Positions 1 to 57,278 of a stretch of 57,278 nucleotides of DNA are shown here, piece by piece. Positions within the stretch are counted from its first letter, which is position 1; each line of letters begins with the position of its first letter. The notes under the pieces are model-generated. The model was given only the letters and a program-made list of their open reading frames with translations. It made no database searches and was not told the DNA's origin. The stretch spans positions 77,242-134,519 of the forward strand of contig PWHK01000017.1 of NCBI GenBank assembly GCA_003554845.1, in the 5' to 3' direction. The DNA is from Candidatus Aenigmatarchaeota archaeon (GTDB lineage: Archaea > Aenigmatarchaeota > Aenigmatarchaeia > PWEA01). Both the position numbers and the translations under genes were made by a program.

Positions 1-1661
1 TTTACTGTAAACCTGAGATCTGTGAAATCGTTGTATGGATACAGTCTTTTCCAGACCTTTGTAAGTGTTTTGTTGACATCTTCTATAAATCTAGATCTCA
101 GCTCATCCTGGGTTGACTTGAGTGCACTTCTGAACTTTTTGAGGCTTCTCACAGTCTTTTCTGATCTTTCTATGCCATCCTTCAACTTTTCATATCTTTT
201 CTTTCTCCTTCCGAGATTTTCCTTCTCCCTTTTTCTTTCCTCGAGAATTTCATTCTTGCTTTGGATTCTTTCCTTCATCTTTTCTCTCTTCCCCGAAAGA
301 TTGTTTATCTCTTCCTGTTTTTCCTCGAGCCCTTCGAAGTCATATTTCTTTCTTTTATCTTCCAACTCCTTCTTTATTTTCTCCAGCTTCCCCCGTTTTT
401 CCTCGATCTTTTTCTCCTTTGTTTTTATATCTTCTATAATGTCTCTCTGTTTCTTGAGTTCCTTCTTTTTCTCTTCCAGTTCCTCCTCCTTTTCATCTAT
501 TTTTCCTATCTTCTCTTCTAAGCACTCTATTCCTTTTTCTAAACCTTCCTTTTCCTTGCCGAGCTTGGAGATCTTCTTTCTCCTTTCTTGAATCAATCTC
601 TTTCTTTGTTTTTCCTCAAGATCTCTTTCACATGTCGGACATTCACCGTGGATCCCCTTTACTTTCTGTATTCTTCTCTGTAGGTTTCTTATTCTTACCT
701 TTCTGTCCCTTTTGTCCTCTTTAAAATCATCTAAATCCTCTTTAAGATCTTTTTTACTGTTTTTGAGGTTTTTAAGCTCTTTTTCTGCATTTTTCAGTTC
801 TTTTTCAGTTTTATCCTTTGATATGTCTTCTTTGGGCCTTTTGGACTGTATTTCTTCCTTTAAATTTGATATAACTCCTTGTAAAACACTTTTTTTATTT
901 TGAAGTTTTTTTATCTGCCCTGAGGCATCCTTGACCTCCTTTATCTCTTCTTTCAGTTTTCTGTACTGTTTGTTTACGCTTCCGGCATTCTCCTTGAGAT
1001 CTTCTATAAGACAGTCCAGTTTCTCTATATCCTCTTCAATCTTTTCTATCCTTCCGAAATTCTCCTGATCCTCCATGTCCTCCAGTACACTCTTTCTTGA
1101 ATCAATCCTATCTCCGAGTCTGTTGATTAGCGTTGTGATATTTCCTCTGCATTTCTCAAACCTGTCTATCTGGAGAAGGTTGTCTATCTTCTTCATACGT
1201 TCCCCCTTCCTTATCTCCAAGAAGTTGTCCAGGCCGTCCTGCTCCGAATACACAGCCCGCGAGAAAAGACTGTAGTCAACCTTCAGGGTTTCCCCTACGA
1301 TTTCAGTTACCCTGGAAGGACCTGTGTCGATTATCTCTCCGTTCTTTCTTATGCTGGCCTCTGTGGTTCCTTTTCCCCTTTCTACAGTTCTACTGACCTC
1401 AAATTCTTCTCCGTCCACAGAAAAAAACAGGCTTATCTCGGCACTTTCCTTTTTGTGAGGCCTTTCCATTATAGTATCATCCAGTGTAACTTCCCTCGAC
1501 CTATGTGAAGGAAATGTTCCAAAAAGTGCAAATGAAATTGCAGAGAGAACAGAGCTTTTGCCTGAGCCCATGACTCCGACCAGAACATTGGTACCTTTAC
1601 CGAATTCGAACTCAGAATCTAAGTGACTCTTCCAGTTCTTGATCTTCAGTCCTTTTATCAT
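1..1661 (-). CDS. rad50: Rad50 DNA double-strand-break repair ATPase, N-terminal ~553 codons (3' end runs off the left window edge)
   Basis: Hand translation of the minus strand from the ATG at 1659-1661 gives MIKGLKIKNWKSHLDSEFEFGKGTNVLVGVMGSGKSS (Walker A), then a long K/E-rich coiled coil. An in-frame zinc hook CPTC sits at codons 341-344 (nt 630-641). The track lists no minus-strand ORF here, consistent with one frame open to nt 1. The + strand ORFs listed here are antisense shadows. Confidence 0.9.
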   Translation of the reverse strand, partial: MIKGLKIKNWKSHLDSEFEFGKGTNVLVGVMGSGKSSVLSAISFALFGTFPSHRSREVTLDDTIMERPHKKESAEISLFFSVDGEEFEVSRTVERGKGTTEASIRKNGEIIDTGPSRVTEIVGETLKVDYSLFSRAVYSEQDGLDNFLEIRKGERMKKIDNLLQIDRFEKCRGNITTLINRLGDRIDSRKSVLEDMEDQENFGRIEKIEEDIEKLDCLIEDLKENAGSVNKQYRKLKEEIKEVKDASGQIKKLQNKKSVLQGVISNLKEEIQSKRPKEDISKDKTEKELKNAEKELKNLKNSKKDLKEDLDDFKEDKRDRKVRIRNLQRRIQKVKGIHGECPTCERDLEEKQRKRLIQERRKKISKLGKEKEGLEKGIECLEEKIGKIDEKEEELEEKKKELKKQRDIIEDIKTKEKKIEEKRGKLEKIKKELEDKRKKYDFEGLEEKQEEINNLSGKREKMKERIQSKNEILEERKREKENLGRRKKRYEKLKDGIERSEKTVRSLKKFRSALKSTQDELRSRFIEDVNKTLTKVWKRLYPYNDFTDLRFTV

Positions 1662-1675
1662 CTTGTTTCAGAATT

Positions 1676-2149
1676 TCAGTCCATCAGATAAAGATCCTTT
1701 TTCTTATCCATATTGAGGAAAACGTCTGCTGCTTCTACTAGTTCACCTGCAGTGGACTTTCCAAAGGACATAACTTCAACCTGTAGACCTTCTGATTTAA
1801 GATGTCTTACAAGCGAGCTGAAGTCTCCATCTCCTGTTACGAGAACTGCAACATCTATTCTGTCTGCTATTTCTATTGCATCTATTGCTATACCCATGTC
1901 CCAGTCGCCCTTCTTACTTCCACCATAGAACTCCTTTAGGTCCTTTTTCTTTACCTGGAAGCCTATTTCACTCAGTGCTTCAAAGAAGTTTTCTTCGTCT
2001 CTTGTCTCTGCCTTGATAACATATGCTATTGCTCTCACTAGTTCTCTGTTGTCTTCTGCCACCTCTATAAGCGAGGAGTAGTCTACCTTACTGTCGTAGA
2101 TATTTTTTGCAGAGTAGTACATGTTCTGTATATCAACGAATACAGCCAC
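1676..2149 (-). CDS. NYN/LabA-like (DUF88) PIN-fold nuclease domain protein
   Basis: 157-aa ORF. MAVFVDIQNMYY and VAVLVTGDGDFSSLVRHLKSEGLQVEVMSFG match the LabA-like NYN signature (GDxDF followed by G..V.V). Its stop lies 14 nt upstream of the rad50 ATG. Confidence 0.75.
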   Translation of the reverse strand: MAVFVDIQNMYYSAKNIYDSKVDYSSLIEVAEDNRELVRAIAYVIKAETRDEENFFEALSEIGFQVKKKDLKEFYGGSKKGDWDMGIAIDAIEIADRIDVAVLVTGDGDFSSLVRHLKSEGLQVEVMSFGKSTAGELVEAADVFLNMDKKKDLYLMD

Positions 2150-2254
2150 TCTCTGATTCTTAAAAGAAGATTTTCTAATATTCTCACCTCTTGTTTTATA
2201 CTTAAATCCGACTTTTCACATACAACTCTCTCTACAAGAATTTAAAACTTTAGT

Positions 2255-3529
2255 TTATTTTATCCACCAATCTTCTTCCTTCGATGTTTGACCTCCCTTG
2301 TCTTCCTCTCTGTCCAGTTCCTGTATTTTATCCATGGCAGCTTCGATGTTGCCCTGAACGAGATCTTCAAAGACAACATCCGGACTTATATCAACACCCG
2401 TTTCTTCTAATTTGTTCTGGAGTATACCCATGCCCATTTCCTCTACGGAGAGTTTTCTGTCATGTATATTTTCGTGGGATACACCTCCTCCGTTCATTTT
2501 CTTTTCCTTTAGATCTTCGGAAAAACTTACCAGGGCCTTTTCTCTGTACTTTTCACCTATCTTTGATAGATTTACATCCGCCGGACTGATTCCCTTTTGC
2601 AGGTCCCCTGCTGCCTTTATCCTTACAAGAGGCTTCCTTTCTGATTCCTGTATATCCTCGAGAAAGAGGGACACCTTTTTTTCCACAGTCCTTGTATCTG
2701 CGTCTTCGAACTCCATCTTTTTGTATACGAATTTCCTTGGAGCCTCGATTTCAACGAACTCAACTTCCTCCCTTTGTGTGGATACGGTGTAGAATCCCTT
2801 TGGGGTTTCGGACTCCCTTTTCTTTAGTTGTGTCGGGATAAGGCTGCCCGGAATTAAAAACGGACTCCCATTTACTTTCTGCCTATCTTTCCAGTGTATG
2901 TGGCCCGAAACATAGAGATCAAAGCCACCCGGAAGATCTTCCAATCCGAGTTCCGGAGGCCTAACAGGATTGTATATGTACTCCTCTAGGTCCTGGTGTA
3001 TTACAAATATGTTGTAGGCGTCGTCGAAGGGTTCGGGATCCCACTTTTTCAGGACCTCCTTGGAGTATTTTTCCGGAACACCACCCATCCCATGTATACC
3101 TATTTTCTCGCCCTTTACATCCAGCTCAACTGAGCTGCAGTGAAGATGTACAAGGAATCCTGCATCTTCCATCGCGCCTATACTGTTTCTTTCTCTGTTT
3201 GTCCTTCTTTCGTGGGTTCCGTGTATTGCAACCACAGGAATTCCTCCGACGGCCTCTTCGGGAACCCCTTTCCTTCCTCTTGTCCTGCTGACTTCCACCT
3301 CTCCTCTTCCCAAGGGCGATAGTATATTCATAAATCTTGACCAGTGCTCGGGTCTTGGAAGTCTTGAATCAAAAATATCACCGGCAACAACCACGATATC
3401 GGATTCCATATCAACTACCTTTTCAAAGGCCCTTTCTGTGGCAATAAAGGCATCCTCCTCCCTCTCCGTGCCCCTTTTGAATCCAAGATGCAGATCCGAC
3501 ATGATCGATATCTTTGCCATTAGAATCAT
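2255..3529 (-). CDS. mre11: Mre11 DNA repair nuclease (calcineurin-like metallophosphoesterase)
   Basis: 424-aa ORF with Mre11 phosphoesterase motifs SDLHLG, VVVAGDIFD, AIHGTHERR and VSGHIHW. Same strand as, and upstream of, the NYN gene and rad50. The true start may be the second Met (MAKISIM). Confidence 0.9.
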   Translation of the reverse strand: MILMAKISIMSDLHLGFKRGTEREEDAFIATERAFEKVVDMESDIVVVAGDIFDSRLPRPEHWSRFMNILSPLGRGEVEVSRTRGRKGVPEEAVGGIPVVAIHGTHERRTNRERNSIGAMEDAGFLVHLHCSSVELDVKGEKIGIHGMGGVPEKYSKEVLKKWDPEPFDDAYNIFVIHQDLEEYIYNPVRPPELGLEDLPGGFDLYVSGHIHWKDRQKVNGSPFLIPGSLIPTQLKKRESETPKGFYTVSTQREEVEFVEIEAPRKFVYKKMEFEDADTRTVEKKVSLFLEDIQESERKPLVRIKAAGDLQKGISPADVNLSKIGEKYREKALVSFSEDLKEKKMNGGGVSHENIHDRKLSVEEMGMGILQNKLEETGVDISPDVVFEDLVQGNIEAAMDKIQELDREEDKGGQTSKEEDWWIK

Positions 3530-3570
3530 GGACTATTTACTTCTTCAACTTTAAATGATTTCAGACAACA

Positions 3571-3585
3571 TTTTAAAAATAAATT
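3571..3585 (+). promoter_or_regulatory. TATA-box-like element upstream of tRNA-Pro
   Basis: TTTTAAAAATAAATT ends 13 nt before the tRNA 5' end at 3598, so its centre is about 20 nt upstream. This is typical archaeal box A spacing. Confidence 0.35.
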
Positions 3586-3597
3586 ACTTGGCCTTTT

Positions 3598-3719
3598 GGG
3601 CCGGTGGTGTAGCCAGAAGAAAAGGTTCCTTTTCATTTTGTAGGAACCTAGCTTCCTACAATGGACTAGCATCGGGCGTTCGGGGCGCCCAGACCCGAGT
3701 TCAAATCTCGGCCGGCCCA
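3598..3719 (+). tRNA. tRNA-Pro (anticodon CGG) interrupted by a ~47-nt non-canonical intron in the D-loop
   Basis: Acceptor GGGCCGG/CCGGCCC. T arm CCGAG-TTCAAAT-CTCGG. Anticodon arm GGGCG-TTCGGGG-CGCCC (CGG at 34-36). Discriminator A, no encoded CCA. Removing 3615-3661 restores the conserved D-loop TAGCC|TGGA (A14, G18G19, A21) and a GTGT/GCAT D stem. The intron carries an 8-bp hairpin, AGGTTCCT/AGGAACCT. Confidence 0.7.
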
Positions 3720-3769
3720 TCAAATAGATGCATCTAATGTAGTATTTAGAAAAAGCAAATCAGTATCTT

Positions 3770-5764
3770 CTATGCAATTCCTGTACCTGCTTCTAGGTCC
3801 CTTTCAGGTTCGAGCACAACAGGTTCCTTGTTTCCTGCAACTGCAGCGAGAATCATACATTCGCTCTTGACGCCCATCAACTCCGAGGGCTCCAGGTTTA
3901 CAAGTACAGGTACCTTTCTTCCTTCAAGCTCTTCCTTTATGTAGTGTCCCTTGAACCCAGCTACCGACTGTTTGGTTTCTTCTCCGACGTCTACTGTAAG
4001 TTTGAACAGGTTTTTAGAACCCTCTATATCCTCTGCTTTCTTTATTTCACCGATTCTGATGTCAAGCTTCTTGAATTCATCAAAACTGATCATGTTTTTT
4101 TCACCTCCCTCTTTTGTAAATTTGGGTATGTTTTCCTTTTCAACCTTTTCAAAAAGTGGTTCGGGATCTTTTATAGTTTTTCCTCTGAGATCTATCTTCT
4201 TTGCACGCTCCCAATCTTCTTCGTGTATTTTACCTTCTTCATTGAGAAAGTCCCATATCTTTTCGGCGGTTTCCGGCATGAAGGGCTCCGATACTATTGC
4301 AAGTGATTTTACGACATTGAGGCAGATAAGCATGGTTTCTTTGCAGCCCTCCTCGTCGTCTTTAATATTTTTCCATGGTTCCTTTTCTTGGAAGTAGCTA
4401 TTTCCCTTGGACGAAAGCCTCACAACTTCGTTCATGGCCTTCTTAAACCGGAATTCTTCTATGTATCTTTCTATAGCTTCTACGCTCCTGATCACGTCCT
4501 CCCAGAATCCGTCTTCGCCTGCATCTATGTCTGGTATTTCAGAGTCGAAATTATCCTTGAGGAACTTCAGTGTCCTGTGTATATAGTTTCCAAATGAGTC
4601 GGTGAGCTCATTGTTTATCTTATCCTGAAATATATCCCAAGAAAACCTGATATCGCTATCCCTTGGGTAGAGCGACATGAGCACAAATCTCCAGTAGTCA
4701 CTTTCTCTGATCTTCAGGGCACTCTCCAGGTTGAGACCCTTTCCACGGCTCTTTGAGAACTTTATATCTCCTGCTGTGAGAAAGGCTCCTGCCATTATTT
4801 TATCTGCCAGATGCCAGTTCTCTCCTGTTCCCTTGAGAACACTTGGAAAGAGTACCGTGTGGAAGGGAACGTTGTCCTTTCCCATGAACTGCACATACTT
4901 AACATCATTGTTTTTCCACCATTTTTTCCAGTCTTCGTTGTTTTCCTTTGCCCAGGTTCTTGTGGCCCCTATATATCCTATCGGGGCATCGAACCATACG
5001 TAGAAAACCTTGTCTTCGTATCCTTCCTTTGGAACACTGAATCCCCAGCTTGCGTCCCTTGTTATGCATCTTTCTCTGAGACCACCATCAAGCCAAGAAA
5101 AACTCTCTTTCTCTGTGATTTTATTTCCTGCAACTCCAGGCACCCAGTCCTTCAACCAGTCTTCGAAATCCTGGAGGCGGAAGAAGAGATGCTTTGACTT
5201 CCGGAAGTCTATATCTCCCTTTCCACAGTGTATGCAGTAGGAATCTACTATATCCTTTGGGTCGAGAAGTGTTCCGCAGTCATCGCACTGGTCTCCCCTT
5301 GCGAGGCCACCGCATTCGGGACATTCGCCCTCTATCCATCTATCGGCTAGATACTTTTCGCAGTTTTGGCAGTATGTTACATCTATCTCCCTTTCATCTA
5401 TGTAGCCGTTTTCGTCTATTTTTTTGAAAATATGTTCTGTGGTTTCTCTATTTTCCTCCGAGTTCGTTATGCCGTAGTATGAGAAGTCGAAGTTGAACTG
5501 CTCCAGAAGGGATTTAACCCTTTTGTGGCTTTCATAAACAAGGTCCTCTGTTTCCATTCCTCTTTTCTGTGCCTCTATTTCATGCATGGTTCCATGTGAG
5601 TCCGATCCACAGATATAAAGGGTATCCCTGCCTCTGAGCCTCTGATACCTGTAGTATACGTCTGCAGGCAGTATAGAAGTTATGATATTGCCAAGATGTG
5701 GAATTCCGTGTATGTAGGGCAGTGCAGAGGTTATAAGTATCTTTTTGTCAGACATAAATCCCAC
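3770..5764 (-). CDS. metG: methionyl-tRNA synthetase with C-terminal EMAP/Trbp111-like tRNA-binding domain
   Basis: 664 aa. HIGH-type motif PYIHGIPHLGN, KMSKS-type motif KFSKSRG, and zinc knuckles CQNC..CPEC..CDDC..CIHC. The C-terminal ~100 aa resemble the OB-fold tRNA-binding domain. Confidence 0.95.
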   Translation of the reverse strand: MGFMSDKKILITSALPYIHGIPHLGNIITSILPADVYYRYQRLRGRDTLYICGSDSHGTMHEIEAQKRGMETEDLVYESHKRVKSLLEQFNFDFSYYGITNSEENRETTEHIFKKIDENGYIDEREIDVTYCQNCEKYLADRWIEGECPECGGLARGDQCDDCGTLLDPKDIVDSYCIHCGKGDIDFRKSKHLFFRLQDFEDWLKDWVPGVAGNKITEKESFSWLDGGLRERCITRDASWGFSVPKEGYEDKVFYVWFDAPIGYIGATRTWAKENNEDWKKWWKNNDVKYVQFMGKDNVPFHTVLFPSVLKGTGENWHLADKIMAGAFLTAGDIKFSKSRGKGLNLESALKIRESDYWRFVLMSLYPRDSDIRFSWDIFQDKINNELTDSFGNYIHRTLKFLKDNFDSEIPDIDAGEDGFWEDVIRSVEAIERYIEEFRFKKAMNEVVRLSSKGNSYFQEKEPWKNIKDDEEGCKETMLICLNVVKSLAIVSEPFMPETAEKIWDFLNEEGKIHEEDWERAKKIDLRGKTIKDPEPLFEKVEKENIPKFTKEGGEKNMISFDEFKKLDIRIGEIKKAEDIEGSKNLFKLTVDVGEETKQSVAGFKGHYIKEELEGRKVPVLVNLEPSELMGVKSECMILAAVAGNKEPVVLEPERDLEAGTGIA

Positions 5765-5783
5765 TAAGAATGGATCCTTGAGA

Positions 5784-5793
5784 TTTATAAAAA
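5784..5793 (-). promoter_or_regulatory. TATA-box-like element upstream of metG
   Basis: The minus strand reads TTTTTATAAA 20-29 nt upstream of the metG ATG (5764), implying a very short or absent leader. Confidence 0.35.
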
Positions 5794-5817
5794 CCCTCTG
5801 ATCGTGGTTCTCTGTGT

Positions 5818-5952
5818 CTATTCCTCTTTCTTTGTAAAGTGCTTTATTATCACATATGTGAGAACTATTACGAACAGTAGCGCAAGAAATGCAACTATTC
5901 CGTGGAAAAGCATCTCAAAGAACTCTATATTGATAAATTCTTCTGCTGGCAT
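5818..5952 (-). CDS. possible 44-aa single-pass membrane peptide
   Basis: Hand translation: MPAEEFINIEFFEMLFHGIVAFLALLFVIVLTYVIIKHFTKKEE. One clear hydrophobic helix. It is below the ORF-track size cut-off and has no similarity I recognise. Confidence 0.3.
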   Translation of the reverse strand: MPAEEFINIEFFEMLFHGIVAFLALLFVIVLTYVIIKHFTKKEE

Positions 5953-6043
5953 GGTAACACCTTAGATTGTAAAGTGCCCCTTCTTTTTAATGTTATTCCC
6001 GGTGAAAGCTTAAAAACAATACAGAGAATAATAAAATGATAGC

Positions 6044-6535
6044 ATGCCAGAGAAAGACGTTGAAGAGATAAAGGACGAGATATACTCCTCCTTTTCCAAT
6101 ACTGCTTCTTCTATAGGCTACGATGAAATACACGGGAGGATAATAGCTGCACTTATAATGGATGGCGAAGAGATGTCGCTTCAGGAACTGTCCAAGGAAA
6201 CAGGTTACAGCTCGTCGTCGATCTCGCTTTCCCTTGATCTTCTAGAAGTTCTTGGTATAATAGAAAAGGTCAAGAAAAAAGGAGATAGGAAGCTGTATGT
6301 CAGAATGGAGGGCGATATACTCCAAGGACTGAAACAGGCCATAGTTATACAGCTACAGAAGACCATAGCCTCGACTGTTGAGAGTCTTGATGTGAGAGAA
6401 GAGAAACTTGTGTCGATGTCCTCTAAAGAATCAGACAACGTACTGAAGGGCCTCCGGACACTGAACAAAGAGATGGGGAGGCTGGAAAAATACGTGGATA
6501 AACTCTCCCAGGTCGAAATACCAGAAAGGGATTAG
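6044..6535 (+). CDS. winged-helix transcriptional regulator (MarR/GbsR-like)
   Basis: 163 aa. The segment EEMSLQELSKETGYSSSSISLSLDLLEVLGIIEKVKKKGDRKLYV has the helix-turn-helix plus wing pattern of MarR/GbsR-type regulators. The C-terminus is coiled-coil-like. Confidence 0.55.
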   Translation: MPEKDVEEIKDEIYSSFSNTASSIGYDEIHGRIIAALIMDGEEMSLQELSKETGYSSSSISLSLDLLEVLGIIEKVKKKGDRKLYVRMEGDILQGLKQAIVIQLQKTIASTVESLDVREEKLVSMSSKESDNVLKGLRTLNKEMGRLEKYVDKLSQVEIPERD

Positions 6536-6536
6536 T

Positions 6537-6671
6537 ATGAATGGTATATGCCAGTCGTGTGGTAAGAAAAAGGAAGCACTGAGAGGCTGTCCTATCTGTG
6601 GTGCAGTAGTCTGCTCCGACTGTTTCCTCGACGAGGGATGCAAGATCTGTAGAGGGAGGGTCCAAGGGTAA
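6537..6671 (+). CDS. 44-aa zinc-ribbon peptide (four CxxC pairs)
   Basis: Hand translation: MNGICQSCGKKKEALRGCPICGAVVCSDCFLDEGCKICRGRVQG. The ATG is 1 nt after the stop of the upstream regulator gene. It is below the ORF-track cut-off. Confidence 0.4.
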   Translation: MNGICQSCGKKKEALRGCPICGAVVCSDCFLDEGCKICRGRVQG

Positions 6672-6673
6672 TT

Positions 6674-7228
6674 CTAAAGCCCGAGTTTCTCGTGTACGTT
6701 TTCCATGGCTTCCAGTGAAAGTTCCACAAACTCCTCGAGATTTAGTCCCAGTTTTTCACAGTATCTGATTCTGTCCCTGTCTATATTTTTTGCAAATGAA
6801 CTGTCGTCTATCTTTTTCATTATCGACTCCTTTCTTACCTCTTCCAGTGTGGAGTTTGGCATCACAAGGGCAGTTGCAACTATTAGTCCTGAAATTGCAT
6901 CGGAAGCTATCAAAGCCTTCGACATCTTACTCTCTGGTTCAGTTCCGGAGTACATTGAGTTGTGTGCCTCTATGGCTTCAAGACAACCATCCGGAAGACA
7001 GTCTTCCAGCATTTCAGCAGACTTTACTCCGTGTTTTTCGGGTTCGTTCTTGGTTTTTTCGTAGTCTATATCATGTAAAAGCCCCACGGCCTTCCATTCT
7101 TTTTTGTTCCCATCGAACTCCCTGGCCAGCCTCTCCATGATGGCAGATACTGCATACATGTGTTTTCTGAGGTTTTTTGTATCGACCTCTTCTCTGACCA
7201 TATCCAATGCCCTGTCTTCGTTTATCAT
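6674..7228 (-). CDS. HD-domain metal-dependent phosphohydrolase
   Basis: 184 aa with H..HDIDYEK ([10 protein letters not shown]) and a downstream conserved His/Asp pattern typical of small HD hydrolases. Confidence 0.7.
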
Positions 7229-7268
7229 AGGCTAAAGTAGTTTCAGAACTGTATAAATATTTTATCCA

Positions 7269-8153
7269 TCAGGAAGAAAATCCGAATATTCCAGCAAGTT
7301 CCCTTTCTTCTCTGAGTCCAAGATATTCCATGAAGTTAATCTGGGCCCTGTAGAACCTTCCAAGTGAGTTAAATGAGAACTGGTATATCCTGTAGGGTCC
7401 AATAAGAGGAAGTGAGTGGTAGTGGCGTACAATGGACTGTATTTCATCATCACCGTATTCCCTGAAAATCCTTTCTATTATTTCTCTGTCATCTATTCCT
7501 ATCTCGCCTTCTTCGTCGAAGGATCCGAGGACAGAAAGTATAAACTGTTCCAGATCCTTTGCCTTCTTTTCCTTTTCGTGGAGATCTTCGTCGTAGACTA
7601 CCTCGAAGTCTATCCAGTATATTTTCTCGTCTTCGCCTATTATGCAGTTGTTCGTATTTGGTTCTCCGTGGAATACATCCATGTCATGTAGTTTTCTGAG
7701 AACCCTGGCCATATCCAGTATAATGTCTTCCTTTTCTTCGTCGCTTATATCCGATCTGAGAACCTCGGCGGCAGGCTCTCCATTTATCTTTTCCATGAGC
7801 ACAGCGTTTTCAAAGGGCTTGTGGTCTGCAACCATCTCGGGGTAGATTTTTTTCAGGCTTTCCACTTCTCTTTCCTTCCACCTTTTGTTGTCAAGTATCT
7901 TTGTGTTTTTGAGTCCTGATATGATCCTAGAGAAGTTACTTAAAAGTCCGCTTATGAGAAAAACCGGTGGCCTTATTTTGACAAGGTAGCTGCTGTCTTC
8001 ATCTTTTATTTCCTTTATGACACTACTGAAGTTCATACAGTTTTCGTCTTCCATGTTCTGGAAGAGATTTACTTTAGATCTGCTCTCCTCCACAACCTTC
8101 CTTATCTCGGAGACGGGAACTTTCAAGTCTTTGTAATCCTTTGAACTTCCCAT
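7269..8153 (-). CDS. protein-kinase-like fold protein (RIO/Bud32/Kdo-kinase-related)
   Basis: 294 aa. LHDMDVFHGEPNTNNCIIGEDEKIYWIDFE resembles the catalytic-loop/DFG-equivalent region of Bud32/RIO/Kdo-type small kinases (HGD...N....IDF). Confidence 0.45.
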   Translation of the reverse strand: MGSSKDYKDLKVPVSEIRKVVEESRSKVNLFQNMEDENCMNFSSVIKEIKDEDSSYLVKIRPPVFLISGLLSNFSRIISGLKNTKILDNKRWKEREVESLKKIYPEMVADHKPFENAVLMEKINGEPAAEVLRSDISDEEKEDIILDMARVLRKLHDMDVFHGEPNTNNCIIGEDEKIYWIDFEVVYDEDLHEKEKKAKDLEQFILSVLGSFDEEGEIGIDDREIIERIFREYGDDEIQSIVRHYHSLPLIGPYRIYQFSFNSLGRFYRAQINFMEYLGLREERELAGIFGFSS

Positions 8154-8195
8154 TCTACCATATTTTTAAGTTAAGTACAACAATATAAATACCTT

Positions 8196-8867
8196 ATGAA
8201 GATTGGTCAGGAGTGGTACCGCAGGGAGGAGGTTGCATCCAGGTATGACAAGAGATTTACACATGGAGGAAAGGTGCTCAACCGGGAGGAGATTGAAAAG
8301 CTTCTGGAGTTGGTGGGTCCCGATGACAAGGAGATACTTGATATAGCTACAGGTACTGGTAGGTTTGCAGAGGCAATGGAGGAGGCAGGTGGCGATGTGG
8401 TAGGGCTTGATGCAAGCAGTGAGATGTTGAGACCAGGAAGGGCAGAATATATTGTCGGTGATGCATTCAGACTTCCCTTTGAAGACAAGTCGTTTGATGT
8501 ATCCACAAGCATGCGTTTCTTACACCTCCTTCGTCCAAGGCAGGTACCGGAATTTCTGAAGGAAGTGGAGAGGGTCACCAGGGATAAGTTCGTCTTCGAG
8601 AGCTTCAATCCCATGAGCCTCCGTGCGCTGTACCAGTGGTCTCTGCCACAGAGGAGCTATCTTTTCAGAACACCACATCTAAAGGAGCTTCTTCGCGACC
8701 TGGAGTTTGTGGAAGATTTCCGTATAGACCCCCATTTCATAGTACCTTATGGAGCGTATCAGATGATGCCCCGTGGCCTTGCTAAACATGTAAACTCAAT
8801 CGACAGAGAAATAATCGATGTGGTCCCTTCCTTTGCTTCGACGGTTTACTGGACGGTTCATTTCTGA
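8196..8867 (+). CDS. class I SAM-dependent methyltransferase
   Basis: 223 aa. Motif I ILDIATGTGRF, followed by VVGLDASSEML and the acidic post-I/II pattern. Confidence 0.8.
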   Translation: MKIGQEWYRREEVASRYDKRFTHGGKVLNREEIEKLLELVGPDDKEILDIATGTGRFAEAMEEAGGDVVGLDASSEMLRPGRAEYIVGDAFRLPFEDKSFDVSTSMRFLHLLRPRQVPEFLKEVERVTRDKFVFESFNPMSLRALYQWSLPQRSYLFRTPHLKELLRDLEFVEDFRIDPHFIVPYGAYQMMPRGLAKHVNSIDREIIDVVPSFASTVYWTVHF

Positions 8868-8901
8868 CCTTTAAACCTATTTAAATCTAAATAATCAGAC
8901 T

Positions 8902-9105
8902 TTGCACATGTCTATCAAAGTTATACATGGAAAAAAAGAACACACAGTAGACGATGACAGTACTACAGTAGAGGGTGTGTTGGACCGTATCGGTGTCAAT
9001 CCAGAGACTGTAATTGTAGAGATGGAAGACGAAATAGTTTCCCTGGGTAAGGCGGTCGTCGATGGCGACAAATTAAATCTCATAAACGTTGTTTCCGGTG
9101 GATAG
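8902..9105 (+). CDS. ThiS/MoaD/SAMP-type ubiquitin-fold protein with C-terminal Gly-Gly
   Basis: 67 aa ending ...LINVVSGG-stop. Size and diglycine terminus fit a beta-grasp sulfur carrier. It overlaps the downstream PP-loop ATPase ORF by 17 nt. Confidence 0.7.
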   Translation: MHMSIKVIHGKKEHTVDDDSTTVEGVLDRIGVNPETVIVEMEDEIVSLGKAVVDGDKLNLINVVSGG

Positions 9106-10054
9106 ATTGAGAGATAAAGACAATATCACCGAACGACAAGGGAATAAATGCTGGAAATGTGGAGATCCGGCGGTTATACACAGGAAGTACGAGGGGAAGT
9201 CGTGGTGCTCCGAACATTTTACAGAACAGTTCGAGTCCCTTGTAAAGGGCACTATACGCGAGAACGATCTTTTTGAGAGCGACGACAAGGTTTGTGTCGC
9301 TCTATCAGGAGGTATGGACTCATCGGCCCTTTTGTTTTTTCTCTCGGATCTGTTCAAGGATTGGAGAAATGCCGACCTGTTTGCTCTGGCAATAGACGAG
9401 GGTATAGAGGACTATAGGGATGAAAGTATAGAAATAGCAGAAGAGCTCTGCCGGGATCTAGGTGTCGATCTACATATAGCTTCCTTCAAGGAGGCATTTG
9501 GAAAGACACTGGACGAGATAATGGAGGACAAGGAGTATGGATGTACATACTGTGGTGTCCTCAGGAGATGGCTCCTGAATAGGAAGAGCAGAGAACTGGG
9601 GGCAACAAAACTTGCTACAGGGCACAACATGGACGACGAGCTCCAGAGCATTTTTATGAACTACCTGAGAGGTAATATGAATAGGATGGTAAGGCTTGGA
9701 GCAAAGCCTGCCGTTCTAGACAACGAAAAGTTTATACCAAGGGTGAAGCCCTTTAGAGATACTCCTGAAAGGGAGATAGCCCTCTACGGAAGGCTAAGGG
9801 GTATAGATCTTCATCAGACAGAATGTCCATATGTAGATAACAGCCTACGGTTCGACGTCAGGGACTTTCTCAACGATATGGAGGCCAAGCGACCTTCGAC
9901 CAAGTACACTTCTCTCCGGGCCTTTGACAAGCTACTTCCTGCCTTGCAGAATATGTTTTCGGGTGACGATAGTTCTGTAAAGGAATGTGACTTCTGTGGC
10001 GAAATTACAAGCGGAGATATATGCAAGACCTGTCAGCTAAGAGAAAAAATATAG
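9089..10054 (+). CDS. ncsA: NcsA/Ncs6/TtuA-family tRNA 2-thiolation PP-loop ATPase
   Basis: 321 aa. PP-loop VALSGGMDSSAL, N-terminal zinc finger CWKCG...CSEH, C-terminal CDFCG...CKTC. Confidence 0.85.
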   Translation: MFPVDRLRDKDNITERQGNKCWKCGDPAVIHRKYEGKSWCSEHFTEQFESLVKGTIRENDLFESDDKVCVALSGGMDSSALLFFLSDLFKDWRNADLFALAIDEGIEDYRDESIEIAEELCRDLGVDLHIASFKEAFGKTLDEIMEDKEYGCTYCGVLRRWLLNRKSRELGATKLATGHNMDDELQSIFMNYLRGNMNRMVRLGAKPAVLDNEKFIPRVKPFRDTPEREIALYGRLRGIDLHQTECPYVDNSLRFDVRDFLNDMEAKRPSTKYTSLRAFDKLLPALQNMFSGDDSSVKECDFCGEITSGDICKTCQLREKI

Positions 10055-10070
10055 TTTTCCGAGAAAAGTT

Positions 10071-10541
10071 CTACAAATCCTTTCCCAGTGCATGTTTTAA
10101 TGGGTCACGTGGATCGTTTTTTTCCTTGTACTTGCATATAAGTGTTTCTGTCTCTTCGACTGCTTCGAAGTCCCTGATCGCATCAAGTGTTTTATCAAGT
10201 CCCTTTTCATTTTCTACGAGTATTTCAAGTATCATGTCGAACCTTCCAAATGTATGGTGGATCTGACTTATGCTCTTCATTTTTTTGGCTTCCTTGACAA
10301 ATTTATGTCTCAGTTCAGACGAAGGTGCGATATTGAGTATTACGTAGGCCCTTGTGTTTAGGCCCACCTTCCCGCCGTCCACATCAACGGTAAAGGAGTT
10401 TATTATACCCTCTTCCTTTAGTTGGTTTATCTTCTTGCTTACTGTCTGCCTCGAAATATCCAGATTTTTGGCTATGTCGGATATTTTTTTCCTTCCGTCT
10501 TCCAAAAGTTCTGCGAGTATTTTTCTTTCGTTGTCTTTCAT
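10071..10541 (-). CDS. Lrp/AsnC-family transcriptional regulator
   Basis: 156 aa. N-terminal HTH (ILAELLEDGRKKISDIAKNLDISRQTVSKKINQLKEEGII) and C-terminal RAM/AsnC_trans_reg-like domain. Confidence 0.9.
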   Translation of the reverse strand: MKDNERKILAELLEDGRKKISDIAKNLDISRQTVSKKINQLKEEGIINSFTVDVDGGKVGLNTRAYVILNIAPSSELRHKFVKEAKKMKSISQIHHTFGRFDMILEILVENEKGLDKTLDAIRDFEAVEETETLICKYKEKNDPRDPLKHALGKDL

Positions 10542-10708
10542 GGGCTAACAATTTGTAGATATAGTATTTATAAAGTTAACGCTTCGGCTTGTTTCGCTTA
10601 ACAATTAAGGACCATCTAGTTTCTTATCTACCTAAACCGTAAATGCAAGAAAAATGAAAACTTTTTCTGTAACTACGGTTACAAAGTATCCAAAAAGAAC
10701 TCTTTCTA

Positions 10709-11983
10709 TCAGTCTTCCGAATGGGGACAGGAAACTAGTTCCTCCGCGAACTCCCCTGCCTTCCTTTTAATCTTGTTCTCGTCTACCATCGTTAGTTCAC
10801 CGTTCCTCATGACTATCTCTCCATCTATTATGGTGGTATCTACCTCGGCTCCCGAGTATATTAGGTTTGATAGTGGGCTGTGTACAGGATTCATTTTTAT
10901 GTAGTCCAGATCTACAAGTATGAGGTCTGCAGTATATCCTTGTTCCAACCTCCCTATTTTTCTATCCAAGGCCATGTCTGCATTGGTCCATGGGAGTTTT
11001 GATATATCTTCAATGGGCATGGTGGTTGGATCCGATGCGTTGAGTTTGTGTAGAAGTCCTACGAACTTCATTTCCTCGAACATATCAAGGTTGTTGTTGG
11101 ATGCGGCACCGTCTGTTCCAAGGCAGACGTTGAGACCCTTCTGCATCATATCAGGCACAGGGGCTACTCCGGACGTTAGTTTCATATTGGAACATGGGTT
11201 GTGGACTATGCTCGCTTCTTTCTTCGAAAGCGTTTTGATGTCTTCAACTGTGAGATGTACACCGTGGGCTCCTATGAATTTTCCATCAAGCAGCCCAAGT
11301 TGTTTTATATGTTCAACGGGCCTTCTGCCCCTTTCTTTTATTAGCTTTTCTACTTCGTCGTGTGTCTCACATAGATGCATGTGTAGAGGTATATCATTTC
11401 GATCCGCCATTTCCCTGGCTTTTAGGAGAAGTTCATCCGAGCAGGTTTCACATGAGTGGGGTGTTACCATTGGATTGATCCGGTCGGATAATTTGCCTAT
11501 ATCCTTTACAATCTTCCTGGATTTCTTTAGATCCTTTTTTCTTCTTTGTTCTTCTCCCAGGTCCAACATTCCATGGCCCAAGTATCCGCGTATTCCTATA
11601 TCTTCGGCGGCTTCGGCAACCTTGTCCATGAAGAAGTACATGTCACTGAAACATGTTGTCCCCGTCTTTATCATCTCTGTGAAGGCATGCATTGCACCCC
11701 AGTAGCATTTCTCTCCGTCCAGTTTCTCCTCAAGAGGCCATATATCTTCCTGGAGCCATTTCTGAAGTTTTTTGTCGTCGGATACACCGCGGAGCAGGTT
11801 CATGGATGCATGTGTGTGCATATTTACAAGGCCAGGAAGAACTATGTGGTTGGATGCGTCTATGACCTCCTCGCTTTTATCACATCCTCCTATAGACTCT
11901 ATCCTACTGTCTTTGACAACTATATTTTTGTTTTCCAGTGTCTTTTCCGGAGTTAGAACGAATCTTGCGTTCTTTATGAGCAT
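10709..11983 (-). CDS. mtaD: amidohydrolase, 5-methylthioadenosine/S-adenosylhomocysteine deaminase-like
   Basis: 424 aa. Metal-binding LPGLVNMHTHASM (HxH), HLCE, and DGAASNN motifs characteristic of the MtaD/guanine-deaminase branch of amidohydrolases. Confidence 0.8.
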   Translation of the reverse strand: MLIKNARFVLTPEKTLENKNIVVKDSRIESIGGCDKSEEVIDASNHIVLPGLVNMHTHASMNLLRGVSDDKKLQKWLQEDIWPLEEKLDGEKCYWGAMHAFTEMIKTGTTCFSDMYFFMDKVAEAAEDIGIRGYLGHGMLDLGEEQRRKKDLKKSRKIVKDIGKLSDRINPMVTPHSCETCSDELLLKAREMADRNDIPLHMHLCETHDEVEKLIKERGRRPVEHIKQLGLLDGKFIGAHGVHLTVEDIKTLSKKEASIVHNPCSNMKLTSGVAPVPDMMQKGLNVCLGTDGAASNNNLDMFEEMKFVGLLHKLNASDPTTMPIEDISKLPWTNADMALDRKIGRLEQGYTADLILVDLDYIKMNPVHSPLSNLIYSGAEVDTTIIDGEIVMRNGELTMVDENKIKRKAGEFAEELVSCPHSED

Positions 11984-12142
11984 ACAATAAATTAGCCTGC
12001 GGAATTTAAAACGTTAGCACACCATCCCTCTGTATTTTATAACGCATTTTAACGAAATAGAAAAACACATAAAATTCATTCAAGATATTTAAGTTTTTCT
12101 ATCGATTAGTTGTAACAGTTCAGTAAGAACGAAGGGGTTTGT

Positions 12143-14125
12143 ATGAAATATAAAGCAATAGGACTTTTGATTGCGATGGTTTTTGTAGTAGCATCTACTG
12201 CAGGTGTTGGTTTAGCCCTTTATGAAGAAAAGGAAAGACCTATTATAGAAGGCAGTGTTACATACGATCCTGTTACAGTCCATGCAGACGTTGTCGATCT
12301 GGCAAATCTCGACGAGGTAGTTGTGTACTTCCGTTACCGTGAAAAGGGAAGGGAAGGGTGGACAGAAACAGAAAAGAGGACCATGTCCTCCGAAGGAACA
12401 TACTCTAAGATTCTAACTGATATAGATCCAGACACCAACTACGACTTCCAGGTTGTAGTCGAGTGGATAGGAGACGAAGATCTTATATTTGAAACAGAGA
12501 GAAAACCTGCAGAATTTCAGATGAGTGGCCTGAGAGCCGTTCCCGAAAAGGTATACATCGATGAGCATACAAGTCTACGGATGGACATTGAGAACATAGG
12601 AGGCCAGCCGGGTGAGACTGCTGTAGGCTTCGTGGTAAACGAAAAAACAGAGATCTCTGAAACTGTGAGCGTAGATGCAGGTGAAACAAAAACCGTAAGC
12701 GTTTCATACCTAACAGACAACAAAGGAACCTACCGAGTGGATGCAGAGGGTATGACCACATACTTTGAGGTCCACGATCTTCCTTCCGTGGAGGCAAAAT
12801 ACGCCAAGAGTATAACACATGATTCCGCAGTCCTCGTTGCAGACCTTACAAATATAGGACTCGAAGAAAGCGTTGATGTATACTTTAGATACAGGACAGA
12901 GGAAAACGGCTGGGAGGAAACCCCGAGACAGGAGATGTATTCAGAGGGACGGTTTTCACATGAGGTCAGTGGCCTTGATATAGACTCCGACTACAGGTTC
13001 AGAGCAGTTGTAGAATGGGACGACAGACACAGGGTAGGCGAATCAAAGTTTATCGAGACCAGTGATATAGAGGTAAGGCCAAACGCAGTTACTGACACAT
13101 ATCTCAGAGGCGTTGATGGTGTAGGAGTTTTCTTCTGGGGACAAGGAACAAGCCTAAGCAGCGACATAACCGAATATAGATGGGACTTCTATGGAGACGG
13201 CGACTGGGACTACGTAAGCAGCGAAACAGGCAAAACTATACACACATATAGTGAAACAGGAACCTACAACGCAGTATTTGAAGTCGAGGACCACAGAGGA
13301 AGAACCGATTCCCAGGATGTTGAAGTAGTTGTCGCCGAGAGAAAGTATCCTATGTACGAGGTAGAAGATATAGCTGATGGGTTCACAAGGGATGTATACT
13401 TTGATACAGAGTATCTGTATGACCAGGAAGACGATCAAACCAGGATAGCACTCAACATAAAGAATACAGCCTCTGAGAGGAGAAACATAACCGTAACCAT
13501 TGATATACCCAAGGATGTAGCATCTTCCATTGAGGACATGGATATGTTTCCAGCACCGACAGAAATACTGGAGGAGAATCCAGAGGTTGTCTGGAACTTT
13601 GTTCTAGAAGGCGATGAAACAGGTAGGTTTGAGATGGCCTTCGATGGCCACATAGAACCTGGAAGATTTGATGAAATGAGGATGGTACAGGCCTACGGAG
13701 AGGAACAACACGAGAGAAGGACTATCACAGGTCTTTTCATAAGGGGTATAACAAGGATATGGGGCTTTATTGTCATTCTAATAGTTGCCATAGCACTTGT
13801 TCTGGTCTTCGTAGGGAGCGATCGTTTCAGAGAAACCGTCTTCAGATCTCTTTCGAGGTTTGAGCAGATGTTTCTTGCCGAGAGGGAGACAGACGAACAA
13901 AAGAAAACCAGAAAGAAGGAGGAACTCGACAGAAGGTTTATAGACACTGCAAGGAGTGTAAAGAAAGCACTTAGGAGAGACGATATATCCAATCCGCATA
14001 GGGTTGTAGACAGACTTGAAATGGCAAACGATGCCCTTGATAGAGGAAACATCAGTTGCTTTGAACAGTACATCGGTGAGGTACAGAGACAGATAAACCG
14101 TAGTACAAACAACGTAGCCTGGTAA
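12143..14125 (+). CDS. type I membrane-anchored surface protein with duplicated Fn3-like modules, CARDB-like and PKD domains
   Basis: 660 aa. N-terminal hydrophobic signal or anchor. Two paralogous modules (VVVYFRYREKGREGWTETEKRTMSSEGTY...YDFQVVVEW and VDVYFRYRTEENGWEETPRQEMYSEGRF...YRFRAVVEW). PKD signature YRWDFYGDGDWD...HTYSETGTYNAVFEVEDHRG. A C-terminal TM helix (IWGFIVILIVAIALVLVFV) is followed by a charged tail. Confidence 0.7.
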   Translation: MKYKAIGLLIAMVFVVASTAGVGLALYEEKERPIIEGSVTYDPVTVHADVVDLANLDEVVVYFRYREKGREGWTETEKRTMSSEGTYSKILTDIDPDTNYDFQVVVEWIGDEDLIFETERKPAEFQMSGLRAVPEKVYIDEHTSLRMDIENIGGQPGETAVGFVVNEKTEISETVSVDAGETKTVSVSYLTDNKGTYRVDAEGMTTYFEVHDLPSVEAKYAKSITHDSAVLVADLTNIGLEESVDVYFRYRTEENGWEETPRQEMYSEGRFSHEVSGLDIDSDYRFRAVVEWDDRHRVGESKFIETSDIEVRPNAVTDTYLRGVDGVGVFFWGQGTSLSSDITEYRWDFYGDGDWDYVSSETGKTIHTYSETGTYNAVFEVEDHRGRTDSQDVEVVVAERKYPMYEVEDIADGFTRDVYFDTEYLYDQEDDQTRIALNIKNTASERRNITVTIDIPKDVASSIEDMDMFPAPTEILEENPEVVWNFVLEGDETGRFEMAFDGHIEPGRFDEMRMVQAYGEEQHERRTITGLFIRGITRIWGFIVILIVAIALVLVFVGSDRFRETVFRSLSRFEQMFLAERETDEQKKTRKKEELDRRFIDTARSVKKALRRDDISNPHRVVDRLEMANDALDRGNISCFEQYIGEVQRQINRSTNNVAW

Positions 14126-14174
14126 CAGTTCCTTGGTCATTGTTTTTTATAGTTCTCGTGTATCTTACTATGTG

Positions 14175-14447
14175 ATGAATGATACCAATGGAGATGTTTT
14201 TCTCGAGGTAAAGGTCAGCCCTTTATCTGAAAGATTTTCCGTCGAGGGCTTCAATAGATGGACAGGCAGACTTCATGTAAGGGTTTCCGAGCCTGCCACA
14301 GATGGAAAGGCTAACAGGGAACTCGTTGAAAGGATGTCTGATCTTTTGGACAGGGACGTTTTAGTTAAGTCAGGACATGGATCGAGAAGAAAAACTCTGA
14401 TCGTGAAGAACACGACATCAAAAAGACTGAAGAAGGTGCTTCCATGA
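14175..14447 (+). CDS. DUF167/YggU-family protein
   Basis: VKVSPLSERFSVEGFNRWTGRLHVRVSEPATDGKANRELVERMSDLL matches the UPF0235/DUF167 pattern. I prefer the Met at 14175 over the track start 14133, which lies 8 nt after the previous gene. Confidence 0.7.
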   Translation: MNDTNGDVFLEVKVSPLSERFSVEGFNRWTGRLHVRVSEPATDGKANRELVERMSDLLDRDVLVKSGHGSRRKTLIVKNTTSKRLKKVLP

Positions 14448-15691
14448 GGGCCTATATAGAGACGTATGGATGCATGTTGAATGTATCAAACGAAGAGATA
14501 ATGAAGGGTATACTTGAGAGAAGAGGTTGTGGTATTACAGATAATCCGGATCTTGCAGATACTCTAATTCTGAACTCATGTTCTGCCAGTAGACCTGCAG
14601 AAAAAATTTCGGAAGAGAAGATATCCAACTGGAAAAGAGAATATCCTGGAAAGGAGATTGTTTTTGCGGGATGTATGCCATATACAGAGTACGGTATGTC
14701 AAAGGATCTTCTACCTGAATCTTCCTTTGTAGGCCCCAACAACTGCAGGGACATAGCAAAGGTAGTTGAAAAAACATCTTCCGGTGATGTGGTGGAGTAT
14801 CTCGACGACAGGAAGGAAAAAAGAACAGGTCTTCCACGTATACGGCGCAACAGTCTAGTCGATATATGTGATATAAAGCACGGATTTCCAGGGGGATGTC
14901 CACTTGATCCTCTTTCCAGTGGAAGTTCAACCGAGAGCTACATGTTGGAAGACATAGTAGATGAGGTTAAGAGAGCATTGGACTCAGGCTGCAAGGAGAT
15001 ATGGATCGCGGCCCACAATACTGCTTCCTATGGAGAAGACATAGAAACCAGTCTAAAGGATCTCGTCGACAGTATAGTGAATCTTCCTGGAAGGTTCCGG
15101 CTACGCATTGGGACGATGAATGTTGACACAGCCAAAGCAAAGAATCTTATGGGTATATACAGATCCGATAAGGTATATTCTTACATTCACCTACCACTTT
15201 TATCGGGTTCGGATCGAATCCTTGATGATATGGGTGTAAAATACAAATCCCAGGACTTCGTGGAACTGGTGGATAGACTAAAAAGTAATATTCCGGATAT
15301 CAATATTTCTACAGATATAGTTCTCGGTTATCCCGGCGAGAAACAGATGGATTTTAAAAGAACAAAGGAGGTTGTCAAATCCACAGAACCCGACAGTATA
15401 GAGATAAATATGCTGAATAGGCCCAATAGTACAGAGGAAGGAAAAAACTCCCTTGAAGGCCAGGAGATATTAGATATAGTCAGTGGGATAAGTTCAGAGA
15501 AAAACAGAGATATTATAGGGAAAAAGAGAGAAGTCCTTGTAGTTGGAAGGGGAGATCGGGGCATGCCGAAGGGAAGAGATATGTCCTACAGGGAGTTGGT
15601 CGTCGATTCTTCCCGGAGGCTTATTGGTAAGTTTGTTGATTCGGAGATAGTTGATTCACCATATGGTCCTGTCTTCAAACCGATTATTTGA
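14444..15691 (+). CDS. MiaB/MtaB-family methylthiotransferase homologue lacking the radical-SAM CxxxCxxC motif
   Basis: 415 aa. The N-terminal UPF0004 domain keeps its three Cys (YGCMLN, NSCSAS, FAGCMP), and LLSGSDRILDDM and TRAM-like C-terminal parts are present. Where CxxxCxxC is expected the sequence reads LVDICDIKHGFPGGCPLDP. The ATG overlaps the DUF167 stop (ATGA). Confidence 0.65.
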   Translation: MRAYIETYGCMLNVSNEEIMKGILERRGCGITDNPDLADTLILNSCSASRPAEKISEEKISNWKREYPGKEIVFAGCMPYTEYGMSKDLLPESSFVGPNNCRDIAKVVEKTSSGDVVEYLDDRKEKRTGLPRIRRNSLVDICDIKHGFPGGCPLDPLSSGSSTESYMLEDIVDEVKRALDSGCKEIWIAAHNTASYGEDIETSLKDLVDSIVNLPGRFRLRIGTMNVDTAKAKNLMGIYRSDKVYSYIHLPLLSGSDRILDDMGVKYKSQDFVELVDRLKSNIPDINISTDIVLGYPGEKQMDFKRTKEVVKSTEPDSIEINMLNRPNSTEEGKNSLEGQEILDIVSGISSEKNRDIIGKKREVLVVGRGDRGMPKGRDMSYRELVVDSSRRLIGKFVDSEIVDSPYGPVFKPII

Positions 15692-16071
15692 TGATTTTTG
15701 ATAAGTTGTGAATGTATTGATGTATTTAAAATAAAACGGATACCTTTTAAGTGTTTAATCGACAAATAAGACCCTTTGGAAGTTTTTTTAACTCCCGGAA
15801 ACCATTTTAGCTCTCTTCATATTAAAGTAAGCATGTGGAAGTGGTTTGATTGCTCTAAAAACGTCTAAAAATTTTATTATGTAAAACCATAAGTTTTAAA
15901 TAATTTTTATTGCCAAATAATAATAGGTAGGATCTTAGGCCCATAAATAAGGTTTTCTACTTGTTTTGTAGTTTAAACAGCCACAATAAGGGTCTATAGA
16001 TAGTTTTGATAGCTCTCCTTAAACCAGATTGGTGTCAGGTGGCTTGATATATACCAAGGAGTGATTTTAAG

Positions 16072-17346
16072 ATGTTAAAAGGCATATTAAATCAAATAGA
16101 AAGTAGAAGAGGTGCATTTAATCATTTAAGCAATTTTAATTACCTAGATAGTTATAAGATACTCCAACGGAACTTTAATTCATCTAAAAAGTCTAAAATA
16201 GGCATGGAACTTGAGCTTCTGACACTGAACGAGAGATTTGAATCTGTTCCGAGGTCAGATGAAATATTGAGTACAATAAACGAACCGTGGGCCGTAAAAG
16301 AAAGTTCACATGAAATTGTAGAGGTAATTTCTTCTGCAGGTAAACTTGAAGACGTAAGGAATGATCTAATACAAAAAATAAAAATAGTTGATTCCGTGGC
16401 AAGGGATCTGGATCTCAGAACCTTGCCCCTCGAAGTACCTCTAACAAATAATAACACAAAGACACTCAGAGAAAATATGTGTTACCAGCTAAGAAGAGAG
16501 ATAATTGATAAGAACAGGATAAACGTATGTGGGAATGTGCTGGGAACACATATTCATTTTGACTGGAAGAGCAACGAAAAAGACAGGATAAAACAAATGA
16601 ACTTTCTGACGGCCGTCGATCCCTTTGTAGTTGCATTGACACAGTGTTCACCCAAGAACGGTTTCAAATCATGGAGAAACCAGGCCTACAGAAGGATTTT
16701 ACATAAAGATCATCCATTCCAGGGCCAGATGCAAGACTTCAAGGAGGCGTGGAATGATTATGAAAGAGAACTTGAAACAGAGTTCAGGGGGTTTGTTAAT
16801 CTGGCAGACAGGTCAGAGAGATACATAAATATAAGAAACAAGTACAACACAATATGGGGTCCTGTGAGAGTAAATCCAAGTCTAGAAACTGTTGAAATAA
16901 GATCTTTAGGCGCAAACCCTAACCTTGACCTATTATTTGAAATCGCCCACTATGTAAACAGAGGCATGGAGGCCTTTGTCAAAAACTACGGCTCTATATA
17001 TGACTTTTTGGAAGACATTTCACCTCAAGACTTCAGGACGGTCCAAAGCATTGACGATTTGAGAAAGCTGTCAGGCTTTGCCATAAAGGATGGTCTTAAA
17101 GACCCAATGGTCTACCAGTATGCTTCAAACCTTTTCAGTTTCTGTAGAAAGGGTTCAAGGGAAGGCCTAAATGGAGAAATTGAAAAAATACTTAGTGTCA
17201 GGCGAAGCCTTTCTGAATCCATAATTGAAATGAATGGAAGAGGGGAAAATATACACAAAAGATTGTATGAAGATATCTATAAAAATTATCTTTCGACAGA
17301 AATCGAAAAAAAGACTCAAGAAAAAGAGAGTGCTGTGAAAGTATGA
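16072..17346 (+). CDS. GCS2-family carboxylate-amine ligase (glutamate-cysteine ligase family 2-like)
   Basis: 424 aa. IGMELELLTL near the N-terminus and NVLGTHIHFD resemble the conserved E-x-E and G-x-H-x-H motifs of YbdK/GCS2 ligases. Confidence 0.6.
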   Translation: MLKGILNQIESRRGAFNHLSNFNYLDSYKILQRNFNSSKKSKIGMELELLTLNERFESVPRSDEILSTINEPWAVKESSHEIVEVISSAGKLEDVRNDLIQKIKIVDSVARDLDLRTLPLEVPLTNNNTKTLRENMCYQLRREIIDKNRINVCGNVLGTHIHFDWKSNEKDRIKQMNFLTAVDPFVVALTQCSPKNGFKSWRNQAYRRILHKDHPFQGQMQDFKEAWNDYERELETEFRGFVNLADRSERYINIRNKYNTIWGPVRVNPSLETVEIRSLGANPNLDLLFEIAHYVNRGMEAFVKNYGSIYDFLEDISPQDFRTVQSIDDLRKLSGFAIKDGLKDPMVYQYASNLFSFCRKGSREGLNGEIEKILSVRRSLSESIIEMNGRGENIHKRLYEDIYKNYLSTEIEKKTQEKESAVKV

Positions 17347-18467
17347 GCAAAATAACCTACATAAACACCGGTTGGACACCTGAGAGAAAAATAAGATGGA
17401 TGGAAGATCAAATCGAGAAATGGAACAAACACGGAACAGATTTGGAGTTCATGAACTTTGAGTACGATGAAGAGGTTTCGGAGTTGGATACCGAGATCGC
17501 ATACATTAGGTTCAGAACCGCAGAAGGCCTGGAAAACCAAATGCCGAGTAAATATAGGAAAGAGGAATATGATGAAGCCTTTTCAGAATTAATTGAAAAA
17601 AAGGAAAGGGAATACGAGGAATCAGTATCCGGTGAAATAAAGTATATACAAACACCAGAAGCTATGAGAAAATACCGGGACAAGACGAAGGTATATGATC
17701 TCCTTGAAGATGAGGTTCCAATGCCTGATTCTATCAAACTAGAAGAATATGATGACTTTGAGGACTTCTTAAGTAAGCACGGAGAAGTTTGCATAAAACC
17801 GGCAAGAGGTAACCAAGGACAAGGTATAACCAAGGTTGAAGAGAAGGGTTCTAGGTACTACCTAACTACAAATATCGATATAGAAAATATAGAAGAAAGT
17901 TCTCACGAAGCCTTCAAGGAATACGATCTTTCTGAGGAGGAGTTCGAGGAGTTTTTCCAAAAATACAGTGAAATAAGCGATGGTCCGAGCGCACTTATTC
18001 AAGAATGGATAAATCCTAGAAAGATCGATGGCAAAATCTTCGACCTGAGAACATATTCTGTATTCAACGAAAACCACCATGGAGCCAGGATCGGTGAAGA
18101 AGGCCTAACTACCAATCTTTCAACCGGCGTAAAAACAGAGGACCGTGTACTTCCTGCTCAAACACTCATAAAAAAGGGTGTACTTACAGGTGAGGAAAAG
18201 GCAGACATAGAACATTACTCAAACAAAGCTTCGGATCTGATGGACGTGGAGCTTCTCGCATGTGATTGGTACCTAGCTGACGAGCCCTTGATGCTTGAGG
18301 CAAACACAAGTCCAGGTACTATTCTAACAGTTGTAGCCGAAGACTACAGTCCAGAGCATCTTCTGGTAGATAAGATAGTAGAAAGGGAATACGGAGAAGA
18401 GCTGGGCGAACTAATAGAGGAGAGTAAAAACCAAAGAAAACGAATGATAGAAGAAAATTTTCTTTGA
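17343..18467 (+). CDS. ATP-grasp amide ligase (RimK/glutathione-synthetase-like) with ~120-aa acidic N-terminal extension
   Basis: 374 aa. VCIKPARGNQGQGITKVE (phosphate-binding loop region) and DWYLADEPLMLEANTSPG (Mg/ATP site) are ATP-grasp hallmarks. There is a 4-nt ATGA overlap with the GCS2 gene. Confidence 0.7.
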   Translation: MSKITYINTGWTPERKIRWMEDQIEKWNKHGTDLEFMNFEYDEEVSELDTEIAYIRFRTAEGLENQMPSKYRKEEYDEAFSELIEKKEREYEESVSGEIKYIQTPEAMRKYRDKTKVYDLLEDEVPMPDSIKLEEYDDFEDFLSKHGEVCIKPARGNQGQGITKVEEKGSRYYLTTNIDIENIEESSHEAFKEYDLSEEEFEEFFQKYSEISDGPSALIQEWINPRKIDGKIFDLRTYSVFNENHHGARIGEEGLTTNLSTGVKTEDRVLPAQTLIKKGVLTGEEKADIEHYSNKASDLMDVELLACDWYLADEPLMLEANTSPGTILTVVAEDYSPEHLLVDKIVEREYGEELGELIEESKNQRKRMIEENFL

Positions 18468-18512
18468 ATCCTGACGTATTAAAACACACAAATAGATATT
18501 GTTGGTGATAGC

Positions 18513-19283
18513 ATGGAAAAGATACTCATAATTTCAGGTATCCATGGTGATGAGATAGCTTCTATTTTAGTTGCAAGAGAACTGAAAGGATGGGTAGAAG
18601 GAATGGGGCTGGACAACGTAGATGTGATACCCGAAGTCAATAGGGAAGCAGTCGAACTAAACCGAAGAGCTACACCCAAGGACGGAAAGGATCTTAACAG
18701 ACTCTTTCCCGGCAAGAAAGACGGAACAAAAAGTGAGAAAATAGCCTATGAACTCTTTAAAAAAGCGAAGGAATATGACAAAATAATAGATCTACATACC
18801 TTTGGAAGCAAAAGAGTTTGTGCCCCCCATGTACTTGTTGACGCAAAGGAGAAGAAGAACAGGGAGCTTGTTGAAAAACTCGGGTTAGATTACGCCGTTC
18901 AAACAACAGGGTCCCCAGGAAGGCTATTCACAGAACTATCAAAGAGTGGAAAGGCATCTGTTCTTATAGAGATGTGTGGTGCAGAAAGCCTTTTGGAAAG
19001 AGATATGGAAAGGGTCAAGGAGTCACTTAAAGGGCTTATACTTGACCAGAGTAACAAAGGTGTAAAAATATTTGAAAAGTACGAAAAGATAAGACCCGAC
19101 AAACTGGGGAAGTTCGAGCCATCAAAAAAGGTTGGTCAAAGGATAACCAAGGGAGAGGTAATTGGAACCCTTAACGATAGGCCTGTCAAGTCGGATACCG
19201 ATGGTATGATACTTGGTCTCATGAATAAAGGGTTCCATGATCCCAGTGAAGGATATGTTGCCTTTGTGGCGAAAAACGAGTAG
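18513..19283 (+). CDS. succinylglutamate desuccinylase/aspartoacylase (AstE/AspA, M14-like) family zinc hydrolase
   Basis: 256 aa. ISGIHGDEIAS (H-x-x-E zinc ligands) and IDLHTFGS (third His) match the AstE/AspA pattern. Confidence 0.75.
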   Translation: MEKILIISGIHGDEIASILVARELKGWVEGMGLDNVDVIPEVNREAVELNRRATPKDGKDLNRLFPGKKDGTKSEKIAYELFKKAKEYDKIIDLHTFGSKRVCAPHVLVDAKEKKNRELVEKLGLDYAVQTTGSPGRLFTELSKSGKASVLIEMCGAESLLERDMERVKESLKGLILDQSNKGVKIFEKYEKIRPDKLGKFEPSKKVGQRITKGEVIGTLNDRPVKSDTDGMILGLMNKGFHDPSEGYVAFVAKNE

Positions 19284-19625
19284 TTAAAACCAAGGAATTA
19301 ATGTTGCTATTTCCAATAAACCTACTAAATAGTTCACGCCAAAGGCCATAAAACCTAGAATGAAATACTCTTTAGGTTTGGTTTTAGGCACTACAAAGTT
19401 AACCAACTCAACCCAAACAATGGATTTGATAATCAAATCAACCCGCGGAACGGGAACCATATAACCAACCTCCATTACATAGGGAAGTGCATAGATAAAA
19501 AACAACTGTGCTATCACAGATATTGCCAGAATCCTCGTTGAAGGGATATCCGATGAAATTAGGATATTACCTATATATAGAACTACAAAACTCAGTGCTA
19601 TCTTCACAATAAGATCCGACATCAT
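19284..19625 (-). CDS. small polytopic membrane protein, unknown function
   Basis: 113 aa with three to four hydrophobic segments. There is a 4-nt overlap with the gatE stop. Confidence 0.5.
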   Translation of the reverse strand: MMSDLIVKIALSFVVLYIGNILISSDIPSTRILAISVIAQLFFIYALPYVMEVGYMVPVPRVDLIIKSIVWVELVNFVVPKTKPKEYFILGFMAFGVNYLVGLLEIATLIPWF

Positions 19626-21469
19626 TTTTTCTCCTTTATCTTCTTCTCGAGTATATAGGATACCTTTTCACCGTCGGCCTTACCACCCACTCTTTGCATA
19701 ACGGGACCCATTAATTTCTTGAAGGCCCTTTCGTCGTCTAGTATATCCTTCTTCGAATCCACAACCTCTTCTATTATTTTTTCTAGATCTCGGTCATTGA
19801 TTACTTCTGTTTCATCCAGTATATCTTCCAGGTTTTTTTCTTCCTGGAGCATTTTCTTTAAAACATCTCCAAAGGATTCCTTGGGAATCTCATCTCTATC
19901 TATGTAGGTTAAAATCGTGCGCAGGTCTTCGGAATTTATTTTTTCTGTTGGAATACTGTCCCTCTTCTTCAGATCCTTGAGTTCAACAGTGAGTAGGTTT
20001 GCAAGTGTTGATAGGTCCATACTAACGCTTTTTCTGAGTTCTCCAAAAAGATCGTAAAATCTGCTGTCCAGGATCTCTTCGGCCAGATGTTCCGAAAGTC
20101 CATCGTCGATTAAATCCTTCTTCTTCTTTTCAAGGCTTTCGGGAATTTCTATTGTTTCCAACTTTTTTTGTCCTATCCGTATAGCAGGGACGTCGGTTTC
20201 AGGGTACATTCTTGCTTTTCCAGGTAAAGGCCTTGAGTAGCTTGTTGTTCCGTCTTCGTTTGAATCCCTTGTTTCCTCGGGAATCTCTTCCATGGACTTC
20301 TTTGCCCTGTCTTTGACTGCTTCGATGGCTTCGTCCAAGCCCTTCGTTCCTGCAGCGACTACTATTACATCGTCTTTTCCGGCGTCAAATTTTTTCTTTA
20401 GCTCACAGAACTCATCTAAGAGATCATATTTTTCTATATCTTCGTCCGTGTGTATTATACCACCCAAACCATGTGCCTCTGCGTACTCGGAGAGTTCTTT
20501 CCCGAAGGTCTTGTCACCGCTTATTTTATTCGCCAGCAAACCACCGAATCCCTTCAGTATAAAGGCCTTGATGTCCTTGTCTTTCATGATCCTTCCGTAG
20601 AACTTGGAATCACTCCCTTCGAAAACTTCCTCGACGTCGAGTACACCATCCGGAACCGAGGCGCCTCTTCGGTTTAACTTTTCCTTTATATCCAGAAGCG
20701 ACTTCTGTCTTTCGACCTCCTTTCTTACAGTATCCTCCAAAATATCAAGTTCCTGAAGGCCCTTGATCTCTATCCTGGATCCTCCCTTTATGGAGACGTT
20801 TACATCCTGTCTTATACTTCCTATCCCTCTTTGCACCTTCCGTGTTGATCTCAACATCTTACCCAGACTCTCTGCAACCTCCCTTGCATGCCCGGGGTTC
20901 TTTATATCAGGGGCCGTTCCGATCTCGACCAGTGGAATCCCGAGTCTATTTAGTCCATAGGTCACGGTATTTCCTTCTCTATTTAGAATCTGGGCGCTCT
21001 CCTCCTCCAGACATACGTTTTCAATGCCTACAGTACCTTCGCTGGTCTCCATCCCTCCGTCTAGTCCGACGAGCATGGTTCTCTGGAAGCCCGATGGGTT
21101 TGAGCCATCTATAACAGTCTTCCGCATGGGATGTATCTCATCCGGTATTTCACAGCCCAGTGTCTTTGCGACCTGTAGCGATATATCCATGGCTTCTTCC
21201 CTTATGTTGTGTGGTGGTTCTTCGTCCAGTTCAACTTCCCACGACTCTGAAGGATATGTCTTGTATATGAACCTTCTGTCACGGAGAAATTCATATAGTG
21301 CTGCAGGATCCATTTCCCCTGTCTCGCCTGGAACAGCTCTGAGTTTTCTGACTACCTCGTCAACTGGTTCTTCCTTCATTGTTGAGCTGCAGTTGCAGAA
21401 GAGCTTCTTTGTATCCAGTCTTTGGTGGACTTCTATACCACATTTAAATCCAAGTTTTTTGTAGTCCAT
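19622..21469 (-). CDS. gatE: Glu-tRNA(Gln) amidotransferase subunit E
   Basis: 615 aa. N-terminal GFKCGIEVHQRL, GatB/E catalytic core and a C-terminal YqeY-like tail. Directly downstream of gatD. Confidence 0.95.
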   Translation of the reverse strand: MDYKKLGFKCGIEVHQRLDTKKLFCNCSSTMKEEPVDEVVRKLRAVPGETGEMDPAALYEFLRDRRFIYKTYPSESWEVELDEEPPHNIREEAMDISLQVAKTLGCEIPDEIHPMRKTVIDGSNPSGFQRTMLVGLDGGMETSEGTVGIENVCLEEESAQILNREGNTVTYGLNRLGIPLVEIGTAPDIKNPGHAREVAESLGKMLRSTRKVQRGIGSIRQDVNVSIKGGSRIEIKGLQELDILEDTVRKEVERQKSLLDIKEKLNRRGASVPDGVLDVEEVFEGSDSKFYGRIMKDKDIKAFILKGFGGLLANKISGDKTFGKELSEYAEAHGLGGIIHTDEDIEKYDLLDEFCELKKKFDAGKDDVIVVAAGTKGLDEAIEAVKDRAKKSMEEIPEETRDSNEDGTTSYSRPLPGKARMYPETDVPAIRIGQKKLETIEIPESLEKKKKDLIDDGLSEHLAEEILDSRFYDLFGELRKSVSMDLSTLANLLTVELKDLKKRDSIPTEKINSEDLRTILTYIDRDEIPKESFGDVLKKMLQEEKNLEDILDETEVINDRDLEKIIEEVVDSKKDILDDERAFKKLMGPVMQRVGGKADGEKVSYILEKKIKEKK

Positions 21470-21483
21470 ACATAAACCAACTG

Positions 21484-22797
21484 TTAAAATTTACTCTTTA
21501 CGCTTCTTTCGGTTATTTCGCCCCGCATGTTTTCAGTCATAAGATCCTCGGCCTCCTCCTTGTCGTAGTTTCCAAGCAACCAGGCTAGTTTTACATAGGC
21601 CGTTTCAGGAAGCATGTCGCTGAGGTTACCTATGACACCTGCTTTCTGGAGATCGATCCCTGTCTCATATACATTCATATTAATCCTTCCGTTAAAGCAC
21701 TGCGAGGCCATAAAGGCTATGTTTCCTTCTTCGATGTACTTTTTCAGTTCTTCCATGATTTCTTTGTTGTCTGTAGGAATATGTCCCATACCGGTTCCTT
21801 CTATAACTACCCCTTTGCTTCTCTGGAGTTTTTTCTCAAATATACCCGGATCCATGCCAGGGTAGATTCTTATTATCTCTACATGGCCTTCGAGCTCACT
21901 TTTAGCCTCGACCTTTCTTTGTGTATTTTTCTTTCTGTAGTCGTTTCTTATCCTTTCGACTTTCAGATCCTCCCAGTATATCTTTGCGTATGGATCTGCG
22001 TTTACAGTCCGGAAGGCGTCCCTTCGTGATGTATGCATTTTCCTCACCTTAGTCCCGGGATGCAGGTAACAAAAATCATCTGATCTGGAACCGTGCATGC
22101 AAACTGTGACCTCGGCTATATCAGTAGTTGCGGCCTTTAATGCACATGTCAGGTTTTGATGCGCATCGCTGCTTCCTCTGTCGGAGCTTCTCTGAGAACC
22201 AACGAGTACAACGGGAATAGGGAGGTTTTCTAGCATAAAACTCAGTGCCGCAGATGTGTATCCCATGGTGTCGGTTCCGTGTGCTATTACAACACCGTCT
22301 TTTCCCTTTTCTATCTCCTCGACCACCTCCTCTGCTATTTTTTTCCAGTCTTCGGGACCGATGTTTTCCGAGAGAGTGTTTAGAATCTTCCTTGTCTCTA
22401 TTTTTGCTATACCACCTATTTCAGGAGCAAAAGTTACAAACTCATCCTCGTTAACCGAAGGCTTGACAGCTCCTGTTCTGTAGTCAACTCGGGATGCTAT
22501 AGTTCCTCCTGCTATAAGAATAGATACGCTTTTATCGCCACTTTTTTTTACATCTACATGTAGATCCTTACTCTCCACCTCCACGTCTTCTAATTTTTTG
22601 AATGACATGCCGTTTTTGTGCTTTAATCCTATGTTGTAACCACCATCCAGCTTCAGGACAAGGGTGTCTTCGTCTGATTCTGTTCTGGGCATGAGGATAC
22701 CTGTATGTTCCTTTCCGTTGTCTAGAACTTTTATCCTATCACCTATCTCTATCCCTTCTTTCTCCATTTCCCTTTGTAACTCTTTGCTGTAGGACAT
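21484..22797 (-). CDS. gatD: Glu-tRNA(Gln) amidotransferase subunit D (asparaginase-like)
   Basis: 437 aa. Asparaginase motifs GGTIASRVD and AHGTDTMGYTSA. Confidence 0.95.
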   Translation of the reverse strand: MSYSKELQREMEKEGIEIGDRIKVLDNGKEHTGILMPRTESDEDTLVLKLDGGYNIGLKHKNGMSFKKLEDVEVESKDLHVDVKKSGDKSVSILIAGGTIASRVDYRTGAVKPSVNEDEFVTFAPEIGGIAKIETRKILNTLSENIGPEDWKKIAEEVVEEIEKGKDGVVIAHGTDTMGYTSAALSFMLENLPIPVVLVGSQRSSDRGSSDAHQNLTCALKAATTDIAEVTVCMHGSRSDDFCYLHPGTKVRKMHTSRRDAFRTVNADPYAKIYWEDLKVERIRNDYRKKNTQRKVEAKSELEGHVEIIRIYPGMDPGIFEKKLQRSKGVVIEGTGMGHIPTDNKEIMEELKKYIEEGNIAFMASQCFNGRINMNVYETGIDLQKAGVIGNLSDMLPETAYVKLAWLLGNYDKEEAEDLMTENMRGEITERSVKSKF

Positions 22798-22891
22798 ACC
22801 TATTTATTGGCCATGCGTTTTAAAATATCTTTCATACCACTGTTTGTTGTTTTTCCGGACTGCAAAACAATTTTAAGCTTCGGTCTCAACC

Positions 22892-23779
22892 TTGTATAGG
22901 ATGATAGACAAATACAAGGAGGTTTCTAGCAGGATTTTTGGTGGTTCCGCCGAGAGGATTGAAGACAGACTCGGGTCCCTGGAGACAGGTCTCAGGAAGA
23001 GCAATCTCGGTATACTCCGAAGAACCTATGTAAGTGTAATGTTGATGACGTCTTTTTTATCCTTCGTTGGTATGTTTTTGGCTACATCTACATTCTTTTT
23101 GTTTTTGAACTACAGCCCACTGTACGTGATTTCCATGGGTCTCGTTGTAGCGGTCGCTTCTTCTGTATCTGTTTTCATGTTTATGTACCTGTATCCGGTC
23201 AAGGAGTCCAGGTCCAGATCAAAGAGCATAAGAAACAACCTTCCCTTTGCTATAAACCATATGTCGGCTATAGCAAGTTCCAGGGTTCCGCCCTATGTGA
23301 TTTTCAAACTTCTTGCAGAGTTCGATGAGTACGGGGAGATATCCACAGAGGCAAGAAAGATAGTCAGAGACGTCGATGTGTTTGGACATGATATAACGAC
23401 AGCCCTCAAGCAGGCGTCTATAAGAACTCCCTCGGACGAATTTCAGGAGTTCTTAGGTGGACTTGTCTCGATCGAAGAAACAGGAGGCAGCCTTATAGAC
23501 TTCCTGGAAGTGCAGGCAGAGGAGGCAATGTTTGACTACAGACAAATGAGGAAGCGTTATATGGATGCTCTGTCGACCTACGCAGATTTTTACACTGCGG
23601 TTCTCATAGCTGCACCTCTGCTCATGGTTGCGGTTCTTTCTGTTATGAGTATGGTAGGAGGCGAGGTATTTGGCATGGAAATAAGAGATGCTATATCCCT
23701 TGGGATATACGGAGCAATACCGCTTATGAATGTGATATTCATATCCTTTATACACCTAACACAACCCGAGGTGGTCTAA
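22892..23779 (+). CDS. type IV pilus platform protein, T2SSF domain (FlaJ/TadC/EpdJ-like), locus 1 subunit A
   Basis: 295 aa. Polytopic, with a cytoplasmic T2SSF-type helical domain (LPFAINHMSAIASSRVPPYVIFKLLAE). Confidence 0.75.
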   Translation: MYRMIDKYKEVSSRIFGGSAERIEDRLGSLETGLRKSNLGILRRTYVSVMLMTSFLSFVGMFLATSTFFLFLNYSPLYVISMGLVVAVASSVSVFMFMYLYPVKESRSRSKSIRNNLPFAINHMSAIASSRVPPYVIFKLLAEFDEYGEISTEARKIVRDVDVFGHDITTALKQASIRTPSDEFQEFLGGLVSIEETGGSLIDFLEVQAEEAMFDYRQMRKRYMDALSTYADFYTAVLIAAPLLMVAVLSVMSMVGGEVFGMEIRDAISLGIYGAIPLMNVIFISFIHLTQPEVV

Positions 23780-24633
23780 TGTTTGGGAAGATAACGACAA
23801 CAGAGAAAAAGAAGAAAATAATTACCTCTTCGGTTTTGCTGGGTTGTTTGGTAATCGTTGCAAATCTGATGTTTCTTAGAAATATGCCTCTATTCGGCGA
23901 ATACTTTCCACTTATCAACGTCGTAGGTTCCCTGGTGATCCTTGGTCCTCTTGGATTCTTGAAATACATCGAATATCAGAAAAACAAGGAGATTGAAGAG
24001 AGGTTCCCGGACTTCTTGAGAAACGTTACCGAGGGCATAAAGTCAGGAATGACACTTCCCAGGGCAATAGAGGAAGCTGCAGACAGTGGATACGGTATCT
24101 TAGATCCTTACGTAAAGAAGATGTCATCCCAGATCGACTGGGGTGTTCCCTTCGACGAAGTACTCAGACGGTTTGCAGATAAGGTCGGAAGCGTATCAAT
24201 AGACAGAACAGTTACAACGATAATAGAGGCCCACCGTTCCGGTGGAAACGTCTCCGAGGTACTGGAAGTTGTAGGTGAATCTGTAAAAAATATGGAAAGA
24301 CTGAAAAAGGAGAGAAAGAGTCATGTCTATTCTCAGGTCGTTACAGGTTATATGATATACTTTGTTTTTCTTGGCGTTATGATAGGACTTCAGCGGTTCC
24401 TCATACCAAATATAGTTGTAGAGGGTGGAGCCATGGGCATCGGAGGAGGTGCTCTTGATCCAAACCAGATATCAATGACCTACAAGGAAATGTTCCAGAA
24501 TCTTGTAGTAATACAGGGATTTTTTTCAGGCCTTGCCATAGGAAAGATGTCCACGGGGTCCATAGTTGCAGGCCTCCAGCATGTGGTAGTTCTGGTATTT
24601 GCTGGATATATATCATTCTTTGTTTTCATGTAG
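23779..24633 (+). CDS. type IV pilus platform protein, T2SSF domain, locus 1 subunit B
   Basis: 284 aa. FPDFLRNVTEGIKSGMTLPRAIEEAA is the T2SSF signature. There is a 1-nt overlap with the upstream paralogue. Confidence 0.75.
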   Translation: MFGKITTTEKKKKIITSSVLLGCLVIVANLMFLRNMPLFGEYFPLINVVGSLVILGPLGFLKYIEYQKNKEIEERFPDFLRNVTEGIKSGMTLPRAIEEAADSGYGILDPYVKKMSSQIDWGVPFDEVLRRFADKVGSVSIDRTVTTIIEAHRSGGNVSEVLEVVGESVKNMERLKKERKSHVYSQVVTGYMIYFVFLGVMIGLQRFLIPNIVVEGGAMGIGGGALDPNQISMTYKEMFQNLVVIQGFFSGLAIGKMSTGSIVAGLQHVVVLVFAGYISFFVFM

Positions 24634-24674
24634 CTAGAAAAGTTATATAAAAAGAGAACCAAGGTTTAACCTAT

Positions 24675-25157
24675 ATGTCTACAACAGGCGTCCTATGTCC
24701 TAGGAAAGGTATATCGCCACTTATAGCAGCAGTTCTTCTTATAGCATTTACTGTGTCGATAGCAACTGTTGTTGCATCCTGGGCCCAGAGCTTCGGCGAG
24801 GAGCGTCTTGGCGACGCAAGTGATCTGATGGGACAGGCTGTGGACTGTTTCAACATAAACGTAGATGTACAGTATGCTTACCTGGACGATGGTCAGATTA
24901 AAACACTTGTATGGAACGGAGGCACTGAGAACTTTACAGTGGTAAGGTTTGTTGTGTTCGAAGACGGAGTTCCGCATGGCTTCGAGCCCGACGGAGAAAC
25001 AACCTTTCGTCCTGGAAGACATGCAGAAATTGTCTTCGATGTAGACGATGATCTGGATATAGAAAGGGCCGAACTACATGTAGAACCGGAAAGATGCCCG
25101 AGGATACAGCCTGTTGATTCCTGTGAGGGGTTTGATGGCGAGGACTTCATCTGTTAG
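24675..25157 (+). CDS. archaeal type IV pilin (class III signal peptide, PF07790-like N-terminus)
   Basis: 160 aa. RKG|ISPLIAAVLLIAFTVSIATVV is the typical prepilin cleavage context plus hydrophobic helix. Confidence 0.75.
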   Translation: MSTTGVLCPRKGISPLIAAVLLIAFTVSIATVVASWAQSFGEERLGDASDLMGQAVDCFNINVDVQYAYLDDGQIKTLVWNGGTENFTVVRFVVFEDGVPHGFEPDGETTFRPGRHAEIVFDVDDDLDIERAELHVEPERCPRIQPVDSCEGFDGEDFIC

Positions 25158-25159
25158 CA

Positions 25160-26230
25160 TCATATACTTTCTATCTCTATCTTTGTTTTGTTGTATTTGA
25201 TTCCTCTGTTGCTTATAAGGAGGCTGTGTCTTCCCCTTGTCAATCCAATTGAACTTATGAAGTTTATATCCTCAGGCCAGACTTTTATTTCGACTCTACT
25301 TGGCACTCCTATGCCACCTCTCCTTGAAAGTGTCTTTATCTCATCCTCTCCGAGACCTCTGTTGTATATCCGGACTCTTTCCAGTTGTCCACTCAGCCCT
25401 GGACCTATAAAAAGTGGACTGTCTGTATGTACAATTCCAGGTGCCTGTTCGTATCCCATTTCTTCTCCATCGATGTATATTTTAATTTCGTCTCCATTCC
25501 ATGTACCTACCACAAAAATCCAATCTTCGAAAACGGCTTCAGTAGATGTGGTATATTCTTCACCATTACGAACTGTCCAGTGTAATTTTTCGTCGTCTAT
25601 ACCGAGCAAATATCCTGCTTGATCTGTGCTTTTGTTTATTATAGAAGCCTTGTCTGTGCTGTCGGTGTTTAACCAGGCAGAAACAGAAAGACCATTTGGT
25701 GGATTAAGGCTCCTGTGGTTTGGAACTTTGATGTGGCCATCTTGTGTGAGGTCCACAGAATTTCCGTAGATTCCATGGGTCCAGACGCCCTCTTCAAGTT
25801 TTCCGTGGTTATCGTAGGAACTACAGTCCTTTACTGTGTCTCCTTCTTGGTTTAAACGGAGATCAAGCACCCTTCCACTTCCAAGGGTTCTTATCAGAGT
25901 ATTTCCGTCCATATAACACATCTCAGGAGGCAGAAATTCTGTATCCATTTCATAGTTAAACCCTAATGTATCCTCTGTACTGTTTACAGTATATGTGCCC
26001 TGGTCGACCTCCATGGGCACGGTTACCGAGCTTCCCTCGCCTCCATATTTTACAGATATCACTTCGCTGTCGAGTGTTTCGATGTTGTCCTGTGCCCTTC
26101 CGAACATCATCTTTTCCCTTGTTTCTTCGATAGCGGGAATTCCAATGTTCATAACAATTCCTATGCCGGCTATGGTTATGAGAAGCACGAAGACTGCAGA
26201 AACTATTGGATTTATTCCCTTTGAATGCAT
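25160..26230 (-). CDS. pilin-like protein with LamG/concanavalin-A-like lectin domain
   Basis: 356 aa. SKG|INPIVSAVFVLLITIAGIGIV pilin N-terminus. The central region LRLNQEGDTVKDCSSYDNHGKLEEG...NSVDLTQDGHIKVPNH...SVSAWL...IYIDGEE...RVRIYNRGLGEDEI fits the Laminin_G_3 pattern. Confidence 0.7.
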   Translation of the reverse strand: MHSKGINPIVSAVFVLLITIAGIGIVMNIGIPAIEETREKMMFGRAQDNIETLDSEVISVKYGGEGSSVTVPMEVDQGTYTVNSTEDTLGFNYEMDTEFLPPEMCYMDGNTLIRTLGSGRVLDLRLNQEGDTVKDCSSYDNHGKLEEGVWTHGIYGNSVDLTQDGHIKVPNHRSLNPPNGLSVSAWLNTDSTDKASIINKSTDQAGYLLGIDDEKLHWTVRNGEEYTTSTEAVFEDWIFVVGTWNGDEIKIYIDGEEMGYEQAPGIVHTDSPLFIGPGLSGQLERVRIYNRGLGEDEIKTLSRRGGIGVPSRVEIKVWPEDINFISSIGLTRGRHSLLISNRGIKYNKTKIEIESI

Positions 26231-26244
26231 AAAATATCTGACCT

Positions 26245-26679
26245 CTAAAGCATTTTCTCCGGTATATCTCTGGATGCCCAGTTGGGACAGGTCCCTGAAA
26301 TAAAGACGCCCTCCTCTACATCGCCTATCTCTTCGTCCACTGTAAATGTTCTTGAATCTCCTGGAGACAGTATCTCCTCACCTCCACTTACACTGTATTC
26401 TTTCCACTGTCCGTCTACAGAGAGCTCCAGTCTGAAGTCGGTGAGTTCTTGTTTTCCTGTATTCCTCACATGGACACCCAGACCTTGTTCATACCACACT
26501 ACTTCCTCCAGGGTTATCTCCGATCTTTCACAGTCGATCTTTTCAAGGGATCCGGAAACAGCATCTTCTGTACCTTCTTCTACAATTCTGAGTACCTCGG
26601 GTCCTACTATTGTAGTTATACTTACAACTATTGCAACGAGCAATACAGTAGCTATAAGCGGTGATATACCCTTCTTCAT
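26245..26679 (-). CDS. archaeal type IV pilin (class III signal peptide)
   Basis: 144 aa. MKKG|ISPLIATVLLVAIVVSITTIV. Confidence 0.75.
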   Translation of the reverse strand: MKKGISPLIATVLLVAIVVSITTIVGPEVLRIVEEGTEDAVSGSLEKIDCERSEITLEEVVWYEQGLGVHVRNTGKQELTDFRLELSVDGQWKEYSVSGGEEILSPGDSRTFTVDEEIGDVEEGVFISGTCPNWASRDIPEKML

Positions 26680-26730
26680 AGTAAGACTATTTGTCTGGGT
26701 TTACTTAAATCATAGCACACCGGTCTTTTG

Positions 26731-27357
26731 TTACTCCATGGATCTTGTCGATGCATTTCCGTCCATTACTAATTCCAAACTACTTCCTCCGACCTCTATT
26801 GTATAGAAGAGAGACGTGTGGTTCCCATCTGCTCCCGTAAGACCACCGTAGTGTACTGTACGGCTTTGGTTGTTTTCTATGTCTTCGTAGAAAAGCTCCA
26901 GTATGTATCTGTCGCCGTGTTCTGATAGTTCGACACTGCATTCCTCGCCGTGTTCGATGTGGTTGCTGCACTCTGTTCCGTTTATCTCCGCAGATATACT
27001 TCTCCCGAGCATATTTTTGACACCTGATTTTATATGAGATCCATTGTAGTGAACTCCAACCGATATAAGAAAATTTACATCCATTGGCTGGAGATTTTCA
27101 GATGAGAACGAGGCGAACTTTTCCATGTCTTCGTTTATACTTCTGTATACTGGATCCATCTGTGCAGACTCCTCGTAGGTCCTGAGTATTTCTCTGGCCA
27201 TGTTTTCCATGATCCTGGATTCCTGTGATTTTACGGAGCCTGTTCCTACTGAAGCAAAGTCTGCGGCCACGTAGACAAGGTAGAACGAGAGGGCTATAAC
27301 TATCCCTGTTGCTACAATAACCTGGCCCTTTGATCTGCAGTTTATCATTCCACCCAC
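26731..27357 (-). CDS. pilin-like protein (minor pilin candidate)
   Basis: 208 aa. RSKG|QVIVATGIVIALSFYLVYV N-terminus. In an operon with other pilin-like genes. Confidence 0.55.
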   Translation of the reverse strand: MGGMINCRSKGQVIVATGIVIALSFYLVYVAADFASVGTGSVKSQESRIMENMAREILRTYEESAQMDPVYRSINEDMEKFASFSSENLQPMDVNFLISVGVHYNGSHIKSGVKNMLGRSISAEINGTECSNHIEHGEECSVELSEHGDRYILELFYEDIENNQSRTVHYGGLTGADGNHTSLFYTIEVGGSSLELVMDGNASTRSME

Positions 27358-27728
27358 CCGTAGACTATTATTTTCTTTGGATAGTCTCCTACCCCGCCTA
27401 TTATGTATCCTGATCTGGAGACCGATCTGTCCTCGGGAAGGGTCAGGTTACCGCATGTGTTACCACAGACAACTGTCTTGTAACCTACTCCTGGGGGAAG
27501 GCATTGGTCGATTTCTTCTTCGAAGGGACCTTCGCTTTCTAGTTCATTTCTGTCGTATATCCTGGAGGAAATAATAAGTGAATGGAGACAGCCATCGAGT
27601 CTTGGCTTTATCTGGTCCTCTGTTGTAATCGATGAACCTGTGTATAGAACAAAAGTTGCTGTGAGTATAATCATTGCAGCAACAAATGATTCCACTGTAA
27701 AAAGGGCGCCCTTTGTATTCTTGTTCAC
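27345..27728 (-). CDS. pilin-like protein (minor pilin candidate)
   Basis: 127 aa. NTKG|ALFTVESFVAAMIILTATFVLY, with a Glu a few residues after the putative cleavage site. Confidence 0.55.
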   Translation of the reverse strand: MNKNTKGALFTVESFVAAMIILTATFVLYTGSSITTEDQIKPRLDGCLHSLIISSRIYDRNELESEGPFEEEIDQCLPPGVGYKTVVCGNTCGNLTLPEDRSVSRSGYIIGGVGDYPKKIIVYGWVE

Positions 27729-28573
27729 CAGACAACCACCTCGGGTTTTATAGTTTCGATTTGTCCGTCTTTGTTCTGGTAGAGCGTTTTTCTTGAGTAG
27801 ATCTCAACACCAGACTGTTCTGGTATGGGCCTACCGTGGTTGAACTCCATATCCGATGTATCGAAGGATATGTTGAATCCTCCGTCGAATCCGTATCCTT
27901 GGCCCAGATCCCCGTAGTTGAGATCTTCTAAAATCTCTGCCTTATATCCACAGACCGAGCCTAGTCTTCTTTCCGAATGTACAGTAACGTTCAGGGTTGT
28001 GTTTTCGGATTCTTCCAGTTCGGGATGTTCTGCCTCTGTCATGTTGTTTTGTGAATAGTATATGTCCACAGTTTTTTCTCCGTGGTCTCCTATCTCGATC
28101 TCGAAAAGTATATCGAAGGATTCCATGAAACCATCTCCTTCTACAGATGTATCAAGAGCCTCGTCCTTGTGGTATGCAACCACCGATCCTTTCCACGCGT
28201 TTGGTAAACCGTTGCTCTGTCCTGTATTTATATTGGTCTTCAGTGTATACGTCCCTCCATGCCCGTCCCTTTCTCTGATATGCACAGGAACCTTCCATAT
28301 AGTACTCCCCATGCTGGGTCTCTCTGGATTTTCTTCCCAGTGCCATGTCCTTGGATTTCCTTTGTGTGAGAAGGAGGTGTACCATAGGTTTTCTGCTTGG
28401 TTCTGTCCTTCACCTCTGTAGGTATCTCTTATGGTCGCGGAGTAGTGGTCTGATATATGTGAAAGAGAAAATGAAAAGGCTATTATGAGAACAGAGGCAG
28501 CCAGTGCAATATCAGCCTGGTTCATTCCCTTTGTTGACAAGCACAAAGAAGGCAATGAATCCATTGGTTTCAT
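27725..28573 (-). CDS. pilin-like protein (minor pilin candidate)
   Basis: 282 aa. STKG|MNQADIALAASVLIIAFSF N-terminus. There are 4-nt overlaps with both neighbours. Confidence 0.5.
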   Translation of the reverse strand: MKPMDSLPSLCLSTKGMNQADIALAASVLIIAFSFSLSHISDHYSATIRDTYRGEGQNQAENLWYTSFSHKGNPRTWHWEENPERPSMGSTIWKVPVHIRERDGHGGTYTLKTNINTGQSNGLPNAWKGSVVAYHKDEALDTSVEGDGFMESFDILFEIEIGDHGEKTVDIYYSQNNMTEAEHPELEESENTTLNVTVHSERRLGSVCGYKAEILEDLNYGDLGQGYGFDGGFNISFDTSDMEFNHGRPIPEQSGVEIYSRKTLYQNKDGQIETIKPEVVVW

Positions 28574-29076
28574 GCACCCACCTCCTCTATGGTGACCGTG
28601 TCTGTGATACTTCCTTCCCTGTTTTCCCTTGTGTACTCTATCCTCAGGTCGCGTTCGCTGGAAACCGATCCCGATAAACCGGTTTCTATGTTGTAGAGTT
28701 TCTGCGTATAGTTTTCAGAATTTCCATCCACCTTCAAAACAATACTTGGATCCGGTTCCTCTGTGAGGTCTACAACGTATGTCCTTCCACCTATGGTATT
28801 CCTAATTTCTATCTCCTTCGATGCCAAAATCCTTTTTTCACCTGGTTCCGGGACCGTCGTTTTCTGGTTGTTCACTGTATACATATCCATTATACTGTTT
28901 GAAACTTCCCTTATCACTGCTTCTGCTTGTGATCTCTTGGACTCGGATGTTATATCTGTGTAGTATGTGTACATAGACGAGGACACAACAAAAAGTATCA
29001 TGAAGACTATTAGCAGGGCTAGAACATGTGATGTGTAGTCCGAAAGTCCCTTTTTAGAGTAGAATATTTGTACCAC
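28570..29076 (-). CDS. pilin-like protein (minor pilin candidate)
   Basis: 168 aa. SKKG|LSDYTSHVLALLIVFMILFVV N-terminus. Its start lies 2 nt downstream of the ATPase gene stop. Confidence 0.5.
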   Translation of the reverse strand: MVQIFYSKKGLSDYTSHVLALLIVFMILFVVSSSMYTYYTDITSESKRSQAEAVIREVSNSIMDMYTVNNQKTTVPEPGEKRILASKEIEIRNTIGGRTYVVDLTEEPDPSIVLKVDGNSENYTQKLYNIETGLSGSVSSERDLRIEYTRENREGSITDTVTIEEVGA

Positions 29077-29078
29077 CG

Positions 29079-30938
29079 CTACACATCTTCATTTTCTTTG
29101 TTTCCTTCTATATTATTCTTTGTTTCTTCCTTGGTTTCCTCTGGTTCTATATTTTGATCTGCGACGATGGACCCACTTTTAAGTGATGAAGGAGGGCTTA
29201 CATGTACATCTCTTTCTATATCCCTTTCATCGAGCGTCTTTTTTGGATTCCTCAAGTATTCGGATATGACCCTTGCGACGTCCTTCCAGTCCATGACACT
29301 GTTTTCGTACATATATTCAAGCAGAGCCTCCCTCGTCTTTATCTCTTCCTTTACGTCTTCGAGATCCAGTCCTTTGTTTCTAGCTATCTTTGTTATTGCG
29401 TAGTCGGATCCCTTGTTGAACTTGAACTCGTCCTTTGCAGGTATCCAGGAGAAAACATTGTTTTCCCTTGCTTCTCCTGTTTCGCCGTCTATACTTGTTA
29501 TCTCAACCAGGCTTTTTGCCCTTCTTGCCGACTCACTTACACCCTTTGCATGGGCCATGTTTACAACTATATCAAGTGTCTCAACCAGGCTTGGCGGTAG
29601 TTCTATGGGAGGCGACTGGAGTCTTTTTATTACCGTGTCTACACCTCCTGCATGCATCGTAGACATTGCCGGATGACCGGAGCTCATGCCCTGGAACATC
29701 ACGTATGCTTCCTTGCCTCTGACTTCACCGACTATAACGTAGTCGGGATTCTGTCTAAAGGAAGCCTTCAAAAGATCAAACATATCAACCTCGCCGTAGC
29801 TGTCTTTTTTAGATGCCATTCCAAAACCTGAGCGTATCTGCGAGGGTATCCAGTTTTCATGTGGAAGGTTCAGTTCTCTTGTATCCTCTATTGAAACTAT
29901 TTTGTCCTGTTCGGGTATGAAAAGCGATATGGCGTTCAAAAATGAGGTTTTGCCCGAGGCCACACCTCCACAGACAAGAATGGATATACCGTTTTCTATA
30001 CATAGCCACAGATAAGCAAGAAGCTTCGGACTTGCAGTCCCCATTTTTATGAGCTGTGTCGGCGAGAAGGGTTCTTCGGTGAACTTCCGTATGGAAAAGT
30101 TGGGTCCCTTTGTAGAGACATCCTCCGAGTAAGTTGCCTGTACCCTTGATCCGTCGGGCAGGCTTCCGTCGAGGAGAGGTTCTGCGTAGGATACATATCT
30201 TCCGCATCTTTCGGCAAGCTTTACTATAAAGTCCTTGAGTTGGTCTTCTTCGTTGTAGACTATGTTTGTTTTCACGGACCCGAACTTCTTGTGTATTATG
30301 TATATAGGTGTCCCAACACCATCGCATCCTATATCTTCTATGTAGGGATCATGCATGAGAGGCTCTATCCTGTTGATCCCAACAAAGTCCCTGTACACAT
30401 AGTACATTATCTTTGAGAACTCCAGCCTTGAAAGGTGTATGTCAAGCTCCTTTACTATCTGCTTTATCTTCTTTTCCAGATATTCTATTGTTTCCCCCCT
30501 TTCCCTTACTTCGGATAGTTTTACATCTACAAGTTCCACCAGCGCGTCCTTTATGTCCCTGTATATATTCTTTTCATTGTTGCTCAGCTCCGGCTCCATC
30601 ACCCTGTATACATTTTCACAGTGTACATCACTCCATCTTATGTTTGCGTATGCAAAGGGCTGGAGAAGAGGATACTGTACGTCTAGGTCTTCATCGTCTT
30701 CTGTATCTGGTACAACAAGAAGGCGTTTGGGCTCCTTTATGTCGAATTCTCCCAGTCTTTCCACAAGCCTTTCTGGTCCTTCTCTGTAGTCTTCTAACCT
30801 TCTTCTCAGGGACCCTCTTTCGGGGACCATCTTCTTTCTGATCTCAGAAATTCTGTCCTTTAACCCTATTTGAATCACCCTTGTCCTTTCCGTGGCTGAA
30901 CTATTCCTCGGAAGCGTGCGCACTTTGGACAGGCCCAT
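29079..30938 (-). CDS. FlaI/PilB/VirB11-family type IV pilus assembly ATPase, locus 1
   Basis: 619 aa. Walker A VCGGVASGKTSFLNA, IVSIEDTRELN, Walker B DYVIVGEVRG and His box. The track start overlaps the eS26 gene by 64 nt. An alternative start is Met37 at 30830. Confidence 0.9.
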   Translation of the reverse strand: MGLSKVRTLPRNSSATERTRVIQIGLKDRISEIRKKMVPERGSLRRRLEDYREGPERLVERLGEFDIKEPKRLLVVPDTEDDEDLDVQYPLLQPFAYANIRWSDVHCENVYRVMEPELSNNEKNIYRDIKDALVELVDVKLSEVRERGETIEYLEKKIKQIVKELDIHLSRLEFSKIMYYVYRDFVGINRIEPLMHDPYIEDIGCDGVGTPIYIIHKKFGSVKTNIVYNEEDQLKDFIVKLAERCGRYVSYAEPLLDGSLPDGSRVQATYSEDVSTKGPNFSIRKFTEEPFSPTQLIKMGTASPKLLAYLWLCIENGISILVCGGVASGKTSFLNAISLFIPEQDKIVSIEDTRELNLPHENWIPSQIRSGFGMASKKDSYGEVDMFDLLKASFRQNPDYVIVGEVRGKEAYVMFQGMSSGHPAMSTMHAGGVDTVIKRLQSPPIELPPSLVETLDIVVNMAHAKGVSESARRAKSLVEITSIDGETGEARENNVFSWIPAKDEFKFNKGSDYAITKIARNKGLDLEDVKEEIKTREALLEYMYENSVMDWKDVARVISEYLRNPKKTLDERDIERDVHVSPPSSLKSGSIVADQNIEPEETKEETKNNIEGNKENEDV

Positions 30939-31141
30939 TGGGTCTTTTCTGGTAGGTGCATATCTTTGTCGTCTACCTGTTTTCTGACTTCGGGATCGGT
31001 TATTTTCATTCCACTCTTCGTCTTGAAGGACTTGAAGCGGGGAACTCTTCTTCCACAGAAACTGCAGCGTACGTTCTGTCTTGAACCCTTGGACTTAGTT
31101 TGTGTGTAGCCGCGCTTGTACGGGGCTCCGGATTTTGGCAT
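30875..31141 (-). CDS. rps26e: ribosomal protein eS26 (S26e)
   Basis: 88 aa. MPK...basic N-terminus, VRCSFCGRRVPRFK and CPKCARFRGIV reproduce the two-CxxC zinc-ribbon layout of eS26 (VRCxxCGRxVPxDK ... CxxCAxxxxIV). GGAGGTG lies 5 nt upstream of the ATG. Confidence 0.65.
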   Translation of the reverse strand: MPKSGAPYKRGYTQTKSKGSRQNVRCSFCGRRVPRFKSFKTKSGMKITDPEVRKQVDDKDMHLPEKTQWACPKCARFRGIVQPRKGQG

Positions 31142-31305
31142 GTTTCCACCTCCTAATGTTGTTGGATTATTTTTGGCAATAAAACCTACAACAAGTTTGT
31201 TGCTACAAACTTAAAAGTTACTAATTGGTCGTTATGATCATACGTTTCTGTGAAGTATTTATACGCTGAAAAAGTATTTTAATTACTAAAGGTTAACTGT
31301 TTGCT

Positions 31306-31722
31306 ATGTTTTTAGGCCACAGAGGACAGGCTGCAATGGAGTATATGATGATAATGGTTATAGCCATGCTTATACTTGTTCCTCTTGTTTCTGTTGTCTA
31401 CTCCCAGACCGCGAGATCCAGAGAGGAGATGGGTCAGGCAGCCCTGAGGGATTCTCTCCAGGGACTTGCCGATTCTGCAAACATGGTACAGGCACAGGGC
31501 CATCCGGCCAAGATAACAAGGAGACTCCATCTTCCCCAGGGAACGACATATACAAACGTTACAGACAGCCACTTTGTTGTCAGGGTCCGTACAAAGGCAG
31601 GACCTACAGATTATTCTTCTACTACAACGGCAAACCTTACGGGAGGTCTTCCACAGAGCCCAGGCTCATATCAGATATCTCTGAAGATGGAGGAAGGAGG
31701 TCTTGTAAATGTCACATTCTGA
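31306..31722 (+). CDS. archaeal type IV pilin (Epd-type class III signal peptide)
   Basis: 138 aa. HRGQ|AAMEYMMIMVIAMLILVPLV, i.e. the KGQxxxE(F/Y) context seen in Methanococcus-type pilins. Confidence 0.75.
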   Translation: MFLGHRGQAAMEYMMIMVIAMLILVPLVSVVYSQTARSREEMGQAALRDSLQGLADSANMVQAQGHPAKITRRLHLPQGTTYTNVTDSHFVVRVRTKAGPTDYSSTTTANLTGGLPQSPGSYQISLKMEEGGLVNVTF

Positions 31723-32128
31723 GAGAAGGGGACAGGTCTCAATGGAGTTTATGGCTTATTTTGGAACACTTCTCATGATTTTTGTGTTGTTCGGGCCTGT
31801 GCTTTTCAACAGGTCTGTAGCCATAAAGAGGAGAACTGTCTCCCTTGAGGCCAGCAGGGTTGCGACATCCCTTGAGAAGGAGATAAACAACGCAGTCCGT
31901 TTTGGCGATGGTTACCGGAGAACGTTTACTGTTCCCGAAAGTTTGTCGGGCCATGAATACAACATCACTTTGCATGGTGCAGAGTACGGAAGTATTTTGA
32001 GGGTGGAGTGGAGTAATGGAGTTGAAAACAGAAGGCTGATAACATCGGATACCTCTGGTGATATAGTTTCGGGTGAAAACACAGTAGAAAATTCAGACGG
32101 TACAATAAAATTCAACGATATAAAATGA
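31709..32128 (+). CDS. archaeal type IV pilin (Epd-type class III signal peptide)
   Basis: 139 aa. RRGQ|VSMEFMAYFGTLLMIFVLF. Confidence 0.75.
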   Translation: MSHSERRGQVSMEFMAYFGTLLMIFVLFGPVLFNRSVAIKRRTVSLEASRVATSLEKEINNAVRFGDGYRRTFTVPESLSGHEYNITLHGAEYGSILRVEWSNGVENRRLITSDTSGDIVSGENTVENSDGTIKFNDIK

Positions 32129-32628
32129 AAGACCAAGGACTAGGACAGATATTTTCGGTGGACTTTCTGGTTGGAGTTGTAGTGGTTCTTTTCATAATGA
32201 CGACGGTCCAGGTATACCATTCCAGGGTTACAGAGGACATAAGACAGGAGGAAAAGATGGTTTTTCACGAAAGCCTTTCATCAAGAACAGATACACTTCT
32301 TCTTTTTGAAGGTATGCCTGAAAACTGGAACGATGAAAACATAGAAATACTTGGATTTTCTACAGGAAAGCCTAACGAACTCAACGGGACGAAGCTTTTG
32401 GAATACTTTGCCATGGAAGACACAAAGGCCGAAAATCTTCTTGGTTTCCATGGCCGTGAATTTCACCTTGTTTTCAGAGACGATCAGGGGGATATTATGT
32501 CCAGAGACGGCGTTGACTTTATCAGAGGGGAACAGGGGTGGAATGGATCTTCCGACATCTATACAGTCGAGAGAAAGATATCGGTTGAGGGAAGCGGACA
32601 GGGTTCAATGAGGCTGGTAGTATGGTAA
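32125..32628 (+). CDS. pilin-like protein (minor pilin candidate)
   Basis: 167 aa. GLGQ|IFSVDFLVGVVVVLFIM. There is a 4-nt overlap with the upstream pilin gene. Confidence 0.6.
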   Translation: MKDQGLGQIFSVDFLVGVVVVLFIMTTVQVYHSRVTEDIRQEEKMVFHESLSSRTDTLLLFEGMPENWNDENIEILGFSTGKPNELNGTKLLEYFAMEDTKAENLLGFHGREFHLVFRDDQGDIMSRDGVDFIRGEQGWNGSSDIYTVERKISVEGSGQGSMRLVVW

Positions 32629-35240
32629 ATATGATGGACTCCAAAAGCGGAATATTCTTCAGTTTGGATGCAGTCCTGGCTCTTACCGCGGCATTTGTCA
32701 TCATAGGAAGCCTTGGAGTATACTACACAGTTGCGCCTGAGATGGATTACAGGGATAAACACGCCGATTCTGAAGATATAATGGCCTTTCTTCTAAATAC
32801 ACATCCTGACGACGTAGAAGGCATTGAAGTCTATGCAAACCAGACAGACGATGGCAGTATACTGGAACTTATAGGTTCCTTCTGGGCTTCGGGTAATATA
32901 TCTGCGGCAGAGGACATAACAAAAACTGTCCTTGATGGAAGAACGGATAGGTGCTGGGAAATGGATTTTTCCGGAGACAGCATAGGCGGAGGATGTGAAG
33001 AGGGAGATACGGTCTCGGTTTCAAGTAGGGTTGTTTCCGGGTATGAGGCAGAAAAAGAACCCGAGGGATATATTGTCAGAGGCCGTCTTACAGAGACAGA
33101 TTCCGTTTTTGATAGTTCATATACGTTTTTCAGCGGATATGTCGGCGACGGCAATATAACAAAAACAATTTCGCTTGATAATATCGAAAGCATCGAAAAC
33201 ACCACCATGGAGGTAGACGCCGGCGGAAACTTCACACTCTACATAAACGATCAGTTTTCTGGATACTATTCGACCCAAAGTGGATCACAGAGAGCTGATA
33301 GATGGAAAATAGATGAAGACCATTGGGACAACTTTGTAGAAGGAGAAAACAAACTACAGTTTAACTTTACAGAAGAAGGCGCTTCTTTCTCAGGAGGCTT
33401 TTTTAATGTTGTATACATGACAGATGATTTCCAGTTCAAGCACCCGGATACCATACAAAAAAAGAACCTTCCTGGTATAGACGGTGTGATAAATCTCTAT
33501 TCTTCTTTCTATGTTCCAGGTGAAATTCAAAATATTTCGGCTTACTTGGACTACAAGAGCGAGTATAATATATCACTTGTTCTTGGAAATGTTACCGTCT
33601 ACGAAAATTCTTCACACAAAAGAAAGCAGGTTGAGTTGTTTGATCATGAAGTAAGGACCTGTTTCGATGAATCGGATGTTGGATATTCAGATATAAGCGA
33701 CACAACTGTACCTTTGAGGCTGAGTATGTCCAATGTAACAGATCTTCTCGGAAGAGAAGCAGATGTTTTTTCCGTCGTTGATGTGTCGGGTAGTATGGGA
33801 GCCTGTGATGTTCCCGCAGAGCCAGAAGACGACTACGAATGTGAGAACAACTGTCAAAACCCTGGATTTTTCTGTTGTTGGTTTAACAACTGTAATACAG
33901 AGAGTGGATGTGAAGCCTGCGATGGAACCTGGGTAGATTTCGGCAAGGAAAGAATAACTGTGGCGAAACAAGCAACAAGGGATTTTGTTGACATTATTCT
34001 CAATACAACAGGAAACAGAGTTGGATTAAATGCCTATGAGAGCGTTGTTGAGGAGCAGCATGCACACGATCTTTCAAAGGACAATGAATCGCTTTACGAT
34101 AAAGTTGAAGACTGGGAAGCCGGTGGTGGAACCTGTATATGCTGCGGTGTTAACGATGCAAGACAAAGACTTGTTGATCAATCAAATGAAAGCAGATACC
34201 GTTCCATGGTTATGATGAGCGACGGAATTGCCAACGTGGAGTGTAGTGAGCAAGGTACAGGTGATGCAGCCCAGGATGCAATAGAATCTGCATGCTATGC
34301 CTATGAGGAGTATGGTATAGAGGTTTATACTATAGGCTTTGGCCCCAAGGAACAGATAGATGAAGAAACTATGCAGGAAATGGCAGACTGTGCCAATGGT
34401 AAATACTACTACTCTGATCTGGGAAATCTTGAAGATATATATGAAAGCGCAACAGAGGATATGTTAAAGGCATCCTACGAAGACCAAGAGTTGAATGTCA
34501 GAGAACCATTCTCGGAAAATATTACACTTTATCCTGATTCATACATACGATTCAATTACACAGAAACAGGGGACGAGCTCCAGTACGGTGAGATTCCACT
34601 GACATTTCAGTCCAAGAGATTTGAAGGTGATATTGAGTCTCCAAAGGAGGGTAACTTTTCAGTGGGTGATGCAGCAAGACCCCTAGGTGCCCGGGTAACC
34701 TCCTACTCGTCACGTTTCTGGACCTCACTTGTTGATATATCGAATGATGACCACACCCAGAACATATACAACCTTACAAACTTTGGTAGAGAGTATGAGA
34801 AGCTCGGGGATCCATACACTGTAAACATACCACGTGGGTATATATCCCATGGAAATAATCAGATATACCTCGATACATCCCGATCCCCGGGTAACTTTAC
34901 AGGTGGATCTCCTGATAGCAGGGTAATATACGATGTGGCTGTCAATGGTTCGGTTGGATACGGTGACTCTTTCCCGGAGTATGAAGGCGGGACTGTTACA
35001 GTGGATCTTGCCTCGGGGGAAACCTATGAACTGATTGTTGGTAACAACACAGATACGTGTGATTTTGAAAGGGATGCACTGTGTGATATGGTTCTCAGAC
35101 TTACAGAAAAACTGGACGTCAACAACGATGGAATGGTGGATGTTATGATATCCGAGGAAAATCTTGAGATAGGCGACACCAGGATAGGAGGAGTTCCGTA
35201 TCTCTGGGGCCCGGGTGTATTTACTATGAAAATATGGTGA
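32622..35240 (+). CDS. large pilin-like protein with von Willebrand factor A domain (tip-adhesin candidate)
   Basis: 872 aa. N-terminus SKSG|IFFSLDAVLALTAAFVIIGSL. vWA MIDAS DVFSVVDVSGSMG with downstream MMSDGIAN and VYTIGFG. A 10-Cys insert follows the MIDAS motif (CDVPAEPEDDYECENNCQNPGFFCCWFNNCNTESGCEACDG). Confidence 0.75.
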   Translation: MVNMMDSKSGIFFSLDAVLALTAAFVIIGSLGVYYTVAPEMDYRDKHADSEDIMAFLLNTHPDDVEGIEVYANQTDDGSILELIGSFWASGNISAAEDITKTVLDGRTDRCWEMDFSGDSIGGGCEEGDTVSVSSRVVSGYEAEKEPEGYIVRGRLTETDSVFDSSYTFFSGYVGDGNITKTISLDNIESIENTTMEVDAGGNFTLYINDQFSGYYSTQSGSQRADRWKIDEDHWDNFVEGENKLQFNFTEEGASFSGGFFNVVYMTDDFQFKHPDTIQKKNLPGIDGVINLYSSFYVPGEIQNISAYLDYKSEYNISLVLGNVTVYENSSHKRKQVELFDHEVRTCFDESDVGYSDISDTTVPLRLSMSNVTDLLGREADVFSVVDVSGSMGACDVPAEPEDDYECENNCQNPGFFCCWFNNCNTESGCEACDGTWVDFGKERITVAKQATRDFVDIILNTTGNRVGLNAYESVVEEQHAHDLSKDNESLYDKVEDWEAGGGTCICCGVNDARQRLVDQSNESRYRSMVMMSDGIANVECSEQGTGDAAQDAIESACYAYEEYGIEVYTIGFGPKEQIDEETMQEMADCANGKYYYSDLGNLEDIYESATEDMLKASYEDQELNVREPFSENITLYPDSYIRFNYTETGDELQYGEIPLTFQSKRFEGDIESPKEGNFSVGDAARPLGARVTSYSSRFWTSLVDISNDDHTQNIYNLTNFGREYEKLGDPYTVNIPRGYISHGNNQIYLDTSRSPGNFTGGSPDSRVIYDVAVNGSVGYGDSFPEYEGGTVTVDLASGETYELIVGNNTDTCDFERDALCDMVLRLTEKLDVNNDGMVDVMISEENLEIGDTRIGGVPYLWGPGVFTMKIW

Positions 35241-35244
35241 TATA

Positions 35245-36462
35245 ATGAAGACAAAAGAGAAAGGACAGTTTTTTTCGATAATAACCATACTTATGGTTCT
35301 ACCCTTGGTTGTACTTTCTGTATCCTTTGGTGAAACCATGGGCGGATATGGAACTGATGTAGGTGAGCAGGTCAGACTCAAGAGTGGGTACTACTACTAC
35401 CGTTCCATGGAGGAGGATCTGGAGAGGGTATCTCAAAAGGTAGGTCACAGAGCTGTACTTTCCGCCATAAGCTACACTGTAGAAACAGGACAGGGCCTTG
35501 GATCCTCACAGGAAGTCCTTGAAGAGCTCTTCGTCGATGGATCCATAAACGGCGAGTCGCATCCTCTGATGAACAGATCCGGTATAGACGGATGGGTGGA
35601 TTCTATAGGTGACGTATCTTCTGAAAGAGGATACAACGTAGACCTGGAGAGACAAAGGCCTGATATAGATATGTACGATCCCTTTACAATTTCCTTTTCC
35701 TTTGACTATAGTCTTACAATGAAGGACTCCGGCGGGCTTTTCAGTATTTCAAAGGAAGATTCAAGACCCAACACAGTTTCTATTGATGGAATCGAAGATC
35801 CTATTGTGGTCCTGGGAACAGGTGGAAGGTATAGCACCACCTTTAGAAGATGTGGTTTTGACAGCGCAGTAGAGGAAATCGACCATGGCACAGGAAACAA
35901 TTCATGGGGGCATGGGATTACTGTTGTAAGACCTCAGGGAATATGTGGAGTTGATAACAGTGGTGATAGGGTTGCGGTGGTCGAAGATGCGACAGAAGAA
36001 GTAGACTGTTTGAATGAATTTTCAGCGGTTGTTGCCGGCACGGCAGAGGACGATCATATAGACGTTCCATACGTCTCGGGTGTCGATATAGACGGAGTTC
36101 CAAACTCAACCCGGGTTGTCGTTGACGGCTACAGAGGCGAGGTTTGGGATATCGAAAATCTATATATGATGTGGTCCGAAACCTGCTATATTCCGGGAAC
36201 AGACTCCCCGAGCTTTATGGACCGCCTTGAGAACAATCTAAGTTCAAGTTCTTCCTATGGCTTGAATGTTTTAATCAACAAGGGGGATCTTCAAAGGGAA
36301 GGTCTCGATGTCAAAGACAGGTCAAACCTGGCACACATTTATTTTAGTGAGGAAGATGTAATTGATTGTAGAGTGAAGGGAATGCCAGAATCTTTCAGAA
36401 TAGATCCCGACGGCTCAAAGGACATAGGACTGGATAGCTCGTTGCAGTTTGACTGTCAGTAG
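35245..36462 (+). CDS. pilin-like protein (minor pilin candidate)
   Basis: 405 aa. KEKGQ|FFSIITILMVLPLVVLSV N-terminus. No other domain recognised. Confidence 0.55.
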   Translation: MKTKEKGQFFSIITILMVLPLVVLSVSFGETMGGYGTDVGEQVRLKSGYYYYRSMEEDLERVSQKVGHRAVLSAISYTVETGQGLGSSQEVLEELFVDGSINGESHPLMNRSGIDGWVDSIGDVSSERGYNVDLERQRPDIDMYDPFTISFSFDYSLTMKDSGGLFSISKEDSRPNTVSIDGIEDPIVVLGTGGRYSTTFRRCGFDSAVEEIDHGTGNNSWGHGITVVRPQGICGVDNSGDRVAVVEDATEEVDCLNEFSAVVAGTAEDDHIDVPYVSGVDIDGVPNSTRVVVDGYRGEVWDIENLYMMWSETCYIPGTDSPSFMDRLENNLSSSSSYGLNVLINKGDLQREGLDVKDRSNLAHIYFSEEDVIDCRVKGMPESFRIDPDGSKDIGLDSSLQFDCQ

Positions 36463-36470
36463 GTGTTTAC

Positions 36471-36806
36471 ATGAAAATAATAGAGACGGGAATAGACGAG
36501 ATAGTTGACTATCTTCATAAAAAAGGCAGTTCCAGCCTCAGAAAGCTTTCAAAGAAATTCGACTACCCCGAAGACGTTATAGAGGAGTGGTCCAGGGCCT
36601 TGGAGGAACACGGTGTGGTTGAGATAGATTATTGTATCAGAGGAACAAGGATAAAGATAGTTGAAAAGGAGAGTAAAGATAAGGCAAAGGAAAAGCTGAA
36701 AAGGGATAAAGAGGAAGACTATGTCTGTGGAGATTGCGGCAGAACCTTCGGGACAGAACACGGCCTTTGCACCCACAGAGGAATGAAACACGGAGAGAGT
36801 GACTAA
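36471..36806 (+). CDS. small winged-helix plus C2H2 zinc-finger protein
   Basis: 111 aa. N-terminal HTH-like IVDYLHKKGSSSLRKLSKKFDYPEDVIEEWSRALEEHGVVEI, a K/E linker, then YVCGDCGRTFGTEHGLCTHRGMKH (C-x2-C-x12-H-x4-H). It overlaps the ATPase gene by 8 nt. Confidence 0.6.
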   Translation: MKIIETGIDEIVDYLHKKGSSSLRKLSKKFDYPEDVIEEWSRALEEHGVVEIDYCIRGTRIKIVEKESKDKAKEKLKRDKEEDYVCGDCGRTFGTEHGLCTHRGMKHGESD

Positions 36807-38373
36807 TATGTCACAGAATATCAAGTCTGAATACGTGGTTGAGGCAGACAAGGTAAAGACAGATGTAAAGATTGTCCAGAGGTCCGAGGACCATGTTCCG
36901 AGATATCTTGCAGAATACCCTGAATTTGACGAGGCGACCAGGACAATACTCGATGATGTAAAGGAAGAAATAACAAGGCAGGTCGACATAGACGATAGAG
37001 AAATACTGGATCCAAAGTCGGTCAAAAAGATAAAGAAGGAGTTTCTCGATACGTCTCGCAGAGTTTCCGAGAATTTCTTTCCTAAACTGAACGAAGAAAA
37101 CCTGGACTTTCTTGCAGGGAGGCTTACCCACGAGATGTACGGCCTCGGAAAAGTTGAGATTCTTCTGATGGACGATGAACTTGAGGAGATAGTAATTAAC
37201 TCGGCCGATGAACCTGTGTGGGTCTACCATAAGGAGTTTGGGTGGCTCAAAACAAACATAGGTCTTGGAACAGAGAAGAAGATATACAACTACTCTTCGG
37301 TTATAGGAAGAAGGGTGGGAAAACAGATAACAAATCTCCAGCCTCTTCTCGATGCTCATCTTCCCAGTGGCGACAGGGTCAATGCAACGCTTTTCCCTGT
37401 TTCCACAGATGGCAATACCATAACCATACGAAAGTTTGCAAGGGACCCCTGGACCATAACACATTTCATAGATCCTGAAAATGGGACGCTATCAAAGGAG
37501 CTGGCTGCCCTTATATGGCTCTCCATACAGTACGAGATGAACATGCTTGTGGCAGGAGGCACAGCATCGGGCAAGACGGCACTTCTGAACACACTTACAC
37601 CCTTTATACCACCTAACCAGAGAATTATAACAATAGAGGACACAAGGGAACTGAACCTTCCACAGTACCTCCATTGGGTTCCCATGACCACGAGGGAAGC
37701 GAATCCTGAGGGGAAGGGGGAGGTCAGCATGTTGGATCTTATGGTTAACTCGTTGAGAATGAGGCCTGATAGAATAATGGTGGGCGAGATAAGGGAGAAG
37801 AAGCAGGCCGAAGTGCTCTTCGAATCTATGCTTACAGGCCATTCTGTATATGCTACACTCCACGCAAATACAGCACAGGAGGTTAAAAGGAGGATGTCTA
37901 ATCCGCCTATAAACATACCGAAGACGATGCTGGAGTCTCTTCATCTGACATGTGTTCAGTATAGGGACAGGAGAACAGGTATACGGAGGACAAAGGAGCT
38001 TGCAGAGATAGTTCCCAAGACCAAGAGAAAGGGCCAGGGAGTTGATCTCAGCGTCAGAACTATATACAGATGGAAGCCCGAGACAGATACCTTTGAAAAG
38101 ATAAGGGATTCTGAGAGGTTGATAGGTGAGATAAAGGAACACACCTCTATGTCGGAGGATGATATAAAGGAAAATCTCAGAGAAAAGGAGGAGGTACTGC
38201 AATGGTTCCTTGACAACGATCTCAAAACAACAAATTCAGTCGGTAAGGTGGTGGCAGAGTACTACAAAAACAAAGACAAGGTGCTTGATCTTGTCAGAGA
38301 TAATTCGAGTCCCGACAAACTTCTGACAGAGGATGTAATAAAGGAGTTGAAGAAAAGGGGGTTACGTGACTGA
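36799..38373 (+). CDS. FlaI/PilB/VirB11-family type IV pilus assembly ATPase, locus 2
   Basis: 524 aa. Walker A VAGGTASGKTALLNT, IITIEDTRELN, Walker B DRIMVGEIRE, His box TGHSVYATLHA. Confidence 0.9.
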   Translation: MTNMSQNIKSEYVVEADKVKTDVKIVQRSEDHVPRYLAEYPEFDEATRTILDDVKEEITRQVDIDDREILDPKSVKKIKKEFLDTSRRVSENFFPKLNEENLDFLAGRLTHEMYGLGKVEILLMDDELEEIVINSADEPVWVYHKEFGWLKTNIGLGTEKKIYNYSSVIGRRVGKQITNLQPLLDAHLPSGDRVNATLFPVSTDGNTITIRKFARDPWTITHFIDPENGTLSKELAALIWLSIQYEMNMLVAGGTASGKTALLNTLTPFIPPNQRIITIEDTRELNLPQYLHWVPMTTREANPEGKGEVSMLDLMVNSLRMRPDRIMVGEIREKKQAEVLFESMLTGHSVYATLHANTAQEVKRRMSNPPINIPKTMLESLHLTCVQYRDRRTGIRRTKELAEIVPKTKRKGQGVDLSVRTIYRWKPETDTFEKIRDSERLIGEIKEHTSMSEDDIKENLREKEEVLQWFLDNDLKTTNSVGKVVAEYYKNKDKVLDLVRDNSSPDKLLTEDVIKELKKRGLRD

Positions 38374-39253
38374 AGAAATTAAATCCATCCCTATAATTCC
38401 ATTTCCCCTGGAGAAAGCCCTCGGGGCTTCGAGGAAGTTGAGATTTATAGGTGAAAAACTAGAACCCTCGGTACCGCATCTCAAAAAAAGCCTTTACCAG
38501 GCAGAGATGAATATAGATCCTGTTCTTTATGTGAGCCTTGCTGTATTCACAGGACTTTTCTACTCCCTTATGATAGGAGGTCTGGTTGCATTTATCTCTA
38601 TTATGGCCACGGGCACCATAGGTATACTTCCACCCCTCCTTTTTTTCGTATTCTTTTTTGTGCCATTCTGGTATGTTAACTTCTATCCAGCCCTGATTGC
38701 AAAGAGAAGAGTCAAGGATCTTGAGAAAAACCTGTTGTTTGCCTTAAGACATCTTCTTATAGAGATAAGATCAGGTGTACCTCTTTTCGATGCCATGGTC
38801 GGTGTTTCCGAGGGTTACGGAAGTGTCAGCGAAGAGTTCAAAAAAATAGTCGAGGAAGTAAATTCAGGTAGAGACCAGGAAGATGTTCTAAACCAATCGG
38901 CAAAGAGAAGTCCATCACTTTACTTCAGAAGGGCCCTTTGGCAGGTTGTCAACGCCCTTCAGGGCGGAAGTGACGTATCAAAAGCACTGGAGGCTATTAC
39001 AGACAACTTTGCCGACAGGCAGATAAACAAGATAAACAAATACGGCGAGGAGTTGAATCCGTGGACAATGTTTTACATGATAGTTGCAGTTATACTTCCA
39101 TCGATAGGCATAACATTTTTAATAATACTTACAAGCCTTACAGGAATGAGTGTTCCTGGTATACTGTTTCCTCTTGTTATATTTGGGCTTGCAATGTTTC
39201 AGTTTTTCTTTATGTGCTTTGTCAAGAGCAAGAGACCCTCTGTGAGCTTTTAG
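38366..39253 (+). CDS. type IV pilus platform protein, T2SSF domain, locus 2 subunit A
   Basis: 295 aa. LLFALRHLLIEIRSGVPLFDAMVGVSE plus flanking TM helices. Confidence 0.75.
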   Translation: MTEEIKSIPIIPFPLEKALGASRKLRFIGEKLEPSVPHLKKSLYQAEMNIDPVLYVSLAVFTGLFYSLMIGGLVAFISIMATGTIGILPPLLFFVFFFVPFWYVNFYPALIAKRRVKDLEKNLLFALRHLLIEIRSGVPLFDAMVGVSEGYGSVSEEFKKIVEEVNSGRDQEDVLNQSAKRSPSLYFRRALWQVVNALQGGSDVSKALEAITDNFADRQINKINKYGEELNPWTMFYMIVAVILPSIGITFLIILTSLTGMSVPGILFPLVIFGLAMFQFFFMCFVKSKRPSVSF

Positions 39254-40246
39254 GTGATCCAAATGAAATATGAAATGATAGGTAGAAAGTTGCCCTGGAG
39301 GCAGAAATTCGAAGATCTTTCAAAGTACTCCGGGTATCACAGAACATCCATGGAGAGGTTTCTTGGATTTCTTCTTCTCTTTGGCATATTTTTGGGAATT
39401 TCTGTTACACTTGGTGTTTTTGTTTTTACAGGCAGTACGCTGCACTCTTCGGTGACCGGTGCTTCTTTGTTTTTTGTTCTCCATATAGCACCTCTTGGAT
39501 ACCTGTCCATGGTTGCAAACAGGCGTTCCAAGGAGGTCGATAGAATACTTCCTGACGCCCTTCAACTTATGGCGGCAAACATAAGGGCAGGGATGACCAC
39601 CGAAAGGGCTATATGGCTCTCTGCAAGACCCGAATTTGGACCTCTGGAGAATGAGATACATAGACTTTCGTCAAAGGTAATGGGTGGAAAACCCCTTTCA
39701 AAGGCTCTCGGTGAGATGACCCAGAGGATAGATTCTGATCTCCTCGACAGAGCAGTTAAACTTATGACAGAGGGTATCCGGTCAGGTGGTGAGATGGCGA
39801 CTCTTTTGGATGAAACCGCCGGGGATATAAGAACTGCCCAGAACATGAGGAAGAAGGTCAGGGCCAACGTAACGATGTACTCTATGTTTATAGTTTTTGC
39901 TTCTGTGCTCGGTGCCCCTCTACTCTTTGCCCTTTCGGTTTACTTTATAGAGGTTACTTCTAGTCTGTGGGTAGAGGACATGGCGGCCACAGGAATGGGA
40001 GATATGGGAGGAACAATGATGTCCATGGAGGGTCCCGACATAGACCCCTCTACACTTAAGTTATTTTCCGTAGGTGCCATTTCAGTCACCACGTTTTTTG
40101 GAGGAATGATAATAGGTATGATACAGGAAGGCGATTCGACCAGTGGTCTTAAATACTCTCCTTTTATGCTGGCGGCAGGCCTTACTGTTTTCTTCGTGGC
40201 AAATATACTTGTTACAAAGGTCTTTGGTGGTTTCGTAGGTCTTTGA
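39254..40246 (+). CDS. type IV pilus platform protein, T2SSF domain, locus 2 subunit B
   Basis: 330 aa. LPDALQLMAANIRAGMTTERAIWLSA plus TM helices. It starts immediately after the stop of subunit A. Confidence 0.75.
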   Translation: MIQMKYEMIGRKLPWRQKFEDLSKYSGYHRTSMERFLGFLLLFGIFLGISVTLGVFVFTGSTLHSSVTGASLFFVLHIAPLGYLSMVANRRSKEVDRILPDALQLMAANIRAGMTTERAIWLSARPEFGPLENEIHRLSSKVMGGKPLSKALGEMTQRIDSDLLDRAVKLMTEGIRSGGEMATLLDETAGDIRTAQNMRKKVRANVTMYSMFIVFASVLGAPLLFALSVYFIEVTSSLWVEDMAATGMGDMGGTMMSMEGPDIDPSTLKLFSVGAISVTTFFGGMIIGMIQEGDSTSGLKYSPFMLAAGLTVFFVANILVTKVFGGFVGL

Positions 40247-40359
40247 CTAAACCAAGAACTGATAAAATAAATAATAAAAGGAGGGTTTCTCCTCTCTAAA
40301 ATAGTGGGGGTTTTGCAGGCTTTGTTGCTTCTAGCCTGTCTTGGAGCTGTTGATGTTCT

Positions 40360-40791
40360 CTAAGCTTCTCCTATGAGATTGCATGCAGATTTCTGGTTCT
40401 CAAGTGCTCCGTCGTACGTGAATTCAATGTCAACATCTACTGCGTCTCCTGATTCTACCTCAGGCATACCACTGATGGTTATCTCATCGGAGTTCTCACC
40501 TATTGCAAGAGTTTCTGATCCTGTCCAGGATCCTTCTTCAGAGACTGCTTCTGTTACTGTGATTTCTTGTCCTGCGTTGTTTCTGGCTATCAGCCTTAGC
40601 TGTGTGCCGTCATACTCCCAAGCATTTCCTTCTACTGCAACTCGTGCGTTCGGACATCCCTGATCAGGTAGATCAGGTTCGAAAACTCCGTAGTAGTAGA
40701 GAACACCGCCTACGATGACTACAGCCAGAATAGCCCAGCCATATGTCATTAGATACTCCATTGCGGCTTGTCCTTTCCTTTTTCCGAACAT
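40360..40791 (-). CDS. archaeal type IV pilin (Epd-type; candidate major pilin of locus 2)
   Basis: 143 aa. KRKGQ|AAMEYLMTYGWAILAVVIVGGVLYYYG. It is monocistronic, with a TATA-like TTTTTAAATAT about 30 nt upstream of the ATG. Confidence 0.75.
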   Translation of the reverse strand: MFGKRKGQAAMEYLMTYGWAILAVVIVGGVLYYYGVFEPDLPDQGCPNARVAVEGNAWEYDGTQLRLIARNNAGQEITVTEAVSEEGSWTGSETLAIGENSDEITISGMPEVESGDAVDVDIEFTYDGALENQKSACNLIGEA

Positions 40792-40848
40792 AGTATCAAT
40801 TCAATGTTTTGTGAGCCATATTTAAAAAGGATTATGCAAGAGGCTGTC

Positions 40849-42282
40849 TTATCCCTTTATTACTCCCATGGGATCAAGCTTGAGTACCTTTTCAGCAACG
40901 CCTATTTTCTGCGAGGCGTTCACGACATCCTTGAGATTCTTGTACGCTCCCGGTGCTTCCTCGGCCACTACGGGCATTGAGGCTGCCTTAACAAGTATAT
41001 CTTTCTTTTCCTCTAGATCCTTTACGACTGTTTCACCCCAGAACTTTCCCTTGGCCTTTGTCCTGGACATAGTTCTTCCGGATCCGTGTGGTGCGGTTCC
41101 AAAGGAGAGATCCATGGACTCCTTCTTTCCTCTTAGTAGATAACTTCCTTCGCCCATATTACCCGGGATCAACACAGGCTGTCCGGTTTCTCTGTATTTT
41201 CTGGGAACCTTTTTGTGGCCCGGTGGTAGAGCACGGGTAGCTCCTTTTCTGTGTACATACACATCCTTTTTTTCTCCGTTGATCCTGTGTTTCTCTTTCT
41301 TTGCAACGTTGTGACAAACCCCGTACACAAGTTCCAGATCATCGTAGTTCAGTTCCATAACTTCCTCGAAGGCCTTCCTGGCCTGGTGCATTATTATCTG
41401 TCTGTTCACAAAGGCAAAGTTTACAGCACAGGACATTGCTTTGAAGTAACGGTCCGCCATCTGGCTTCCACCCGGTGCATAAACAAGTTCCTTATCCGGA
41501 AGTTTCCTTACAACGTTTTTGTATTTTTTCTCGGTCTCGCGGAGATAGTCTGTGCACACCTGATGTCCAAAGCCACGGGATCCTGTATGTATCATAATAC
41601 ATACCTGGTCATCTTCCAACCCAAACTCTTCGGCAACCTTTCCGTTGTCTATATTACCTACCCTTTCTATCTCAAAGAAGTGGTTACCGGCACCGAGGCA
41701 CCCAACCTGTTCCTTTCCGCGGTTCATTGCCTTGTCTGAAATCACAGAGGAGTCTGCCTCGGACATTCGTCCATTTTCCTCGACGGTTTTCAGATCTTCT
41801 TCTAATCCATATCCCTCATCAACGGCCCATTCTGCGCCTCTTTCCAGTACTTCCCTTAGTTGTTCCTTCGTGAGAGAAAACCTGGAACCCTTTCCAACCC
41901 CAGAGGGTATCTTTTCGAAGAGGACCTTTAACAGTTTTTTAAGATTTCCTTGGACCTCCGAAGCTTTCAGAGGTGTTTTAACGAGTCTGACTCCACAGTT
42001 AATATCGTAGCCCACACCCCCAGGACTTATACCTCCATCTTCAACATCCAAGGCCGCCACGCCTCCTATTGGAAATCCATATCCCTGGTGTGCATCGGGC
42101 ATGGCTATAGAGTATTTGTATATACCTGGAAGATGTGCAACGTTCTTTATCTGTTCCAGTGTCTTGTCCTGTTTTATATGTTCCAGAAGCTCCTTTGAGG
42201 CATAGACCCTTCCTGGAACGTTCATCCCGCCTTCTCTTGGGATTTCCCATGTGTTTTCATTTAATTTGTTTAGTTCTACCAT
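40849..42282 (-). CDS. rtcB: RtcB 3'-phosphate RNA ligase (tRNA-splicing ligase)
   Basis: 477 aa. MPDAHQGYGFPIGG, DINCGVR, HTGSRGFGHQV, GNMGEGSYLL, APHGSGR motifs. Confidence 0.95.
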   Translation of the reverse strand: MVELNKLNENTWEIPREGGMNVPGRVYASKELLEHIKQDKTLEQIKNVAHLPGIYKYSIAMPDAHQGYGFPIGGVAALDVEDGGISPGGVGYDINCGVRLVKTPLKASEVQGNLKKLLKVLFEKIPSGVGKGSRFSLTKEQLREVLERGAEWAVDEGYGLEEDLKTVEENGRMSEADSSVISDKAMNRGKEQVGCLGAGNHFFEIERVGNIDNGKVAEEFGLEDDQVCIMIHTGSRGFGHQVCTDYLRETEKKYKNVVRKLPDKELVYAPGGSQMADRYFKAMSCAVNFAFVNRQIIMHQARKAFEEVMELNYDDLELVYGVCHNVAKKEKHRINGEKKDVYVHRKGATRALPPGHKKVPRKYRETGQPVLIPGNMGEGSYLLRGKKESMDLSFGTAPHGSGRTMSRTKAKGKFWGETVVKDLEEKKDILVKAASMPVVAEEAPGAYKNLKDVVNASQKIGVAEKVLKLDPMGVIKG

Positions 42283-42334
42283 AGAGCATCGTCCCCTAAA
42301 CTATTGTATCCGGCCATTGATTTAAGAACAGGTC

Positions 42335-42925
42335 CTAGACTGTTTTGAGTTTGAAAAACACACCACATCCCTTGAGCGCCTTGTAAACCCTGTCTGCTAT
42401 CTCTAGGGCTCCTTCTATATTACTTTCATCGGGCCATCTGTAGACGTAGTTGTACTCTCCCTTTATGGGCTCAAAACCTATGTCCATGAGATCCGCTATC
42501 TTTTCGTCTATTACCGAGGGCGATTCGCCGCATTCGCTTCTGAAAACAAGCTTGAGATACGTCTTCATCTCGTCTTCGTCTGGTTCCTGGTGCTTTCCCC
42601 CTTCACTGTTCTCTATCTGGAAGAGTATCTTCTTCCCCTTTAAGAGCTCTTGTATTTTGTCTCCGATGCTTTCTATCTGATCTGCCGGTGTTTCGTCGTC
42701 CCAGTCGTATCTGTAGTCGTAGTCCCCCCTCGTTAGTTTGAATCCAAGATCCTTGAATGTCTTTGTGACCTTTGACGGTCTGTCTCCATCGGAGTTGAAA
42801 AACACTGTGAGATACGTCTTCATTTTTTCACGGTTAGAACTTGAATCGGTATACTTAAATTCTTTTATGGACCAGACAAGAGAAGTTTTATACATCGGGT
42901 GTGATCTTTGTTTCCCATACCCCAC
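42335..42925 (-). CDS. uncharacterised protein made of two tandem ~75-aa paralogous domains
   Basis: 196-aa ORF. Repeat 1: MKTYLTVFFNSDGDRPSKVTKTFKDLGFKLTRGDYDYRYDWDD. Repeat 2: MKTYLKLVFRSECGESPSVIDEKIADLMDIGFEPIKGEYNYVYRWPDE. The track start overlaps archease by 38 nt. Met35 (42823) begins exactly at repeat 1 and is the more likely start. Confidence 0.6.
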   Translation of the reverse strand: MGYGKQRSHPMYKTSLVWSIKEFKYTDSSSNREKMKTYLTVFFNSDGDRPSKVTKTFKDLGFKLTRGDYDYRYDWDDETPADQIESIGDKIQELLKGKKILFQIENSEGGKHQEPDEDEMKTYLKLVFRSECGESPSVIDEKIADLMDIGFEPIKGEYNYVYRWPDESNIEGALEIADRVYKALKGCGVFFKLKTV

Positions 42926-43319
42926 ACCTTTCCCTTACTTCCATTCCAAAGTACGTTACAGCCTTTACACCTACCTTCATCACATGCCTTTCTTCGTCAA
43001 AGGTTTCGCCTCTGCACTTTGCTGTCATCACCAAACCGTCTTCTACTTCCTTTATTTTACACGAGAAGTCCGAGAAAAGAACCTTATCAACATCCCACCT
43101 GTATATTAGTTCGTTGAGAAAGTCCAGCATCAGTGCTTCCCTGTCTTCTGCTTCTACTTTTATGAAGTCTATCTGCACACTTTCTACGCTGTCTATATCG
43201 GTCATCAGTGAGAAAAGGCCCAGTGCAGCGTTTTCGTACATCTCCTCCAGTGATTTTCCGTAGGCTACGTATGCTATATCTGCCGTGGCATCGTCTTCTA
43301 GTACTCTGAATCTTTCCAT
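42888..43319 (-). CDS. archease (RtcB activator)
   Basis: 143 aa. EDDATADIAYVAYGKSLEEMYENAALGLFSLM matches the archease N-terminal signature (HTADI..A.G.tLEElF..AA.al). Confidence 0.85.
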   Translation of the reverse strand: MERFRVLEDDATADIAYVAYGKSLEEMYENAALGLFSLMTDIDSVESVQIDFIKVEAEDREALMLDFLNELIYRWDVDKVLFSDFSCKIKEVEDGLVMTAKCRGETFDEERHVMKVGVKAVTYFGMEVRERCGVWETKITPDV

Positions 43320-43409
43320 AGTTCTGTTTTACTGTTGAGAAATAAAAACATAACCGAAAGATAAATAAAAGGCATTACCAAAGAATTGTATGTTCCTGGG
43401 TATTCCAAT

Positions 43410-43584
43410 CCCCCGATAGCTCAGGCTGGCAGAGCGATCGGCTGTAGACGAGCGCCATGGATGATTACAAAGCGGACAGGTGGACTATGTCTGCCTGCTG
43501 TTTCGGTATAATGACTCGGCGCTTTGGATTAGCGCCTCTGCCGATACCGATAGGTCCCGTGTTCAAATCACGGTCGGGGGACCA
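43410..43584 (+). tRNA. tRNA-Tyr (anticodon GTA) with ~98-nt intron at the canonical 37/38 position; CCA encoded
   Basis: Acceptor CCCCCGA/TCGGGGG (C1-G72, the archaeal/eukaryal Tyr identity pair). D arm GCTC-AGGCTGGCA-GAGC. Anticodon stem ATCGG/CCGAT (43437-41 / 43547-51) with loop CTGTAG...A. T arm CCGTG-TTCAAAT-CACGG. Discriminator A, then CCA. Intron about 43448-43545. Confidence 0.85.
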
Positions 43585-43610
43585 TTTTTCTCCTATTAGC
43601 ATGAGGTATC

Positions 43611-44396
43611 TTATCTTGCCATAAGAGAAGAAAGAAGTGAGTCCACGTACCTCCTTATGTGGTGCTTGGCCTTGGGTTTAAACTCTTCGTCCACGATATC
43701 ATGTGCTATTTTTCTGTAGGCAAAGGAGGCCTTTGAGTAGGGTTTGTGATGTACAAGAGGTTTCTTGTTTACTATGCTTCTGTCTATGTTTATGTCATAA
43801 GGAACTTCGCCGAGGACATCGCATCCTGTTATACTGCTTATCTCCTTCGGACTTATCTCCTTTGATGTGAGGTTGTTCACTACTATGCCTTCGACGGTCT
43901 TGTCTAGGTCCTTCACCATTTCTGTGAGTCTTACTGCGCCTGATACAGCAGACCTCATAGGATTGGTTACAGCTATAACAGAATCCGACTGGTCTATGCA
44001 CGATACCACATTTTCACTGAGCCCAGGACCACAGTCCACGATTATATACCCACCTAGTTTTTTGAAAGCTTTATCTATGGATCTGAGGCTTGTGTTTATG
44101 TAGTTTATAGAAAGCGATGCAGGTATTAGCCTCATTCCTGTTTCATGTATATGCACTGCTTCTACAAGGCTTCTGTCCTTTTCCAGGGACTCGTTTATTG
44201 TTGACTGTGGGGAGTAGAGGCCTAGGTTTATCCCAAGGTTTGGGTCTTCCAGATCGGCATCTACAATAGTTACATCCTTTCCAAGTTTATGAAGTTCCAT
44301 TGCAAGGTTGAGGGTAGTTATGGTTTTTCCAGTCCCACCTTTACCCGAAGCTACAGATATTATCCTACCTTCACTGGAATCTCCCTTGGAGCTCAT
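43611..44396 (-). CDS. ParA/MinD-family P-loop ATPase
   Basis: 261 aa. Deviant Walker A SGKGGTGKTITTLNLA and Walker B IIVDCGPG. Confidence 0.85.
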   Translation of the reverse strand: MSSKGDSSEGRIISVASGKGGTGKTITTLNLAMELHKLGKDVTIVDADLEDPNLGINLGLYSPQSTINESLEKDRSLVEAVHIHETGMRLIPASLSINYINTSLRSIDKAFKKLGGYIIVDCGPGLSENVVSCIDQSDSVIAVTNPMRSAVSGAVRLTEMVKDLDKTVEGIVVNNLTSKEISPKEISSITGCDVLGEVPYDINIDRSIVNKKPLVHHKPYSKASFAYRKIAHDIVDEEFKPKAKHHIRRYVDSLLSSLMAR

Positions 44397-44800
44397 ATGT
44401 CAAGTTTGTAATATTTTTTCTTCCCACTTTTTTTGGCCTTGAGGATCCCCTCTTTCCTCATCTCATTTAGGTATTCGGAACTGCGCGTTCTTGAAAGATC
44501 TATCATGTCCGAGAGCTCGGTCGTCGTTACCTCACCCTCGTTTTTGAGAATGTAGATTATCTCCTTTTTCTTCTTCAGCTTCGTGTGGCTGCTGTTCCCG
44601 TTTGATATATTTTCCCTTATTTCGTCTATCTTCTCTGTAAGTTCGCTTAGCTGTGATTCTATCTGTGCTATTTCGCTCTTTCTATCCTTTCTGTTTACGG
44701 GTTTTCTGATCTGGTCCTTTATCTTCAGAAGATCCTTGTTTAACTTGATATTATCCTTTGACCCCTTCATACTACCCGGTCTTAAATTGTCGATCGACAT
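44393..44800 (-). CDS. coiled-coil plus C-terminal winged-helix DNA-binding protein (ParA partner candidate)
   Basis: 135 aa. The basic/coiled N-terminal half is followed by IIYILKNEGEVTTTELSDMIDLSRTRSSEYLNEMRKEGILKAKKSGKKKYYKL (HTH plus wing). There is a 4-nt overlap with the ParA/MinD gene. Confidence 0.55.
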   Translation of the reverse strand: MSIDNLRPGSMKGSKDNIKLNKDLLKIKDQIRKPVNRKDRKSEIAQIESQLSELTEKIDEIRENISNGNSSHTKLKKKKEIIYILKNEGEVTTTELSDMIDLSRTRSSEYLNEMRKEGILKAKKSGKKKYYKLDI

Positions 44801-44948
44801 ATAAAAACATTACATTTCAGACCCCTGTTGTGTATTTTTTTTGGATTTTTGGAGAAAAATCGATCGATATTTTTCATCATCGACAGTTTTTTTCACAAAA
44901 TCCATTTCTGTCGACCGACACCTATATAAAGGATATAATCATCGACAG
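44788..44948. promoter_or_regulatory. cluster of five TCGA-core palindromic or half-palindromic sites in the divergent intergenic region
   Basis: TGTCGATCGACA (44788-44799, perfect 12-bp palindrome overlapping the wHTH start codon). ATCGATCGAT (44859-44868, perfect palindrome). ATCATCGACAG (44876-44886). TGTCGACCGACA (44909-44920, one mismatch from site 1). ATCATCGACAG (44938-44948, identical to site 3). Confidence 0.6.
44923..44930 (+). promoter_or_regulatory. TATA-box-like element upstream of the giant ORF
   Basis: TATATAAA lies immediately after palindrome 4. GGAGG at 44969-44973 follows, 9 nt before an in-frame TTG (44983). The first in-frame ATG is at 45049. Confidence 0.4.
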
Positions 44949-45048
44949 ATAAACTATTACTATATTCTGGAGGAACACCCCCTTGAAGTCAAACACCAAA
45001 GATTTAGATAACAAAGTAAATCGTAGAGCTACCAGATCCCGTAAGAAG

Positions 45049-48000
45049 ATGGGTGAATGGTTCAGCAGTACCAGGGTAAAATCCAGAACGTCCAAGTCCG
45101 TCGTTTTCTACCTTTCCCTCCTTGTCCTTGTTTTTTTCGTAGGCCTTTTCTTTGCACATCAGACAGGGATAACGGGGTTGATCATAGGTGAGGAGGATGT
45201 GGTTACAATGGAGTATACCTATAAGGATATTCCGGGTGAAATGGGCCCAGGGAGCGAATACACTGCGGATATTGTACTCGATGAGGAAAAACATAGTCCT
45301 ACCTCTGGAAGGATTCGTCTGAATTTATCAAAGTCAGGCGACGAGGATTTGAGATTAGTTGCAGTTGATTCTACAGGAAATAGGGTATGTGAACTCGAGC
45401 CGACCGACGAGGCCGATGAGTTTGTATGTTCCCTGGATAGGGAGCATCTTCAGGAAGTAGAAGGGAGGAATCTCAGTCTTAATCTCAGGGTTGTTTCCAG
45501 GGGGGATATAGTTAGAACACCTACGGGGATGGTAATAGCACAGAATGAAACCAGTCCAGAAGAGGAACTACAGGAGAAAGATGATCAACTAACCGAAGAA
45601 CAAACAGAAGAAGCGGAGGAGAAATCAGATGAAGATGAACCAATCGAGGAAAATATAACCGAAGAAACAGACAAAGAAACAGACGAAGAAACAGACGAAG
45701 AAACAGCAGAGGAATACGAAGAAAATGTAGAGGAGAAAGAAGAGGAACAAGAAGAAGAACTAGATGAAGAAGAAGCGAAGAAGGAAGATGAATCAACAGA
45801 GGAACCAGTAAAAGAGGAGGAAGATGTCTCCGATGAAACGGAGTCTGTTAATGATACGTATCCAGATGACGAAGAGAATATAACAGAAGATGAAATACCC
45901 GAAAACATCACAGAAAACGTAACCTACGAAAAACCTGTGGAAGAAAACATCACAGAAAACGTAACCTACGAAAACATCACAGAAGAGAACATAACCGAGG
46001 ATGAAATACCCGAAAACATCACCGAGGAAAATATCACAGAAAACGTAACCTACGAAAAACCTGTGGAAGAAAACATAACAGACAATGAAACAGAAGACGA
46101 ATACACCGAGCCCGTGGGATCATTTATTCTTGTTCATGGTATGGTTCTCGAAGTGGACTACGAGTACGTTTCCGACGACGTATCCGTAGAGATGGATGCT
46201 TCTGATTATGCAGGCAGTCCGGGTGATCATATTGATTTTCAGGTGGAGATAACCAAGACTCCTGGTCTTGTAGATAAAGTGAATCTTACCGTTTTTGATG
46301 AACAGAGGGAGATGGATAGGATCAACAGAAGACAATACATCTATTCCTGGAAGATTCCCGATGTAGATGGATCTGTCCGTGTTGATGCAACTGCCTACAG
46401 TTGTAGAGATAGATGTGAGGTTGTAGGAGAGGACAGCCTGGAAATTTCATTGGAAGATGCAAGAGAAACTGTTCTTTCCATGGATTCCGATGGTAGGGTG
46501 GTCAGAGGATCCAATGTAACTGCAGAGGGTCTCTTGGAGTACACAGACGGAACAGGTGTATCCGGTGAACCCATCGAAGTGTATGTTAATGATGAACTCA
46601 TAGGGGAAAAAACCACAGATAGCGATGGTCATGTATATGTGGACTACAGTACATCCGATCTTGATCCAGGAAAACATTCGATCGGTTTTGTATACTCAGG
46701 TTCCGAAAAAGCGAGCGAATCTTCCTCCTATTCAGAATTTGAGGTCTTTGTGCCAGGGGAGGTTTCCATGGATCTGGAAGTTAGAGATGTGGAGATGGGC
46801 GAAACAATGACAGCAGTAGCCTCTTTAACCCATGGCGACGAACTGATCATGAGAGAAGATGTCGAATTCTTGATAAACGGCGAAACCGTGGAAACATTTA
46901 TCCCGGCATGCGAAGGATTGGTTGCATACCACAACACTTCTGATATGACTACAGAGGAACACAAAGTAACAGCGAGGTTTCCTGGAACAGATACTCTCGA
47001 AGCAGTGTCTGCGACAGAAACCGTGGAGGTACTTCCCAGAACAGTCCAGGGGAGGGCCATCGTCGGTAAACCTATACAGTGGAAAAAGGAAGTTGTGAGA
47101 AAGAACCATGATGAAACGGAGACGGATTTTGATATATCTATTCCTCTTCCCGAAGGAATTGAAAATGTTGAGGCAAGGGAACTGCACCCTACAATGAGGG
47201 ATGTTGATGATTTTGAACTCTTAGAAAATAAAGCCACGATATATTCCAGAATACCCCCGGGTCAGATGAAGAAATACGGTATATTATTTGAGACGAAACC
47301 ACCGGAAAAGATCGAAGAAGATATAGAAAACGGCAAGAGGGTAACGGTCAGATCGGATGCACCTCTTTCCTACAGCGACGTATATACGAACACGACAATA
47401 CCCGAGACGGATCAGAAGCCTACCCTATACAGACTTGTTAACGACACCCGGGTTGATGTTACAGACGATCCAGAATACGATGTAAACTACCTTGACACAA
47501 CGGACACGGGGAACTACGATATCATAGAATGGAACGTCCCAAGCCTCTCTGAAGAGGTCTTCGAAGTAAGTATAACGGTGCTCAATGTACAGAGTTACCC
47601 GGTGGTTGGAGGCAACTGGACGGTTGAGTTCAATACAACAGGCAAAGCAGATCTCAACATAACGGCAGTCAACACAACGTGGGATAATGAAACCGAGAAC
47701 CACGACCTCAAGTTCATCGAGCTTGAGTGTGGCGAAGAATACGTTGACCACGAGTGGCTGAACTACGGTGATGGCAGGGGTTCGGTGTATGTAGAAAACT
47801 ACTCGTGTAATGAAACAGGATACGAGACATCTAGCGTGCATACAACCGGTGAGCACCATCTCAAATTCGAGTTCGGAAACGACACGGCATATGCACACAA
47901 CGATGCCAGTCTTACTTCATATGGCTCACTCAGTTGTGAGGCAGAAGGAGACCCTTTGTGTCGAGGGCCTTATCCGTGTAGCGATAGTGAATGCTGGATA

Positions 48001-51000
48001 GATGATTCGGATTGTGACTACAGTTGTCCGAATGTAGATAATGCCCATTTGGAAGGTGAATCGTGTTCCGTTTCGGCGTCAGGGGATTGTTATTGTGATG
48101 AACAAATTGGGGATTGTATATGGAGTGAAATTGGAGAATGTGAAGTATCGGGTAGTTGTACGTACGTATGTGAGGATGGATACTATTGGGAAGGAGGTGA
48201 GTGCCACCGGAAACCACCAGACTACATAGAAATAGAACCCGAGACAGCCACGATAACTGCAGGTGGCACACAGAGCTACACTGCAACAGCATACTGTGAG
48301 GACGATATAGAACTAGGAGACGTTACAGGAGACACAAGCTGGTATGTAGTAGAGTCGAAAGCAGGTGGAAGCTGGGATGGTAACACTTACACATCGGAGA
48401 ATGGAGGTAGCTGGACTGTGGCGGGTCATTATGAAGAGGCGGAAAATCCAGAAAATGTATCCACACTCAATGTCATAAATCCAGAAATACATGACTGGCA
48501 CGAATTGGATGCTATAAGGTACAGTTTGGACGGCGACTACACCTTGATGAACGACCTGGACGAGAACACGGATGGATACGAGAAGTATATAGATAATATA
48601 TATGATGATTTTGAGGGGCAGTCGGATGGATCAGATCCTGATGGATGGGTGCTTGAGAATGTAGAGGAAGACATCGAGATAGACACAAGTATTTCTCAAG
48701 TAGGTGACGGAAGTCTGCTCATAAAAGACCAACCCAACGACGGAGATGTGCCAGAAGCATATCTACCGTTTGACTCCAAAGAAAGTCCTGGCGAAGTATC
48801 TTTTTGGTATAGAAGAAGGGCCTGGCAAGGACAGGACTCATCTGACTACCATCAGCATAGATTCCAGCTTGACGACGGCACTACAATTTTCGGCATGACC
48901 ATATATGGCTATGATGAAGAAGACCCGTTGGGTTTTTCACCCAGTGGAGGAGATGAAAAACAGTTCGGTACGTTTGAAGAGTGGTATAAAATCAGGTTTC
49001 AAAATATAGATTGGTCCGAGCACACATACGATGCCGAGGTACGCAATGTAGACGGTAACCAATTGGCTTCCTGGATCAATTTAGATTTCGGGGAGGATTA
49101 CGGTTATATAGAAAGATTCAATATTCGCTATAAATCCTGGTCTACCGAAGGAGCCAACATTGATTATATTTCCCAAGATGGTGGCTGGGACCCGATAGGT
49201 GACGGAAGCAGTTCGTTTACAGGGAACTTCTACGGTGATGGCAAAGAAATCAGTGATCTTTATATAGATAAGCAAGACAGTTACGTGGGACTTTTCGGAT
49301 ATGTTCAAGGAACAATTGAAGACATACATCTCAGGGATGTAAATGTCAGAGGAGAGACTAACACTGGAGGATTGGTTGGTAGATTGGACGGAACGATTAA
49401 AGATTCTTCCACATCCGGTGAGGTGGGTTTAAATTCGGGCGAAAGAGTTGGTGGTTTAGTGGGATACACAGTTTCTGGTTCTTTGATTGAGGAAAGTTAC
49501 TCCGAGGCGAATGTACTTCTTCTCGAAGACACAACAAGTTGGAACAGATTAGGAGGATTAGTAGGAAGGGGCCATGGAACTATCGAAAGAAGTTATGCTA
49601 CGGGAGATGTTATTGATACTACTGGAGATGGAAGACAGATAGGTGGACTTGTGGGAAGGTATGCTGATGAAACAATAAAAGATTCATTTGCTACAGGAGA
49701 AGTAGTAGTAAACGGCGAAAGAGGGGGTTCTCTGGTTGGTGATCTACAGGGAGGATATATTGAAAAATCCTATGGTACAGGTTCGGTAACAGGAGATGGA
49801 AATAATCTAGGAGGTTTGGTAGGAATTGATAGCGGGGGAGATGGTGTTATTGACTCATACTGGAATGTTGAGACTTCTGGTCAATCAACGAGTGACGTTG
49901 GAGAAGGCAGAACAACGGAAGAGATGACGTGGGAGTATGGTAGCAACACATACGATGGATGGGATTTTGGAAATATATGGCAAGACGGAGACCATGCAAC
50001 TGTGATCGATCATGAAGGTAACTGGGGCTATCCTGCTTTGGATTTCCAGGACTGGGTTGAGCCCCTTTCCTCGACTATAACTCCGGATGGTGTAGACTGG
50101 CAGAACACAGATCAAGGGTATCAAATAGACTGTGATGATGGTGATCTTGGTTGTGACACAACTTACTGGGAAATTGTAGATTCGGGATCAAGTTGTCCTT
50201 CACAGGGTAACTTTGCGAACTCCGGCTCACCAACTGTATCAGATACCGTAACCTGTCCAGACGGTGAAACCTGTACGAAGGATGTATGTTACTATTCAGA
50301 AGATGTTGAGGGAAACGTCGAAAATATACAGAGAAGTGATACCTTTAATATAGATAAAGTTGATCCCACGACGGATGTAAACATATCAGAGAGATCCTGG
50401 GATAACACAGATGTTTCGGTTGAAATAACAGCTACCGATGACGGAAGTGGTGTAGTTGTAACTTCCTACTGTTGGACCGAAGGGACAACTTGTACACCCG
50501 GTACAACGTCGTCAGGTAGTTCTGTAGATACAACACAGACACAGACAGGTGAATGGACCCTTTGTCACCGTGCAGAAGATGATGCCGGTAACATCGGGGA
50601 TACACAGTGCGATGGGCTTTATAGGATAGATAAGGAAGATCCAACGACTTCTATAGACTCTCCTGCTTCGGGATCCTGGCAGAATGATGATTTTGACGTG
50701 AGTTTTTCGGACTCGGACGATGTTTCAGGTTTGGACGTCTGTGAGTACAGAGTTTTAGACGATGGTACAGTGGCATTGGGCTGGACGTCGAGGGCCTGCG
50801 GTGGATCAGAGACGATTGATGTACCGGGTGACTGTGGTACAGAAGGTTCCAATATATGTACAGTTGAATCACGTGCTACGGACAATGCAGGTAATGTAGA
50901 CCAGGATTCCAGAAGTTTCAGTATAGACTACACGGACCCGGACAGCTCTGCAAGTCCGACATCAAGATCTTGCGATAACACCTCTGTATCAGTTGATATA

Positions 51001-54000
51001 ACTGCTTCAGATTCCCACAGTGGTGTTGATGGTATAGAACACTGCTGGACCACAGGCTCAAGTTGTACACCCGATATTTTTTCCTCGGGAAGTTCCAATA
51101 CTGTTACACAAAGTTCTACAGGGGAGTGGAACCTTGAGTACAGGGCCATAGATAACGCTGGTAATATTGAATCACCTAACCAGGATGGCCCCTATATAGT
51201 CGATAAGGAGGATCCTTCTCTAAGTCAGGTACAGACGGATCCGGGGTCGCCTGCTACATATGAACCTGGCAAGGAGTACCAGTTCAATGCTACGTGGATC
51301 AATCCGGCAGACGTTCCGTGTGGTATCGAGGAAGTTGAGTTCGAGATAGATGGGGTCACGTACAGTTATCAGTCAAATGAAATTTCAAGTTCAGGCGACG
51401 AATACTTTGTATCTGTTTCCGACCTTGATCAGGGAACCTACAACTACGAATGGTCTGCGTGGGACGAAGCAGGTAACTCCTATTCTGATACATTTACGTA
51501 CGAGATCGACGAGGCGGATCCTTCCGATGATCTGTACGTTGCAATAGACGGAACTGAAGACCCCGGAGGTACTGTTTCCGTGGTCGAAGGAACATCTGTT
51601 GATGTCGATGGTTGGTCGGAGCTGGAAGACAACCAGCTCAGTTTTGAACTACGAAGAGATGGAACTCAGGTTGCTACCGGTGATCCGGCAAACCACACAG
51701 AGGACACATCAAGCCTTGGTCCAGGTTACTACGACTATAAGTATTATGCATTCAATGGAGAGAACTACCAGAACGGTGAATCTTACACCATGACCCTGGA
51801 AGTATTCGAGGAGTGCAATGTTGATCTTGAGTTGAACGATCACCAGGGAGATATATCGATTACATACGGAGACGATGTTTATTCTGAAGCAAATATAACT
51901 GTTGATCAAAGCCCGGATTGGAGTATATACAGGGACAGGGGAACAGGCGACGAGGAGGTTCTCGTGACAGGTTCCACAACAGAGACCCTTCAGCATACTA
52001 CCTCAGGCGGAGAACTGGCTGCAGGACAAGATTATATATACGAAGCATATTGGGATGGAAACGAATACTACGATCCATGCGGAGAATCGCATACTGTAAC
52101 CGTTAACAAGGAATCATCGGATGTTGATCTTACAATAAGTCAAAATCCTGTTACTGCAGGCGACCAGGTAACAGTTTCCTGTGATATAGTAGATGGTGAC
52201 GACAGTGCATGGATAACCATAGAAGAGAACGATTCTGTGGTTACAGAAGGAGAAGGAGATCAACAGTATCAGGTTACACATACTGTTTCCGATGACTACA
52301 AGTACGACTGTTACTACGATGAATCAGAAAACTACACATCATCCAGCGACGAGGAAAACTATCTTACGGTAGAACCCGGTGATCCTGATTACATAGAAAT
52401 AGAACCACAGTCTTCGACTATAATTTCCGGTAATTCGGAGACCTATACATCAGAGTCGTATGACGAGTATGGTAACTATATAGACGACGTGACTTCCAGT
52501 ACCTCCTGGTCAATAGAGTCAGGGGCGGGAGGGAGCTGGGATGGTAATACATATACCTCACAGAACGCAGGGACGTGGACTGTGACCGGTCATTACGACC
52601 AGGCAGTTAATCCGGAAGACACTGCAACACTTAATGTAGATCCAAAGCCGGAGATATACGACTGGCACGACCTCAACAATATAAGAGAAGATCTGAGCGG
52701 GAACTACGTACTGATGAACGACCTCGACGAGAACACCGATGGTTACAGTGACTACAACACAGGGGATGGTTGGACTGCCATAGGAAGTGCTTACGATATT
52801 TTTACAGGAAGCCTCGATGGACAAGGAAATGTTATAGAGAATTTATATACAGATTCAAGTGATTCGGTTGTGGGTTTATTTGGAGCAACTTCTTCAGGAG
52901 CAGTAGTTAAAGACATAGGTTTAGAGAACATAAGTTTCACAACAGACTACTTCAATATATATGATGATTCTGGAGCAGGTGGACTGGTAGCTTTATCGGG
53001 AGATGCTACAATTGAAAACTGTTACGTTACAGGAGAGGTTACAGGTATACATCAGGTTGGAGGTATTCTTGGAGGAGGTCAAGGCCATACAGTAAAAAAC
53101 TGCTATGCAGGCACAAACGTATCGGGAGATGAACATGTTGGTGGGGCCATCGGTTATCATGATGGTATCCTGGAGGATTCCTATTCGACAGGAAGGATAA
53201 GCTCAGTGGAATCTTCTGCAGGTGGTTTAGTTGGATCAAGTCCACTGGGAAGTGGTATTTATAACTCATACGCGAACACCGAAATCAGCGTAGAAGATAC
53301 CAGTCGAGGGGGTGAAGGCAGAACTACAGAAGAAATGACATGGAACTACAGCACGAACACTTACGAAAACTGGGACTTTGATAACACATGGCAGGACGGG
53401 GCACATGCAATTGTAGAGGATTATGAGGGAAATGTCGGTTATCCTGCACTAGAGTGGCAGGATCATGTTGATGCACATACTCTGACAATAAATATAAACG
53501 GACATGGTAGCACGGATCCATCAGAAGGAGTTCACACGTACAAAGTCAATGAAGACGTCACAGTAGAGGCAATACCAAACCAGGGATGGGAGTTCGACGA
53601 GTGGACAGGTGACGAAACAGGAACACAGCAACAGATAACAGTAACTATGGATTCTGACAAGACGATAACTGCAAACTTTGAAGTTCCTTCAGAAATAACG
53701 AACTGGCATGAATTAGATGCTATAAGGCACAGTTTGGACGGCGACTACACCTTGATGAACGACCTCGACGAGAACACCGATGGTTACAGCGACTACAACA
53801 CAGGTGATGGTTGGGAGCCGATAAACGGGTTCGAGGGTACCTTGGATGGACAAAACAATATGATTAAGGATCTATACATAAGTAGATCCGAAGATATTGT
53901 AGGACTGTTCGGTGAAATTCCAGAAGAAGCAAGCACTGAAATTGAAAATTTACAGCTAATTGACGTTGATGTGAGCAATGATGGTGATTACACAGGAGCA

Positions 54001-57000
54001 TTAGTTGGAGGATTTTACGCCGACTACGGTTATATAAAAAACATTAATGTTACCGGAATAATAGAAGGTGACATTAGGGTAGGGGGCATCGGAGGTTGGT
54101 TGCGAAGAGGCTATGGTAAAAATCTAACTGTGGATGCAATAGTTTCTGGGAGTGGAAATTTGGTGGGTGGTATTACTGGCTACCAACACCAAGATTTGGA
54201 AAATGTAAAGGTTTACGGCTCCGTCGAATCAACTTCATCTCGAGTAGGTGGTATAGTTGGTGAAATGAGGGGAAACATTCAAAAAGCTGAAAACTATGCA
54301 TCTGTCGAAGGAACCAGTGATGTAGGGGGTTTGGTGGGTAGAATAAGAGGATCAAGAGATATATCCAATTCTTTAAATGCAGGGGATATAAGTGGAGACG
54401 AGAACATAGGCGGTGCTGTAGGTAGGGTTAATGCATGGGGTTCAATTTCTATTGAAGAAGTTTATTCAACTGGCAATGCTGAAGGTAACATCCATGTAGG
54501 AGGTCTAATTGGAATCAACTGCAATAATGATGACAGAAGTAAGATGTATTTAAAGGATTCCTATTCAACTGGCGATGTAATCGGTGACGAGTATATAGGC
54601 GGTCTAATTGGTGCTGATATATGGGATTCTGATATACAAAATAGCTATTCTGTAAGTCATATTTCAGGAAATGAATACACTGGAGGCATGGTTGGATACT
54701 TAGAAGATGATCCTGAAACAAGCCTAAGTAGTTCTTACTGGGATGTAATAATCTCCAGTATATATGAGTCGGATGGTGGCGAAGGTAAAACTACCTACGA
54801 AATGACGGTGGAGGATACATTTGAAGGATGGGACTTCACAAACACGTGGGATGTATCAGAACGTGAGCACTATCCATGTCTTCAGTGGCAGGATTCGGGA
54901 ACGTGTCCAGGGGCGGAACAGGAAGTTTACGATATAAGCAACTGGTATGAGCTTCATAACGTGCGGATGGATCTCGATGGGGACTACAGTCTGGATAATG
55001 ATTTAACTGATGGAAATGTTGGTTATGATGAGTATGCTTCCGATAGTGCGGATGATGGGAGTGGTTGGGAGCCGATAGGTGTAGATTACGGAGAAGATAC
55101 ACACTTCGATGGAACTTTAGATGGGCAGACCTATACAATTTCAGATCTCTATATAAATAGACCAGGCGAAACCGAAGTAGGTTTGTTCGGAGTATCAAGG
55201 ACTTCGGTCCAGAATCTTAATATAAATAATGCACATGTTGAAGGAAACAATAGAGTTGGAATACTTTCTGGATACAACATAGTGGGTGGCCCCTTCACAA
55301 ATATCAGCGTAGGGGGTAATGTGGTTGGGAGTGATTCTACAGGAGGTCTTATAGGTAGACAGTACGATGCAGTTGTGCAGGGATGTTATGCAAATGTCTC
55401 CGTTTACAGCGATGGTAGTAATGTAGGTGGTTTGATAGGACACCAATTTTTCGGAGCAACTACAAAGGATTCTTACGCGGTAGGTAATGTCGAAGGTAGT
55501 AACCGGGTCGGTGGTCTTATAGGAAGATTGAGGCACGAAGGATCAGAAGTCAAAAGATCATTTTCGTCATCAGAAGTTGTTGGAGGCGACGACACAGGTG
55601 GATTAATAGGAATAGTACAGACAGCCGGCAGTTACAGATCTTCTGGGGATATAGTTATAGAGAACAGTTATTCAAATACTGAGGTCAGCAACCAAAATGA
55701 TCTCATAGGAACTATATCAGATACAGCCGAAGACCACGATATTGTAGTCAAGGGAAGCAGAACATCAGATGCCAATGAGATGACATGGGAGTATGCACAA
55801 ACACTCGAATTTGATGGATCAAGTGATCACTTGACTAAAGACTTTGTTCCAGATACAACTAATCCTTCTTGGACTGTTAGCATATGGTTCAAAGTCGAAG
55901 AAAATTCAGGGGAAAACACCCTTTTCCATCATCACTCAGGTGACAATGTTCGTATATACGCAAGCTCATATTATGGATGGCGTCTGGGTGACTCAGAGAT
56001 AGGTAACCCATCATTTGAGGAAGGTGTTTGGAACCACGGCGTTCTTACGGGAGATGGATCCACTGGTAGTATTTATATAAATGGAGAACAGGTAGCAACT
56101 GACTCATACAGCTGGGACACGGAAGGAACTTCAACTAACTTTGAAATTGGATCACCAGTCGCAGGAAACTGTGACTACTTAAAGGGTAATGTGGATGATT
56201 TGCGTATATATGATCGTGGCTTGTCAGAATCGGAAATCAACGAACTTTATGAAAGCAGACATGGCTTGCTAGGCGATGAGGTTGGTTGGTGGCCGATGAA
56301 TGAAGGCGGTGGAAGTACAGTTTACGACGAAACTCACAACGATAACGATGGAACGATTCACGGTGCTGACTGGACAAGCATGTACCACAACTGGGACTTC
56401 GAAAACGTGTGGTTAGATGGTGCACATGCCATAGTTGAAGATTCAGAAGGGAGGGTTGGTTATCCTGCACTGCAATGGCAGGACTGGGTGAATGGAAACA
56501 CATTAACAGTAAACGTGGAGGGAATGGGAAGTGCTGATCCCTCTAGAGGAGTGCATACCTACAAGGTAGGTGAAACTGTAACAGTAACCGCCGACGACCA
56601 TGCAGCTGGATGGGATTTCAGTCACTTCTCCAACGACTGCTCCGGAACAACATGTGAAGTGACAATGGATACAAATCGAGAAGTTACTGCACACTTCGAA
56701 GCGGACTATAGTGTAGATGTAACAGCACCTACGGATGCAACTGAACAGCAACCTGGAACATATACATACTATTTCGATGTAGAAAATCTTGGCTTTGAGG
56801 ACACATACGACCTAAGTGCAAGTCAAACGGAAGGCTGGACTGTGGATGTTCAGAACACTGTTTTCGTGGATACCCACGAAACAGAGTCTGTGGGGGTAGA
56901 TGTAACCATACCGGACGATGCTGGCGAAGTAACAAATTCTGTAACTCTCGAAGCCACAAGCCAGTCGGACGGAACAGTATCGGACTCCGACAGCTTCGAT

Positions 57001-57278
57001 GTCACAGCCGACCATACACCACAGGTTACGGTATCTGCACCCATTAACCAGGAGGAAAGTTCACCTGGAACCTATACATATACATTCGATATTACCAATC
57101 CATCAGACTTCGAGGACACATACGATCTAAGTGCAGGCGATACTGAGAACTGGCTTGTAGGTGGCCCATCACCCGATCCTGTTACAGTTGGTCCGGGTAG
57201 TACAGAACAGGTAACCGTGGACGTGCAGATTGACGACGATGTCGGTGGAGAAACTACAACTGTAACTCTTACAGCCAC
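45049..57278 (+). CDS. giant mosaic cell-surface protein, partial (frame open from 44953 to the window end; at least 4,076 codons from the first ATG)
   Basis: I translated the frame by hand without meeting a stop. The ORF track lists nothing in this frame, consistent with an ORF that leaves the window. N-terminal basic stretch plus TM helix (VVFYLSLLVLVFFVGLFFA). Acidic N-x-T repeat stalk. Ig-like modules and a 14-Cys region. Two Big_2-like domains (PDYIEIEP...). Four GLUG-type beta-helix modules (GGLVG repeats, capped by WDF..W....YPAL.WQ). LamG. Two InlB-B-repeat-like domains. CARDB-like modules at the end. An alternative TTG start at 44983 is preceded by GGAGG. Confidence 0.9.
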   Translation, partial: MGEWFSSTRVKSRTSKSVVFYLSLLVLVFFVGLFFAHQTGITGLIIGEEDVVTMEYTYKDIPGEMGPGSEYTADIVLDEEKHSPTSGRIRLNLSKSGDEDLRLVAVDSTGNRVCELEPTDEADEFVCSLDREHLQEVEGRNLSLNLRVVSRGDIVRTPTGMVIAQNETSPEEELQEKDDQLTEEQTEEAEEKSDEDEPIEENITEETDKETDEETDEETAEEYEENVEEKEEEQEEELDEEEAKKEDESTEEPVKEEEDVSDETESVNDTYPDDEENITEDEIPENITENVTYEKPVEENITENVTYENITEENITEDEIPENITEENITENVTYEKPVEENITDNETEDEYTEPVGSFILVHGMVLEVDYEYVSDDVSVEMDASDYAGSPGDHIDFQVEITKTPGLVDKVNLTVFDEQREMDRINRRQYIYSWKIPDVDGSVRVDATAYSCRDRCEVVGEDSLEISLEDARETVLSMDSDGRVVRGSNVTAEGLLEYTDGTGVSGEPIEVYVNDELIGEKTTDSDGHVYVDYSTSDLDPGKHSIGFVYSGSEKASESSSYSEFEVFVPGEVSMDLEVRDVEMGETMTAVASLTHGDELIMREDVEFLINGETVETFIPACEGLVAYHNTSDMTTEEHKVTARFPGTDTLEAVSATETVEVLPRTVQGRAIVGKPIQWKKEVVRKNHDETETDFDISIPLPEGIENVEARELHPTMRDVDDFELLENKATIYSRIPPGQMKKYGILFETKPPEKIEEDIENGKRVTVRSDAPLSYSDVYTNTTIPETDQKPTLYRLVNDTRVDVTDDPEYDVNYLDTTDTGNYDIIEWNVPSLSEEVFEVSITVLNVQSYPVVGGNWTVEFNTTGKADLNITAVNTTWDNETENHDLKFIELECGEEYVDHEWLNYGDGRGSVYVENYSCNETGYETSSVHTTGEHHLKFEFGNDTAYAHNDASLTSYGSLSCEAEGDPLCRGPYPCSDSECWIDDSDCDYSCPNVDNAHLEGESCSVSASGDCYCDEQIGDCIWSEIGECEVSGSCTYVCEDGYYWEGGECHRKPPDYIEIEPETATITAGGTQSYTATAYCEDDIELGDVTGDTSWYVVESKAGGSWDGNTYTSENGGSWTVAGHYEEAENPENVSTLNVINPEIHDWHELDAIRYSLDGDYTLMNDLDENTDGYEKYIDNIYDDFEGQSDGSDPDGWVLENVEEDIEIDTSISQVGDGSLLIKDQPNDGDVPEAYLPFDSKESPGEVSFWYRRRAWQGQDSSDYHQHRFQLDDGTTIFGMTIYGYDEEDPLGFSPSGGDEKQFGTFEEWYKIRFQNIDWSEHTYDAEVRNVDGNQLASWINLDFGEDYGYIERFNIRYKSWSTEGANIDYISQDGGWDPIGDGSSSFTGNFYGDGKEISDLYIDKQDSYVGLFGYVQGTIEDIHLRDVNVRGETNTGGLVGRLDGTIKDSSTSGEVGLNSGERVGGLVGYTVSGSLIEESYSEANVLLLEDTTSWNRLGGLVGRGHGTIERSYATGDVIDTTGDGRQIGGLVGRYADETIKDSFATGEVVVNGERGGSLVGDLQGGYIEKSYGTGSVTGDGNNLGGLVGIDSGGDGVIDSYWNVETSGQSTSDVGEGRTTEEMTWEYGSNTYDGWDFGNIWQDGDHATVIDHEGNWGYPALDFQDWVEPLSSTITPDGVDWQNTDQGYQIDCDDGDLGCDTTYWEIVDSGSSCPSQGNFANSGSPTVSDTVTCPDGETCTKDVCYYSEDVEGNVENIQRSDTFNIDKVDPTTDVNISERSWDNTDVSVEITATDDGSGVVVTSYCWTEGTTCTPGTTSSGSSVDTTQTQTGEWTLCHRAEDDAGNIGDTQCDGLYRIDKEDPTTSIDSPASGSWQNDDFDVSFSDSDDVSGLDVCEYRVLDDGTVALGWTSRACGGSETIDVPGDCGTEGSNICTVESRATDNAGNVDQDSRSFSIDYTDPDSSASPTSRSCDNTSVSVDITASDSHSGVDGIEHCWTTGSSCTPDIFSSGSSNTVTQSSTGEWNLEYRAIDNAGNIESPNQDGPYIVDKEDPSLSQVQTDPGSPATYEPGKEYQFNATWINPADVPCGIEEVEFEIDGVTYSYQSNEISSSGDEYFVSVSDLDQGTYNYEWSAWDEAGNSYSDTFTYEIDEADPSDDLYVAIDGTEDPGGTVSVVEGTSVDVDGWSELEDNQLSFELRRDGTQVATGDPANHTEDTSSLGPGYYDYKYYAFNGENYQNGESYTMTLEVFEECNVDLELNDHQGDISITYGDDVYSEANITVDQSPDWSIYRDRGTGDEEVLVTGSTTETLQHTTSGGELAAGQDYIYEAYWDGNEYYDPCGESHTVTVNKESSDVDLTISQNPVTAGDQVTVSCDIVDGDDSAWITIEENDSVVTEGEGDQQYQVTHTVSDDYKYDCYYDESENYTSSSDEENYLTVEPGDPDYIEIEPQSSTIISGNSETYTSESYDEYGNYIDDVTSSTSWSIESGAGGSWDGNTYTSQNAGTWTVTGHYDQAVNPEDTATLNVDPKPEIYDWHDLNNIREDLSGNYVLMNDLDENTDGYSDYNTGDGWTAIGSAYDIFTGSLDGQGNVIENLYTDSSDSVVGLFGATSSGAVVKDIGLENISFTTDYFNIYDDSGAGGLVALSGDATIENCYVTGEVTGIHQVGGILGGGQGHTVKNCYAGTNVSGDEHVGGAIGYHDGILEDSYSTGRISSVESSAGGLVGSSPLGSGIYNSYANTEISVEDTSRGGEGRTTEEMTWNYSTNTYENWDFDNTWQDGAHAIVEDYEGNVGYPALEWQDHVDAHTLTININGHGSTDPSEGVHTYKVNEDVTVEAIPNQGWEFDEWTGDETGTQQQITVTMDSDKTITANFEVPSEITNWHELDAIRHSLDGDYTLMNDLDENTDGYSDYNTGDGWEPINGFEGTLDGQNNMIKDLYISRSEDIVGLFGEIPEEASTEIENLQLIDVDVSNDGDYTGALVGGFYADYGYIKNINVTGIIEGDIRVGGIGGWLRRGYGKNLTVDAIVSGSGNLVGGITGYQHQDLENVKVYGSVESTSSRVGGIVGEMRGNIQKAENYASVEGTSDVGGLVGRIRGSRDISNSLNAGDISGDENIGGAVGRVNAWGSISIEEVYSTGNAEGNIHVGGLIGINCNNDDRSKMYLKDSYSTGDVIGDEYIGGLIGADIWDSDIQNSYSVSHISGNEYTGGMVGYLEDDPETSLSSSYWDVIISSIYESDGGEGKTTYEMTVEDTFEGWDFTNTWDVSEREHYPCLQWQDSGTCPGAEQEVYDISNWYELHNVRMDLDGDYSLDNDLTDGNVGYDEYASDSADDGSGWEPIGVDYGEDTHFDGTLDGQTYTISDLYINRPGETEVGLFGVSRTSVQNLNINNAHVEGNNRVGILSGYNIVGGPFTNISVGGNVVGSDSTGGLIGRQYDAVVQGCYANVSVYSDGSNVGGLIGHQFFGATTKDSYAVGNVEGSNRVGGLIGRLRHEGSEVKRSFSSSEVVGGDDTGGLIGIVQTAGSYRSSGDIVIENSYSNTEVSNQNDLIGTISDTAEDHDIVVKGSRTSDANEMTWEYAQTLEFDGSSDHLTKDFVPDTTNPSWTVSIWFKVEENSGENTLFHHHSGDNVRIYASSYYGWRLGDSEIGNPSFEEGVWNHGVLTGDGSTGSIYINGEQVATDSYSWDTEGTSTNFEIGSPVAGNCDYLKGNVDDLRIYDRGLSESEINELYESRHGLLGDEVGWWPMNEGGGSTVYDETHNDNDGTIHGADWTSMYHNWDFENVWLDGAHAIVEDSEGRVGYPALQWQDWVNGNTLTVNVEGMGSADPSRGVHTYKVGETVTVTADDHAAGWDFSHFSNDCSGTTCEVTMDTNREVTAHFEADYSVDVTAPTDATEQQPGTYTYYFDVENLGFEDTYDLSASQTEGWTVDVQNTVFVDTHETESVGVDVTIPDDAGEVTNSVTLEATSQSDGTVSDSDSFDVTADHTPQVTVSAPINQEESSPGTYTYTFDITNPSDFEDTYDLSAGDTENWLVGGPSPDPVTVGPGSTEQVTVDVQIDDDVGGETTTVTLTA
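45547..46110 (+). repeat. coding low-complexity acidic region with imperfect tandem DNA repeats (ENITENVTYEKPVEE units)
   Basis: The E/D/T-rich translation includes ETDKETDEETDEET. A ~111-nt-spaced direct repeat (about 45886-45950 and 45997-46077) shares GATGAAATACCCGAAAACATCAC...ACAGAAAACGTAACCTACGAAAAACCTGTGGAAGAAAACAT. Confidence 0.85.

What the first reader, a model, noticed from the sequence alone, without database searches (positions are those of the whole stretch)
45049..57278. Giant (>4,000 aa, incomplete) mosaic surface protein, the most striking element of the window
One reading frame is open from 44953 to the last base, 12.2 kb from the first ATG. Order of parts: signal-anchor helix; ~190-aa polyacidic N-x-T-rich stalk; Ig-like region; 14-Cys knot region; Big_2-like domain; GLUG beta-helix module 1. 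Then come about eight Ig-like modules, a second Big_2-like domain, GLUG module 2 and an InlB-B-repeat-like domain. GLUG modules 3 and 4 follow, with a LamG nested in module 4, then a second B-repeat-like domain and at least two CARDB-like modules at the window edge. Proteins this size are a major investment for a compact genome. In DPANN and CPR episymbionts they are suspected host-attachment or host-perforation devices; the SPEARE proteins reported for Antarctic Nanohaloarchaeota are one example. I see no protease or endonuclease domain in the visible part, so I cannot equate it with SPEARE.
Basis: partly seen in the sequence, partly recalled or inferred. Interest (0 to 1): 0.8.

Follow-up and report, generated by a model that had tools for sequence, protein, structure and literature searches.

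The report
Giant modular surface adhesin, DPANN archaeon
The window ends in a real, more than 4,000-residue membrane-anchored surface protein of a soda-lake DPANN archaeon, built on a base shared with hundreds of other DPANN giant proteins and carrying swappable binding modules, most likely a host-attachment fibre and not shown to be a SPEARE protein.

Summary
One frame is open from 44953 to the last base (4,108 codons, chance about 1e-106).

New points:
- The start is probably TTG 44983, not ATG 45049.
- Residues 655-960 form a strongly conserved domain that Pfam and NCBIfam do not annotate. It matches about 1,470 protein clusters and lies near the N-terminus of giant proteins, mostly from DPANN genomes.
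- Of 31 complete relatives, none ends in a membrane helix plus ATPase, the defining SPEARE feature. One relative of 6,253 aa does.
- The locus is syntenic in sister genomes, but the outer modules differ. One co-occurring strain has a domain swapped in frame.
- The closest relatives of the GLUG modules are small surface proteins of soda-lake Thermoplasmata.

Best reading: an N-anchored, glycosylated adhesin fibre with a conserved base and a fast-changing tip. The C-terminus is unseen, and no other assembly corroborates residues beyond about 1,240. This is a new variant of a known kind.

The parts
44924..44985 (+). Putative promoter and start: TATATAAA box (44924-44931), GGAGG (44970-44974) and TTG start (44983-44985)
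   Evidence: Read directly from the sequence. The ortholog in L051 has ATG at the equivalent position.
44983..57278 (+). Giant open reading frame, incomplete at the window end (4,098 aa from TTG, 4,076 aa from ATG 45049)
   Evidence: No stop from 44953 to the end. Chance probability about 1e-106. The visible part is 446 kDa with pI 4.05.
45103..45159 (+). Single N-terminal transmembrane helix (signal-anchor), preceded by a basic cytoplasmic tail
   Evidence: It is the only hydrophobic segment in the visible protein. The juxtamembrane motif AHQTGITGL(I/M)IGEEDV is conserved in the ortholog L051.
45160..45543 (+). Small juxtamembrane domain with two cysteines, family unknown
   Evidence: 32% identical to the same position in L055. 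Also present in L051 and P0132. No Pfam or NCBIfam hit.
45544..46113 (+). Polyacidic stalk rich in N-x-T sequons (47% Asp+Glu, 16 sequons), with 42-nt tandem repeats
   Evidence: A similar stalk is present in L051, L055 and P0132.
46114..47010 (+). Ig-like region (two Big_3_5 domains)
   Evidence: Pfam Big_3_5, E 4e-12.
47011..47928 (+). Conserved, unannotated domain of three tandem beta-sandwiches; core motif LNVQSYPxVGGNWTVxFNTTG...CNETGYE...YAHN
   Evidence: 1,467 representative clusters at E<1e-3 and 891 at E<1e-10. The core is 50-63% identical in 148 of them. AF2 model pLDDT 90. Only generic Ig/adhesin fold matches. No Pfam or NCBIfam family. 259 loci in GTDB species genomes; most of the 80 listed are DPANN.
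47929..48210 (+). Cysteine-rich segment with 14 Cys
   Evidence: Cys positions 963-1052. Longer CCGDD-type Cys-rich regions follow the conserved domain in P0132 and L055.
48211..48477 (+). Big_2-like Ig domain, copy 1; replaced by an unrelated Ig-like cassette in a co-occurring strain
   Evidence: 58% identical to copy 2. Weak LigA match, E 0.005. In-frame replacement in L002 with flanks 93% and 81% identical.
48478..50088 (+). GLUG beta-helix supermodule 1, with a nested ~200-aa domain of unknown family at 48589-49203
   Evidence: Pfam Glug, 4 stretches. Internal repeats. The nested part has no family hit and no homolog found here.
50089..52380 (+). About eight Ig-like spacer modules of ~95 aa each
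   Evidence: NCBIfam OmpL47-type barrel, E 2e-18. Big_13, DUF7743 and Big_3_5 hits. Self-similarity.
52381..52638 (+). Big_2-like Ig domain, copy 2
52639..53688 (+). GLUG supermodule 2 (beta-helix plus cap), followed by InlB-type B-repeat 1 (53473-53688)
   Evidence: Pfam Glug and Flg_new_2. AF2 model pLDDT 87, a beta-helix. Foldseek matches: 3N6Z and the IgA1-protease structures 6XJA and 7UVK.
53689..54918 (+). GLUG supermodule 3
   Evidence: Pfam Glug; weak Peptidase_M26_N hit. Repeats.
54919..56493 (+). GLUG supermodule 4 with a LamG (Laminin_G_3) lectin-type domain nested in its cap (55813-56241)
   Evidence: Pfam Glug; Laminin_G_3, E 3e-20. PDB 4QVS match. Cap halves read in the sequence.
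56494..56712 (+). InlB-type B-repeat 2
   Evidence: Flg_new_2, E 1e-8. 58% identical to repeat 1 together with its cap.
56713..57276 (+). Two Ig-like (E-set) modules, cut by the window end
   Evidence: FixG_C, Ig_VWA7 and NPCBM_assoc hits. 53-55% identical to each other.
43611..44800 (-). Divergent neighbours, a winged-helix regulator (44393-44800) and a ParA/Mrp-type ATPase (43611-44396); their pairing with the giant gene is conserved
   Evidence: Pfam. Same arrangement in L052, L051 and L055.

Best explanation
This is a membrane-anchored giant adhesin fibre of a haloalkaliphilic DPANN archaeon, with its N-terminus in the cytoplasm.

Proposed layout, from the membrane outward:
- A short basic tail and one helix hold it in the symbiont's membrane.
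- A polyacidic, probably N-glycosylated stalk and two Ig-like domains lift it off the cell.
- A highly conserved triple beta-sandwich domain forms a common base shared with hundreds of other giant surface proteins, mostly of DPANN archaea. It presumably contacts something invariant, such as the cell's own envelope or an assembly partner.
- The outer three quarters alternate rigid GLUG beta-helices, LamG-type lectin domains and Ig-like or B-repeat spacers. These bind surface glycans or proteins of another cell.

The outer modules are exchanged by recombination between strains and species, which changes binding specificity.

Shown: the ORF, the topology signals, the folds, the conservation pattern, the synteny and the module replacement. 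Inferred: glycosylation, the role of the base domain, binding to a host, and everything beyond the window end.
For: - ORF and domains.
- Topology: a single N-terminal helix and no other hydrophobic segment.
- GLUG module: a confident beta-helix model whose best structural matches are 3N6Z and the IgA1-protease structures 6XJA and 7UVK. From my own knowledge, the matched part is their non-catalytic beta-helix.
- No catalytic motifs or enzyme families.
- Base domain: conserved at 50-63% identity across 148 clusters, median start near residue 410, normally behind one N-terminal helix.
- Base architecture (helix, two-Cys domain, N-x-T stalk, Ig, conserved domain, Cys-rich region) is shared with L055, L051 and P0132.
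- The same HTH-ParA-giant gene locus holds different distal modules in three sister genomes.
- In-frame cassette replacement in a strain that is 99.6% identical over the aligned 8.5 kb beside the swap.
- Surrounding genes are two type IV pilus-like loci with LamG and VWA proteins.
- The literature treats GLUG/Flg_new proteins and DPANN LamG/Ig giants as putative adhesins.
Against: - There is no experimental evidence of expression, glycosylation, localisation or binding.
- The C-terminus is missing.
- Residues beyond about 1,240 are found in no other assembly searched.
- The host is unknown.
- Adhesin-type folds also occur in protective coats and S-layer-associated proteins.
- The function of the conserved base domain is guessed from its position and conservation only.
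Confidence: 0.6

Rival explanations
1. SPEARE-type giant protein. Beyond the window end the ectodomain would be followed by a second membrane helix and a cytoplasmic HerA/VirB4-like ATPase with a coiled coil, so the protein would be part of a secretion or uptake conduit into the host.
For: - P0145 (6,253 aa, complete on a 397-kb contig) has the same conserved base domain at residues 350-676. It also has a C-terminal helix followed by DUF87/HerA_C, a weak ResIII hit and a coiled coil.
- SPEARE proteins all carry LamG and adhesion domains, and one has its membrane helix at the N-terminus.
Against: - 0 of 31 complete ORFs with the base domain end in a helix followed by a P-loop.
- Among 44 representatives of 2,000 aa or more, only P0145 shows a C-terminal helix directly followed by a P-loop.
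- The complete syntenic homolog in T1Sed10_94 (2,309 aa) has neither.
- There is no Walker A in the visible 4,076 aa.
Confidence: 0.1
2. Protective or structural coat protein, similar in role to halomucin or an S-layer-associated protein. It would shield the tiny cell against desiccation, viruses or high pH rather than binding a host.
For: - It is extremely acidic and rich in sequons.
- Halomucin's sequence relatives are reported to include GLUG-domain proteins.
- The closest GLUG module relatives are multi-copy surface proteins of Thermoplasmata. One of these genomes carries purine-synthesis genes next to a GLUG gene, which suggests a free-living organism.
Against: - Module swapping between strains and non-orthologous distal parts at a syntenic locus fit specificity turnover better than a coat.
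- Lectin-type LamG domains are present and pilus loci lie next door.
- Only one copy is seen in the window.
Confidence: 0.15
3. Assembly artefact or pseudogene: a chimeric join of repeated modules from several genes or strains.
For: - All other assemblies of this population break inside the gene at residues 1,039-1,240. One breaks exactly in a repeat that is 90% identical to a second copy.
- No independent contig covers the distal part.
Against: - 12.3 kb without a stop.
- The longest exact internal repeat is 44 nt, and 36 nt between GLUG linkers. Repeat families are otherwise only 60-92% identical.
- Codon usage and GC match the rest of the window.
- The module order is coherent, with linker, helix, cap and B-repeat units intact.
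Confidence: 0.05
4. Enzyme array: the beta-helices would act as polysaccharide lyases or hydrolases that open the host envelope.
For: Beta-helix folds are common in such enzymes. There are weak Foldseek matches to a fucoidan lyase and a pectate lyase (E 0.4-1.6).
Against: - Those matches are not significant.
- The best matches are 3N6Z and IgA1-protease structures, not lyases or hydrolases.
- There are no enzyme families or catalytic motifs.
Confidence: 0.05

Closest known systems
SPEARE / giant membrane-anchored proteins of Nanohaloarchaeota (NAR1_1133, SVXNc_0300, BNXNv_0298)
   Same: Multi-thousand-residue, very acidic, mostly extracellular protein of a DPANN archaeon from a hypersaline habitat. 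It is made of LamG and Ig-like adhesion domains and lies close to type IV pilus-like genes. One SPEARE-type protein, P0145, shares the conserved base domain.
   Different: - No C-terminal helix plus HerA/VirB4-like ATPase is visible, and complete relatives lack it.
- GLUG beta-helices dominate, rather than the WD40/PQQ propellers and ~75 Ig domains described for SVXNc_0300.
- The anchor is N-terminal.
- The organism belongs to a different lineage, PWEA01 or Aenigmatarchaeota-labelled.
Stand-alone GLUG + Flg_new_2 surface proteins (about 500-630 aa) of soda-lake Thermoplasmata (Natronoplasma, Saliniplasma, B1Sed10_20)
   Same: The whole unit of linker (EIxDWxDLxxIRxxLxGxYxLMNDLD), beta-helix, cap (EMTWEY...WDF...GYPxLxWQ) and B-repeat aligns end to end at 44% identity to P0012. 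Identity reaches 50% over 65% of the unit to P0011.
   Different: Those are single-module proteins present in many copies per genome. Here four units are fused in one chain on a DPANN-type base.
IgA1 protease (M26) N-terminal beta-helix and BACOVA_03286 (PDB 3N6Z, 6XJA, 7UVK)
   Same: Best structural matches of the GLUG module (E 9e-6 to 8e-4). There is also a weak Peptidase_M26_N hit.
   Different: No M26 catalytic domain and no HExxH. TM-scores are only 0.36-0.47.
Halomucin (Hmu) of Haloquadratum walsbyi
   Same: A giant, acidic, secreted archaeal protein of a hypersaline organism. Its database relatives are reported to include GLUG-domain proteins.
   Different: Halomucin is proposed to be a protective coat of a free-living cell. 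No direct sequence comparison was made here.
Unnamed family of giant surface proteins, mostly from DPANN genomes, with the NVQSYP...GGNWTV domain (e.g. MFB6076258.1 = P0132, MBN2422330.1 = P0220)
   Same: One N-terminal helix, then a stalk, Ig-like domains, the conserved domain and a variable distal part. P0132 is alignable over residues 275-956 of the giant, plus its Ig and LamG parts.
   Different: The distal parts differ. NCBI names these proteins only 'LamG-like jellyroll', 'DUF2341' or 'hypothetical'. I found no description of the family: no Pfam or NCBIfam model, and nothing in four paper searches on SPEARE, GLUG and DPANN giant proteins. No search used the motif itself.

Membership tests
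SPEARE-type giant proteins | Membrane helix near the C-terminus followed by a cytoplasmic P-loop ATPase. Hamm 2019 described it as a type III restriction enzyme; it was re-read in 2023 as VirB4/TraG-like. | not testable with these tools
   The window ends before the stop, and no contig with the continuation was found. Indirect evidence: 0 of 31 complete relatives and the syntenic 2,309-aa homolog lack it, while P0145 has it.
SPEARE-type giant proteins | Very long, mostly extracellular chain with at least one laminin-G domain and several adhesion domains | tested here: met
   At least 4,076 aa, one N-terminal helix, Laminin_G_3 at E 3e-20, plus Ig-like and B-repeat domains.
SPEARE-type giant proteins | Serine protease domain (named in the original definition, later disputed) | tested here: not met
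   No peptidase family in Pfam or NCBIfam in the visible part. The 2023 re-analysis doubts this feature for the family itself.
GLUG-motif proteins (PF07581) | Repeated GLUG motifs above Pfam's gathering score | tested here: met
   74.5 bits against a cut-off of 20.5, in four blocks. The model is a beta-helix with pLDDT 87.
IgA1-specific metalloendopeptidase (M26) | Zinc-metalloprotease catalytic domain with HExxH | tested here: not met
   No HExxH anywhere. Only the non-catalytic Peptidase_M26_N region matches, weakly and below its cut-off.
InlB B-repeat / Flg_new_2 (PF18998) | Domain match above the gathering score | tested here: met
   66.2 bits against a cut-off of 23.6, in two copies.
Big_2 (bacterial Ig-like group 2) | Match to the Big_2 profile | tested here: inconclusive
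   No Pfam hit even at E<=1. Only a weak match to LigA, E 0.005.
CARDB | Match to the CARDB profile | tested here: not met
   The terminal modules hit FixG_C, Ig_VWA7 and NPCBM_assoc, not CARDB. They share the general Ig-like fold class only.
Giant surface proteins with the NVQSYP-GGNWTV domain (unnamed) | N-terminal membrane helix followed within a few hundred residues by the conserved triple beta-sandwich domain | tested here: met
   Helix at aa 19-37 and domain at aa 655-960. The core is 50-63% identical to 148 representative clusters and 71% identical to the L055 locus.
Halomucin | Sequence homology to Hmu repeats and CTLD domains | not tested
The link rests on a statement in PMC3119063.

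The most novel reading that the evidence does not exclude
The conserved, unannotated triple beta-sandwich domain (window 47011-47928) may define a superfamily of giant surface proteins, mostly of DPANN archaea, that includes both SPEARE-type (ATPase-ended) and purely extracellular members. It would act as the common socket that fixes these fibres in the symbiont's envelope or to a shared assembly partner, while the distal modules are swapped to change host specificity. As a corollary, the distal GLUG units of this protein are closest to the multi-copy GLUG surface proteins of co-occurring soda-lake Thermoplasmata. This may reflect module exchange with the host and so point to the host of this uncultured lineage.
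Probability: 0.3. Interest if true: 0.7.

Novelty: new variant of a known kind. Interest (0 to 1): 0.5.

Why it matters
Giant surface proteins are the leading candidates for how DPANN archaea recognise and hold their hosts, but only a few nanohaloarchaeal examples have been looked at. This locus extends the phenomenon to a soda-lake lineage outside the classical Nanohaloarchaeota.

It also shows a 'conserved base, variable tip' design with direct evidence of cassette replacement between strains. And it exposes a widespread domain that no curated library names. That domain could be used as a marker to find and classify such proteins across DPANN genomes, and as a defined target for structural and binding studies.

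Tried and rejected
- The whole 4,076-aa protein as a query to the 5.8-billion-protein index timed out. Shorter queries were used instead.
- Looking for the continuation of the gene failed in four ways. An exact 60-mer from the window end is absent from the GTDB species genomes. The last 517 aa have no close homolog, only LamG proteins at about 30% identity. The last 309 aa and residues 1,400-2,440 found no same-population contig in JGI metagenomes.
- All seven contigs that carry the neighbouring ParA gene stop at or before residue ~1,240 of the giant.
Trimmed alignments worked.
- tRNA and Rfam scans of the window found nothing.
- Sequence search of the PDB gave only a LamG match. It gave nothing for the Ig run or the nested domain.
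- The nested domain in GLUG module 1 could not be linked to the LamG-like regions of P0132 or L055.
- Recent horizontal transfer of the whole gene was considered and dropped. GC is 0.447 against 0.438 and the RSCU correlation is 0.87. GC3 is only somewhat lower in the distal modules.
- An M26 protease reading was rejected because there is no HExxH.
Full report
**1. The observation**

The reading frame that begins at 44953 runs without a stop to the last base of the window. That is 4,108 codons, or 4,076 residues from ATG 45049. With the window's base composition, the probability of no stop over this length is about 1e-106, so this is a real coding region cut by the window end. The visible part is 446 kDa with pI 4.05. 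It contains 10.5% Asp, 10.0% Glu and 45 N-x-S/T sequons.

Upstream lie a TATATAAA box (44924-44931) and GGAGG (44970-44974), followed eight bases later by TTG 44983. The ortholog in the related MAG T1Sed10_105 has an ATG at exactly the equivalent position. The true start is therefore probably TTG 44983, which gives a basic cytoplasmic tail of about 40 residues.

**2. Anatomy**

Residue numbers count from ATG 45049.
- **Membrane helix.** The only hydrophobic segment is at about residues 14-46.
- **Juxtamembrane domain.** A small domain with two cysteines follows the helix.
- **Stalk.** Residues 166-355 are 47% acidic and carry 16 sequons, with 42-nt tandem repeats.
- **Ig-like region.** Two Big_3_5 domains.
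- **Conserved domain.** Residues 655-960, discussed in section 3.
- **Cysteine-rich segment.** Exactly 14 Cys at 963-1052.
- **Big_2-like domain.** No Pfam hit; only a weak match to LigA.
- **Four GLUG supermodules.** Each is built as linker (EIxDWxxLxxIRxxLxGxYxLMNDLDENTDGY), beta-helix and cap (EMTWEY...NWDFxNxW...GYPALxWQD).
- **Nested domains.** Module 1 carries a ~200-residue domain of unknown family (1181-1385). Module 4 carries a LamG nested in its cap.
- **Spacers.** Modules 2 and 4 are each followed by an InlB-type B-repeat (Flg_new_2). Modules 1 and 2 are separated by about eight ~95-residue Ig-like modules (OmpL47-type, Big_13, Big_3_5) and a second Big_2-like copy.
- **Window edge.** Two Ig-like modules (FixG_C, Ig_VWA7 and NPCBM_assoc hits) are cut by the window end.

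The AlphaFold model of GLUG module 2 with its B-repeat is confident (pLDDT 87) and shows a beta-helix. Its best structural matches are BACOVA_03286 (3N6Z) and the streptococcal and Gemella IgA1-protease structures 6XJA and 7UVK. From my own knowledge, the matched region is their non-catalytic beta-helix.

No peptidase, nuclease or other enzyme family was found. There is no HExxH and no Walker A motif in the visible part.

The exceptions are the start codon, the missed nested domain, the loose 'Big_2', 'CARDB' and 'knot' labels, and the special nature of residues 655-960.

**3. The conserved base domain**

An exhaustive HMMER search with residues 355-1055 found 1,467 representative clusters at E<1e-3 and 891 at E<1e-10. 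Nearly all align to residues ~655-955.
- The core (LNVQSYPxVGGNWTVxFNTTG ... DLKFLExxCG ... YxCNETGYExSKVLTxGKHxLxFxFG...YAHN) is 50-63% identical in 148 clusters that otherwise share little.
- It sits at a median start of residue 410, normally behind one N-terminal helix, and often in proteins of 2,000-6,700 residues.
- Neither Pfam (models to 2025) nor NCBIfam (2026) has a model for it. Homologs in the precomputed tables carry no Pfam domain there.
- NCBI names the relatives 'LamG-like jellyroll', 'DUF2341' or 'hypothetical'.
- The AlphaFold model (pLDDT 90) shows three tandem beta-sandwiches. The only structural matches are generic ones to Gram-positive adhesin C-domains and factor XIII barrels, at TM-score about 0.25.
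- A scan of one genome per GTDB species found 259 loci. Most of the best 80 are labelled Woese-, Pace-, Nano-, Aenigmat-, Micr-, Alti- or Nanohal-archaeota, Ca. ainarchaeum, or unclassified archaeon. About fifteen are labelled Methanosarcinales, Thermoplasmatota, Methanobacteriota or 'bacterium', and I did not check those labels.
- Several genomes have two or three copies.

**4. Relation to SPEARE**

Hamm et al. defined SPEARE proteins by a giant ectodomain with LamG and adhesion domains, a membrane helix near the C-terminus and a cytoplasmic 'type III restriction' domain (PMC6642349). A 2023 re-analysis reads that domain as a VirB4/TraG-like ATPase and doubts the protease and nuclease parts (PMC10266531).
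- The corresponding end of the present protein lies beyond the window.
- Among 31 ORFs that carry the base domain and are complete within the fetched loci (626-4,039 residues), none has a helix followed by a P-loop at the C-terminus.
- Among 44 representatives of 2,000 residues or more, only P0145 shows a C-terminal helix directly followed by a P-loop.
- P0145 (6,253 residues, complete on a 397-kb contig) has the base domain at 350-676. It also has a C-terminal helix followed by DUF87/HerA_C (with a weak ResIII hit) and a coiled coil.

The base domain therefore links the two architectures, but the ATPase-ended form is the rare one. I put about 10% on this protein being of that type.

**5. Organism and locus**

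No rRNA, tRNA or Rfam feature is in the window.
- RtcB is 80-83% identical and ParA 72-75% identical to soda-lake MAGs labelled Aenigmatarchaeota or Nanobdellati (T1Sed10_94 = PWEA01, T1Sed10_105, D1M06_85, DKSSA4).
- PWEA01 is used as a phylum-level placeholder next to Nanohaloarchaeota (PMC9765267).
- Contigs 99.6-100% identical to the window occur in a sample named SL_8KL_010_SED (JGI 3300000557; the name suggests soda-lake sediment), in ENA and Logan assemblies, and in GCA_022257675.1. All end inside the giant gene by residue ~1,240. One ends exactly in a 98-nt repeat that is 90% identical to a second copy.
- The divergent pair of winged-helix regulator and ParA next to the giant gene is conserved in three sister genomes.
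- D1M06_85 has the same base (31-40% identity, 71% in the core), followed by LamG-like, Cys-rich and Ig modules and no GLUG within 2,116 residues.
- T1Sed10_105 has the same N-terminus, including the motif AHQTGITGL(I/M)IGEEDV.
- T1Sed10_94 has a complete 2,309-residue protein with two GLUG modules, fn3-like repeats and a glycine-rich region. It has no base domain and no C-terminal helix or ATPase.
- A strain 99.6% identical over the aligned 8.5 kb beside the swap (ERZ27265998) has the first Big_2-like domain replaced in frame by an unrelated Ig-like cassette.
- The rest of the window holds housekeeping genes, a PKD protein, and two type IV pilus-like loci with a LamG protein and a VWA protein.

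**6. Origin of the GLUG units**

The complete unit aligns end to end at 44% identity with P0012. It reaches 50% identity over 65% of its length with P0011. Both are ~590-residue stand-alone proteins of GCA_003553425.1. A member of P0011's cluster sits on a 32,769-nt contig, the same length as PUNG01000126.1 of Thermoplasmata B1Sed10_20.

The linker variant [DN]Y[VTI]L[ML]NDLD was found at 87 loci in GTDB species genomes. These are dominated by Thermoplasmata from soda-lake and other hypersaline samples (Natronoplasma, Saliniplasma, Haladaptatiplasma; at least eight loci in B1Sed10_20 alone), with some bacteria from the same sediment MAG series and a few DPANN. Composition does not indicate a recent transfer of the whole gene.

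**7. Mechanism**

I commit to an N-anchored adhesin fibre with four layers:
- a membrane helix;
- a glycosylated acidic stalk;
- a conserved base that contacts an invariant partner;
- a long distal array of beta-helix, lectin and Ig modules that binds another cell's surface.

Specificity would be renewed by module exchange. Shown are the ORF, the topology signals, the folds, the conservation pattern, the synteny and the cassette swap. Inferred are glycosylation, the role of the base, host binding and the unseen C-terminus. Confidence is 0.6.

Rivals:
- SPEARE-type conduit, 0.1.
- Protective coat like halomucin, 0.15.
- Assembly chimera or pseudogene, 0.05. The longest exact internal repeat is 44 nt, but no other assembly corroborates the distal part.
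- Enzyme array, 0.05.

**8. Novelty and interest**

Giant adhesin-like proteins of DPANN archaea are a known kind, so the central finding is a new variant rather than a new category. Three things go beyond the known:
- the GLUG-dominated architecture in a lineage outside classical Nanohaloarchaeota;
- the direct evidence for cassette replacement;
- the widespread, uncurated base domain that also occurs in a SPEARE-type protein.

I found no paper that combines GLUG with DPANN, and none of the four paper searches on SPEARE, GLUG or DPANN giant proteins turned up a description of the base domain. No search used the motif itself. Interest is 0.5.

Noticed in passing
window 22892-30938: First type IV pilus-like locus: two T2SSF membrane proteins (22892-24633, +), a 356-aa LamG protein (25160-26230, -), several small unannotated ORFs (26245-29076, -) and a T2SSE ATPase (29079-30938, -).
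   Followed up: partly
window 31306-40246: Second type IV pilus-like locus: small proteins with weak DUF7266 and DUF7287 hits, an 872-aa VWA-domain protein (32622-35240), a 405-aa protein without hits, a T2SSE ATPase with a PilB3-like C-terminus (36799-38373) and two T2SSF proteins. With the giant gene, this makes 22-57 kb a dense cell-surface region.
   Followed up: partly
window 43611-44800; P0132 residues 1-65: The winged-helix regulator gene lies divergent from the giant gene here and in three sister genomes. In the distant relative P0132 a winged-helix domain is fused to the cytoplasmic N-terminus of the giant protein itself, which hints at a functional link between regulator and fibre.
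   Followed up: partly
window 48197-48531 versus L002 106-503: A strain from another sample (ENA ERZ27265998) carries an unrelated Ig-like cassette in place of the first Big_2-like domain. It is in frame, with flanks 93% and 81% identical.
   Followed up: yes
window 45160-45200; N-termini of P0132, P0151, P0162, P0165, P0175, P0177, P0179, P0189, P0198 and others: A short motif of the form hydrophobic-T-G-hydrophobic-x-hydrophobic (GITGLIIG here) lies just outside the N-terminal helix. By a strict pattern it occurs in 32 of 121 relatives that have an N-terminal helix. It could be a processing or sorting signal.
   Followed up: partly
window 16072-19283: A cluster of a GCS2-type ligase, a YheC/D-type ATP-grasp enzyme and an AstE/AspA-type deacylase. 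Its first two genes (16072-18467) have lower GC (0.376 and 0.407) than the window average of 0.435.
   Followed up: no
window 12143-14125: A 660-aa protein with a PKD domain, another candidate surface protein.
   Followed up: no
P0197; L076 and L086 (ORFs of 3,366-3,488 aa): Some proteins with the conserved base domain also contain a block of many membrane helices (residues ~1,040-1,590). This is a third architecture beside the N-anchored and the ATPase-ended forms.
   Followed up: no
L141, L147, L156, L164, L176, L191, L192, L206 (PUNG01, Thermoplasmata B1Sed10_20): One soda-lake Thermoplasmata genome holds at least eight loci with the same GLUG linker variant as the giant protein, a large paralogous family of GLUG surface proteins.
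   Followed up: partly
L052 2500-9429 (-), residues ~1,465-1,645: The syntenic 2,309-aa protein of T1Sed10_94 contains a glycine-rich region with a weak hit to the ALK/LTK glycine-rich domain (E 6e-4).
   Followed up: no
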